This document shows, in pieces, positions 1 to 64,000 of a stretch of 64,000 nucleotides of DNA; position 1 is the first letter of the stretch, and the number at the start of each line of letters is the position of its first letter. The DNA is taken from the NCBI GenBank assembly GCA_040437565.1, contig JBDOQK010000024.1, forward strand, positions 248,001 through 312,000, read 5' to 3'. The notes below the pieces were generated by a model. The model did not search any database and was not told where the DNA came from. It saw only the letters and a program-made list of their open reading frames with translations. This DNA is from Albugo candida. Its lineage: Eukaryota. Made by a program: the position numbers and the translations under genes.

Positions 1-1549
1 GGGTCGTCTCCCCAAGAAGATATAGTTCGATCTCTTCCGAGAGTAAGCTGAGTTGACTCCAATATGGGCTCAGGTGTCGTTAAAACCATTCGAAAGCGGT
101 GATTTAGCTCTATAATGTATTTTACAGCGTCGACTTGCATCAGTGCGATCATCGGGAATGCATGCTGGACGCCCAACGAGATGCATGGACACTGCTGAGG
201 CCTTGTGTCATTTCAGAGCTTCCCCTCACACCATCTTTTCGCGCACCATACGCAGCTTTACTCCCACCCATACATCGTTGTCTTGCTATCTTCTTATCCA
301 CCAGGCAGTTGACAGATTGCTGGACGGTAACTGTAGCCTTCCGTGGCTCATTCTGCACTATGCGGGCAATTATCCCTTCTGCACCCCATTTCTTCTCGAA
401 TATCGATGGACTGTAGTCTCAAAAGTACGCGCTGAGGTTGACGCGCTCAAGCAAAGCCAGTCCCCGGTGGATGAATCAGTGACTTCCTCTCCGCACACTA
501 CTTCGCCTGATCGAATGCCCTGCACCACGATCGATCAAGCGCTGCCATGACACTTACAAGCCGCGAACTCACGATATGTAGAGATCGTCTCGAAAAGGGA
601 AGAAGGTGACTGAGGGTCATGCTAGGTGTTACATGTATCCTTCTTCCCCTGATTGAACTATGGTCGTATGAATTCAAAAATAATCGGTGCGGATCTCTTT
701 TATAGCTTCAACTTGTGCTTATGCTAGCTTATCATCTTCGTATCTCGTACGTGAACATATACGCATCCAAAGTGTCCATACCGAATCAGTAAGATTGTTG
801 ATGCCGAGGGACAAATTTCCGCAGGATACGTCTTTGACTTCTCAAATTAGCGGCGTTCCGGTTTCTGATAACCAGAGTCATGGGCTGACAATTACATTGA
901 CCTAAGACTGGGATTGAGTATTTTAGCTTGTTCGCGTGGCTCGCTAAAAAAATTTTCCTACACAAAGCGTTTATGTAATCCTTCAGAGAAATCGTCCCAT
1001 CAGAGAATGCTTGAAGGAATCGGAAGCGGCTTGGCTGGGTCTAAGAAAGTTGTAACAGCCCCAAGAAAATATGTGTACGTGGCCGGATGATTCGTTGTCT
1101 CTACGGTGCTATATTTGCTGAAGCTGTCAAATCACGTATCGTTCATCCCAAGCAATTGCGAGGGGTTCAATGGCTCGATCAAAGAACGTGTGCGTGATCT
1201 TCCGCGCTGAAATAATGCGAAGAAATATGTCGGAACCACATAATTGCTCGAATTGATGGCATTGGGGTTTGTGTCGAAAAATCTTGAAAAATTGGAAACA
1301 CATAAACAAGTTCTTTTCTTAGTGGCATCCATGGTCGATGTACTGTCCTCACTCTCATAGAAACCAACTGAAAACGCTTCGAAGCCAACAAATCTTGATG
1401 ACTTCTCAGGAGCTTCGCGTCCATTCCCCCAAGACGATTGACACAATTAGCCAAACACCATTCGATGGTAGCAATGCGCTCATACAAGTCCATGCTTTTT
1501 CTCGATCGGTCTTGCGGCGTTGCGGTTCAGCTGCTTGTTTGGGGCCGAA

Positions 1550-1870
1550 ATCCCATTGATCCGTGCATAGAAAAGAAGAACGTACGTGTCTTAGATATTT
1601 ACATCACCTCGAATCAATACATTGGATCCCGGGAAAAACATTGCAAGAGATACAGAATGGGAAAATTGACTCCAACTCGGCCGACATCAATCTCGTGTTG
1701 CAATTTCCGGGAAGATAATACAGAAGATGTGAAAATAGCACGATTGTTACCATATGAATTCTGCTTGTTGAGTTTAATCGCTTCTTCCAGCGATTCGACC
1801 AACATGCATACAAGCACAGTTCCAGCTATCTCTTTTGTGTTCGCGACATGGCGCATGCTAATATTGTCCA
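1550..1870 (-). pseudogene. Decayed 3' fragment of methylmalonate-semialdehyde dehydrogenase (ALDH6-type)
   Basis: KEIAGTVLVCMLVESLEEAIKL...YGNNRAIFTSS...RKLQHEIDVGRVGVNFPI matches the MMSDH pattern EEIFGPVL...YGNGTAIFT...KFQHEIDVGQVGINVPI. After a frameshift near 1650 it reads MFFPGS..IRGDVNI* (TAA at 1591-1593), versus the canonical MFSFTGSR.S.RGD.NFYGK. Confidence 0.75.
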
Positions 1871-2443
1871 ATAGCATAGCAACATGCCCCAGACTCCCGC
1901 TGAATCGCTCATTGATGTGCTGGTGATTTATTATGATTTGTGTGTATCGCGGGCAATGCATAGGATAAGTAGTATTTCCTACTATGACCAGAAAGCTGGT
2001 AGAATAGATCATTGGATAGACTGTATAATTATCTGAAGAGTACGATTTATTGTATACAAATCTGGAAATGACTTGGTAGAACAAATTGACATGACGTATC
2101 ATAACTATAGAAATAATTTCCGGACGGTCTGCATGTTCTTCGCAGTGCCCGAGAGATACATACACGTACCCGTATTAAGCAAAGCCTCGTTCTCCGCACA
2201 TTTGTATAGTTTTGACCATACAGAAATCAACCTCTTCTTAGATACCATATACACGACCACGGTTGCTGCTGTATGAAAATTCTTGCAGTCTGAAATTACG
2301 CTAAAAGTGACAAAACCTGATTTGCGAATCCATAACTATAGTTTTTCCTGTCTAAGTGATCGAAAATGAAGGATCAATGCGCATTTTTTCTGTTGTGATC
2401 ACCGACTCGTAGTCACCGATTCAAAGAACGCACATCGAGGTAG

Positions 2444-2448
2444 CCAAT
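2444..2448 (+). promoter_or_regulatory. Possible CCAAT box upstream of POLE
   Basis: TAGCCAATAA about 95 bp upstream of ATG 2542. Short motif, so it could occur by chance. Confidence 0.3.
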
Positions 2449-2541
2449 AAGATTCTGGTATGGTGCTGATTGTGTCTCTATTATCCAATCGCAATTATCC
2501 GCGCTGAATATTCGCGAAATTCGCGCGTCATTGTTGCTGGC

Positions 2542-5500
2542 ATGGATCGTACATTGGACAGGAATCAGGAAAGACAAGAAAAAAGAGCGCATTTTCAGCG
2601 ACTGAACAAGCCTGTATCCCGTGAATCATCAAGGATAAAAAATTCTAAAGGAGCTCGAGCAAACAAGAATCAGAATGGTGGCCGCGCTTTGGCCGGCAAT
2701 AAAATACGTGCGCTGCAAGAAAACGATCAACTCGATGCATCTCTCGGCTTCCCACTGCTGAAAGATATAGTTGAAAACGAAATGCAAGAAGAAGCAGGGG
2801 GCAGAAATCTGTGGAATGAGTCGTGTACAGAACGTCTCGGGTGGCTACTCAACTTTCGTGCCTCGACCATGATCGAGAAAATAAATGAAGTGGACAGAGA
2901 GGTCAGCGCAATTGATTTGTACTTTATTCAGCAAGATGGTCATGGGTTCAAAACGCGTGTTGTGTATCGTCCGTACTTTTACGTTCGCCTCGACGGCCAC
3001 GGAGCAATTGCTCAACGCGCGATTCTTTTCTTGCAAAAGAAATTCGAAGGTATGATGGAAAGCATTACACGAGTATATCGGGAAGACTTGGATCTACCGA
3101 ATCACCTGAGCGGGAAGAAAGCTCTTCTTCTCAAGCTAGCTTTCGCTACTGTGAATGATCTGATTCAGGTGAGGAACGAATTAAGCTCGCTGATACTTCG
3201 CAATCGAGCACAACAAAAGTCAAAGGAGGCGTACTTGAGCTCATCTACATGTAGCTCTTCCACTCAGAGACTCTTAGATTTAGAAGATTTGGTAATAAGT
3301 GACGATGAAGAAAGCGGTCATCATGCTACCTTGTCGATGCAAGCCAGTATGGATGACCCAATCGAGACATCATTTCTTGAACTCCGAGAATACGACGTCC
3401 CTTATGCGATGCGAGCAGCAATCGATCTAGATCTCCGAGTCGGATCTTGGTATCATGTCAAATATATTCATATGGAGCCATATGATCCTCATCATATCTC
3501 CAAGGACGCTCAATTAGTAGACAAAGCAGAGCCTATCGTTTGTGCTTTTGACATTGAAACCACAAAACAGCCATTGAAGTTTCCTGATGCGAATGCAGGG
3601 GATCAGATTTACATGATTTCATACATGATTGACCGTCAAGGTTTTCTTCTGGTCAACCGCGAGTTTGTATCTGAATCCATTCCGGCCTTTGAATACACTC
3701 CGAAACAAGTCTACCCCGGAGAATTTGAGGTTATCAACGTAGAGAATGAGAAAAATCTTTTGGAAGCATTCATTTCCCACCTTAAAGAAGCACGTCCCCA
3801 TATCTACGTCACGTACAATGGAGATTTCTTTGATTGGCCTTTTCTAGAAGTTCGCTGTCAAATGCATCATATCGATATGTCGAAAGCTCTCGGCATTTTC
3901 AAAACACGCGCTGGAATGAACAATAAGAAGGGAAAACGTGTTGAGTCGGAAGGCTACACCGAAGAAGACACAATCGCTGGGGACAAGAAATTCGATTCCT
4001 CGAATGTCACTTATGAATATCGTGGTCATGCATGCGTGCATTTGGATGCATTCTGCTGGGTTAAACGTGACTCTTATCTTCCTCAAGGTTCACAAGGGCT
4101 CAAAGCTGTGACGAAATACAAATTAGGCTATGATCCCGTTGAAGTGGATGCGGAAGATATGCTTTCCTTGGCACAAGAAGACCCGATGCAAATGGCGACG
4201 TACTCAGTATCTGATGCTGTCGCAACCTTTTACTTGTATGAAAAGTACGTTCATTTATTCGTTTTCTCTCTCTGCACAATCATCCCACTTTCGAGCGAGG
4301 ACGTTCTCCGAAAAGGCTCTGGAACCTTATGTGAGGCGCTCCTAATGGTCGAAGCTTTCCGTGGAAATATTATTTGTCCCAATAAGAGCACAAACGGTAT
4401 CAAATGGAGTGAAGGCGAAGAAGAAAAGTTTCATCGAGATACGTACCTTCTCGAGAATGAGACTTATGTCGGCGGTCACGTGGAGTGCCTTGAATCAGGC
4501 GTATTTCGATCAGATCTCGAGTATGACTTCAAAATAGAGACCCAGGCTATTGATCTACTTATTGAGAATCTTGATAGTGATCTGAAATCAGCGCTGGAAA
4601 GTGAGTGTGGGATCGCTGGTTGTGATGTGGAGGGTCAAGTGCTTGATTACTCAACTGTGAAGTCGCAGCTGAAGGACAAGCTACTATCGCTCAAGCAGAA
4701 ACCACAAAGACGAGAACTCCCTTTGATTTATCATTTTGATGTCGGAGCAATGTACCCAAATATCATTCTCACAAATCGCTTGCAACCTTGTGCGATTGTC
4801 ACGGAACGAGAATGTGCCGCATGTACTTTCAATACAACCTGTGGGCAGACTTTGTTACAGACACAAACTGGCAATAAAGATGTTATGTCTAGCTCGGATA
4901 TTTGCCAACGAGAGCTGGAATGGGTATGGAGAGGAGATTACTACCCAGCCCGCAAGCAGGAATACTTATCGCTAAAGACTCAAGTGCAGTACGAGAACTT
5001 TCCAATCTCTTCAAAAGATCGTTTGAACGCAGACACGGTCAGGATGGTGCCTTATACATCGTTATCCAAGGGTACACAAGGACGAATTTTGAAAGAAAGG
5101 CTGAAAGCATACTGCTCAAATGTTTATAAGAAGAATAAGATCACACGTGAAGAAACGAGGCAGGCTACAATCTGCATGCGTGAGAATCCCTTTTATGTCA
5201 ACACTGTCCGCGCCTTTCGGGATCGACGTTATGAATACAAAAGCCTCACGAAAAAGTGGAAGAAGGCATACACTGAAGCCGAAAAGGAACAAGACGCACT
5301 CAACATGAAATACGCACAGGACAAATCGTTGGTATACGATTCGCTACAACTGGCTCACAAATGCATTCTTAACTCGTTTTACGGCTATGTTATGCGTAAA
5401 GGAGCTCGATGGCATTCAATGGAAATGGCCGGTGTGGTTACGCACACTGGAAGTCAGATTATCAAGCAGGCCCGAGAATGGATCGAGCGAATTGGAAGGC

Positions 5501-8500
5501 CCTTGGAGCTTGACACGGATGGTATTTGGTGCATACTTCCGTCCTCATTTCCAGACACTGTACAGTTCCAAGTCGTCTCCTCCGTGCAGGACTCCTTACA
5601 AAGTCCGCAAACTCGAGAGATTTCGTATCCATGCATTCTTTTGAATGCTTTGGTGGAAAAATCATTCCAAAATCCTCAGTATCATGAACAAGATGAAAAT
5701 GGGCTTTGGAAAACACGCAGCGAGTGCTCCATTTACTTTGAAATTGACGGGCCGTATAAGTGTATGGTGCTACCTGCATCGACCGACGAAGGAAGACTTT
5801 TGAAGAAACGATATGCTGTATTCCATGAAGATGGGACGCTCGCCGAACTCAAGGGTTTTGAATTAAAACGACGAGGGGAATTAGAGCTTGTGAAAGCATT
5901 TCAATCTCGTGTGTTTGACACCTTCCTAGACGGAAACAGTTTGGAAGAATGCTATGCAAGCGTAGCTGCTTGTGCCAATCGCTGGCTCGATATTCTTGAA
6001 AGTCGTGGAGCAGGGATGCACGAATCTGAAGTACTTGAGCTTCTCACAGAGAAAAAAACAATGTCGGGGTCGGTATCTCAATACGGCAACCAGAAATCCA
6101 CCAGTTTGACGACTGCAAAACGGCTGGCGGAACTCCTGGGTGACGATTTGCTTCAAGGTCGAACTGGACTCACCTGTGAGTATATCATCGCTTCAAAGCC
6201 TTCACATGAAAAAGTGACGGAACGAGCTATTCCAGCCGCGATCTTTGCCATTCAAGACGATGCAGTCAAGTGGCATTACTTGCGAAAATGGTGCAAGGAT
6301 TCGGAATTGATGAGCATCAATGTGTGTGATTTACTTGATTGGGAATATTACTGGCAACGATTTGCATCCACAGTCCAAAAAATTATCTCCATCCCTGCAG
6401 CTTTTCAAAATATCCAGAATCCAGTTCCTCGAGTCGCTCTTCCCGATTGGACATTGAAAAAAGTTCGCGAGCAACATGCAAAGCATCAGCAAGGAAGCAT
6501 GCTCAAGTATTTGGTAACGCCAGCTCAAGTTGAGGCCGTCTCCCATCAAAACCCCTCCGACTGTGATATGACGGACGCTGCGGACCTTACGGCTACCATG
6601 GTGCAAGCGGAGGTGACTTGTTCTTTGCAGCAGGTCAAAGTCGTGAAATTCGGCGACGTTCCCGTTGACGAATGGCTTCAAGCTCGCAAATATCGATGGA
6701 AGGAATTGTTGCAAAAGCGTTCTCGATTACGGGTGATGAGAGAGAAAAACTTCAGAAATGAACGACTTATGGCCAATTTGAGCAAACGCAATCGATTTAA
6801 AGACGATAGCTTCTCGGAAGGTCGAAATTTGCGACGAAAGGGACTTTCATCGTTCATGATTGAGAATTTTGTCTTTGATACGCAAAAGACTTTGGCGAAT
6901 GAAGCTTGGGAACTGATTGAGATATTTCAGGAAGAAAATTCTGCTGGGAGACTGATATGTTGGCTAATCACTTCGGAATCGAGGCTACTCCAGCGCATTG
7001 AGCTCAAAGTACCTCGTGTATTCTACCTGGAATGCATTGCTAAGGATGGGGAAGAGGAGGAGCGCCTTGGGATTTTAGAGAGTCGTCTTGCGTCTGTAGC
7101 AAAACGTGTTCATCGAACGCTTCCTCATGACGGCGGGCAATCACAATCAATGGAAGGATTGGTCTTATTAGAGCTCCGATTGAGTGAAGAACACTTTCAA
7201 AAGAACCAGAAACAATTGATCCCTGAAATCATGGCTGATCCACTCGTTGTCAAGATCCATGAGCTACAAGTAGATCCATTGGTGCGCGCTGTCTGCAAGC
7301 TCGGGTGTGTGATCACAAGTGACCTCAACCATCAAAGTAGGATCGATGCAGACAATGCGTCTTCCCTTTCATCCAGTTTGGGTCAATTCAAGCTGGATGA
7401 CCTTAGATTCCAGTCAACTGCAAGCGTGCCATACTTGCCTCCATCAAGGCAAAAGATCGAGTCAATTAGCCAACGAGGAACGCATTTACCAGCCACAAAT
7501 CGGATTCTCTTATACCACACGCAGCAAAATAATCGAGCAGCCCTGGCGATCGTTAATCCGTGTGAAATGGTCGTAGAAGGAGATGTATCTGAAAGTCGAC
7601 ACATTCGTTGCAGAGGGTTTGCGTCGATCTGGCTCGCTGATCCTGCAAGTGGCAGCGTCAAATCCACCAAGCAACTATCCCAAAGCCTTGAGGAGATGAT
7701 TCCTGACCTTTTTGTAACGTACCAGAATCAGAATACCAAGCAGCAACGCGCTGAATCCGCTTTACTCATGGAGACCTGTTCTTTTGATGCCCATATTGTC
7801 AAAGACATCAATGCTGCCTTCTCTGCAGCAAATGCGTTCCTGTGCAAGCTTCAAAATTCACAGATGCGATCAGCTCATCGTCCTGCGATTGTGGTCGCTC
7901 AATCTTGTTTTGGTCCCGATCAGCGTCGTCTACGGTCAAAGATGACGTGTCTACACGAGTTCCCGCTTGTTCTTTTGCCCTGGAGGAGTAGTGAAGCCCC
8001 GATCTTTCGAGCTCTTACATGGCGAACCGAAGTAAGTCGTGCAATCGTTCCCAAACTCTTTGAAATGATGCATTTCGCCGATGAACTGATCGCATGTGCT
8101 CGGTATGCGCATATACCCGTCGGTAACTTTGTGAGCCTGACACGGGGCATTGGCTCAACCGATCATTCATTAACAGTCTTGGACATTTTGTATTCCCGTA
8201 TCCTGACAGCTCACAAGCATCTTTGGTGGCATTCATCACGACTCGAGTTGGACGAAATGGCTGCGTCTTGGCTACCATCGACACCTTCCGTGCTTGTTTC
8301 CAACACTGGGTCTTATCCGCATGTATGCGCAGAGTTGGAACTGGACGGCCTGGCTGTGTGCTCGATCCTCACAAGTTCTCAGCTTGCTTCGCTGGAGACT
8401 GATTTCTCCTTTTGTCTAAGTGACACAAGTCAAAGTCGTCTTGGAATGCAACACCCAACTTCAGAAGCGCTCCTCAAAACATCTGAACCAAGCTCAGTAG

Positions 8501-10365
8501 CGTTCTCATTGTTACGTTCTTTGGTGACGACTTTGTTCAAAGACTTTGTGGCCACACGGAACCAATTTGCTGATTATTTGCTTCAGCAAGTATATCGATG
8601 GCTTTGTGCCTCCCATGGAGCGCTTTCTTACGATCGAGAACTTGTGGAAATGGTACAGTTGCTCATGCGAAAAGCTCTGCTTCAATTGCTAGCTGAATTT
8701 CGGCGCTTGGGTGCCGAAGTGATCTATGCCGACGTTGGCAACTCGAAAATAGTCGTCAATACAAAACGAAACTCTATGAAGGAAGCGCAGTCGTATCTCA
8801 ACTTTGTGCTTACGACTATAGCCAAGCAAGAAATGTTTCAGGTGCTCCAATTAACGCCAAGAAGGGTACGTTGCGAGTGAATGTGTTGATACGCTTGTCT
8901 GGGAAAGCTAATGCTTCTCTCTGTAGTTTCTCTCCCATCTCTTCTTTTACGATATTGAAAATTACGGGGCCGTTGCATGGAACACAGACTCGAATGAGTC
9001 CAAGAGCCCAAAACCGATGGAAGACGCCTTACACGTCATTTCGCACTGGAATATCGCCAACTATTTACCGGCTGGCGTTGACGAATACTTTGTCTTACTG
9101 GTCGGCCAATTCATACGACGATATGCGAAATTTCATATTCAGCCTAAAAGCGATGAAAACAACCAAATGAAAGAATCTATCGATGAGTACTTTGATCAGG
9201 ATATGCATATGAAACAACAGCTTCCAAAGTATTTGCAAAATCTGATGCGATCGTATTTTGCCAACAAAATGCTTCGTATCGTCACAGAGATTAACCAATG
9301 TGACTTGGATCCTTCCAGTTTCCCCATGTATGCTGGATCACATCTTCCTCTACAGAATCCTGCTTTAGAGCTGCTCAAATCGGTGACGGCTATTTTTGCA
9401 CTGGAACCAGCAGTGGCACTCGAAGTTGAAAATGTCAAGCGAACGCTTCTTCGAGTCTTGAATGTGAGTGAATTTGCAGAAGCGGCCCGATTTCGTAATC
9501 CTTCGCTCTCGTTCATTATTCCTCAAGTGATTTGCTCGACTTGCAATTTGTGCCGCTCAATCGATGTGTGTCGTGATCCTCAGCTGTTTCAGGTCAACGT
9601 GCTCGGTGAAGATGTAAATGATTCGACTCGGGACGAGAAAACGGAACGGGAAGAGAATACGATGGTCCAGATTCAAAGTGCCTGGCATTGTCCACGTTGT
9701 TTGACCTCGTACGATCTCGAGCTCATGGAGCTTATTCTAGTGGAGATGGTGCAGTTCACATCACTCAACTACCAGCTTCAGGATCTTTACTGCTACAAAT
9801 GTCAACTTCCGAAAGAGCACAAAATGTCACAATATTGTAAGTGTTCTGGGAACTATATATTATCACAGGGTGGAATTCAGAGCAAGAATCAATGGAGTCA
9901 CCTCGGCGGTGATATCCACCAAACCATTCACATTTTATCGCGTATAGCGGTGCAGCACCAATTTTATTATCTCCAAGAAGTGTGCGAGACGCTACAACNN
10001 NNNNNNNNNNNNNNNNNNNNNNNNNNNNNNNNNNNNNNNNNNNNNNNNNNNNNNNNNNNNNNNNNNNNNNNNNNNNNNNNNNNNNNNNNNNNNNNNNNCT
10101 AGTGGAGATGGTGCAGTTCACATCACTCAACTACCAGCTTCAGGATCTTTACTGCTACAAATGTCAACTTCCGAAAGAGCACAAAATGTCACAATATTGT
10201 AAGTGTTCTGGGAACTATATATTATCACAGGGTGGAATTCAGAGCAAGAATCAATGGAGTCACCTCGGCGGTGATATCCACCAAACCATTCACATTTTAT
10301 CGCGTATAGCGGTGCAGCACCAATTTTATTATCTCCAAGAAGTGTGCGAGACGCTACAACTGTGA
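2542..10365 (+). CDS. POLE: DNA polymerase epsilon catalytic subunit
   Basis: Motifs present: ExoI AFDIETTK, motif A YHFDVGAMYPNIILTNRLQP, CysX CAACTFN..C, motif B LAHKCILNSFYGY, motif C LELDTDGIWC, and C-terminal CysA/CysB (CSTC..CPRC; CYKC..CKC). A phase-0 intron at 8866-8926 (GTACG...GCTAAT...TAG) joins the 2470 and 9017 ORFs. The stop lies in the repeated copy after the gap at 9999-10098. Confidence 0.97.
9737..10360. repeat. 262-bp direct repeat around 100-N gap (9737-9998 = 10099-10360), probable assembly overlap
   Basis: Matching sequence ends at the gap and restarts right after it. Confidence 0.9.
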
Positions 10366-10660
10366 TCGTAAAATGTGTATGCCCACTCACCACTGTGCAA
10401 GACATCAGTCAGTATCACTCTACAAATTATTATCGTCGCTAGTGCTCGAACAATATGATAATACATAGTTTAGATTGGCTTGCTATAATTGCACTCTTTG
10501 TTCCTTTCTGTTCTGACTGTACCTTAAAAGTATCTTTTAGCCAGTGACTAGCTATGCAAATTATTATCTTGCTATCATAGCTACCAGTACTATAGAAATC
10601 AGTTGGGGTATTAAACAAGCGAAGAGACCGATACAAATACATAAGAGGTAAGGCGTTGCC

Positions 10661-13486
10661 ATGCAGTCACCCATACAGGGTCAAAAATATACACTCACGT
10701 CTCCAAAAAAACTTGCACCGAGCGATACTATGACAGAAACGACTCCATTTCTCACGAATCGAAAGCTTCTACCTAAGAATCTCGAAGGGAGGAGAAAGAA
10801 AAAGTCGAGGGTGTATCAAACATCAGAGCCTTCGGATATCATTAAAAAAGATGGTGTCGTAAAAAAGAATTCAAAAACGAGGGGAAATGGACCATTACCG
10901 CTTTGGTTTCGAGGCACAATCACGCTAGCCGTAGCACTCACCTTTCTTTGTGTTCTTTCGTTATTGGCGTATGATAAACACCCAGCAGCGTCACATATAC
11001 CGACTTTGTATGTCGGCGTTTTAAATTCGTTGATTGGAAGCTACTTATCCGCAAGCGGGTATTGCTGTCAGAAATGGGCGCACCTGAAAGTTGAGCACCG
11101 CCCGCACATTGGATCCGCCTCTCAGCAAGGATCTTTCATTTTGGGGCTGATACTCTTGGCTATTGGAACTGTATCTGCTGTACTTAACTTGGGCTTACTT
11201 GGGCAAGCTGTGCAAGCCCCATTTGCAGCACTCACGTTGATTCACAGCGCCTTACTTGCTCGATTTGTTCTGAAAGAGAAGTACTCGGTCTACGATGCAC
11301 TATCAAGTATCTTTATCGTTTTAGGAGTTGGTGTGAGTGTATTTGCTGCGCAGTCTAGTTCTACCTTGATGCACGAAGCGTATACGTTGAATTCGCTTTA
11401 TAATGTATTCTTCCGCAATTCTGTGATGCCGGGATTGTATACTATCACCTCGATACTAGTTGTCACTTTTCTTCTTCGTAGAGTCCGTTCTGCACGCTTA
11501 CGTCGTCAAAAAATAGGTCTTTTCGCATTCAGCTTTTGTGCGGGGATCATGGCTGGGTATACAAGTCTCACGACAAAGTCAACGCTGGAGATACTCAAGT
11601 CCATTTTCACTTCTCCGTCACAATCACCGCTACGTTCTGATATACTGAGCTCGGTGATCATGAATCCGTTATTCATCGTGCTGGTCGTCGGTATTCCGGC
11701 GTCTCTCAGTACACAATTGTTTCTTCTCAACAAAGGGCTGGAACACTTTGGAACTCTCAAGTTCATTCCTTTGTATCAGGCTTTTATCATTCTTGGGAAT
11801 ATGTTCTGTGGGGCGGTATTTTTCAATGAGATGATGCACTATACCGCTAAGGCTCTGATATTATTCTTGATTGGAGTATTGATTACCGTTTCCGGGGTCT
11901 GTATGCTGCTAGCCAAGGTAGAACTGGAACGCAGAAACTCGGATGCGACACGGAAAACTTCTGCTGATGATCAGGATCCAGGATCCGCCGAGTCTGAGCT
12001 ATCTCAATTTGAAACAATGTTTTCTTTTTCTGAAATGAAGTGGGCAACAACCGAATCGAGTCCCCATGATCTTGTAATGGCCCATGACTTTGATGAATGC
12101 AAAAAGATGATTGTGAGTCTCATGCAATCAGCAACAAAATCGATCCATTATTCGACATTTCTATGCGATTTCGCTCAGCCACTGAATAAATTTAAAGGAG
12201 AAGACGGGGATTTGAGTATCATATCGTGCATTACTGCAGCAGCAGCTCGTGGCGTTTCGATACATATTCTGTACAATCCAGTCGGGGACTATGGAACGGA
12301 AACAATCAATCGGGTGCAAGCTCAATTACCCCCTGGAGTATTTTTGACTTGCGCTATCAGCAATTTAGGGCCGGGTCCACTGACAAAGTGGTTTTCCAAC
12401 AACTCGAAATATGCATTCCATCACCAAAAGTATCTCTGCATTGACGGAACTAGGATAATGGTTACAGGTTGTGACGTTAACCGTGAAAGAAATGGCTGGT
12501 TGGAACGGAATGAATTAGGATACTATTGGCATGAGGTTAGTGTTTTGGCAAAATGCACCTCAGACATGTTTGAATGGATTTGTCATAACCACGGTGACAA
12601 CGAATTAACGTATACTCCTGTACATCGTCGACTATCAACCGTCACGCAGACTCGGCACCATTATGACGAGAAGCTGGATGCTAATGCACCACCATTTCCT
12701 CTCGTGTCAGGTGGCTGGAGGGAAGAGAATGCAATGGTGAACATGATTCTCAATGCAACTCGGTCCATTCATCTAGAAAATCAAATTATGATATCAGGCG
12801 GTAACTTGCAACACAATCGCGTTCTCAAAGCCATAGCATCACGTGTCGCTCGGGCTTTTGACGAAAAAGATCAAGGTTTTCATGTTATAATTCTGACAAA
12901 TAAGGCACAACAAGATGAACCTTCACTCGTAACCCGTTGGTACTGCACTTTATCGACACAGTGGTCTATGGAACAACTGGAAATTGCGATGTTATCGTTT
13001 GGAATACCACGGAATGAGATCGCAAATTATGTTTATATCGGGAGACTTGTAGCGGATGGTGTCTTGGTGAAGATACACTCAAACATTCTGATCACAGACG
13101 GGCAGTACGCACTCCGATCATCTTCTAATCTAGCGGATCGAAGTCTCAGTTTTCGCCCGACCGATACAGAACTCGGTTTATTATTCTCAGGGCAAGTGGT
13201 CACCCAATTTCAGCAAAAACTATGGAACATGTATTTCCGCACAAAAGACGTTCCATACACGATAGAAAAAGTGTTTGCGCTTTTACGTACATCAACAATT
13301 CCATCCAATATCAAATTAAAGTCGACTAGCTGTGTCGTACAGCTACGCAAACGCCCGTGGAATCCAATGCTCACGCGATTTCTGATGAGTACTTTCATTC
13401 ACGCAAGTGAGGGTGCGACAGGAGGGCGCCGAAAGGTGACATATCAAGTCCAAGCAAAATGCATCGGTAATTCGACTCTCAGCTAA
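10661..13486 (+). CDS. NIPA-type Mg2+ transporter (DMT superfamily) fused to a C-terminal phospholipase D domain
   Basis: Single uninterrupted 941-aa ORF. The N-terminal half has about 9-10 hydrophobic segments with NIPA signatures (GSYLSASGYCCQKWAH; QAPFAALTLIHSALLARFVLKEK; QLFLLNKGLEHFGTLKFIPLYQ; GAVFFNEM). The C-terminal half has HQKYLCID (12422), WHEVS, IHLENQIMIS and HSNILITDGQYALRSSSNLADRS (13076). Confidence 0.88.
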   Translation: MQSPIQGQKYTLTSPKKLAPSDTMTETTPFLTNRKLLPKNLEGRRKKKSRVYQTSEPSDIIKKDGVVKKNSKTRGNGPLPLWFRGTITLAVALTFLCVLSLLAYDKHPAASHIPTLYVGVLNSLIGSYLSASGYCCQKWAHLKVEHRPHIGSASQQGSFILGLILLAIGTVSAVLNLGLLGQAVQAPFAALTLIHSALLARFVLKEKYSVYDALSSIFIVLGVGVSVFAAQSSSTLMHEAYTLNSLYNVFFRNSVMPGLYTITSILVVTFLLRRVRSARLRRQKIGLFAFSFCAGIMAGYTSLTTKSTLEILKSIFTSPSQSPLRSDILSSVIMNPLFIVLVVGIPASLSTQLFLLNKGLEHFGTLKFIPLYQAFIILGNMFCGAVFFNEMMHYTAKALILFLIGVLITVSGVCMLLAKVELERRNSDATRKTSADDQDPGSAESELSQFETMFSFSEMKWATTESSPHDLVMAHDFDECKKMIVSLMQSATKSIHYSTFLCDFAQPLNKFKGEDGDLSIISCITAAAARGVSIHILYNPVGDYGTETINRVQAQLPPGVFLTCAISNLGPGPLTKWFSNNSKYAFHHQKYLCIDGTRIMVTGCDVNRERNGWLERNELGYYWHEVSVLAKCTSDMFEWICHNHGDNELTYTPVHRRLSTVTQTRHHYDEKLDANAPPFPLVSGGWREENAMVNMILNATRSIHLENQIMISGGNLQHNRVLKAIASRVARAFDEKDQGFHVIILTNKAQQDEPSLVTRWYCTLSTQWSMEQLEIAMLSFGIPRNEIANYVYIGRLVADGVLVKIHSNILITDGQYALRSSSNLADRSLSFRPTDTELGLLFSGQVVTQFQQKLWNMYFRTKDVPYTIEKVFALLRTSTIPSNIKLKSTSCVVQLRKRPWNPMLTRFLMSTFIHASEGATGGRRKVTYQVQAKCIGNSTLS

Positions 13487-13649
13487 GAGAGCCGCAAATT
13501 AAAGTGTCAGTCAGTGCATTTTTCTTTTCCATTAAAGAATCGTCAATATATGCATATTTATCCTCACAAAACTGATCCAAAAATCGGGGTCTTCAAAACT
13601 GGGCCTTTAAGCTTGTTCTGTCGTTCTGTGACCTTTGGCTTATCGAGCC

Positions 13650-16600
13650 ATGTCTCCACTGAGACGTCATAAACGCAAGCCAGCTTCAGTGTGGCTGGAT
13701 ACCCTGCAAGACAAAGACAAAGAAGTGAGAAGCGAATCGGAGCAGGACCGTAATGACTACTTGCTCAATCGCCTGAGACCTGGATCAGCAGTTGGTCGCA
13801 AGTACTTTGTGACAAAAAAGGTATCTAAAAAAGAATCGGGTGACGATGGAGCTCGTGCAGTGGATAGTAACACACAATCTGCCACGTACAAAGATGATAG
13901 TAGTACGGTCAAGATGGTTGACTGCATGACCTTGGAAAAATTTGATCGTGGTAAGAATGCCAATACTCGTGAGATGCTGCTACTACAAGCTGGGATCATT
14001 GTAGATTATTGTGCAAATGATTGCCTTTTACGTTACGTATTGACCGTGATTATGGAAAAGCGTCAAATTATTCGCAAGCAGATCCCTAAACTAAATCGTG
14101 CGTTCATTCCCTGTTCTCGTACTGAAGCTGAGTGAGATATGAAGCAGATATTGTTATGCAGAAAGCTGCTACCCCGCATAAAGACGTGCTCTATTTGGTC
14201 AAAATGTCGCCACAAGAGGTTCCGTTTGGATTTGAAAATAACTACTGGCTGAAGATCGTCTCCGAGACCTCGATATCAGCTTTCAAACATGCGACCTTTT
14301 TTACCCTTAGTCCAAATGGAATCACTGAGTTTCGATGCTCTCATATATCGCCTTATTCGAACCAAATCAATACACATTCTCGCACAAATTCCATCAGAGC
14401 GATCGACCTGACCGACTTGATGACCTGGATCAATGAGAAGCTTGCGTTTGACCATATTGCAAGCATGAAAAGTCTTGAGCGTATCCAGCTAATGATTTTT
14501 TACTTATCATGGAAGCATAATACCCTGCAGCAAAAGCATGATCGCGCCAAGAACTATCTGAGCAATCGGTTATTTGTTTGTGATCCTTTTGCTCGTCCAC
14601 TAATCGGTGTGATTCAAGCTCAGTGCTGGAAGGTACTTATATCTAGCATCAATGTCACTGCATCTTCACACGTATAATCGACCATAGATTGCTCAACTTA
14701 ATCCCGATCTACTTACCACGAATATGATCAGAGGATTGAAATCACTTGAAAAGGTTCGAACTTCATTACGGTGAAAATCTGTACCTAAATGCAACGTTTT
14801 ACAGCACCACATAGAGAAGCTTGAAGAAGTAAAAGCTCAGATAGTATCAAATATTCAAATAATCATCTGTGCGATAAACTCACTCGAGAGCTTCCTACTG
14901 GATTCAGGACACAATTGTCCGAGTCGGCAAAACTGCAGCAAATCTCTTCCAAGTATGATGGCAGCGAGCGTCACGTCCAAGAATTCGCAATGCAATGAGC
15001 AAGTAGAAATATTTCGAAATGAATGGCTGGGTTGTGTCACGGCGATACGTGACAAGACTCGTTCGAGCAATTTGACGCAACGAATGTATACCTTATATCG
15101 ATTGACGGATCTTCTGATCAAAGAGTCACTAAGCACGCATCTCGCCCTATATTACGACACATTTTATGCCCGGATTTGTGGTATATCTCGTGATGCCACA
15201 GAACAGAACAAAGCAAACGATTCTATGGACATGACAACCAGGCTTTGCAGTGATGAGGAGTCACTGATTTTGGATATTTTTTATTCAAGACGTTTTTATC
15301 TAAGAAAAGCAAATATCATAGAACCGCCTGAGCCGTTTGTACATGCAAAAGTCGATTTTTCTATCGCAAACAATGGAAACATATCATCAGTCTCGATACA
15401 TCCACAAGAAGAAGACTGTTTGAAAACTATTCATGGGATGTGGCTTGCATTTACTACCGCTTTGGACTCCATGCCTCGAGTGGTAAGGCCATTACGCTCT
15501 CTATTTGTCCACAATGCTAATTTGATGTATTGCTAGATCATGGAAAGGAAAATTGCTTCCAATCTAAACCCGTTCCCACCCGATCAAAAGGCACTATTCA
15601 TCGAGGTTTCCTATCTAAAGCCTTCGTGTCAGGTACTGGCTAAGAATAAGCAGCGTTTCGGAGAGATGAAGCGAGCAATTGAAATCTACTACAAGCAACT
15701 CAATGTATGTTTGCGTTTGTAACGCAGATTCTCTTTATGGGCTCATGCATCTCTGTGAGAAGATTTTATTAGAAGAACACAGAAGAGTACTGTCTAGTAT
15801 TGCCAATATGCATCTTGGTAATGAAATAGCTAGCGCCGCAATTTTTGAACGAGCAACGATTCAAGTACAACAAGATTTAGATGGTTCGACACTTCCTGAT
15901 ACATCGTTTCTCTCTGACGCATCTTTCAGCATCGATGCTTTTGAGGACGAGTACAAGACTTGGACCTCTGTATATGATTATGCAACTATGCGTCAATATA
16001 GTCAAGTTGGCATGATTGTACTCGATCAAAGTTCTCTTTTATCCTTTCTCAACTTGCAAGCCAGGGAAGGATTGATGGCAAACGTGCAAGCACTACCTCG
16101 ATGTTACGAGTACTTCTTGCGGGTGATGATCAATATTCTTCGTCCTATAATGGAGCATATCACTATTGTTGCGACGACGATTGAAGAAGGCAGAGTTTGG
16201 GTAGCAAGGGCAAGTCAATTACTCAGTAGCCATCCGTGGCGGAAATTATTCGACTCACACTGTATGAAACTGAAGCTATTCAGAGAAGTCATATCACGAC
16301 GTGCATGCGATGATCATGATTCCTCACTTTTAGATGATAGTGATCAAGTTGATCTTCGTAGATGTGAAGTCGAGTGGGAATCACTTTTTGAAGCCTTCTT
16401 GTCATGTTTGAAACGCGTGCAAGAGCGAGATTGTGATCAACGAAGAATTCTTGACAACTTGCTGGACACGACAGAGCAAAGTATCACGAGCAAGACACAA
16501 GCATTAAGACGTGAATTCTGTCAGGAATTATCGATACTGAAAGGAGCGGAACATCTTGATGAAATCGGGACCATTCAACCGAGGAATTCGGGAAGCCCGC

Positions 16601-19600
16601 AGTTGTTGATACAAAAAATCAGAAGCGTTGTCGATCTCGAATCTGAAAAAATGATGTTACAAGAACATTTGTTAAAATTGAATACTTTGGGAAGCTTCTC
16701 GCAAAAAGAAGCACGACGAGAGTGTACGAAGAAAAGTTTAATTACATTGGGAACGAAAGAGATTGAAGGTCAAATGAGTGATGAAATAGCTGGATTTGAA
16801 AAGCTATCCCCGAGTAGGACACTTTTGGATCAAGCGCTATTTGTGCTAGATATACGAAATCATCTCAAAAAATGGTTTTCTTGTGTCATGACATGGAATG
16901 AAACTTATATTCTTAATCTCGATCCCGATGCTGTATCCTCTCAGCTCAGTCAGTTCCGTTGTTGGGTATCTGTATCCCTGCATCACATTCATGCACTTAA
17001 ATGGGAAGATGATGAGGCTCTTGCAGACAGTGAAAAAATCATTCAAATTCCACTCGATACCGAGCTGTATTCTTTAAACATCGTACAAGGTCAAATCCAT
17101 GAAATGGAGGAAAATTTGAGTATTATAACTGCTTTGAAGAGTAAATCTTTCGACGAAGACAAGTGGCGAATGCTGCCTTGGGAAAGTATCTGTGTCCTTT
17201 TAACTCACGAAAACTCACAACAGCAATATGGTGACCCCGCTCGCACTTTACGAGAATTTTTGACTTTACAAACATTGCAAACCCTGTGGAAGCAACACAA
17301 AGAGTCTTCAACACCCGAAAATACCACAGGAGTGGAAGGTTTTGCAATTCACACTAAGCAGTCCTTACTCGATCTGAGCAGAGATGTGAACGAAAGTGAT
17401 GCGCTGGGTCAAAGGGTAGCAAATCTTGCCAGTAAACTTGACACAATTCTCATTAGGATTGTTCCAACGAATCTGTTGCCCGAGGAATCAGCAGCCGGGG
17501 AGGGAAAAGGTCTCACAACCTTTGTAGCTACTTCTTATCATATCGATGGGCTACGAAAAGCATCTATCGCTTTGCAAGAAATTTGTATGGAACTCAGGGT
17601 TTGTCGCCAATTTAATCGCGGCTATTTCCTCAGCCTGATCCAAGATACTTATACAGATGTTCAGAATCGAATTCGATTATGTCACAACATTGAAAACTTT
17701 CAGAAGAACTGGCTATCCATAGCTGAAGCCTCCAAGCTATATGAGATTGACGAATTCACCTGTAAAAAGGATCAGGAATCACTACACACTTCTATAATGG
17801 GTCGACATGTAAGCAAGAGGAATTTTGAGAGTGACTGGAAATCAATCTGCAAGACTTGGACATTATGGAATGACTGCTTGCGTGACCTCTATCTAGCAAA
17901 AGAATCTCCGAATCAGCTAACAAGGGTACCGTCCAACAAAGACAAAGTTGGCATCATTTCGTCTCATTATACGTCTCAGTCTGCACAAAAAATCGCAAGC
18001 AATTTGAAAAAGTCAACCGATGTGAAGTCTAACTTGTCGAAAAAGCACGTCCAAAGAAAATGGCGAAGAATCGACGACGTATGGAACGCATTTGCGAAGT
18101 TTGATTGGGAGCAACATGTACAATACTGTGAGAAAGCTCTATTTATTTTGGATGTGTATCTCACAACCTGCGTGAGAGAAAAAGTTCCGAGACTGTATTG
18201 CCTATCCAACCAGGAACTTTTGCATCTAATGCTTATCGCTGATCACGAGGTCCACGAGTCAGCAGATACAAGTACCAGCTCAATCATACTCAATTCTGTA
18301 TTTGCTAAATGCTTCTCTCCCGGACTCCATTTTGAAGTTTGCGACGCACAATCAGGAGCAATGCGACCAGATACTGAATGGAAGGCTGATGAAGAATACA
18401 GCCACGCTACTTCAAGCTTTATCTCAACAATCAGAGGCGTTTCTCTTTCGTCACTAGACCAACGCGTATCTCGGAAAAGAACTGGGATGCTTTTTTTCAG
18501 CGCTCCCATTGTCCTTGTCGGACGACTTGCATTTTGGTGGGTTAGGCTTGAAGGTGAGATGTACAAGGTAGTACACGATAATGTATGGCTTCTTATCGAT
18601 CAGTTTACTTCATACCTTGAAGAATTAGAAAACAGCGAGGTTGACGAACTGAGTAGCCATAGCGTCGAGAAGGAAATGATCGTAAGCTCATGGATCACGC
18701 GTCAAGAAAAAATCACAAAACGTCCAATACTACCTCAGTCTATTGTGACCGCACTGATGAGTTACTTTACCAGAAAACTGGACATCACATTATCTTCCTT
18801 GAGCGCATCAACAAGCTCTGAAAACAACAAAGCTCAGAGTCTTTCGCATGTCACAGAGATACAATCGCGGATTATGGAGAACTTGGTCGACTGTTATCGG
18901 GATTCCACGACGCAAATGAGAGTCAAAGTTCATATTGATAATTTGTTACTTGTTTGCATCTATCACCGTGAGCTTATAACGATCCTCGTTCAAGCTTCAA
19001 GAGACGGAAGATCTCCTGAACTGATCTGGAAACTGCAATTGCGCCTACTTACCGAATCAAAAGTGACCGAGCACCTGCAATTACTCAAAGATAGTGCCTC
19101 TAGCACTTCCAGCCATCGCTCAATGTACAATGCGGTCTCGAATGCGATGCACTATCTCAGGCCGAATGATCAGAGAGCAGAACTTAAATCAAAGTCAAAG
19201 CATCAGAAAAGCTCATTAGGCCTGATAGCTTCTGTTGGCGATATCTCCATCCCATTTGGACACGAGATGATTGGGAACTACAAGCTTTCTTTCCTCACAC
19301 CGTGCACCGAAAGGTGCTTATTTGCGCTGTGGATGGCATTACGCTTCCAAAATTTGGCTTCGTTCACATCGAGCCCAGATTCAGACAAATCAAGTATTGC
19401 TGATGGATCAACGTACGTAAATGATATTGGTATGCTGCTTATGCGGTGGTGCGTGCGCTACACCGTCAGCAATCACGTCCAGAGCTCAGGTAGTCTCAAT
19501 TTACACACACGTACAAATCTTTTGTGTCGTCTGCTGCACGCAATCGTTGCACTGGATGGATTTTTGCTTATTGATGCTCGGGAAGACCTGAAGCACATCA

Positions 19601-22600
19601 AACAAGAGATGTTCCGTGAAATCAGATGCCAAATTGAAAAGTTTCGCGTGTTAGCGACACAGATTTCTCACGAGGGAAGTCCAAATGTCACGTCAACAGC
19701 AGCTCAGATGCAGTCTACTCCTGGGATTTGGATCTTTACGAGTCCGGCTCAGTTCAAGCGGAAGAATCTTTTCAAAAGCATAGATACGAACTTTCAGACA
19801 TTTTCAATCATCTCACCTCCTATCGAGCTTATAGTCACATCCTTGCTTATACGATCCGGAAGCGATTTACAAGATGTTTATGACACTCGGATTCCTATGT
19901 TTTTGAATGAGTTGTTGGATTACGAACAGGACCCTGAAAGACTGAGCACTCTCGCCTCAGTATTTGGCCTCGCTTTGACGTCCTCTATGCATATAATTCG
20001 TCATATATTTTCAGCTATCAATGATCTCAAGAAAAGTGCCAAAATATTGTACTTCCCAAGCAAAGATGAATCAGCACAACGAAGAATGACGAGAGTAAGC
20101 ATGACGGCTAAAGATATCAATAGAGACGGTAACGTAGACCGTGACGCATGGATACTTGCTCAGCAAGCTATGATTCATCACGTCCTTGAGAGTAGTATGC
20201 ATCGAAGGCTAAACTTTCTCCATTCAGCAAGTAGTACGATGCACCACCGCATCACTATGCTACTCAAATTGCTAACTTACTTACAACAAAAGTATCTACC
20301 GGTCACTGCACAGTGCAGGGTCTACGAGTTTGCCAAAAGGTTTGTCAAACTAGCAGAACCAATCCCGGAAGCCTTACGCATTGCAGCATATCATATGCAA
20401 AAAGATTGTAACGAACAGATCACAAATGTGTGTCTTGATAGTTGGAAATCGATGCAATCTCAGATGGACCTTCGCCACGCAGCACGCGATAGGACGAGCA
20501 ATTCCCAAATGGCTGTACCTTTGGGTATTATCGTATATGGTGATCCTGCATGTGGCAAAACGACTATGATCAAAATTCTTCATCACGCTATCTGCGCTCT
20601 AGAAGAGATTGATGATTCAGATGACAGATATATAGATTTTGAAGGACGGGATGTTCGAACGGTACGACCCGCAGAGTTAGCGACAATAAACCCTCATTTG
20701 CTTGGTGCTTTGGATTTGCTCGGTGAGTTTGCTAAAGATACAAGTCTTCATGAGACAGGAGTCGACACGGCTCGTTTTGGCTTACTCGGGAGAATGCTGA
20801 ACCTGAAAAAACGACACAACGATGACCTGGGCTCGGAAGATAGCATTGTGAGAAGACGCTGGATCCATGTTGATGCGAATGAAGCGCTGTCAAGCGCCTG
20901 GATTGAAGACTTTGTCACGTTTACATCACATTACTATCGATCAATTTCTGATACCTTTGGCAGTGTTCAGAGGAATTGGTCGTTTATATTCGAAACAATA
21001 GACCTGTCAGCTGCCTCCCCGTCATTTCTCTGGATAGTTTTTCGGCCTGTGTACGTAGAAAGCAGTCTTTATTCCTATCAGGGTCTCATAGAACGATGGA
21101 AGACTACCTGGCGGCACCGTCAAGATTCGAGCCTCCAGATTGATGAGGACCCTATATCTTCTCCGGCGGCCCAGCTTTTATCGCATGCATTCCAACTAGT
21201 TGAAGTGATTTTGACTGATGTTTGCAATTCGTACACACAATCAAGTTTTGATTGTAGTGGCAGTGAAAGTATCTCAACCTTTGGTGGAATTTCTTTCAAC
21301 TATTTGACGATCCATACTCTTGATGTCCTGGACTACATTCTGTCTAACCTTCTGGAACAATTACGAGAACAAGCTAAAGCAGAACCTTCCATCAAGAGTA
21401 ACGGTACAAAATCCTCTTTTCTATTATCGTCTCGATATAATTTATCAAGAGCAATCCGTCTGTGCTGCTTTGGAATGGTATGGTGTGTCTCGGGTCATTT
21501 AGAGGAGATCAATCGAAGAAAATTTGAGCTGTTGGTTCGGCAAAAGCTGGGGAATATTTCTCGCGACAAAATCTTTGCTGTAATTAGTGAGTCAGAAATG
21601 AGCTTATACGCATCCGAGGAATTTTTCAGAAGCTCAAGCTCCCCCAAGCAGTACAAGCAAAAAGTTGAGACGATATATTATCTCCCAGCACGCGATGCGT
21701 TCACAAACTTATTTGACTTTGCTCAGTTGCTGCTTTCGACTGGCAGAGGCTCCTTTCTACTATTTGGACCACGCGGATGTGGAAAATCGAGCTTATTGAG
21801 GCGCCTGATGCAAGAGATCAGTAAGAAACTCGAAGAGGAACGTGATCTGGAAGTTCCAATGAAAGCTAGGCAAACTCGTAGCATACTGGACATGAATGAC
21901 CGCGGTAGACTCGTAGTCGATTTCTCTACAGAGGATCATGAGGCAGCAATCGACGACATGCCTCGTCATGTCAATGAGCTACCATCAGCTTACGATTACG
22001 TATTTATCGACAATCTCTCACTGCTGGAAGAGCATCAGAAACAATTCAATTATCATCAACAAAATATCATGTCCACAGCTCAGTATGAATGGATTCGGAC
22101 AATATTGGATCATCAGTTATGCTATCACCATCCCACACGGAAGATGGAACATTGCAGAAAGCAATTTGGGGGCGCCTTAAGTACCACAGAAGAGCGAGAC
22201 TGGAAGCCACAATTGACGCAAAGGTTTATCCGCCATTTTACCTTACTACGAGTACCACCATTGCTCAAACACGAAACTATGTCGATATTTCGAGGGAAAT
22301 TCCGTGAAGTCTTCGATATACCCTTAGAGACCCCTGCGCCAGTCGAGGTGATTTGTCGCCCGTTCCTATCCATTGAAGAAGCAATTTTGAGATCAACCGT
22401 TGATTTTATCGATGAATTCACCAAAGTCACTGGACACTGGCGAATCTATTGCACGGAGGCTGCTGGAAATTATATACAATCGCTTCCTGTACTGCTTCAC
22501 ATAAATTCGCATCACATCAATGAGATTTTAAGTCGCACACTACGTTCTCATCGAGAGGCTGTGTCAGATCAGACTAAAAATAATGAAAACAATACCTTCA

Positions 22601-25600
22601 ATCCTCAACATGAGAAGAATCATGATGCAACACGGCTTCGGCAGCTCGGATATGCCCATCAGGTCTGGCTTACAGAAATTTTCCAAACTGGGTATGACAC
22701 TTGGTCCAAAGTCATGGATACTATGAGCAAATCTCTACTGGCCAAACAAAGCTCTAGAAGTCTCTCGATTCTAGAAATGTTACATAAGGATCAAGAGGCT
22801 GTCCGACAAGCTCTACGGCTAACAAGTGAGAAGTACTTCAGTATGTCACTTTCAGCAGTTCAAGGCTGGAGCTCAGACGGTGGCAAAGCGACAAGTGGGG
22901 GTAACATCAGCCCACTTCAGCAGCAAGAAATGATGTCTTTCTTGCATCATATACTTCAATGGTATCGTTTGAATCCCCAACGAACCACAAATCAATTGAT
23001 CGGGAAAAATCTATCAGATTGGTACCGACGCGTATGCCAAGTCGCAATGAATTCCACAAATCGATACGCTCTTGAGAATGGTGATAAAACTTATTCTCTA
23101 CCAGGTCATATAGCATCCGAAAGCACACAATGGTCTATTTTGCGTCATGAAATTCTCAAGAAATGTCTTTCGAACGCAAATCAATCAATGAAGTCTCCGA
23201 AAATGGTACAAGGAATGAGTGAGATCCATTCACTCTCAACGGGCGAAATTAATATGTGGCTGTCCACCGACTGGTGGCAGTACCGATTGCTACAATTCAC
23301 AGCAGCGCTGTTAAGTGGGAAGCATCTTTTTGTCCTGCACATCCGCAATGAGCGCTCCACTAAAAACAACCTTCTTCAGCCAACTATTTGGAGCTTGGTG
23401 TCTATGTCAACCCGTTTAGGCTGTTATTCTCACGCGTATCAGGTACACATCGATCTTTTACGCCTGAAAGACCTTATCAAGATACTCACTATGACGGGCG
23501 TCTATGATCTTCGAGTGATTCTATGGATCAGAGATAGTCTAAATGATGACGATGATGACGCGGAAGCGCATTGGAATCACAATGAGATGTCCACGGTTGT
23601 CCTCTTGCTGAAAGATATTCTCTGTAACCAAGTCATGGCACCTCAGTCCTGGATATTAGAGCAAACTAATCCCGAGATCAATGACCAAGGGACCACCAAC
23701 AATGCAGCAAACGCGGGAACCGATCAAAAGATAGACCATATTCAAGATACATGGAACTATATCTATGATGAAGTACTCCAAACGAAGAAAAAAAGTCTCA
23801 AGGTTTTGACTGAAAGGAGTTTTCGTGAAAAAGTGATGAAAAATCTGCACGTTTGCATCGTTGACCAAGTCGATGACAATGAGCCGTATCGTGAAAGTTT
23901 GAAAAGTCACAAGAAATTAAAGCCATCACGCTGCATCAAAGACTTTGTCGATTTACCTTCGGTGCGATGGGTAGTCATCAGAGAAGAAACGATCGATTCC
24001 AAAAGCCCTTTTTTTAGTCAAATTCTCCGGGGCTGCATTACAATGTTTGGAGAATGTATTGAGAACGCAATCTCACATTTGGCTACAAGCAAAGTCATCA
24101 ATCAACAACGATACACCACGCATGAAAGACTTTACGAATTCATCATTGATAATCATAACTTTTGGAATGGGATGAAAGGGTCTCCGTTAACATTTACGCG
24201 ATTTTTAAAGAATTGGGTGTGTGCTTGTGCAAAAAATGTGGCATGCAAGAAACTAAAGCTAATAAGAAAACATCGATATCACACTGCGCTGAGAAACTTC
24301 GATACCTTGATGAGCAAGCTGACGGCCAGAAGACAACTTCTTGAGACCGAATTGGTCTCCCAAATCCAAGTGGTCACCAAAAACATTGAGGGAGTTCTAT
24401 GCACACTAGAAGCCTCCTGTGCCGACTCCATAAATAATGCTATCGCGAACGGCGCTACTACGAGAGATATCGCTGATGAAGACAGATTTAAAAGCCTTCA
24501 AACGGTATTGTTGCATAACGCTTCCTCTAAACAAGCTCAAGAAGATTTGTGGGCTCTACATAGTAGGAAGGAGGAGTACGCAATGAGAGAGATGGAGATA
24601 AGAACACGAACCAAAGAGCTTAAAGACATCGAGATGAAATGGAAAAACTATCGCGCTATTATAGAGGAGGACTTGTATCGAGCTAACGAATTGAAGAATA
24701 TGTCAATGACTGAGTCAAATTGGAGGACGTTTATAGAATTATGTCCTTGGCGTACATTGATCCAATGCAGCAAAATTAGCTTCTTAAGCGAGATGTCATT
24801 AAGTGACCAAAATGCACGAATTTCGGATCTCATTTGCCTCGTCAAAACGTTTTGTATAAATGCAAAGATTGAGATATTAGATAACTCATTTGAAAAGCCG
24901 GAAACGATTGTGAAGATACCAGCCATCGTGGAGCAAATTTGGCTGTATCTTTTCCCATACATATCCTCCCGAAGGATCTCGGAAATCATCTATCTAGCTG
25001 ATTCATGGTGTCATCAAAGCAAATTTGAGCTCAGAAGCCGAGAGTACTTGATACCTGTGTTTACTGACACTACAGGATGCCTAATCCAGCACTTCCTGAC
25101 ACATATTCTTGCAGGAAAATCGATCTTTTCCACTACTAAAAATCGTCGTTCGGTCCCGAAACAAGCCGAAAAATTCTATGCGCTTGATCCCGCTAGTGTT
25201 ATGGTGCTTACCAGCCAAGACATGGATCTTGAAATTAAACTTATCAAGGCAGAAAAACATGACATTCCAGTGGTTCTAACGAATTTTAGGCCTGAGACAA
25301 AGAAACGCTTGGAAATGCATTTTGCCGCTATGGAGACCCGTTCTCATGAGAACCCGATTGAAGCCAGCAACTCCATTTACAGTAATCTCTCACTTTTGGT
25401 TACTAAGACACTTTGGTCAAATTCCGAGAACGCCAAAGCAAAACATTTCTTGGAGAATGATAGGAGATTAAAGCAGCAAGTTAACAGACCCGCATCACTC
25501 TGGAGAACAGCGGTAGATTTAACATTAGCAGTAAAACAAAAGACCGAGAAGCAGAAGAATTTTTCCAGGATCGCCCTGTCTTCAGTGAACAACCAGAGAG

Positions 25601-28600
25601 AGCTACGAATTCCTTCGGGAAAGAAGCCATTAAGCGGATACAGTGATCCTTGCGCAGAATACTGGAAGCCATGGTTTCAAGTGTATGCGGTCTCAATGAG
25701 CAAGCTTGATCTCATGGCGATGAATTCTGATCTCGCGAGCTCGCAGGTTCAATTCATGGAGTTTGATTTAGATTGGCAAGTTGAGGATTTGACAAAGTGT
25801 TTTGATCAATGCAAGGGCCAAGAATTCAGCAAGATTACTAAACCCGTAGCTGATACAATTAAATCTTATAAAGCCTCAGACAACCACAGTGATTCGTCAC
25901 AAGTTTTAGAGTCTTCCGTTCTACTATGGCGGCGGAAGTGTGACTTGGTCGATTTTTGCATGTGCGAAATGTCTGATTTATTCGATCCGAACGATCACAC
26001 GACTCGAAATGGAGACAATGATGCTCAGTTCACAAGCCCTCATCTTCGAATCGGGATAGAAAAGATGCTACATCACTTGGAATTAATTGCAAAGGAAAAG
26101 TACGAAGCCGAGTCAGTTGATACATTATCACCGACCACAGAATCTGCGTTTCATCCTCATAAAGCGTCGATTATACCTTGCGAAAAGTATGCCTATGAAC
26201 TCGCTTGCATTGCGACGACCGTCATGCTTTGTGATCAAGCGATCTACGATGACAAAGTAAAGCATTTTGACAAGCATTTACATAGCGACAGATGTTTACA
26301 GACATACCCTGGATTCAAATCGATGCGTTTGCTCCAAGAACTGACAGCCAAAAATGCCGAATCGGATCTCTCACAGCTGATTCATAGAGTTCTACATGAT
26401 GTGTCTCGCCAGTACTCAAGTCCGGGTCAACAAGTGCTATTTCGTTTGGTATGGCTTGTCATTCAAAAAGATCAGAAGGCTAGAGTACCTTTGAAGCATT
26501 TTTTCAGAGTCTGGGCAGAAAATGACAATCGTTGCAGCTGGATAGAGTATTGGAATACTGTGAGTTTACTACGAGAGGATCACACACTGAATTTAGCAAG
26601 CACAGCTGACAGATGTGCAGTACAATCATGTAACGAGCAAGAACGCACTGTGGATTGTTATAGTTCCGTTGTGTCACGATTGAGGCGAAAGTTGAGGCAC
26701 TACAATGCGTTCTTGCGTCGATTGCGTCCAGAATCAGGCCTAATTCCACCGAGCAATTCAGGCAGTGAGAATATTTTGCATCCATTGCAGGAAGAAGACT
26801 TTGTCAGGGATGTCAATTGTTTGGTTGCCCGAATCGAAGAACTATGGATGCACTGGATCCAATTCCATAAAAACTGCAAGGAAGTGTATCTTCCTGAAAT
26901 CATACAAACGCTTTACATGGGAGGAAGTGTGGACTCGAAGCATCCCAACACATTTTCAGATGAAGTGAAGGGCTCTGGTAGTATTAGAAGTCGACAAGCC
27001 TCGCAAAAGGTTCCGAATACCGATGCTCATTCCGTGATACAATTATCGGTCGGACATGGATTCAGAGGTAAACGACGGAGTGCTGTCATATCACATCGCA
27101 ANNNNNNNNNNNNNNNNNNNNNNNNNNNNNNNNNNNNNNNNNNNNNNNNNNNNNNNNNNNNNNNNNNNNNNNNNNNNNNNNNNNNNNNNNNNNNNNNNNN
27201 NAGAACGCACTGTGGATTGTTATAGTTCCGTTGTGTCACGATTGAGGCGAAAGTTGAGGCACTACAATGCGTTCTTGCGTCGATTGCGTCCAGAATCAGG
27301 CCTAATTCCACCGAGCAATTCAGGCAGTGAGAATATTTTGCATCCATTGCAGGAAGAAGACTTTGTCAGGGATGTCAATTGTTTGGTTGCCCGAATCGAA
27401 GAACTATGGATGCACTGGATCCAATTCCATAAAAACTGCAAGGAAGTGTATCTTCCTGAAATCATACAAACGCTTTACATGGGAGGAAGTGTGGACTCGA
27501 AGCATCCCAACACATTTTCAGATGAAGTGAAGGGCTCTGGTAGTATTAGAAGTCGACAAGCCTCGCAAAAGGTTCCGAATACCGATGCTCATTCCGTGAT
27601 ACAATTATCGGTCGGACATGGATTCAGAGGTAAACGACGGAGTGCTGTCATATCACATCGCAATGAACACAATGATTTTGGGATCGAGCCCTATACTGTT
27701 TACTCCTTGGTACGATCGCAAATCACATTGAAATCACTATACGATGTTGAGAACACATTTGGTCACATCGCGAAAAACGAAGCGAGTCCAAATAACCTTC
27801 TCGCAAAAGCCTGCATTGCGATGCTGTTATTTCCAGTCCAAGTACCAGGCTTATTGCTCGAGTACTCGAATGTAAAAGCAAAGCAGCCGAATGGAATTGA
27901 AAGCACGACGTTGGAAGGTAATATGATGGAGTCAGATTCTAATGACAAACCGAACGTTGCGCAGCCAAATAACTCTGCTGTAGAATTCTCTCAGCTTATC
28001 TGTCCAGAGTGGCAATTCTGTAGCACTCCTACATTCATTGCATACGAAGAAAATTTATCAGATGCCACATGCACCACCCGGCGTGCCCTGGAATATGAGA
28101 TTCTTCTTCTGTCAACAAGGAGTGCTTTAGACAGAGCAAACTACACCTCTTCTAACGTGACGTTATTCTACTTGTGTCTTCAAACAAATAAGGATGAATG
28201 CGACCTAAAGCATGAAATTAATAGCATCAGCACTCAAGCAATGGAGAAGAATCAGCAGGAGCTCACGAGGGCAGCAAATGAGGCACCCAAGTGTAATGTT
28301 ATCATTTTTGAGATTCTGGAGACCAAGCACTTTGGTTTTCTGTGCGCAATGGTGTCTTCAGTCGTCAATCAGCATTCCTTGCTTGAATTTCCAGAATGGT
28401 ACATTCTTTGTCCGAAACATGTAGCCCGTGTATTGGCATCAATAAATATGCTCACCCATCTGAAAATACATCAACTCCCGATGAANNNNNNNNNNNNNNN
28501 NNNNNNNNNNNNNNNNNNNNNNNNNNNNNNNNNNNNNNNNNNNNNNNNNNNNNNNNNNNNNNNNNNNNNNNNNNNNNNNNNNNNNTGTCTTCAGTCGTCA

Positions 28601-30402
28601 ATCAGCATTCCTTGCTTGAATTTCCAGAATGGTACATTCTTTGTCCGAAACATGTAGCCCGTGTATTGGCATCAATAAATATGCTCACCCATCTGAAAAT
28701 ACATCAACTCCCGATGAATTCTCAATTCCCGCTGTCAGAACTTCTTTCGAATATATGCCCAAGAAAGTCCATGAAACCACCCGACATGAACTTGTATGAA
28801 TGGGTTCAATCTGAACATGGTATACTTCCTCCAGTGGCACTGGCCGAGAACGTAGGTACTAGAGGTGGATGTGAAAGCAGATTGATACACGGCTGTTTAA
28901 ATACTCAGTTGCAACAGCTTCTTGCATTCCATCGCCACATGACTGAAAATGGAAAAAGTAACACTCCGATGTATCAAATCATCTCTGCTCAGGAATGGGA
29001 ATATCTGAACAATAGCTTGACGAAATGTAACAAGGTGATTGATCCAACAGGAGAAGCTTCTTTTGCGTACAACGAGTTTATCGACACTTTCAGTATTTTA
29101 GTGAGAAATATGAATTGGTTGAGAAAAGAAGATGAGCATCACGGATCGGATGGGAGCGATGTACGAATAATTAGCGAAACTGAGAGACATCAGGAGTCCA
29201 TTGATGATTTTCAGCATTGCATCTATGAAAGCCCGCAGAGCAATGCCCCAAAAGTATTCCGAGAATTTGAAAGTTTGCTTCAAAATTTGAACAAAGTATA
29301 TTGTGATTCCCTTAAAATTATCTCACAGCTTGATCAGAAGCTGAGTAATGTGTGGTACGCTTGGATTTCTCCTGAGCTAGAATTACGAATTGGTTCCAAG
29401 TTCGTGGGGTCTATTCTGGGTCAAGTGAAAGAGATATCGCCAAGTGACGAGCCCTGCGATACAAAGCATCATCTCGATTTCTTATCCATTTGTCGAGGAT
29501 CCATTCCTCCATCAATCATACTAAATAGCGCACTTCTCGCTTCAGGCAATGACCCCGCGTGTGAAATTTACAAAAGCTGGGCGACATGGATTCGGGAGGA
29601 TAAATTGCAAAGTATATCGATGCCTCAGCTTCTGATGCTCTTACTGGGACGGCTTCGTACATCAATTGACTTGGTGCTGTGTAGCCCAAACTCGTTCAAC
29701 ATCAATCTCGCTCTTTTATGGAATGTCCCTGACTTTTTCATAAAGTGGAAAGAGCACTACAATGAACACAAAGAAAAACTAGCATACACTTTAGGACCTC
29801 AGCATAAAATAAGTGGTATTGGCGCATCCGAAATGTTGCTCTGCTTTAAATTAGAAATATTAACGCAAGAAAGCGGTGATGCAGTGGATACTTTAGTCGA
29901 AAAGACGGTAAATCACTTGGAATCAGCAAAGAGCGAAAGATCTGCGCAGTGTGAAAGCTGTGTTTTAAGCGGTCTGACTCTCATTCAAGAACGAGTCCAC
30001 TTGATTGCTGGCAAGAAGATAGTCTTCTACCCGCTTGGAAACACTCGTTTGCATATAAAAGAGCATGAAGACGGCATCCAGCTCCACCACACTTGCGTGT
30101 CAATGAGACTAATACCCTCACTCAGTCCGTTTCAAAATCCGCCTTTAACAGAGTTCCCAAACTCATTGCCATGCGTCTGGGTACCAACAGAACTTCTCGA
30201 TGCGATTGAAGCGGCCTTTTCCGGTGACGAAGAAGAGCACACACATATAGGCCAAAGTACTTATGAAGCTCACAAAGCTCGAAAAAGCATTGAAAATATC
30301 AGGAGAAAGCAGTCAACACGAAGGAATTCATTGATCATTCCAAAGAAATTTGCGACAGCATTTTCCATTGGAATTCCTATCCTTCCATCTGAATTCACAT
30401 AA
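13650..30402 (+). CDS. Highly divergent axonemal dynein heavy chain-like protein (multi-exon, spans two gaps)
   Basis: Dynein landmarks occur in the expected order. N-terminus resembles DNAH6 (FFTLSPNGITEF; LSWKHNT...AKNYLSNRLFVCDP). Linker: PRLYCLSNQELLHLM. AAA1 entry: FGHEMIGNYKLSFLTPCTERC. AAA2: GDPACGKT and FIFETIDLSAASPS. AAA3: GPRGCGKS and RFIRHF. AAA4: FREKVMKNLHVCI. AAA5: PVFTDTTG and LIKAEKHDIPVVLTN. Exon boundaries between 13650 and 15780 are approximate, and joining the 5' exons is inferred. Confidence 0.8.
26640..27663. repeat. 462-bp direct repeat around 100-N gap (27102-27201), probable assembly overlap
   Basis: 26640-27101 is repeated from 27202. Confidence 0.9.
28353..28718. 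repeat. 133-bp direct repeat around 100-N gap (28486-28585), probable assembly overlap
   Basis: 28353-28485 is repeated from 28586. Confidence 0.9.
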
Positions 30403-30411
30403 ACGCGCTTT

Positions 30412-31998
30412 TCAAGTAGAATCTTCGTCACTTTGATCGTATTCCACTGGCTCATCCCATTCTCGTTTTTTCTGTCTCGAAGCTCGTATAAGCTGCTTTG
30501 ATTTCGCTTGCAAAAGGGTATGGCTCACGACTCCAACTTTCAAGTCAAAGTCTTGGATTTCCGTCTGTAGCGTTTTCAGCGCTCTTTTGATATCGACTAG
30601 AGGCGTGGTGTCTGTCAGCTTGCTTCCGCGTTCATCAATGATTGTCTAAAACAATTCGTTGATATATCTTCTTGAGTAATAGAGATGTAAGGTGCACTAC
30701 CTTGGTATCTCGCAATTGCTCTGTGATGTCTGCATGCTCTTTCGTCATTAAATCGACATTTTGTGATTCTTCTCGACACCGTTCCGTCAGAGAAATAAGC
30801 CTCTCTTTTAGCTGGTGGTATTCTTGACGCTGTAATGCATCACACTGTCAGCATTCTCGTCGTACCGAACCCAATTTTCGTACAGTTTGTTCAAATTGCG
30901 TATTGATCGCCTTTTCCTTTGACTCCATGCGCTGAAGCGTTTCGACCAGCAATTGCCGAATATGTTTGAGCTGGCCAGCAGTGTCAGGCACAATGTCTTT
31001 CATAATCTACTAAAAGGATTAGAGCTCGATCTCTGAGGAAGAACATCAAACTCAACTGTCTCCTGTTTACGAGCTCTTTCAATATGACTGTGCCATTCTT
31101 GTCCTGCCGCATCTTTTGCCTGGACCCTCAGCTTTGGTCCAACGCGCTCCAACTCGGCTTTCCACAGCAAAGGATCCACCTGAATCAAAAGCCCTTTACC
31201 CACAAGTCAATGGATCCTTCCAACTGCATACTTCACTATTGATCATTTGCTGCTGTGATTCCTCGACGCTTTCAACTTTATTCACCGCATTGCTGTACAG
31301 ATCTTCATCATCCTCGAAATTGATATCATCGTTTGTTTCGACTTCAGCATCGACATCCACTTCTGCTTCATCGGCAAAGTCCTCTTTTGGGTAAGTAGGT
31401 CGTGTCCATGTAAAGTTTCGAGCTTCCAGAGCCTACACTCGAGTCCATTACATTTATTTTAACCGTTCGATCTACTCGCTGCACCTTATCACATAGAAAA
31501 TCGATCGCTTCGCACGCAGCTTCACCATAGCCCAATTTGAGTTTGCTAGCGGGATAGTCGAGAGGGAAGCCCATCGACTTTAACGACAAAATGAGCTTAT
31601 TCACGCTGGTATTGGGGTCGTCGTACTTGTCCACCACAAAGTCCTGATCGCATTGTTTCATCAGGTAGCAAATAAGCTCCAAAAACAATTTGAATTGGGC
31701 GCTACCGAGCACATTTGTTCATTCACGCTGATAGTAGAGGCAGGCTTAGACTTCACCTCGCGCTGGTATTCAAATAGGCAAATTGCATCGGATTATACGC
31801 CACAAAATTCTTCTTTTTCATGTCTTTTTCATACGACATAATGCGAAGCTTTTCCAGCGCGCTTGACATCATCGTGACGATCACATCCTGCAGAAACACG
31901 TTACGTCGTTGTCTATCGCATACGAAGCGTACATCTCGATTTTGTGTGTCTGATTTCTTATTGTCAGCGCGAGGCTCAGAGGCATTCACATCGCTCAT
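30412..31998 (-). CDS. IFT57: Intraflagellar transport protein 57 (multi-exon)
   Basis: ALEKLRIMSYEK; QFKLFLELICYLM...KYDDPNTSVNKLILSLKSMGFPLDYPASKLKLGYGEAAC; VDPLLWKAELERVGPKL...EWHSHIE; C-terminal TDTTPLVDIKRALKTLQTEIQDFDLKVGVVSHTLLQ. Stop TGA at 30414-30412. Confidence 0.92.
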
Positions 31999-32087
31999 TG
32001 TGTCTTTTTAAAGAATTTCGGAACGTCTTTTAATTGTTTTCATACTTATCACACGCAAAATTACAGAATTGCTTGCGAGCGTTCAGC

Positions 32088-34094
32088 TCATGCGGAGCCG
32101 TCGGAAGGAGCTGGAGAGCTGAACACGGCGTTATCTCTCGTATTAGAGTCTTCCTTGTCGGACAGAGTTTCGATTGAAGTCTTTCGCAAGTACTTTCGAG
32201 TCCGCCACAAACGACAATGAGACTTCCAGCGGATTTTAACGGCATCTTCAGTTCGACCGGGAAGCATCCCTGCGATGATAGACCAGCGATTACCGAGGCG
32301 TTTCTGAGCGTCGAGAATGATACGATCTTCCTCGGGAGTGTATGCGCCTCGAATTATGTTTGGATCAAGGTGATTGTGCCACCGTTCACGACACTGTTTC
32401 GATGTACGGCCGGGTATCTTTGCTGCTACTTCCCCCCAGTTTTTTTGCTCACTTGCAACAAGTCGTCGCAGTAGATCGTCCTCGTGCGGAGACCAATGCC
32501 CTTTGACTAATCCTGGTGCTAATACTTTGGTCCATCTTTGTAGGCACTGCGTGTGATTTCGTCCAGGAACTTGTGACGCAATTGCCTTCCAATTTTTGCT
32601 CTTGTGGTTTGCGACTGCCTCTCTCAATGCTTCATCCTCATCTTTAGTCCATCGTCGTGGGTTTGCTTTTCTTTGTAAGCTGATTTTTTCGATTGCTGCA
32701 AACGCTTTTGCTGTGGGGATACCGTGAAAGCTGGAAACATCCATTGACAAACTTCCGGAATTGATGCTTTTTTGCTTGCGAGGTGATGTACTGCCAGAAT
32801 TGAACGAGAAATACTGCGATGCAGTCGTTACGGGCGTCAACGTCGGTTCCATTTTACTTTCAAAATCTTTGGTGAGACTCGATTTGATCTGACTTTGCGA
32901 ATTCGGCGTGACGATCCCAGCAGTCCAATCACGGATAGTGAAGGCTGGGAATATTGGCGGTTGTACAAATACATTCTGGTCAAGTTGTGATGCACAGACG
33001 ATTGGGCTTCCTATAGTTGGGATTCCACTTGTCGTCGGATAAGAAGCTGGTACTGATAGAGGAGCCAACATCCCACGTGAAAAGATGCTCGGAAGACTTG
33101 ATGCAGAGGACCGGATTGCATTTGTATTTATTACTGTGCTCTTGTTGCATGTAAAATCCAAAGGAGCCAGCGAGCCCGACACTTTTGGTGTGACTTCGTG
33201 ATCTTGATTGTCGATGATTTCATGACTGCTCGTAGCGAAATTAAAAGGCCCAAAATTCATATCGCAGTTTGTATTTGCCGAGTACGTATTTTTTTCTGGA
33301 CTGAAAGCTTTTTCTGGCAAACTACAAGATATATCGACTGTGTTGCTCTCAAATTCCGAGCTGTTTGATGTCGTGCTAAATCGCCGTAATCCAGTGAGCA
33401 CCTCTGCTGCTGCTTCTTCATGCTCTAAAGACGATTTTTTCTTTTTTGTGTCGTCACTCCCACCTTTACCATGTTTCACATTCGTATCGTGGTCTTTGGG
33501 TGACAGCAAGACGTCTTTGGCGGCTCCACGAAAATGCGTATCCAATGTCGCCACAAATCCTGGATTATTGGGCCGAGCAAGCTCCGCTAGGAACTCCATG
33601 CATTGCTCCAGCTGCCTCTTTGTGACTTCTAGCATCCTGTGAATAACGTGGTCGTTTTCAACGGATGCTGTCACCTGAACCAATGCTCTAGCCAAAATCA
33701 ATGCATTGCCTATCGAAAATATCGAAGTAAAATATTTACATAATTAGTCGTGTATCTATCAAATAAAGCCAGCGACAATACCCCAATTCAGAAGATGCTC
33801 CAGCGGCTTTTTCGCAACATCAGATTCGTACTCTTTTGCTTCCTCAGACAAATGCGATTCATGCAGGTGAATAAGGAATTCCCGAACAGATATTTTCGGC
33901 AGCCCGCAGAACCAGCAAAACAAATCAACTTTTGCGTTTTTATCAAATTTCAGCCGGGCGACTCTTTTTTTCTTATTTGGAAGATAATTCATCGCGTTTA
34001 TTGAGTGCGTCATGCCATACTCTCGTTTCTTCTTCGTAACGCTTGTTTTATTCACTGTTTTGGATCGGCTGCTTTCCAGTACATTCGATGTCAT
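32088..34094 (-). CDS. R1R2R3 (three-repeat) Myb transcription factor with N-terminal C2H2-like finger
   Basis: Three Myb repeats: WTKDEDEAL...QCLQRW, HWSPHEDDLL...KQCRERWHNHLDP and YTPEEDRII...GNRWS. A phase-1 intron at 33781-33710 (GTATT...CTAAT...TAG) joins ORF 33759-34094 in frame (NW-G-NALILAR). Confidence 0.88.
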
Positions 34095-35000
34095 GCTGTC
34101 CTTTTTAATATTTGATTTTCTACCACGTTCACGTTTGATGGTGTGCGCTTATCAGACGGAACAAATGTAATCTCAGTCGTCAAATGCTTCTAGTGCCTTT
34201 TTGCTTATGTGCGCTGGCTACTGACCATACGCAGAGGCTCGATTATGCAATAGGATAGCCGGTTCTGCTATCAATGTCGCAAGTTAGTGATTGAAATCAC
34301 AATGTGAATCCGAGCGAGAAATTCTTCAATAGAAATAGCTTTAGAGGCTGACGCTTGAGTAGATGGTCGTGTAAGTGATCGGAATGAAATTAAATATTTT
34401 AACCGATCTTTCTCTGCTGGCTATTTATTACTGACTCGTACTTGTATGCTGAACGTTCTGAAATCTTAAGTATGGAGAGTCGTTTACCTGACAATTCAGA
34501 AAGAGTGTAACAATTTTCTGCGACAACATCTCAACGGTTCTTCGTTATCTGGGAAGAGGTACAAGCGAAAAGATCAGTAAGATCATCATATCATGCGGCT
34601 ATATATGTAAATAATGCTGATTGGAGCTGTTCAGTTGCAACGTGTTCAGTCGCGTCTTTTCTCCGGGACATTTGTCGCATATATTCTGGATAGATCCATT
34701 CGATTAACTCTGAATATTTGCGCATGAAAAAAAACGAATCCCAACAGGCTAAAAGTACAGAAGGTGAATTTGTGTTGTCACATAATGTAAGGTTCCGTTC
34801 CGTAAATAAAGCACTTATTCTGCACTTAACTTTTGCATTAGTGATCAGAGTAGTTCTTGAAATTTGTCGTGATCCTTCAGCTGAATTAAGACGTCGCCAT
34901 CACTCAAAATATAAACCTTACTGACAGTCGCATGCGAATAAATGTTTAAGCGTCAAAAAATTTCAGTCTGCGTTGGCATTTGACACTGCGCAAATTAGTG

Positions 35001-35030
35001 ATTGGCCAATACAACGTTCAATCACCAATC
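35001..35030. promoter_or_regulatory. CCAAT cluster (palindrome ATTGGCCAAT plus a further CCAAT) upstream of symplekin
   Basis: Three CCAAT/ATTGG pentamers within 30 bp, 85-115 bp upstream of ATG 35115. Confidence 0.4.
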
Positions 35031-35114
35031 CGGCAGCTTCTTTTAAACCTGTTACCTTCTTCATATCAACGATAGTCTACCGGTATCTTCCGGTTCTAGC
35101 TATTGGATACATTT

Positions 35115-38100
35115 ATGGCGGAAATGGAGTCGCAAGTGAGAGAACTGTTTACCGCTCTTTTAATGAGTGGCCAGACCAAAAAAGAAGCAAAAGACATTTT
35201 TTCACAAATACAAGAGCTCGTCCTCAATCGGGATACTTCAGGACTCTTACTTCAGAGCTGTCTGATGCATTTGAAGTCGCTATATCATCTCCAAAATGCC
35301 TCCTTACTTGCAGCAATCATACAGTTTATCAGTGTCATCTCCGCAAAAGATCAACGGTTTTTGAAAGAGCTTTTTGACATCGTGACCATCACTCTTATTT
35401 CGAGCCATTCGACCGAAAAAAATATATTGAAGGCCGTAACACATGCACAATCAAATTTGAATCGAGCCATGCTGTACGTATACGAAGGCCCGAAACAAGA
35501 AGCATTGTTCAGGAAAGAGCTATGGAATAGTATCGCTGCAAACGTGGAGCAAACATCCTCAATGATACGCAATTATGCATGGGGACAGCATGCAAATAGT
35601 TTGCTGAGCGTTAATGTGTACCTCCGAGTTTGGAAATACCTGGAACAAGTTGCGCTGGTGCTGAGTGAGGCTAAAGAATACACCGTGTATCGAGATTTAG
35701 CTCGATCCAACATCCAGCCGGATGTGGTCACGCTCGATAAATTGGACAAGGATAAAAGTATGGTGGAGCTGGAGACAATTAAACAAGCTGGATATTGCAC
35801 GCTTTTGTCGCTTTGTTTCCCGCTGGCTACAGAAAAAGTGACGAATGGCTGGATGGTGACGTGGAGTGAGAAAAGAAATCATTCTGCGTGGGCAATGGCC
35901 AAGAGAGACCTGTGTATCATGATCAATTCATTGTCCTTATTGGCTGGACTACGACCTTACTGGATGTCTTCTATCGTACCTGTGCTATTAGCGTTGTTCC
36001 ATGAAGATCGTCCCAAGTTTGCAGCGCTGAACGATGCCGTTAGTGAAACTCTCGCTTCCAATCTCATCAAGCTGTTGAGCATTCCAGATGCTCAGCCAGT
36101 TCAAGATGAGATCACAGAATGTCTGATTGCACTGCGAGCGTCAGGACGAGCGTTTCGAGCGATCAGTAAGAGCAAAGAACCAAGGAGAAAATACGTATCG
36201 GCTCCCTCTGAAGCTTCTTTGCGGAAAGCAAGACTTGGAAAGCGAACAGCAGCAGACGCATTATCAGAAAGAAGACGAAAAGAAAGACTTGATGGACAAG
36301 ATTCCAGCGGCCACAAGCGTTCTCGAACTGCATCAATCCACACACCCGCGAGCTTGACGCATGATGGTCTTGTTAATGTTCCGGCTGCCAATGTAGTCGA
36401 GTTTGTCCTCGACAATTACACAGTGGATCTTCCAATTCCACCACCCGCGAAACTGAAACTCCAGTTGTTCTCTAGTGAACTGAAGAATCGAGCGCTTGCT
36501 TTGCTGCAGGAAATGGCTACTCCATCATCAGTGCTCGCTATGAAAGCAGCATCTGATAGAATGCGAGCTTTAGGCTCCAACACTGCAAACGATTGCGCCG
36601 TTGTGAGTATCTTCGATGAAGTTACATCGGACGATACTGCGTCCTGGATATCGAAGAACGCATCCACAATTGCCGAGCCCCTTGTGGATCTTGCTGAAGA
36701 TAACACAGTGCAAGTGTACCTAAAAGCAGTCTCCCCAACCTGGTGTCACGAAATGGCTCTGGGAGCTTTCAGTCGAATTCTGGAAAACGTCACAGGCGTC
36801 GAAATGTCTGGAGGAAAGCAAGCAAGGCACATACTTTTATGCCGTTTAGCCACAATTCTTTCAGGTTCACCAAAGGAGAACGATACCGGAGACAGTGACA
36901 ATCAACTGGCGTTATATTACAAAATACTCGATTGTGTGCTCGAAGATTATTCTTCGCGTTTTCAACTGGCCGGAATGCTGCTCGTCCAAGTATACTCACA
37001 GCTGGTTATGGAAGAAAATAGCGAAGACGCATCGCTAAAGCTGCAGATTTATCGCTCGTGCGTCCGGCATTTTTTCAGCGCGTTGGCAAGCAAATATTTG
37101 AAAGAAGCAGAACAGACAGCAACTCTGACAACGACAGCAAGTGCTCGAAAGATCTTCACTCTGATGGTCAACAATCTCCCGGTCGTGTGCACTGAATTGG
37201 TCGAGGTCCTCGTGAGCCTGTGTCAGTCAAAACACGGCATTGTCCTCGGCATCACTCTTCTTCGAGACCTTTTGAAAGAACGGAAATCGTGTTTTGGGTC
37301 TTTGCTTCAGATTCTCTTGTCTTTAGCTTGTAACGATGACAAAGTATGCCGAAACACTGCCATTCGATGCATTGTGAATCAGTTATGTGGCATCCTTCCC
37401 GCTCAGAATCCGATCGAAAAGTTTTCTATCAAACTGGTCAAGTCGCTCGGTCGAGACTCCAGTACAGAAGGTAATGATCCCGATCAAGGAGAAGGCGTGG
37501 AATGTATGGAGGTGGATGGAGAGAATTCCTCGATAGTCGGCTCGGCAATTCGCAAAGAAATGCAGCTGGCTGAACAACTCCAAAGTCGGAATCAAGAGAT
37601 GCTGTTTGCTTACGTCGAAAATCTTCACCACCAAACGCTAAATCTCACTCCAGCTCCTACACGAGAAGACGATATTGTACGAAGACTTGAATTGCATTTG
37701 GCGTTGTGTGCAAAGAAGCCTCAACTTTTGTCACATATCATCAAAGCGTATTCATCGGCATCCGAATCAGCTCATCTGGTGATGTTTCACATCATCGAAA
37801 AGCTGATCAAACATCTAAAGCAGAGGGGAAGCGAANNNNNNNNNNNNNNNNNNNNNNNNNNNNNNNNNNNNNNNNNNNNNNNNNNNNNNNNNNNNNNNNN
37901 NNNNNNNNNNNNNNNNNNNNNNNNNNNNNNNNNNNCTAGTGAACTGAAGAATCGAGCGCTTGCTTTGCTGCAGGAAATGGCTACTCCATCATCAGTGCTC
38001 GCTATGAAAGCAGCATCTGATAGAATGCGAGCTTTAGGCTCCAACACTGCAAACGATTGCGCCGTTGTGAGTATCTTCGATGAAGTTACATCGGACGATA

Positions 38101-40148
38101 CTGCGTCCTGGATATCGAAGAACGCATCCACAATTGCCGAGCCCCTTGTGGATCTTGCTGAAGATAACACAGTGCAAGTGTACCTAAAAGCAGTCTCCCC
38201 AACCTGGTGTCACGAAATGGCTCTGGGAGCTTTCAGTCGAATTCTGGAAAACGTCACAGGCGTCGAAATGTCTGGAGGAAAGCAAGCAAGGCACATACTT
38301 TTATGCCGTTTAGCCACAATTCTTTCAGGTTCACCAAAGGAGAACGATACCGGAGACAGTGACAATCAACTGGCGTTATATTACAAAATACTCGATTGTG
38401 TGCTCGAAGATTATTCTTCGCGTTTTCAACTGGCCGGAATGCTGCTCGTCCAAGTATACTCACAGCTGGTTATGGAAGAAAATAGCGAAGACGCATCGCT
38501 AAAGCTGCAGATTTATCGCTCGTGCGTCCGGCATTTTTTCAGCGCGTTGGCAAGCAAATATTTGAAAGAAGCAGAACAGACAGCAACTCTGACAACGACA
38601 GCAAGTGCTCGAAAGATCTTCACTCTGATGGTCAACAATCTCCCGGTCGTGTGCACTGAATTGGTCGAGGTCCTCGTGAGCCTGTGTCAGTCAAAACACG
38701 GCATTGTCCTCGGCATCACTCTTCTTCGAGACCTTTTGAAAGAACGGAAATCGTGTTTTGGGTCTTTGCTTCAGATTCTCTTGTCTTTAGCTTGTAACGA
38801 TGACAAAGTATGCCGAAACACTGCCATTCGATGCATTGTGAATCAGTTATGTGGCATCCTTCCCGCTCAGAATCCGATCGAAAAGTTTTCTATCAAACTG
38901 GTCAAGTCGCTCGGTCGAGACTCCAGTACAGAAGGTAATGATCCCGATCAAGGAGAAGGCGTGGAATGTATGGAGGTGGATGGAGAGAATTCCTCGATAG
39001 TCGGCTCGGCAATTCGCAAAGAAATGCAGCTGGCTGAACAACTCCAAAGTCGGAATCAAGAGATGCTGTTTGCTTACGTCGAAAATCTTCACCACCAAAC
39101 GCTAAATCTCACTCCAGCTCCTACACGAGAAGACGATATTGTACGAAGACTTGAATTGCATTTGGCGTTGTGTGCAAAGAAGCCTCAACTTTTGTCACAT
39201 ATCATCAAAGCGTATTCATCGGCATCCGAATCAGCTCATCTGGTGATGTTTCACATCATCGAAAAGCTGATCAAACATCTAAAGCAGAGGGGAAGCGAAG
39301 GCGATGTGATCGCGTATTTGAAGGGCTTTGACCATGCAGCTGTCACATTTATTTGTCATATCATTCAGATACTTTGTCATCGATCCAAACCGACCGATGA
39401 TCTCGTTCTCAAGATTCTGAAGCTGTATCAAGAGCACACGCATGTTACCGACGCGATATCGATCCTTATTCCGATTCTACCAGTGATTAAGCCTGAGTTG
39501 CTGCTTCCCTTACTTCCAGATATATTGCGGCTACCAGCACCGCGATTGTCAGTTGCATTCACTCGGCTTCTGGAAGTTTTGCCGCCCTATGTGACATCAC
39601 CACATATGATTCTCCTCGCCCTTCACAAGATCGAGGACAGCACGATGCAGGAAAAAGCGACTCCAGCAATCAAATTGTGCTTGGAGCAACACAAGCACGC
39701 ATTTCCACCAGAGGTTCTCGGCGCCTTGTTCCAAGAACTTGTTGAATTGGACCCGATACCAAAGCTGACTTTGTATACAATCAATATTGGCATTTCAGCA
39801 TTTCCAATAATGAAAGATCGAGTGGCAAGACTTTTGTCTACTTTGGCGGAGCGACGATGCTGGGAAATGGACGAAATGATTTGGCGTGAGTTTGTCAAGT
39901 GTTCCGTGATGACCCAACCGGCATCTCTACCGATGTTATTGGAAAAAATACCTGTGCCGCAGTTGGAAGAGATCATCGCGTTCGACCCGTCGATGCGAAA
40001 TCTCTTGTACAGAACCGCAATCGAGCCAATTAAAGAGGAAGGTGATACAAACAAGCCAACTGATGTGATCGTGCGGTCAGATGTGATGGAATATCTAAAA
40101 AATATGGGATTCCAAGAAGACACCACAGACCCGACCATGAAGGAGTAG
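35115..40148 (+). CDS. SYMPK: Symplekin (3'-end processing scaffold); true length about 1190 aa once the artefactual repeat is removed
   Basis: Helical-repeat protein with IVRRLELHLALCAKKPQLL and a Symplekin_C-like end, IPKLTLYTI...LLSTLAERRCWEMDEMIWREFVKCSVMTQPASLPMLLEKIPVPQL. Confidence 0.85.
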   Translation: MAEMESQVRELFTALLMSGQTKKEAKDIFSQIQELVLNRDTSGLLLQSCLMHLKSLYHLQNASLLAAIIQFISVISAKDQRFLKELFDIVTITLISSHSTEKNILKAVTHAQSNLNRAMLYVYEGPKQEALFRKELWNSIAANVEQTSSMIRNYAWGQHANSLLSVNVYLRVWKYLEQVALVLSEAKEYTVYRDLARSNIQPDVVTLDKLDKDKSMVELETIKQAGYCTLLSLCFPLATEKVTNGWMVTWSEKRNHSAWAMAKRDLCIMINSLSLLAGLRPYWMSSIVPVLLALFHEDRPKFAALNDAVSETLASNLIKLLSIPDAQPVQDEITECLIALRASGRAFRAISKSKEPRRKYVSAPSEASLRKARLGKRTAADALSERRRKERLDGQDSSGHKRSRTASIHTPASLTHDGLVNVPAANVVEFVLDNYTVDLPIPPPAKLKLQLFSSELKNRALALLQEMATPSSVLAMKAASDRMRALGSNTANDCAVVSIFDEVTSDDTASWISKNASTIAEPLVDLAEDNTVQVYLKAVSPTWCHEMALGAFSRILENVTGVEMSGGKQARHILLCRLATILSGSPKENDTGDSDNQLALYYKILDCVLEDYSSRFQLAGMLLVQVYSQLVMEENSEDASLKLQIYRSCVRHFFSALASKYLKEAEQTATLTTTASARKIFTLMVNNLPVVCTELVEVLVSLCQSKHGIVLGITLLRDLLKERKSCFGSLLQILLSLACNDDKVCRNTAIRCIVNQLCGILPAQNPIEKFSIKLVKSLGRDSSTEGNDPDQGEGVECMEVDGENSSIVGSAIRKEMQLAEQLQSRNQEMLFAYVENLHHQTLNLTPAPTREDDIVRRLELHLALCAKKPQLLSHIIKAYSSASESAHLVMFHIIEKLIKHLKQRGSEXXXXXXXXXXXXXXXXXXXXXXXXXXXXXXXXXXSELKNRALALLQEMATPSSVLAMKAASDRMRALGSNTANDCAVVSIFDEVTSDDTASWISKNASTIAEPLVDLAEDNTVQVYLKAVSPTWCHEMALGAFSRILENVTGVEMSGGKQARHILLCRLATILSGSPKENDTGDSDNQLALYYKILDCVLEDYSSRFQLAGMLLVQVYSQLVMEENSEDASLKLQIYRSCVRHFFSALASKYLKEAEQTATLTTTASARKIFTLMVNNLPVVCTELVEVLVSLCQSKHGIVLGITLLRDLLKERKSCFGSLLQILLSLACNDDKVCRNTAIRCIVNQLCGILPAQNPIEKFSIKLVKSLGRDSSTEGNDPDQGEGVECMEVDGENSSIVGSAIRKEMQLAEQLQSRNQEMLFAYVENLHHQTLNLTPAPTREDDIVRRLELHLALCAKKPQLLSHIIKAYSSASESAHLVMFHIIEKLIKHLKQRGSEGDVIAYLKGFDHAAVTFICHIIQILCHRSKPTDDLVLKILKLYQEHTHVTDAISILIPILPVIKPELLLPLLPDILRLPAPRLSVAFTRLLEVLPPYVTSPHMILLALHKIEDSTMQEKATPAIKLCLEQHKHAFPPEVLGALFQELVELDPIPKLTLYTINIGISAFPIMKDRVARLLSTLAERRCWEMDEMIWREFVKCSVMTQPASLPMLLEKIPVPQLEEIIAFDPSMRNLLYRTAIEPIKEEGDTNKPTDVIVRSDVMEYLKNMGFQEDTTDPTMKE
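36472..39299. repeat. 1364-bp direct repeat around 100-N gap (37836-37935), probable assembly overlap
   Basis: 36472-37835 is repeated from 37936. The offset of 1464 is a multiple of 3, which explains why the ORF track reads through. Confidence 0.9.
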
Positions 40149-40365
40149 AAGCCAGCACCAAGCACAGCCGATAGCAATCAAGTATCTCGAGCCTCATGCG
40201 AATAAAAAGAATCGGAGTATTTTGGAGGAAAGCTGAGGCGATTACTTACTTCTCGCTATTAGATGGAATTCTGAGCCTCTGCAAAGAGAAGACGATATTT
40301 TAGAGCTTTTGGGATGCTCAGGCACCCCGCAAAGATGATACATTGCACGCCATTGAATTTCGTTC

Positions 40366-41708
40366 ATGACGTCTATTGTTCCAAACTGTGAGCGAAAATT
40401 GTTGTTAATTGAGCACTGAGCCAAATATTACATTTTCGTGATTTAAATGTAGTCAAAGAACTGCACAATTTCTCCCTCGCATGCGATAAATTGTGGCAAC
40501 TCGATCAGTATCGGTCCGAAGTATTTGCTTTGCGTATGCCTCACAGTGTTGAGTTTGTTTCTGGAAGGCAGTCTTACCCCCGGAAAAGATTATAAGTTGG
40601 ATTTGCATCGAAATGGAAGATGTGACGTAGAGGGACCAAAGAGGACGCTGTTTGCATTTGTGGACCCCAAAGTCTTTGAGCGGCCGCTAGTGAAGCATTT
40701 TATCGCACTGCTGGACAATTATGAGCGTCGGGTACGTTCGAATTCGGCTTTAGACAGAAATTACACCGTATTTTCAGACTGGCGAGCGTGAGATGCTGAC
40801 GAATAATGAGATTTATGAAAATAATCAATTTCTGAATGAGCTGCTCAAGACCAAAGTGATGCGTTACGTGTACAGGTGTGTGTGCGAGTTTTATGAGAGA
40901 CGTCCTCATGTGCTTATAAACAGCTGGCTGGTTGAGAGGAAGAAAATTCGAGGCGGGGAGAACGTCTTCAAGAAGGAAGTAGAAGCGATCTGGTAAATCC
41001 TGGATGGGAATTACGTCCACGGAATTCTTTGACTTTACTCAAAGGTTTGATTTTTATCGGCGAGAGGCGCAGAACGATTCGTCCGGCTTTGAACATGTTT
41101 TCGTGGGGGAAGAGCGGAACGCAAGTGTTGATTGTTTGACTTATTTTTCGCTGATAGCGGCTGTAGGGTCAAGTGATCGGTCTTCATAACTGGATTCAAA
41201 TGTATCTGGAAGAGAGAGCAGGGCATTTCCAATACGAAGGCTTTGTTCGACCTAATCAGGTCAGTTTGAGCGCTGATAGTAGGCAAGATCAGTGTGTAAT
41301 GAGATTCATTAGCGGGGATTGAGTGCCATGAAACCTCAAGAATATGAACAACTGCTTACAATTCGATTTCATTGGCATCACGTGACCAAATACGCCTCCA
41401 CAAGGTACGATACATTTGCTTGCATGTGGCAATATCTCTGACACGGGGGCGATAGTCTCATAGGCGTGAGTCCAGAATTTGAAGTAGCTCTTTACACACT
41501 TTGCTTTTTGAATGGAAACGAAGACAACATCGTACAGCTCGGCCCATACAACTGCAGAATCAAGTGCTTTACAAAGAAAACCGGCAACCGAGTGAGGATT
41601 GGAGCTGCCTACCCGGAGACCTGTCCGCTGACAAAGGATCAAGCGGCTACCCGAATTCAGTCCTCTTTTCGAGGATTCCACGTGAAAAAACAGTATACCC
41701 GCAACTAG
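40366..41708 (+). CDS. ENDOU: Poly(U)-specific endoribonuclease (EndoU/XendoU family) with C-terminal IQ motif, multi-exon
   Basis: Spliced reading ACDKLWQLDQYRLTPGKDY; FIALLDNYER; DSSGFEHVFVGEERN; VIGLHNWIQMYLEER; WHHVTK; GVSPEFEVALYTLCFL. Both catalytic His and the Lys are present. Tail reads AATRIQSSFRGFHVKK. Confidence 0.88.
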
Positions 41709-41885
41709 ACCGCTCCAGGACATGACCATCCTTGTATTCAGCAAATGATTTTTCGCAGTAGTGAGCTATTTAGTGTGATAAATAGACTTACGTTTTGCCA
41801 GGCTATCATCGAATAACGCGACGTATTGAAGCGTCTGTCAGAGAAGCCGCTCCATATTTTGCAACTTTCGAGTTTGGAAAAAATA

Positions 41886-43752
41886 ATGGAAGCGAAAAGC
41901 AGTAGCTACCATTCTGAGGTTGATTCGAAAAGGGCTTACAAAGTCTCATCTTCGGATGATGAGATTGTGGTAGATGGCGACGCTGATGAGCCAGGGGCGC
42001 CAACAAGCAAAGTTGTAGCACTACGTCACGGCTATAATCAAACGTATATAATTCGGTCGAGCAATACGAACATGCACGAAGTCCTTTTCCGATGTGGAAA
42101 TTGGTGTTATAGTGGTAATGTGGACCTCGGCAGTAATCATGTCGATCGAGCACACGTTCCTGTGGTGATTCCCGCATTGCAAAAACAACAAAGCTCACTA
42201 AAGTATTTGTGCGATTGGAAGTCTATGCCATCCAATTCATTTTATACTGTTCCTCTGGAGACTCTGTATGACGCCTTGGATTTCATTGGGGAAGAACTCG
42301 CAAGCATACGAATTGAAAAGAAGCTTATTCAGGCAGCAAAGGAATACTCCTGGATTGATAATGAAGAAGTATCCGCAGGATCGAGAAATTTCTTTGAATT
42401 ACAAACAGGAGGGTATGAATGTTTTGACGGGATCGATCTCATCGCTACAAAAACGTTCGTCCGAGGCCTCGTATTGATCGTAATTTATTCTTCGAGAAGC
42501 TATTACATTGTACTACAAGAAGGTGAAGGCGAGCAACCTCTCCTGGATATTCGATTCCCAGATCTATCAGCTCATTTACAAGGCGTTCATCTGCAAACGT
42601 ATCGTGAGGACGACTGCACCAACATGAAGAAGCTAACACTTTGGCAAGCTGGAAAGAATCAAGGGAATAGATCGGTACCAAAATCTGTACAATTCGTCTG
42701 CAAGGACGTCAGTGGCCAAGGCTATAACCAGACATTTCTAATCCGAAAACCATCATCTCAGTCCGGTGGACAATCAAACCTCCGTGAAGTTCTATTCCGC
42801 TTCGGAAGCTGGTGCTATAATGGCCACATCGATCTCGGTCCCAAATTACAACTCGCTGATATTCCTGTGATGATACCGCTGCTGAGACGACAACAAAATG
42901 CTCTGGTATGTTGATGTCAATGATAGCTGAGCTGAGTATTTATGTGCGAAATTTTGCTAGACGTTCATGTGCGAGGTTTCTAAAATGCCGGCCACTTCTT
43001 TATTCACCCCATCAATGGAGTATTTAGTAGCGACACTCGCTGCAATCAAAGAGGAGCTTTCCAAGGCTGAAGAATACATACAAAGCAGTTCGCAGTGCCA
43101 ACTCGCATCGGAATGGATAAACAGCGACGATTTTGATTGTTTCTTTGAGCTTGGTATGCAGAAATGTCCAGCGTTACAGGATATAGAAGCTGTTGCCAGT
43201 AAAGTTTATATGGGAGGGATCGTCTTGGTCGTTATCTATTTCGATTATAATGTGTATGTTTACATTGAAGACAACGACGAAGAACAAGCTTTGCTCGATA
43301 CACATTTTCCCGATATCACTTTTCAGAAAGAGGGAGTACAGCTGATGACATATCAAGATGGCGTTCCAGGTTGTCCTGATCTTCAGAGAATGACCTTGTG
43401 GAAAATCGTAATGGATCTCGTCGACTCGGATGCGAGTGATGAGGATACCAGTACAAACGTGTACCCGTTAGACACGAAGGAGACAATGAAGGCTGATAGC
43501 AAGTCGGTTCAAAGTCGAGCTGGAGATGATCTCGAAATCTGTGAAAAGCACAAACAGTGTGATGTACAGGATACGGTAAAGAGAGCAAAAGATGTCTTCC
43601 GACCAAGGACGATATCAAGACCACACCATATCGGGCCATTGAAAGATTCAAAAATTGCAGATTTATCAAGAAAACTGATGAATGAGTCGTCCAACGAGGT
43701 GGCTCCGTGGGATAAATCTGGGCGTCCATTGTCAATCAATGTGAAAAAGTGA
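41886..43752 (+). CDS. Hypothetical protein made of two tandem copies of an unrecognised ~210-aa domain
   Basis: Two long ORFs joined by an intron at 42906-42960 (GTATG...TAG). Internal repeat: GYNQT..EVLFR.G.WCY.G..DLG..FFEL..LLD..FPD..TLW occurs twice. Confidence 0.85.
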
Positions 43753-43846
43753 GGTATGAGGCTCAGTCTGCGTCTTCATGATCGTTAATGATTCTTGTAT
43801 TTTCGCAATCTTTGAACCTCTCCGTCAATTTCGATTAGGTGTAAGA

Positions 43847-44272
43847 TTACTTTTCATCATCCATTGTAACAAGAATTAGATTAAGTTCATCCCAAAGCCT
43901 CTTTCGATCTTCTCCTTGCACTGCCCCATGCAATAGCGCTGAGACCTCTTCATTTGTCTGCGCAAACCATAGTTTACACACATGTGAGTCATTTTCCGGA
44001 ATTTTCAATGCATGTTGGTCTTCGATCCATACTGGTGGTCCCTTTTCCAATAAACGTCGCAGTTCGGCCTTACAGTCGGATTTCTGAACAGCTTGGATGT
44101 ACTGTTCGAATTGTGTTTGCTGTAAATGCTGCACAACCGACGCGGAGAATAATGAGGGATGCCATAATCCGCTTGGATGTGTCTGATATTCGCAAAAATT
44201 ACCTTGTTCTACCGTAATTTCCTCCATAGTCGCCAAGCATTCCATTCCTTCATGTGGTAGTCCGTGCTTCAT
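43847..44272 (-). CDS. Conserved-looking hypothetical protein, 141 aa
   Basis: Intronless ATG-to-TAA ORF that fills the space between its neighbours. Natural globular composition (ECLATMEEI..EYQTHPSGLWHPS..KSDCKAELRRLLEKGPP). Confidence 0.8.
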   Translation of the reverse strand: MKHGLPHEGMECLATMEEITVEQGNFCEYQTHPSGLWHPSLFSASVVQHLQQTQFEQYIQAVQKSDCKAELRRLLEKGPPVWIEDQHALKIPENDSHVCKLWFAQTNEEVSALLHGAVQGEDRKRLWDELNLILVTMDDEK

Positions 44273-44364
44273 GGGAATTATAATCGTACTTTTGCAGTTG
44301 CGAACGGTAGTTGATTATACATCCGATACAATGTATATAGTATTTACATTGATAACTAAGTGGA

Positions 44365-44530
44365 TAATGGTTGACTATAAAGGTCAGATTCTTGCAGNNN
44401 NNNNNNNNNNNNNNNNNNNNNNNNNNNNNNNNNNNNNNNNNNNNNNNNNNNNNNNNNNNNNNNNNNNNNNNNNNNNNNNNNNNNNNNNNNNNNNNNNTAA
44501 TGGTTGACTATAAAGGTCAGATTCTTGCAG
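44365..44530. repeat. 33-bp direct repeat around 100-N gap (44398-44497), probable assembly overlap
   Basis: 44365-44397 is repeated from 44498. Confidence 0.88.
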
Positions 44531-44821
44531 AACGGTATGCTCAATTTTGTTTTGCAATAATTTGTGCGCCCGCATGGTTATACGGCTACTATCAGCAAGA
44601 CTTTATGTACCCCCTCTACGCTTGGGCTTTTGCAACTGTGTTAGCAACTCTGGTAAGCTATAAGCTTTGCGTATGTCATGATGTTTCAAGTGCATTCGGA
44701 TGAACAGAGCTCTACTTGTTAGGTCGCACTTCCAGACTGGGGAATCTATAATCGAAATCCAATTCGCTGGAGAGCAAGTCTTCTCGAAGAAATAAGCGAT
44801 AAAAATGGAAAGGAAGAATGA
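44500..44821 (+). CDS. SPCS1: Signal peptidase complex subunit 1 (SPC12)
   Basis: MVDYKGQILAE, two TM segments, an intron at 44653-44722, then VALPDWGIYNRNPIRW (the family's PxWPxY(R)NPxxW motif). The ATG is also present at 44367 in the pre-gap copy. Confidence 0.9.
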
Positions 44822-44888
44822 TTTAGGGGAAATAAGAATTCTGCTGGATCCCTTCGTGGGTTAAGAAATGAGACACTTCAGCCACAGT

Positions 44889-45835
44889 CTAGTTTGTTTC
44901 CTCCTCTTCATCGTCATTCTCGATCCCGTCCTCTTGCTCTTCTTCTTCATCGTCATCCTGTGCATCATCATCACCTGTGTTCTATCAAGGTGTGATTTCA
45001 ATAAGGAATCCATTAAAAAGATTAATTATGTGGGGCGACATACCACATCCAGGTAAAACTGCAAAGGATTCTTCCATAGTTCGTCCTTGATTACTTCAGC
45101 AATGTCAGCATCTTCTTCATCAGGATTGAACCACTTGAACACAACGTTATCAGCAAAGTGATAATCATAATGGAAGTATGTCATATGTACCTGGAACAGG
45201 GAGTTGTTTTCTTTAACTTCTTTGGCTTCCGCAGTCGACTTCCATTTGATACCGGATGATTTATTGATGGCTTCTTCGTCTTCTGAAAAAGATATTTTTC
45301 GCCACAAAACCTGATCGTGAAAGTATGGGTTGCTCTTGAAAGACTATACACTTGTGAGATGAGAATAACATCGTTCTATCAAGTATCTCAGATATGCCCA
45401 CCATTTCAATACGATAACCACCTTTATCATCAACGAATTGAATGTCTACATTATCTAAGGAATCTAGGATTTTTTCATCGGTTTCCTCGATGAGCTGGCG
45501 CAAAATTGGATGGTTACAAAACTATTCAAAGTAGAATATATCAATGTGGGCATCAGCGCAAGAGAAACAAGTGATCGTACCGTTTGCTTCCAAAAAAAGG
45601 GGATCTGATTGAGTAGTTTTGAACGCTTTTCGTAAAATGGACGACGTCGAATATTGTATTTGTTCTCGATAGCGAGCACCTCTTCAGCACAGTTTTCGTT
45701 CTCTAGTTCCAGTTCTTCTTCAATTCTTCCAGCTGCATCAATTGACTTTTGTAGTTCGGCAAGCTCCTTTTCCTCACTGCTATTTTCCACATTTGTAGAA
45801 ACTTTTTGTCGCTTTGGAGACGGCGGTCCACCCAT
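44889..45835 (-). CDS. Nucleosome assembly protein, SET/TAF-I/NRP type (multi-exon)
   Basis: LAIENKYNIRRRPFYEKRSKLLNQIPFFW; FKSNPYF; SSGIKWK; WFNP..IAEVIKDELWKNPLQFYL; acidic C-terminal exon ending in TAG at 44891-44889. Confidence 0.9.
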
Positions 45836-45890
45836 CTTATTTGCCTTATCTTCTCTTCCTGCCACCTGAGAATCGATGTGTTATCGATAT

Positions 45891-45932
45891 TTGGCCAATC
45901 ATAAAATTTACACTGTATATCCGGAGATTGGT
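45891..45932. promoter_or_regulatory. CCAAT elements upstream of NAP gene
   Basis: TTGGCCAATC and GATTGG lie 55-95 bp upstream of ATG 45835, inside a spacer of only about 120 bp. Confidence 0.35.
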
Positions 45933-45952
45933 CAAAAATAACGACGACACTC

Positions 45953-48900
45953 CTACTCCAGATCTTTTCTGGACCAAACAGCTCTTAACGCCGATCCGAC
46001 CGGACACTGCACGTCTTCTGACGCATTTTCTTGATGATAGCGTAAATCAGTAGCAGTAACAGGACTTTTTCTGTACACCGTGTTCCTGACCTCGTTGTTC
46101 TCACAATGTTGACCCATTTCTGGGAACAATGGAGCGTGCACACCTAATGTCTTACCTTGAACTTTTGTACCAGATCTTTTCTCGAAAATTCTTTCGCTTT
46201 GAAGGGAATGAACGAGATCATTGAATGTATCAAATGTGATCTGTTGCAAGTAGCAAAGTTAAGGGGAACCTCTGAACGAACTTTGCCATACCTTCACTGT
46301 GTCTTGTGACCCCAATTGGCGAAGGTGATTCTCAATTTCTTTTGTCGAAAAACCGAATCCAAGCGCGTGAACCAGTGCGGCTCGAGCTACGCATAATATT
46401 CACATTTCATTCTGGTACATATAAAATATTGCGACTTACTCTGCATTGTAGACAAAAAACCGATCTGTTCAGAATCCGCCCGGTGGAAAGATTCCCAAAT
46501 GAGCTGATCAAAGTCGTCGATATGAGTCGCCTCGTCCACCTTCGCACAATCATCTATCTCAGTTTCATCCGAGTTAATTCCTTGTTCGCTTAGTGCACAC
46601 GTCGACCCCGTGTAAAGCGGTAGCTCACCAGTCGAATCCATCTCCAGCCTTCGTTCTTCATAACGTCGAATACTCGATGCCTTGTACGCAATGATCACTT
46701 CTTTTTGCAGACGGGCCTCGTCTTCGAGTGTTTTCTTATCTCTAGGATCCAAGACGTCTGTCTGGTCCTTTGGATCCTTAAAATGCCTCCATTCATTCAG
46801 CTTGTTAGCAAAAGCCTGCATCTCTATATCATTCAACCAAGAGATTCTGTGAAGCTGTCGAATGATGTTGAATTGTGAAGGCGGAGGAGGGCAATTGTGA
46901 AGGTCTGGTAGCAGCTCTGCAGCCGTTGCCACATACTTCAAGTCGACATGACCGTAGATGTAAGCTGTCATACATGACCCTAGTAAATCCAGACCGTCAA
47001 TTTCCGAATTGCTACGAATGATGCGCATAAATGTCCGTAGCTGTGCGTCATTCTCAGTTCCTCCAGGGACCATCTCATTAAAATCTTTGTCAGCCATGAA
47101 TTTCTTCGTGTCGTGTGGACGAAGAATCTCAAGCCCAGTGCCATCACCGTGCAACACGAATAAAAATGGGTCTATGCGTTCGGTAATTTCCGCCTGCAGT
47201 CGCGTATTTGCCTCTGGTTTGTATCCTTGCCTCTTCTCTTCGTGCGCTGCAACAAATTTGAATTCGAAACGATCTAACGATGCACACATTTGATTCTTAT
47301 CGTGGTCCTCGAACAGCAGCTGTCCTTGACGGCAGTCAAAGCGGTATATTTTATGTACTGAGTTGCTGCCAGTTCCTGATACAACAGCAGACTTTTCGCT
47401 CGTGTAAGAAACGCACACGTGACCATCTTCCTGAGCTGACATGACAAGTCCATTCTTTTTCACTACGGTGATGGATCGTCTCTTATCATCAGACACAACA
47501 TCGGTTCCAAGTACGATACTACTAAGATCCGCCAAGACGACAGTACAACGCACAGGAAAGCTCTCTTTCTCGTGTGAAAGCTTTGTTTCAAAAAGACTGA
47601 GGTTCACATTGATAAAGACATCCTCCCACGGCCTCTTTCTGACGACAAGAGTCGATGTAAGCGGCGTGAAAGATATCATCGTTCCATCTAGATGATATGC
47701 GATGGTTCTGTTGTCTCGGTGTGTTACAACTACGACACCACTTTTTTTCGTCTTCACGACCGCGCCAGTTTCTAAATCTACTTTACTGGTTTCAAAGTTG
47801 TTTCTTTCTATACACGTGAAGCGCTTTGATGTCACATTTTTGACATACATGACTCCGCTTGGATACATAAGCACTTGCTTTCCATCCCTGTGAGTTGATA
47901 GCACCGTCCCATCCGGTCGAATAAGACGAGATTTTTCTGCGGTAGACTTCGAAAGCATTCTCTGCGTGATGATACCCTGCATTGATATTGATATCACTAT
48001 TCCCGTACGAGTCGTATAGGTCGCCTTGACTGAAGAAATTTTGGTTTGCAACACCTCTTGAACCGTAAACAGCGCGCCATCTGCACAACTCGCCATAAAT
48101 TTGGTCGGATGGGGCTTCTCACTACTAGTCTTTTCTGCTCTCGATGGACGTAAACCAAAGTGATCACTGGAGCAGAAAAAAAGTCAAGTCCGAAATTGGG
48201 TCACGAATAGATATTTCCTACCTTTCGTGATACACCGTGAGCCATGATCGAGAATTAGGAGTTCTGTACAGACGGATAAGCGCGTGATTTGATGAGAATA
48301 TGGTGACACGATCTTCTTTGATTAGATGTAAGATTTTCGATAAGAGAGGAATTCTTGGTCGCTTATCATCATTGCTTTTGCCACTAAATGACTGCATCTG
48401 TTTCCATTCAGCAAATGATGGAATTGGCTGTACTTGGTCGGCCGCAGACCAACTTTCCTCGTACTGCTTCCCGCTAGAGAAGTCAGGTATGGCGGCCATC
48501 AACAGACAATCCGAAAGGCGATCATATTGACTAATAACTCGTTTAGATGTCTGAAGGACAAATGCTAGCCTTTGTGGCAACCCGGAATCATTGAGAGACT
48601 CATAATGATCTCTTGTGCGCAGAGGAACTCCTATTTCATTTTTCATAATATCTTGAAACATTGTGTACCATGATTTCAATCGAACATGTTCCAAAGAAAG
48701 CCCTGAAATGTATTTGAGTTCGTGAAGAGAAGCAGAACGTTCAGCTATTGAGATAACAGGCGCTTTTGGCATTCTATTCCGGCCATCAGGACCCGTTCCT
48801 GGATAATTACAAAGGCTCCAAAGCGATTTTTCTGCTTCTCTTATGCTATCAAGCCATGATGGAGCGCTCTCTTCTTCTTGGATGAACGACGTAGGATCGA

Positions 48901-50050
48901 GATTACCAAAAATTGCCAACAAGTTGACGGCGGCGCCTTCGTGATAGGAAAGAAATGGTTCTATCTGGCCATTCAATGTCGCTCTAATCATGTTCTTACT
49001 CTCATTCCGATCCGTCTGTACGATGGTCTCCACCATTGCTTTTACGATTAATGCGAGACTGCTATTTTCAAATACACTTTGTGGTAAAACTTGATGAAAC
49101 TTCTTCGTATCAGAGACAACTCTGGCTGCGTCAAACTGCGTCGCTGAATGAATCGATAGTTGCATTTTCTCAGCATTATAGATTTCCTTATCGTTTGCGA
49201 TTGTTTTCGAAAGCTCTAAGACTTCCATCTGCACCAGACTAACAGGTTTGTACCCAGTCTTGCTTCCACCATCCCTCAACGCTACCTCCGAGATGAGAAA
49301 ATCATTCCATTTTGAGCCTTTCTTCTTCATTTCTTCCCTGCAAGCATCGACAATGCTTTGCCTACTTCTACACACTTCATTGTAATTGTCAGTCGGATAA
49401 AGGCCATCACCAGCAACCCTCTCAGATGACGGAGCATCATCCTTCCCTTCCGATACATTATGCGTGTCCACAATAGAGATTATTCCGTCAAGCGGGATCG
49501 GAAATGCATTCGTGAAATTGTTCTGTTCGGCACACGATTCGGTATGCCGTAATAGTGCGAGTACTTCGGTCAAATCGCTCGGGTAGTCCACAAGAAGATA
49601 AGAAACTGTAGAAGTCACTTGCAGCGTCTTTGGAAGATCAATATCATCTTCACTGAGATCCGAACTTTTAACAGTATCGAGTGCTTTTGTGATAGCTTTT
49701 CCATTTCGCGTGACGTACTGTCGGAATGCTATTGCTAGTTTCTGTGACAGCATAGTTGAGTCATTTATGGTCTGCACTTCATCGGAGGCGCCACTTTCCG
49801 TGCACGCTTTATAATCAGAATCTAAATAGTCTACAATGTCTTTCCTCTTTATAAGTTTATACTTCATTATATCGCTTTCTTCCTTGTCGCTATCATGTTG
49901 AAGTTGTTGCAAAAGCTCATCGAATCGCTCCACATCGGTATCGACATTGGCGATTAATAGGATACTCGAGCGCCACACTTCTTTCTGAACAAAGACTCAT
50001 GAGCTACGTGCACTCATGAAATGCATTCATACCGAGTAATCGTCAGACAT
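45953..50050 (-). CDS. SPAG17: SPAG17/PF6-like flagellar central-pair protein (multi-exon)
   Basis: YLLVDYP..PLDGII; HYESLN..LPQRL..QYDRLSDCLLMA; beta-hairpin repeats EKSRLIRPDGTVLSTHRDGKQVLMYPSG and DLETGAVVKT..HLDGTMI; PFLFVLHGDGTGLEILR; EF-hand-like FHRADSEQIGFLS near the C-terminus. Start and last exons are inferred from splice signals. Confidence 0.72.
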
Positions 50051-50136
50051 GCTTCAGCATAAAGCTTTTGGCTACTTTCAACGGTTGCCAAGTTCGCTGC
50101 GTACTTAGCGATACATTGTCGAGCGCATGGAATTAA

Positions 50137-52619
50137 ATGACGCCGATACAATATTCATTACTGATTATCGTCTTGAGGGCATTCGATTTTGAGTCAATAG
50201 TAGTGGAGAAATTACCCAATCTTGAAGAAAATTACACGCTGATTAATTCAGCTATTGTTTCGACAACGTGCGATGAAGGTAGACTGGAAGACTCTGCCAA
50301 GGAGATACTGAAAAATAACTATGATGTCGTAATGGGCGCTACGCTTTCGGCGACATCGGATAAGGCTCATTTCCAACATTTCGTACGTCTCTAATGTCTA
50401 ATTTACTCGATATATTCTTCTTATTTATACCAGAGGATTCTGTATAGAAAACTATTGATGCGCTGTTCGCAGCACAAGCTATCGCGCACGAAGATTTTGC
50501 GCTCGGGGCAAATCAGTTCCGGTACTTAACGAGACATTGCCTTATTGATATATTATCATGCTGATTCTCATTTATTAGCACAATATTAACATATCAGAAG
50601 CCGAATGGACGGATTCCTCATCTTGTGTATGGTCCATCTGTACCTCGCGAGTGGAATTGGATCTCGAAAGCAGCAACATTTTATCCCGGTCCGTCTTTTT
50701 GGATGAATGTTTCGTCAGAATCAACACGGGAAGAGACGAATGGATCAAATGAATCACAAAGACGATCACAGTTTCTGACTTCGACACTCTCAGTGCCTCC
50801 ACTTGCCGCTGATATCGCATTAAATATTTTCAGACTTGCACCGTTTGATACCATGATGGGATCTGTAACATATAAAGCCATCGCCATTGAATTTCTTTGT
50901 GAAGCATATGACCCTCTGAAACGTTTTCATCAGTTTTTGATTCGTGATCGGATATCAAATCGTACCACATACGGCTATCCTCATACCAGCGAGAAACTCA
51001 CACTTTTCATAGCTATTGTAAGATGCCATTATATATATTTCTTGGTTGGGATTGCTGAATTTCTTTGTAGCATCCATGGGAAACGTTATCGCCTTGGTCA
51101 CAGCATTGGGAACCTTATTTGCACCAATTCAAACATCGTCCAGATTATGATCAAATTATTCACAATTTACAAATACCGGAAGAAGTAAAAAGTCGATTTA
51201 TTGATGGAAGCCGAGTTATGATCTCGGAATCTGAGGCAGATATCATACAAAACTACTATAAACCAATGCTGTATGTTGCTCAAAAGGTGACTCGAAATGT
51301 ATCAAGTGTTTACGACTTGGGCGGGGTTGAAGACGTCGAATTCAACTCTTTCGTTCTGCGGTCCACCAACGCATTAGTGACCATCGGGAATATCCTATCA
51401 GAACATGCAGCAGTCTGTAATGGTATCATCACTCAAGAACAGTTGGAAGCTGATACTCGCGACTTTGAAAACCTGAAAGTACGCCTCGAGGAATCATTAC
51501 TTGGTGATAGTATGGGAAAAATAGGATTATGGAATGAGACTATGCAAGTAAGTGGGGTCGATTTATGAGTCATCAGGGGATCTGAAAGTCCCACTTTTTT
51601 GCGTAGTGCTACAATGACGCAAGCAACTACGCAATCGACCCAATGCATCCATCTCTTCGAAATATTCTCCCGTCCTTTGCGCAAGAACTTCCAAGCAATA
51701 TAAAAAGCTCACTTTTCTCGCATTTTCTGGCACCGTCTGGCACCTTTGGCTTTCTATGTGATCAATTTCCTATTCCGTATTATCCGTGCAATTCCTCTAC
51801 AGGCACATCGGGCAATCCGATAACGCTTCTCCATTACAATTACCTGATGCATCGATCTTTCACTGAGGTAAGATTCTACACGTAGCGTCCAATATTGAAT
51901 GCGAAGAACTGACGAAAAGGACGTCAGAATAATTTCTTTGGTGTCGCTGAATTCTTACGCAATCGAACAGCTTCGATGTTATGTGGTTTTGACGAACGGA
52001 TGAACGCAACAAGCATTGGATTTAACACACAGAGCGCCGCAGAAATCAGGTACATTGACGACTATGGCTTGAACTCGAGTATGGCAGCAGCGATGGTACT
52101 GAATATCCTTCTTCCAGCAGGTAAATATCTCTGTGTCTGACTCGCTCGTCATACGTTGACTCTCCTGTAGTGGCTCCATTTCCGAATCCTGCGGTTCCTC
52201 CAGTGGATCATAGAATGCTCACGGTGATCATGTGTATTGAGCTCACAGTTGCATTTGGTGTCGCATTGGGATGTTTCATTTTTTCCGTTTACTTTGTTGC
52301 AAATCGACCACGAGCTAACGCATATCGATGCGAAAACTCTCAACAGATCAATCTCGATCACACGGACCAGGATCGGGTACCTTTGGTAGAGTCATCTAAT
52401 CGAGACGGCATTCCAAAGTCTGTGACTGAAAATCGTGATCAACGGGATCAGAGTTTCGGAGACTCAGGACTTGAATCCACCCCCGATCTAGAAGAATCGC
52501 TTCTAACGGAAGAAGACGAGCAGGCATATGGCTCGATCGAAAGAGCCCGTCGAGATAATCGGAAGGATGCTCGATGGGAATCTTTGAAAGATGCGATTTC
52601 AATTGTGAGTCCTTGGTGA
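50137..52619 (+). CDS. GH63/mannosylglycerate-hydrolase-like (alpha/alpha)6 protein with C-terminal TM helix, probably non-catalytic (multi-exon)
   Basis: AKEILKNN..GAT; DALFAAQAIAHED; YQKPNGRIPHLVY..FYPGPSFW..TSTLSVPPLAADIALNIF; FLCEAYDPLKRFHQFLIRDR; HPWET; VEDVEFNSFVLRSTNAL; SSMAAAMVL. Hydrophobic N-terminus; TM segment at 52215-52300. The last exons are repeated at 52914-53561. Confidence 0.72.
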
Positions 52620-53755
52620 ATATGTAATCAAACAATATCCGCTATATTTTCTGAATAGTGTTATCCCATTCCCGCAAACCCAACAGTTTCTGTCCGAGCT
52701 CTGATGGTCTGTATCCGTCGGGGAACCATTCATCTTCTCCAAATTGTCTAGCATTCATCGCAGGCATAAACTCCCTTGGATCTCTGACCGGTATCATTTT
52801 GATGTACTGAACCNNNNNNNNNNNNNNNNNNNNNNNNNNNNNNNNNNNNNNNNNNNNNNNNNNNNNNNNNNNNNNNNNNNNNNNNNNNNNNNNNNNNNNN
52901 NNNNNNNNNNNNNTTCGATGTTATGTGGTTTTGACGAACGGATGAACGCAACAAGCATTGGATTTAACACACAGAGCGCCGCAGAAATCAGGTACATTGA
53001 CGACTATGGCTTGAACTCGAGTATGGCAGCAGCGATGGTACTGAATATCCTTCTTCCAGCAGGTAAATATCTCTGTGTCTGACTCGCTCGTCATACGTTG
53101 ACTCTCCTGTAGTGGCTCCATTTCCGAATCCTGCGGTTCCTCCAGTGGATCATAGAATGCTCACGGTGATCATGTGTATTGAGCTCACAGTTGCATTTGG
53201 TGTCGCATTGGGATGTTTCATTTTTTCCGTTTACTTTGTTGCAAATCGACCACGAGCTAACGCATATCGATGCGAAAACTCTCAACAGATCAATCTCGAT
53301 CACACGGACCAGGATCGGGTACCTTTGGTAGAGTCATCTAATCGAGACGGCATTCCAAAGTCTGTGACTGAAAATCGTGATCAACGGGATCAGAGTTTCG
53401 GAGACTCAGGACTTGAATCCACCCCCGATCTAGAAGAATCGCTTCTAACGGAAGAAGACGAGCAGGCATATGGCTCGATCGAAAGAGCCCGTCGAGATAA
53501 TCGGAAGGATGCTCGATGGGAATCTTTGAAAGATGCGATTTCAATTGTGAGTCCTTGGTGAATATGTAATCAAACAATATCCGCTATATTTTCTGAATAG
53601 TGTTATCCCATTCCCGCAAACCCAACAGTTTCTGTCCGAGCTCTGATGGTCTGTATCCGTCGGGGAACCATTCATCTTCTCCAAATTGTCTAGCATTCAT
53701 CGCAGGCATAAACTCCCTTGGATCTCTGACCGGTATCATTTTGATGTACTGAACC
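51972..53755. repeat. 842-bp direct repeat around 100-N gap (52814-52913), probable assembly overlap
   Basis: 51972-52813 is repeated from 52914. Confidence 0.9.
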
Positions 53756-54731
53756 ATACGGAAGTCAAAGCCTGTGTTCGGAAAGTTTCTAAGAAAAAAC
53801 TGAGGTAGAAATGAGGAAACAGCCAGGAATTTATGGCCGTACCCATGCGGGAGCTGGCTATTCCACACTAGAAGCGAGCCAGCCTTCATTGGCACTCGCC
53901 GTATGTTTTCACGCATGTCATCATCATCCGGTACTTCGACAAAGTTGCGCGAGGCAATGCTGGATAATGAGCCGTATGTGTTTCGATGTGAGCTTGCCCA
54001 ATTGAAAAATGTACCATCAGTGAACTTTGGCACACAATGGAACCCTCCATTCCCTTCCGGGCAATCGGATAACGTGAGAAGACCTTGCACTCGAATCGAT
54101 CCATATTCTTCTTTCTCACGTAATGACAGAGGCCTGGGTCCAAACCCCGCAGCTGAAGTTCCAAGGTGAAAAGGATTTAAATCCCAATGCAGCCAATCCT
54201 TTTTGGTCTGCCAATTGTCCTGGAACGCATCCTCAGGCATGGATGCATTTATGTCGGCTCTTCCTCGTACTCTAGCTGGCCTCATAACACCATATCGATC
54301 GATGCTTACCCAGAGTTCTGTCGACTGTAGGATATTGCTGAATGCTTGATAAACAAGTGGATTCTCGCGATTTTGCCAAGCTTGAGGCTGCCGATTCACC
54401 CAGGTCGAATCCAGTTTCTTCATGCGTTTCCAGTACGGAAAAGCGCCCATGAATCCTCCATTCTTACATATTTTTGAAGGCCAATTCTCGTTTCCCCATG
54501 AGCTCGGATCATCGCGTTTTACGTTACCATCTTCCTCAATGTATTCCCAAATCTGAATAGAGGAGAAAATAGTGGCACAGACGACACAAAGTCAGGCGAG
54601 ATTCTAACCTCATTGACAGAACGTTCAATTTCATCCGAATTGAGAACATCTTCAATAACAACGTATCCATTCTCCTTAAATGACGTGACGTAATCGTCGA
54701 CTTGATGCGATTTGAATCCTCCCGTATCCAT
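53584..54731 (-). CDS. Phytanoyl-CoA dioxygenase-like 2OG-Fe(II) oxygenase
   Basis: FKENGYVVIEDVL; HxD motif WLHWDLNP; VQGLLTLSDCPEGNGGFHCVP; MKAGSLLVWNSQLPHG(N); RMVQYI. Introns near 54553-54608 and 53789-53842. Confidence 0.88.
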
Positions 54732-54799
54732 TTTAATACCAGGCCAATGTTGTGCCTTATTGGCGTTATTTCAGCGCTTATCGGCCTCTGTTTTTCCGC

Positions 54800-57700
54800 T
54801 TATTTTCGCTTATACTGTCTCCTGTTTTCTCGCTCAAATCGAATCTCTTCTCCATACGCATTGTCTTCTTCTTCCCCTTCTTGTGTAAACGACGTGAGCT
54901 CGCGTGCGGCTGTGCTGAAGGACTTTTGCATGATGCGATAAGGACTAGTTTGTTGTTTATTTTGTGACACTCGAACGTTGTATCGAACTTTTTCTTCGTC
55001 ATTTTCGTTCGGATCCGAAGATTCCAACTGAAGAGTGTGCGGTGACGCTGCGGTGGATCCTGTAGATTGAAGGCTCTTTTTGCGTTGAAGAAAAGCAGGC
55101 CCGCTCGTCTGTACAGGGGCATCCTCACCCAGTGCCAAGCGGACTGCTTGCTCGATGTAATCGGCAAGAACAGGAGTCTTCGTATCGTCTGTGTTGGTGA
55201 CTCCTATCATCCGAGCAACGTGACGTATACCATGGTCAAGTTTCTAGCAAGTGAGGCATCATAAGATCAGTTGTATCAATGTAGAAGAGTCTTATCACCT
55301 GTAAAAGATTGCGTAGATGGAGTGCATTCTCCCTTTTTCGCTGGGTGACAGAAATTGCGTTCATGACCTCGGATTCTGCCAATTTTAAGTTCTGTAGGTA
55401 TGCCGCTTCAGTTTGTGTTGTGCTTGTTTGTTCCAACTCTGCTCGAGAAAAGTTTAGATTCTCATCGACGTGCGGTAATTCAATCACATCATTTTTGACT
55501 GTACTAAAAGGTGGATTGTCTGTATCATTGTTCTCAAGCTTCACCCGCGCGAGATCCAACTTTAGCCTTTCTAGATGCTGGCGAGAATGTAACAAGCACT
55601 CCTCAGTCTTTGATTCTTCTTCTTGAAGCTGCAACTCGTGTTGATGCAAATCTTTCCATAATACATGGACCTCATTCGAATCATTGAGACCAGCATGACG
55701 TAATAAATCTACCAGCTCTCTCTCTGCATCGGGGTATGCTGGTGACTTTTCTTGGCCAGAATCGCTTAAATACGAGTTTTGAGAATCGGCTTGCACTCCC
55801 GGATGATGTTCGGTCGAGTACTTCTTCGGAATTGACGGAGAATGAACCTTTTTGAGCTTTTCGGTTGTAGATTTTGAACTGTACCGCTCAACAGCTAATC
55901 TTTGCTGCCTGTGATTTTGCCATCGTTTACGTTTGATAATCGCACGATGTACGCGAACCTTCTCCATCAAAGCCTGCTCAACACTATCTATCTTTGATAA
56001 TAGAAGATTCTTCTCTTGATTCACAGCATGTACTTTTTCTCTTACACCAGCAATTTCATGTTTACATTTAACGATATCAACATCACACCTTTCGAGTATG
56101 TTGGAGTTTCTTGCCGGATTGGCTTCGCAGTGACGAACGACTGCCTTATAATAATCGCTCAATTGCCTACCCAACACAGTTTCTTTGCCAGCAGATACTA
56201 TCCGCTGTTGCAATTCTTCTTCTTTGTCCCTTTCATGCCCAACATGGCCAGTCGTAGCTCGAGAATCCATCAATTGTGCATCCAAAGACTTTAGAAGCGC
56301 TAGTTTTTCTTTTTCCAGAAATATGCTTTGGTTATATTTTGTACGGATTTCCAGCAGTTGATTACTCCAGTGTTCTAGATCATCCGGTGAGCAATGCAAA
56401 GCGTCCTGATAAATGAAACGATCGGACACGTCTGTGTCATTATTGTCTTCAAGGCTAGGCTTCTCAAGCACGTCTGGAATGTCCGAAGCTGTCTTTTTCG
56501 TTCTTTTTTGAGGAATCAAGGAAGCAATTTCTTTATGTCTAGCTGAAGATTGACGAACGTCCCCTTCTTCTCCTTTTGTGGATAGCTTGCTAACACTTGC
56601 ATTTAAAGGGTGCGATTGGAGGCTTTTATCTCTCGTTGTATCAATACAATCTGAAAAGTGGTGCGCAAAAGCGATCGCAAACAGAGGAAACTGCACCCAG
56701 AGCCATCGTTGGAGATAGTATGAGTCACTTTCCTGCAAGCTTGCGGTTGCAAAGCCTTCGTCGAGCTGGCTGGTATAAAAGTTCGCACAGAATGGTTTTT
56801 TCGAAGACGTCTGTGCTGCAAGTGAAGATATAAAATCTTTCCATTGAGGAGCCCTCGGTCTATGGTTGCTGACATTCTGAACGATATAAAGGTCGAATCG
56901 AGCTTGGTACTCTCGTAGAAACTCGGTGAGATTTAGAAGAAGAGCCAATAGGGTCTTGGAATTCGGTCTGTCACGATGTATATAGCGATCCAGGCTTTTG
57001 ACAAATTCATCGACCGGATCAGCGACTGGATGATTCTTACGAAGTATGGTCCAGTGTGCAAAATACTCCTCGCGATTATAAGCGGTCCACCATAGCTGAA
57101 ACAAATCGATGTCACTCAGCAAACTTGTCAACGTTGGCCAAAGTTCACATCGTTCGAGCTGGATCGGTAATTCCAAAATGCGGAGTTGAGAGGCGTCCGC
57201 TTTCTCGAAATATTGTGCTAGTTCGCGGAAATATGATAAATGTAATTTTGAATCCTGTAGGAAGCCAAATCGGACTAAAAGTCGAAAAGTGTTGTGATTG
57301 AAATTGTAGCAATATATCTTTTGAGGCTTCTCTCCAGCCATCCAACTATCGGTTTTGATCTGCAACAAGTGCGGTTTGATAAGGCTGAAAATATTTTTAA
57401 AAACGGATGGAGATATGTCTCTACTGACAAGCTGCATGAGGTCTTCCTCCCTAAGGCCGTATCTTGAGACCACTAATAAACTTAGAAGATGTCTAATCAC
57501 AAGCACATGCTGTTTCGTGGATAGATTGTCATCAAGATATTGTCTGTGTGCTAAGATTACTTCAGTTCTTCTCCCATTTCTCTCCAAAATGGGGTTCTCA
57601 GAACCACCCAGTGCGCGCTCTTGAGTGTTTGATTTGTCCATCCTTTTGAGCGGAACTGCCGGATTGACTTTGGGGGAGGCTATTCTATCCATTAAACTTG

Positions 57701-59002
57701 TCGATTTTCGTTGGATACTAATTGAATTATTTCGAGAAGCCAAAAGTCCTTCCTCTTCTATTATGTATCGGTTCCATTCTCTCAGGATCAGAATGTATAA
57801 CCCAATAGGTGAATCAACTTTTGTGGCTTTTGCAATCCATGAAGCTACCGTGTATCCACGCAATGATTGATTGGAAGATCTAAAGCGCTCTGTTGTATTC
57901 GTTTGTTCTAATAGCAGTCGAATATAGAGAGGATTAGAACTTCCTGGTGCTGCAATGATTAAATCCACTTCTCTTTGTCGTAGTTGCAGTCCCTCACGTT
58001 CAGCATATGACTAGAAAACTTATCGATAAGAATACTCGCGTTTCGATGGAAACAGCATCACCTTTATGATAATTCGGCAGGTATCATGATGTATTGGCTC
58101 GATAGCAAGAACTATCTCGCATCGTCGATGTAGCTCACGGATGGTGCTTCTCTGGAGCGTTGAATTTGCATAAGAGCTCTCGTCATCTTGAGGGTAACGT
58201 CGCTCGTTCGCTGTATCGAAAGAAGCGTCACGATGAGACAAAAGCTCAGTATTTGTCATCTTCGCGGAAAAAATGATTCTAACGTTCGATGGAAGGACCA
58301 TCGGAAGCCATAATAATGAATGTGTACCATCGTTAGCTCTTAGGCAATCCACCCCATCCACTACCAATATGATACTGGTGAAATATGAGCCTTCACTCCA
58401 CAAGTAGAGCAGATAAGGAAAAGCAAGCCTTACCGCACTTTTGTCCCCTCAGCAGAAAGATCTTTAGCAAAGAATTTTGTTTTGTTGAGAACTCCTTCCA
58501 AACAACGAATCAAAGAAAATCTTAATTTTTCTTCGTCCTTTTCCTGAGGTACGTCAAAATCATGCAATTTGAATGTTTTTTTCAAATGGGAAAATAGTCG
58601 ATGCAAGAAGCTACCAATTTTGATGCTCTCATATGTGCAGCCGCAAAAGTGCGTAAAGATATACTCGTTCTTCCCTATCGATGAGTTCTGTCGTCGAGCA
58701 GCCCAATACGCTAACAAAGCCGACTTTCCACTTCCGGTGTTGCCAAATATTACTAACGGTTGACATGATGCACTACCCAGTGGATTGTTATTACAGTCCG
58801 ACTTATCCAAGGCTTTCTTGGCAGCAATCGATTTCTCCCCACAAAAGTCATCTAGAACCCGCAGATAATTCTCATTCGGTACATAAACGAAATCTCTTGT
58901 TCGACTAAGATGCATCAGATTTTATAAATAATCAACGAAATCCTTGCTCGATCGCATACCTGTCAGAGAAAGCTTGATGTGCTGCATTTTCTCGACAGAC
59001 AT
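54800..59002 (-). CDS. NACHT-like (NPHP3/TTC41-type STAND) NTPase with long C-terminal coiled coil (multi-exon)
   Basis: Walker A GNTGSGKS (58744-58721); Walker B IILVVDGVD; LLWLPMVLPSNVRIIFS; NPLYIRLLLE; VSRYGLREEDL; FNHNTFR; ELPIQL. Heptad-rich region from about 56400 to 55300. Start codon is tentative. Confidence 0.75.
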
Positions 59003-59148
59003 TAAAGCTTTCTGTGAAAGGCACACTTTTGTGATCGAGTCCGTCTATGTCATCGGATATCGGAATTGGGAATTCGGCCATTTACGCATGCAGTAGTGAT
59101 CCGTCAGAAAAAATGTTCTATGTATAGAAATTATGCATTGTATCTGAT

Positions 59149-60651
59149 TTAGGTCGTCACTTTCTTCCTTTTCCTATTTCTTCTCTTCGGTTGGATTGTG
59201 GATTTTTTTTCAGTGTTGCTTTCAGTAGTTAGCTGCTCAGTAATGGCTAATGATCGCGGTGTTGTTGCTACTTGATCCTTCTCACGTTCGAAATATGCGA
59301 CAAAGAAGCCATTGGTGCCGTCCTCAATTGCATTCGCTCGCACCATCAATTTCGCATCAGATGATGACACTCCATTGACGGGAATACCTCGTCGCGGCCA
59401 GAATGGTAAACATTCTTTGAGTCGAAACCTATTCGACCCTTCTACTTTTTGAGTAGCCAAAGCTGCTGAAACGACCTCTTCGTTTTCAATCTTAAAAACC
59501 GAGCATGTTGAGTACACTATGCGGTCTACTTGGTCGAATGAGAAAGCTTTGCGTAGCATCAATAATTGAAATCTAGCAAGGGACTCTATCCTCTTGTGTG
59601 TCGTGCCATCTTCTTGCTCTAGGTCGTAGTCGGTCATCTCAGGTCTGCTAGCAATGTCTAGTAGATGATCAAATCGGTTATTCATTCCAGAACCCGAGCA
59701 AGAAGGATCTAGTACGATACTCTTCACATTTTCATAACGACGATCGTGTATATCGGCATCCAAAAAGTCTTGACAGGAAGCCTGCACAATCCCATCCGCT
59801 CCACACAATTCTAAACGACTTTCTAGTATCTTCAGTCGTGCTGTCGAACGATCAAACGCAAACACTTTACTATTCGTTGACATTCCCACCAACGTTTTTC
59901 CCAAAAGCATCGCTAAATGGGTTGTTTTGTTTCCTGGAGCTGCGCAAGCATCAATTATGTCTCCACCAGGCCATGCTGGATCACTTAGTAATACAAATGC
60001 AGGGAAACAACTCGCTTTGTCCTGTAAGACCAACTTCCCTTCCCTTACTAGCTCATGATCATGGAGTTCGATATTCCGAGGCAAAACGAGTAGGTCAGGA
60101 ATATGGACATCGTTTTGTGCCTTTGTCGTCTCAATGAATTCCGCTATCTCCTCTTTCCGTGCTTTGAGCGTATTCACACGTATATATCTGGGGATATCCA
60201 CTTGTGTAGAGCACTTTCTATTTTCAATTGGCAATAAATCTTCATGATCGCACACCTTCTCTTTAATTTTCATCCGCACAAGTGCTTCGCGCAACGCATT
60301 TGCGTGCTTCATGATTTCACGTTTCATGAACCCCCCACCAGCGATGCTCTTCTTTTTACCAAACAACAGGTCATAAATTGAGATGTAGATGGTCGCCAGA
60401 GTCACTGAAATGATTTGACTTTCTTTACTCTTTGACTTCGATTTGCATAATTGTCTGACCCGAGATTGGAATAATGGAACGGCTGCCACTAACTTTTCTA
60501 GAAGCGGTTTATGGCGGAGAGTTTCGCACACAAGAGCGAATGAACTTTTGGTATTAATAATATCAGGTGAGTACAACAGAGACTTGAGCCCGCCTCGACG
60601 ATTCTCATACTTTTGTAGCAATGACGCGGCTTCTTTGTACAGGTCGCTCAT
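59149..60651 (-). CDS. NSUN5: Large-subunit rRNA m5C methyltransferase NSUN5/Rcm1
   Basis: IPRYIRVNTLK; LVLQDKASCFPA; IDACAAPGNKTTHLA; VLDPSCSGSG; IVYSTCSVFKIENEEVV; TNGFFVAYF. Confidence 0.95.
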   Translation of the reverse strand: MSDLYKEAASLLQKYENRRGGLKSLLYSPDIINTKSSFALVCETLRHKPLLEKLVAAVPLFQSRVRQLCKSKSKSKESQIISVTLATIYISIYDLLFGKKKSIAGGGFMKREIMKHANALREALVRMKIKEKVCDHEDLLPIENRKCSTQVDIPRYIRVNTLKARKEEIAEFIETTKAQNDVHIPDLLVLPRNIELHDHELVREGKLVLQDKASCFPAFVLLSDPAWPGGDIIDACAAPGNKTTHLAMLLGKTLVGMSTNSKVFAFDRSTARLKILESRLELCGADGIVQASCQDFLDADIHDRRYENVKSIVLDPSCSGSGMNNRFDHLLDIASRPEMTDYDLEQEDGTTHKRIESLARFQLLMLRKAFSFDQVDRIVYSTCSVFKIENEEVVSAALATQKVEGSNRFRLKECLPFWPRRGIPVNGVSSSDAKLMVRANAIEDGTNGFFVAYFEREKDQVATTPRSLAITEQLTTESNTEKKSTIQPKRRNRKRKKVTT

Positions 60652-62855
60652 CTGTATGAGCAATTACCGTGTTCCCCTGATTATTATCTCAATCCAGCTT
60701 TCGAGAAAGCTGACATTTTTTTCGCGAATACTTCTATGTAATTCCTTTCAAGATAGACGCGTTCTATTCCGCTCAGCAGCTCGTATCATCCTGTAAGGAC
60801 AGCAAATGCAAAGAATCCAAGCTGTCATCCGGAGACGGAGAGACATGTCCTGTGTTTCGTGCTGCAATTGCAGAGACATTCGACGTCGCGTCGAGGCTGT
60901 AACCTTGTGAGTAATCGACTGCTTCTATCAGCTTCTTTCTCATCAGATGCTGGAGCTCCTCTTCAAGATCTTTTACTGTCCTTTTAGAGCCTCCTTCCGC
61001 GCACTGATGTCTCCAGTTGATAGCTTTCCAGTAATTTGGTAACTCCAATGTATTATCGCAAGTCTGAAAAAGAGTATTGTCGGACGAATTAGATGCAAAG
61101 AAGAAGAGGGAAGCATACATGTGACTGTGGTAGCATGAATAAAAGCTTTTTAAGGTCTTGTGATGTGTCCTCTGGAAAANNNNNNNNNNNNNNNNNNNNN
61201 NNNNNNNNNNNNNNNNNNNNNNNNNNNNNNNNNNNNNNNNNNNNNNNNNNNNNNNNNNNNNNNNNNNNNNNNNNNNNNNTGCCATCTTCTTGCTCTAGGT
61301 CGTAGTCGGTCATCTCAGGTCTGCTAGCAATGTCTAGTAGATGATCAAATCGGTTATTCATTCCAGAACCCGAGCAAGAAGGATCTAGTACGATACTCTT
61401 CACATTTTCATAACGACGATCGTGTATATCGGCATCCAAAAAGTCTTGACAGGAAGCCTGCACAATCCCATCCGCTCCACACAATTCTAAACGACTTTCT
61501 AGTATCTTCAGTCGTGCTGTCGAACGATCAAACGCAAACACTTTACTATTCGTTGACATTCCCACCAACGTTTTTCCCAAAAGCATCGCTAAATGGGTTG
61601 TTTTGTTTCCTGGAGCTGCGCAAGCATCAATTATGTCTCCACCAGGCCATGCTGGATCACTTAGTAATACAAATGCAGGGAAACAACTCGCTTTGTCCTG
61701 TAAGACCAACTTCCCTTCCCTTACTAGCTCATGATCATGGAGTTCGATATTCCGAGGCAAAACGAGTAGGTCAGGAATATGGACATCGTTTTGTGCCTTT
61801 GTCGTCTCAATGAATTCCGCTATCTCCTCTTTCCGTGCTTTGAGCGTATTCACACGTATATATCTGGGGATATCCACTTGTGTAGAGCACTTTCTATTTT
61901 CAATTGGCAATAAATCTTCATGATCGCACACCTTCTCTTTAATTTTCATCCGCACAAGTGCTTCGCGCAACGCATTTGCGTGCTTCATGATTTCACGTTT
62001 CATGAACCCCCCACCAGCGATGCTCTTCTTTTTACCAAACAACAGGTCATAAATTGAGATGTAGATGGTCGCCAGAGTCACTGAAATGATTTGACTTTCT
62101 TTACTCTTTGACTTCGATTTGCATAATTGTCTGACCCGAGATTGGAATAATGGAACGGCTGCCACTAACTTTTCTAGAAGCGGTTTATGGCGGAGAGTTT
62201 CGCACACAAGAGCGAATGAACTTTTGGTATTAATAATATCAGGTGAGTACAACAGAGACTTGAGCCCGCCTCGACGATTCTCATACTTTTGTAGCAATGA
62301 CGCGGCTTCTTTGTACAGGTCGCTCATCTGTATGAGCAATTACCGTGTTCCCCTGATTATTATCTCAATCCAGCTTTCGAGAAAGCTGACATTTTTTTCG
62401 CGAATACTTCTATGTAATTCCTTTCAAGATAGACGCGTTCTATTCCGCTCAGCAGCTCGTATCATCCTGTAAGGACAGCAAATGCAAAGAATCCAAGCTG
62501 TCATCCGGAGACGGAGAGACATGTCCTGTGTTTCGTGCTGCAATTGCAGAGACATTCGACGTCGCGTCGAGGCTGTAACCTTGTGAGTAATCGACTGCTT
62601 CTATCAGCTTCTTTCTCATCAGATGCTGGAGCTCCTCTTCAAGATCTTTTACTGTCCTTTTAGAGCCTCCTTCCGCGCACTGATGTCTCCAGTTGATAGC
62701 TTTCCAGTAATTTGGTAACTCCAATGTATTATCGCAAGTCTGAAAAAGAGTATTGTCGGACGAATTAGATGCAAAGAAGAAGAGGGAAGCATACATGTGA
62801 CTGTGGTAGCATGAATAAAAGCTTTTTAAGGTCTTGTGATGTGTCCTCTGGAAAA
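59604..62855. repeat. 1576-bp direct repeat around 100-N gap (61180-61279), probable assembly overlap that creates the second NSUN5 and HECT-end copies
   Basis: 59604-61179 is repeated from 61280. Confidence 0.9.
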
Positions 62856-64000
62856 GGCATCTCGATGCGTAAAAACTATACTGGAGAGTGAGTACAAGAC
62901 TAACGCAAACGCTATGTCCACTCACCTCAGTACCTGGTAGAGGGAAGGATGCCACTCCCGTGATGAATTTGACTAGCTTTCGCTGTGTTGTGAGATCGAA
63001 TGCATCCACCACTTTCCAGAAAGTTTGTTGCAAGATTTCGCATTCAGCAAATGCGAGATCACAAGCGATCCGGTATATTTCACGCAAGGTCTTCGTATCT
63101 TGCTTAGAACTCTTCCAAGAGTGAAGCATATCATGGATATCAGCTGAAGAAATGTGCTCCGCCCTGAGCGTAGCTAGGGGTAATGTAATGTCAAAACCAT
63201 GCTTGATGTGCTGAATCTGCCATTTGTAATACGTAGCCTCTCCAAAATGGTTTTCTAGAACGAGATTGATATACTCCCCGTATGTCAAAGCTGTATCCAT
63301 TCCTTCAAGTCTGAGGTATTCAACAAAATCTTTCGGAGGTAATGCCTCGAGCTTTTCCAAAGCCTTCACCATGTCTGGATTCAGTGCCCTCGCTAGATCT
63401 AGCAGATCTTGTTGATCGTGTGGCTCATGAGAACATAGTAAACTGTAAAAGTGAGCAGGTATCATGATGTGATCAAGCCTTGTGAGATTGACTATGGCGT
63501 TCGCCAGAAACCACCCAAGGAATATCAGGCGCTCTCGCGATTCTATTGTATCAGGGAGATCTCGATTAAACCATACAGACTCGTTCCCTTGTATGTAAGA
63601 AAGCACGGGTGTAGTATGGTGATACAATCGTACATCGCGCACAGGCACATGCATAGTGTTATTGGATACTGATATGTCAAGCATGGCTGTACTACTATCC
63701 ACAATTGTAGTAATCACACAAGTGCGTGAAGTTCCGTCGATATCTGTCCACACAAGTCGAACACCAGGACTAAGTCTTTCGCAACATGTGGCGCAGAATA
63801 ATCGATTGCCTTCAATTACAATCTCAGCGTCTGATTCTCCAAGAACGTCAAGCATGTTTTCAGTCAGCTTCCAGGGTTCTGTAAAAGAATCCGATACAAG
63901 GAAGAACCATTCTTTAAGAGGTCCTCTTCCTTCTCCTTCCTCGACGTGAATAGAGTTTATCATCTTGTCACCAAATCTGCTTTTGAAGTAAGGGGTTATC
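62449..64000 (-). CDS. HECT E3 ubiquitin ligase, C-terminal part (5' end outside window)
   Basis: GEGRGPLKEWFFLV; FLGWFLANAI; FWKVVDAFDLTTQRKLVKFITG. After splicing two small introns it reads LPQSH|TCDNTLELPNY, with the catalytic Cys present. Confidence 0.9.
   Translation of the reverse strand, partial: ITPYFKSRFGDKMINSIHVEEGEGRGPLKEWFFLVSDSFTEPWKLTENMLDVLGESDAEIVIEGNRLFCATCCERLSPGVRLVWTDIDGTSRTCVITTIVDSSTAMLDISVSNNTMHVPVRDVRLYHHTTPVLSYIQGNESVWFNRDLPDTIESRERLIFLGWFLANAIVNLTRLDHIMIPAHFYSLLCSHEPHDQQDLLDLARALNPDMVKALEKLEALPPKDFVEYLRLEGMDTALTYGEYINLVLENHFGEATYYKWQIQHIKHGFDITLPLATLRAEHISSADIHDMLHSWKSSKQDTKTLREIYRIACDLAFAECEILQQTFWKVVDAFDLTTQRKLVKFITGVASFPLPGTEVSGHSVCVSLVLTLQYSFYASRCLFQRTHHKTLKSFYSCYHSHMYASLFFFASNSSDNTLFQTCDNTLELPNYWKAINWRHQCAEGGSKRTVKDLEEELQHLMRKKLIEAVDYSQGYSLDATSNVSAIAARNTGHVSPSPDDSLDSLHLLSLQDDTSC

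Follow-up and report, generated by a model that had tools for sequence, protein, structure and literature searches.

An oomycete dynein heavy chain with a degenerate AAA1 ATP site and a stalk lacking a recognisable microtubule-binding domain

Dynein heavy chains that depart from the motor plan have been described in several lineages. The sea urchin heavy chain DNAHX is kept, expressed and non-motile; its AAA1 is degenerate and its stalk tip defective. As far as the consulted sections of this preprint describe it, it is restricted to animals and of outer-arm origin, ATP binding and Walker B are retained in its AAA1, and its microtubule-binding domain (MTBD) is present with insertions (PMC11785096). 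The same sections present DNHD1, of class 11 in animals, as an orphan heavy chain whose AAA1 lacks the Walker B Glu (PMC11785096). In the classification of Kollmar (2016), class 12 is holozoan, has no typical microtubule-binding site, carries an outer-arm-type tail and reportedly misses the coiled coil, and the oomycetes have classes 14-16 of their own, defined with Albugo and Phytophthora genomes included. In classes 15 and 16 the AAA domains carry extensions, the AAA5 region is unique and no strut can be identified; class 14 has extended MTBD loops and, in Albugo, no C-sequence, and in the parts of the paper used here ATP and microtubule sites were left unanalysed and force production was assumed (PMC5100056).

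The window, by which we mean the whole 64,000-nucleotide stretch of DNA of the white-rust oomycete Albugo candida that was analysed, holds at 13650-30402 (+) a single dynein heavy chain gene encoding 5211 residues. Its product resembles DNAHX in being kept, apparently expressed and degenerate in AAA1 and at the stalk tip, and differs from it in having lost both P-loop and MTBD; the outer-arm-type tail and animal range of DNAHX, a protein compared by description, are replaced by a class-9 tail and an oomycete range. It shares with DNHD1 the missing Walker B Glu and with class 12 the missing microtubule-binding site, but unlike class 12 it keeps the coiled coil. Its N-terminal tail is like that of class 9 (DNAH6, Chlamydomonas dynein g, and the class-9-type tails of b and e), whose members are active motors, whereas the window dynein is, judging from its sequence and models, almost certainly non-motile.

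The gene is organised as follows:

13650..15704 (+), exons 1-6, N-terminal tail (exon 1 13650-13950; exon 2 14005-14097; exon 3 14148-14632; exon 4 14688-14753; exon 5 14805-15482; exon 6 15537-15704), from GT..AG introns spliced out in contigs of runs X1 and X2, an open spliced frame and a family profile match
15763..30402 (+), exon 7, with the remaining tail, linker, AAA ring, stalk, C-sequence and stop; P0001 is identical at 4579 of 4614 residues
27102..27663 (no strand), assembly artefact, 100 N and an exact copy of 26640-27101, from duplicated flanks
28486..28718 (no strand), assembly artefact, 100 N and an exact copy of 28353-28485, from duplicated flanks

The original prediction of a main exon open for more than 11 kb, and hence of a gene that is no decaying pseudogene, held: the frame at 15670-27225 is open over 3851 codons, the two subsequent frames up to 30402 belong to the same gene and are split by 100-N gaps, and once spliced and de-duplicated the 5211 codons contain no internal stop. 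A frameshifted pseudogene was rejected because the frame breaks are these N gaps. All seven gaps of the window (at 9999, 27102, 28486, 37836, 44398, 52814 and 61180) are runs of 100 N between exact duplicates; through this assembly artefact DNA polymerase epsilon, symplekin, NSUN5 and the dynein gene come out wrongly split or doubled. The start codon at 13650 is a prediction based on the reading frame and on NCBI gene models, and the family profile places further tail sequence in short frames starting at 13632. Intron 1 (13951-14004, 54 bases, in frame) is translated by both NCBI A. candida gene models; A. candida CCI46551.1 falls in the same protein cluster, at 99% identity to the window protein.

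Six GT..AG introns of 50-58 bases each are absent from the public contigs of runs X1 and X2, which span 13500-26500 within one record, and since these contigs skip the introns the gene is presumably transcribed, X1 and X2 being one study with a run type presumed to be RNA. Contigs of runs X3 and X5 have none of the six introns spliced out. The spliced X2 contig continues about 2.7 kb upstream of 13500 into a neighbouring gene (10652-13486) that joins a NIPA-type transporter domain and phospholipase D domains in one frame; oomycetes have a transmembrane PLD class.

By itself the protein is hardly recognisable as a dynein, and its identification took profiles. When the spliced, de-duplicated protein was scanned with dynein HMMs, as had been proposed, it alone matched only AAA_6 of Pfam (E 0.02), and DHC_N2, AAA_6 and AAA_7 were present in its orthologues, DHC_N2 above the cut-off. 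A single-sequence PDB search found no dynein, just weak proteasome ATPase matches. A ten-row family profile was collinear with solved dyneins (best 8glv_Mm, E 3e-38) and recognised tail, linker and AAA1-4 in the expected dynein order. Modelled with AlphaFold (mean pLDDT 57), the segment 19207-22446 matched dynein AAA1-3 in Foldseek at E 1e-16 and in VIA at Z 18.5 (rmsd 6.5, 561 aligned). In an atlas search the motor piece led to dynein clusters at 0.95 and the tail piece to nothing exceeding 0.76. Midasin was ruled out, as it is a separate gene on C3. Going by profiles and models, the window gene is a member of the dynein heavy chain superfamily, and its linker and AAA1 can be read as follows:

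18175..18204 (+), linker end, REKVPRLYCL (canonical R..FPRF.FL), from profile alignment and DHC_N2 in orthologues
19255..19340 (+), AAA1 entry, FGHEMIG..LTPCTERCLFALWMAL, from alignment and AAA1 profile
19369..19425 (+), degenerate AAA1 P-loop, SSPDSDKSSIADGSTYVND, from alignments and AAA1 profile
19561..19584 (+), degenerate AAA1 Walker B, FLLIDARE in place of CFDEFNR, from alignment and AAA1 profile
19729..19746 (+), AAA1 sensor-I, WIFTSP in place of FITMNP, Asn lost, from alignment and AAA1 profile

The motifs reported in the original prediction lie where it had put them (LTPCTERCLFALWMAL; SSPDSDKS at 19369; FLLIDARE, at 19561; GDPACGKT at 20539; GPRGCGKS at 21766; GKHLFVLHIRNERS at 23317). 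A profile of ordinary AAA1, built from ten dyneins of the same genome, found one domain in the 5211-residue protein, at residues 1744-1963; it scored 13.8 bits (E 1e-6), and no domain in 200 shuffles exceeded 0.7 bits. Neither a Walker A-like motif nor the intact GxxGxGKT elsewhere in AAA1 that was sought as a refutation occurs in the six frames of 17500-20530. The site taken for Walker A, SSPDSDKS, is indeed dead, but the register has to be moved: in the ordinary-AAA1 profile and an L-INS-i alignment the canonical GKT falls on (A)DGST, 19399-19413, after a short insertion, a plain MAFFT alignment giving SDKS. In A. laibachii the counterpart of SSPDSDKS is SSNSGIPS, and because the Lys of SDKS is not kept there the P-loop is dead in both registers.

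These losses extend to the whole family. In 20/20 aligned oomycete family rows, the comparison across relatives that had been suggested as a check, AAA1 has neither of its Walker motifs (A and B) nor the Asn of sensor I, and GPAGTGKT, DEFNR and the Asn are intact in 10/10 ordinary dyneins of the A. candida genome. A regex census of 28 rows, many of them close Phytophthora relatives and non-independent, located the AAA1 anchor in 26 and GK[TS] or DE.N in none of these; P0025, whose anchor was missed, has a dead AAA1 in the alignment, and P0028 begins downstream of AAA1. Outside Albugo the P-loop position mostly reads V(A)P[YF], and two P. palmivora rows have an additional GK[TS] about 120 residues upstream of AAA1 that other rows are without. 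At the level of sequence, the AAA1 of the window dynein is devoid of P-loop Lys and Thr, catalytic Glu and sensor-I Asn.

The rest of the ring mixes retained and degenerate sites:

20539..20562 (+), AAA2 Walker A, GDPACGKT, kept, from family alignment
21013..21048 (+), AAA2 arginine-finger position, ASPSFLWI in place of ASPATVSR, from family alignment
21766..22017 (+), AAA3 from Walker A GPRGCGKS (kept) to Walker B VFIDN, from family alignment
23317..23361 (+), AAA4 P-loop position, degenerate, GKHLFVLHIRNERS, from family alignment
25054..25700 (+), AAA5 start PVFTDTTG, then a long class-specific insertion, from the motif and a weak AAA_9 match in P0053 (E 0.003)
29959..30399 (+), C-sequence, from motifs and Dynein_C matches, below cut-off, in relatives P0020 (E 5e-5) and P0021 (E 2e-4)

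The prediction that AAA2 and AAA3 keep their P-loops and AAA4 has lost its own was borne out across the family: both P-loops are matched in 26/28 rows (of the other two, P0018 has a single one and P0027 an AAA3 variant), and the regex census found GK[TS] in AAA4 in 0 of 28. Albugo and several others have lost the Arg of the AAA2 SRCG motif, which we take to be the arginine finger serving AAA1; Phytophthora retains it. The Walker B Glu is required for hydrolysis; in AAA3 the family has DN or DD (DD in relatives, as in ordinary axonemal dyneins) and no Glu, which is likewise missing from AAA3 in six ordinary axonemal dyneins of A. candida. Motifs of AAA5 and the C-sequence are present, Pfam matches to both staying below cut-off, and AAA6 had no Pfam recognition.

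The second loss, on which the original prediction was silent, concerns the stalk:

24184..24780 (+), shortened stalk, two long helices and a link of about 26 residues, without MTBD, from span, AlphaFold and MTBD profile

The span from the AAA4 exit to P..DP.G of AAA5 is 233-297 residues in 17/17 family rows (287 in the window protein) and 413-441 residues in the seven measured of nine ordinary dyneins, the other two missing an anchor. The alignment gap of the family stalk corresponds to the MTBD and distal coils. An AlphaFold model of 23959-25251 (mean pLDDT 59) has an 89-residue helix (76-164), about 26 residues including a short helix, and an 84-residue helix (191-274), with block pLDDT of 74-88 in the cores, the stalk base retained and no globular tip; in Foldseek it met generic coiled coils only, none at E <= 0.001. 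An MTBD profile built from ordinary dyneins matched 3/3 held-out ordinary dyneins and Saccoglossus P0029 (E <= 1e-21) and 0/28 family rows, which include fragments that lack a stalk. As it also misses the C15 dynein despite the full-length stalk of the latter (span 499), the profile alone cannot separate loss from divergence, and the argument is carried by stalk length and model. Together, span and model show a predicted stalk that has lost the MTBD and kept a coiled coil.

The C15 locus (C15:248612-262626) holds a second dynein with a dead AAA1, having no P-loop, a Walker B reading LLVENAQR and no C-sequence; as a sequence it fits class 14 of the Albuginales as outlined by Kollmar. Elsewhere in the genome, C127:1763-2367 and C6:677581-678092 hold dynein relics (AAA_7 and AAA_9) that are broken and contain stop codons, and C68:128759-148058 holds a cluster of at least five near-identical calmodulin genes. 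Since Pfam searches missed even the window gene, there may be a third divergent dynein.

Evidence on ancestry comes mainly from the tail:

14171..14632 (+), best-conserved tail block, ..FTLSPNGITEF..WINEKLAFD..IFYLSWK, class-9 type, from the tail profile and a PDB tail match to 8glv_Mm (domain E 1e-9)

Searched against 42 targets, the family tail profile matched only C28 (E 1e-16), which is DNAH6-type, and C19 (E 3e-12), which is closest to 8glv_Mm; the runner-up was at 0.06, and the class-8 type tail of C41 and class-7 type tail of C52 were unmatched. C28, C41 and C52 are the three intact single-headed inner-arm dyneins found in the A. candida genome, which thus still has an intact class-9 dynein, C28. 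A frame of 1009 codons at C19:468898-471924 (-) encodes a tail of class-9-beta type and ends at an early point of the linker, the flank examined containing no motor; it is either a relic or a tail-only protein. In a motor tree, from which C2 and C56 were excluded because the cutting rule failed, the family forms one clade (100/100) on a long branch, its Albugo branch being very long (1.73 changes per column), and the parent class is not resolved. The proposed descent from a DNAH6-like inner-arm dynein is therefore upheld by the tail, with its class-9 matches to C28 and C19 only, and the motor domain is not placed by the tree; derivation of this pseudo-dynein from a class-9 (DNAH6/dynein-g type) inner-arm dynein is a reading of sequence supported for the tail. 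Complex predictions of the tail with a centrin of its own genome scored 0.31, 0.31 and 0.29 against a mark of 0.34, run with no alignment and no controls.

The searches recovered relatives from Phytophthora, Nothophytophthora, Lagenidium and Albugo, and all full family matches with a named taxon are oomycetes; the A. laibachii orthologue is 63% identical to the window protein. The sole non-oomycete match, P0029 of Saccoglossus (E 2e-5), also lacks the AAA1 Walker B Glu in the alignment, but its AAA1 P-loop (GPSGTGKS) is intact and its MTBD complete, and it lies outside the family clade in the motor tree, where branches are long. The suggested parallel with DNHD1 is accordingly fair as an analogy and fails as orthology. 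Conservation ranks highest in tail, linker and AAA2-lid/AAA3 and lowest in AAA1 and stalk/AAA5: identity among non-Albugo rows is 0.35-0.50 for tail and linker, 0.40-0.43 for AAA2 lid and AAA3, about 0.30 for AAA1 and 0.23-0.34 for stalk and AAA5. Among 40 listed of 156 strain differences, 39 are coding, 24 nonsynonymous and 15 synonymous, giving for the tail and linker region only a pN/pS of 0.47 (p 0.019). This signal of selection is modest, and the stronger sign is the persistence of full-length genes with the same losses across deep oomycete splits. A spliced transcript, 5211 open codons and a family extending from Albugo to Phytophthora and Lagenidium bear out the predicted non-motor pseudo-dynein kept by selection.

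Searches bearing on distribution and expression were less telling. The family searches, two of which scored the best 1400 or best 8000 candidates, recovered no named downy mildew, and equally no flagellate Plasmopara, named Pythium or Saprolegniales, and are hence uninformative on aflagellate species. A metagenome scan for the orthologue gave 221 pattern matches, 0 confirmed. P. infestans PITG_16110, 23067 and 23068 are not in a flagellar gene list nor among the listed rows of a life-stage RNA-seq table, tables that merge or filter gene models; PPTG_09581 is not in a zoospore membrane proteome that includes one dynein heavy chain. PITG_16108 and PITG_23066 are spore-induced but not among the family matches, and we do not count them as evidence.

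Matched by class descriptions, the window gene probably belongs to Kollmar's class 15 or 16: like them it is oomycete-only and divergent, with AAA insertions, an odd AAA5 region, a C-sequence and an axonemal-class tail. The lost MTBD is unmentioned in the consulted class description (PMC5100056). Class 14 was ruled out by the missing MTBD and the presence of a C-sequence. In the literature searched, with subscription papers outside its scope, no description of dead sites or lost MTBD in oomycete dyneins was found, and Kollmar's Figure 2 may show a short stalk. The class has probably been catalogued, a point that had escaped the original prediction, and the double loss of ATP site and MTBD has probably not been described before.

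What could such a protein do? With the ATP site and MTBD lost, and these losses common to oomycete relatives, it is probably a structural or regulatory, non-moving part of the zoospore flagellum; a flagellar role as such is likely, and that of a scaffold or regulator plausible. It could be neither a motor nor a stalk brake. Albugo and Phytophthora produce zoospores, as the parts consulted of two papers report (PMC3130010, PMC3471859). At about even chances, we propose an oomycete-specific non-motile dynein, derived from class 9, that serves as a force-free placeholder or scaffold at an inner-arm site. In single-headed arms the N termini set position, and actin with centrin or p28 is carried (PMC10266980, in part); class-9-type tails associate with actin and centrin (PMC5100056, in part). 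The conserved class-9 tail would still dock on the doublet with actin and centrin, the light chains of class 9, so that the protein would fill an inner-arm site. AAA2 and AAA3, the latter with DN/DD and no Glu, would hold nucleotide solely to keep the shape of the ring. Rigid, nucleotide-bound and anchored by its tail, the ring would make no powerstroke and no contact with the adjacent doublet, exerting neither force nor drag, and by occupying its site may tune the flagellar beat of the zoospore or the assembly of the axoneme.

A different partner role deserves weighing, in which the locked head pairs with active inner-arm dyneins and inhibits them on their way to the flagellum, with no standing part in the axoneme. 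DNAHX, with its degenerate AAA1, defective stalk tip and phi-like heterodimer, sets a precedent (PMC11785096, in part), and the linker and AAA2-3 face are conserved in the family and the stalk base is retained. We nevertheless hold this somewhat unlikely, as the best-conserved block is the N-terminal class-9 docking segment, which suits doublet docking, and DNAHX descends from an outer-arm chain that dimerises via its tail and has a role that is itself a proposal. A place elsewhere in the cell, be it the basal body, the flagellar root, the cleavage apparatus or the hyphal cytoskeleton, with the tail as a centrin- or actin-binding anchor, would agree with the gene identifiers missing from flagellar lists and with a transcript in X1/X2 whose life stage is not recorded; the axonemal-type tail speaks against it, as does the fact that every named holder genus makes zoospores (the genera other than Albugo and Phytophthora do so too), and we consider it improbable.

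The remaining readings deny either the function or the immobility of the protein. That it is a functionless duplicate in slow decay might be read from the very long Albugo branch, the residue changes in 24 of the 39 coding strain differences and the broken dynein relics elsewhere in the genome, but 5211 open codons with six spliced introns, and full-length relatives in Albugo, Lagenidium and Phytophthora sharing the same losses and the same retained P-loops, make this very improbable. A motor driven by AAA3, a domain in which almost every row conserves Walker A and the R..RHF motif, is scarcely credible given the missing MTBD and the AAA3 Walker B without Glu. Within the preferred reading of a force-free inner-arm dynein lies a bolder and rather doubtful variant, a 'blank' in competition for the site of the active class-9 dynein, on certain doublets or in one flagellum only, which, together with the second dead dynein, would contribute to different anterior and posterior beats.

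Overall, our results point to one more way, independently taken, in which a dynein became non-motile, and the loss goes further than in DNAHX or DNHD1: ATP site and MTBD are both lost and yet a gene of about 5000 residues is retained across oomycetes. This would overturn the assumption, made so far, of force generation by the oomycete-specific classes. What orphan dyneins do has yet to be settled even for human DNHD1, and oomycetes offer a knockout-capable microbe with swimming cells that are easily filmed. If the competition model is true, the C15 dynein, with its full stalk, would be a possible brake alongside the blank dynein, and the anterior and posterior flagella of the zoospore could beat differently from one gene set. 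The two dyneins would then be candidates for explaining how a single cell builds two unlike flagella.
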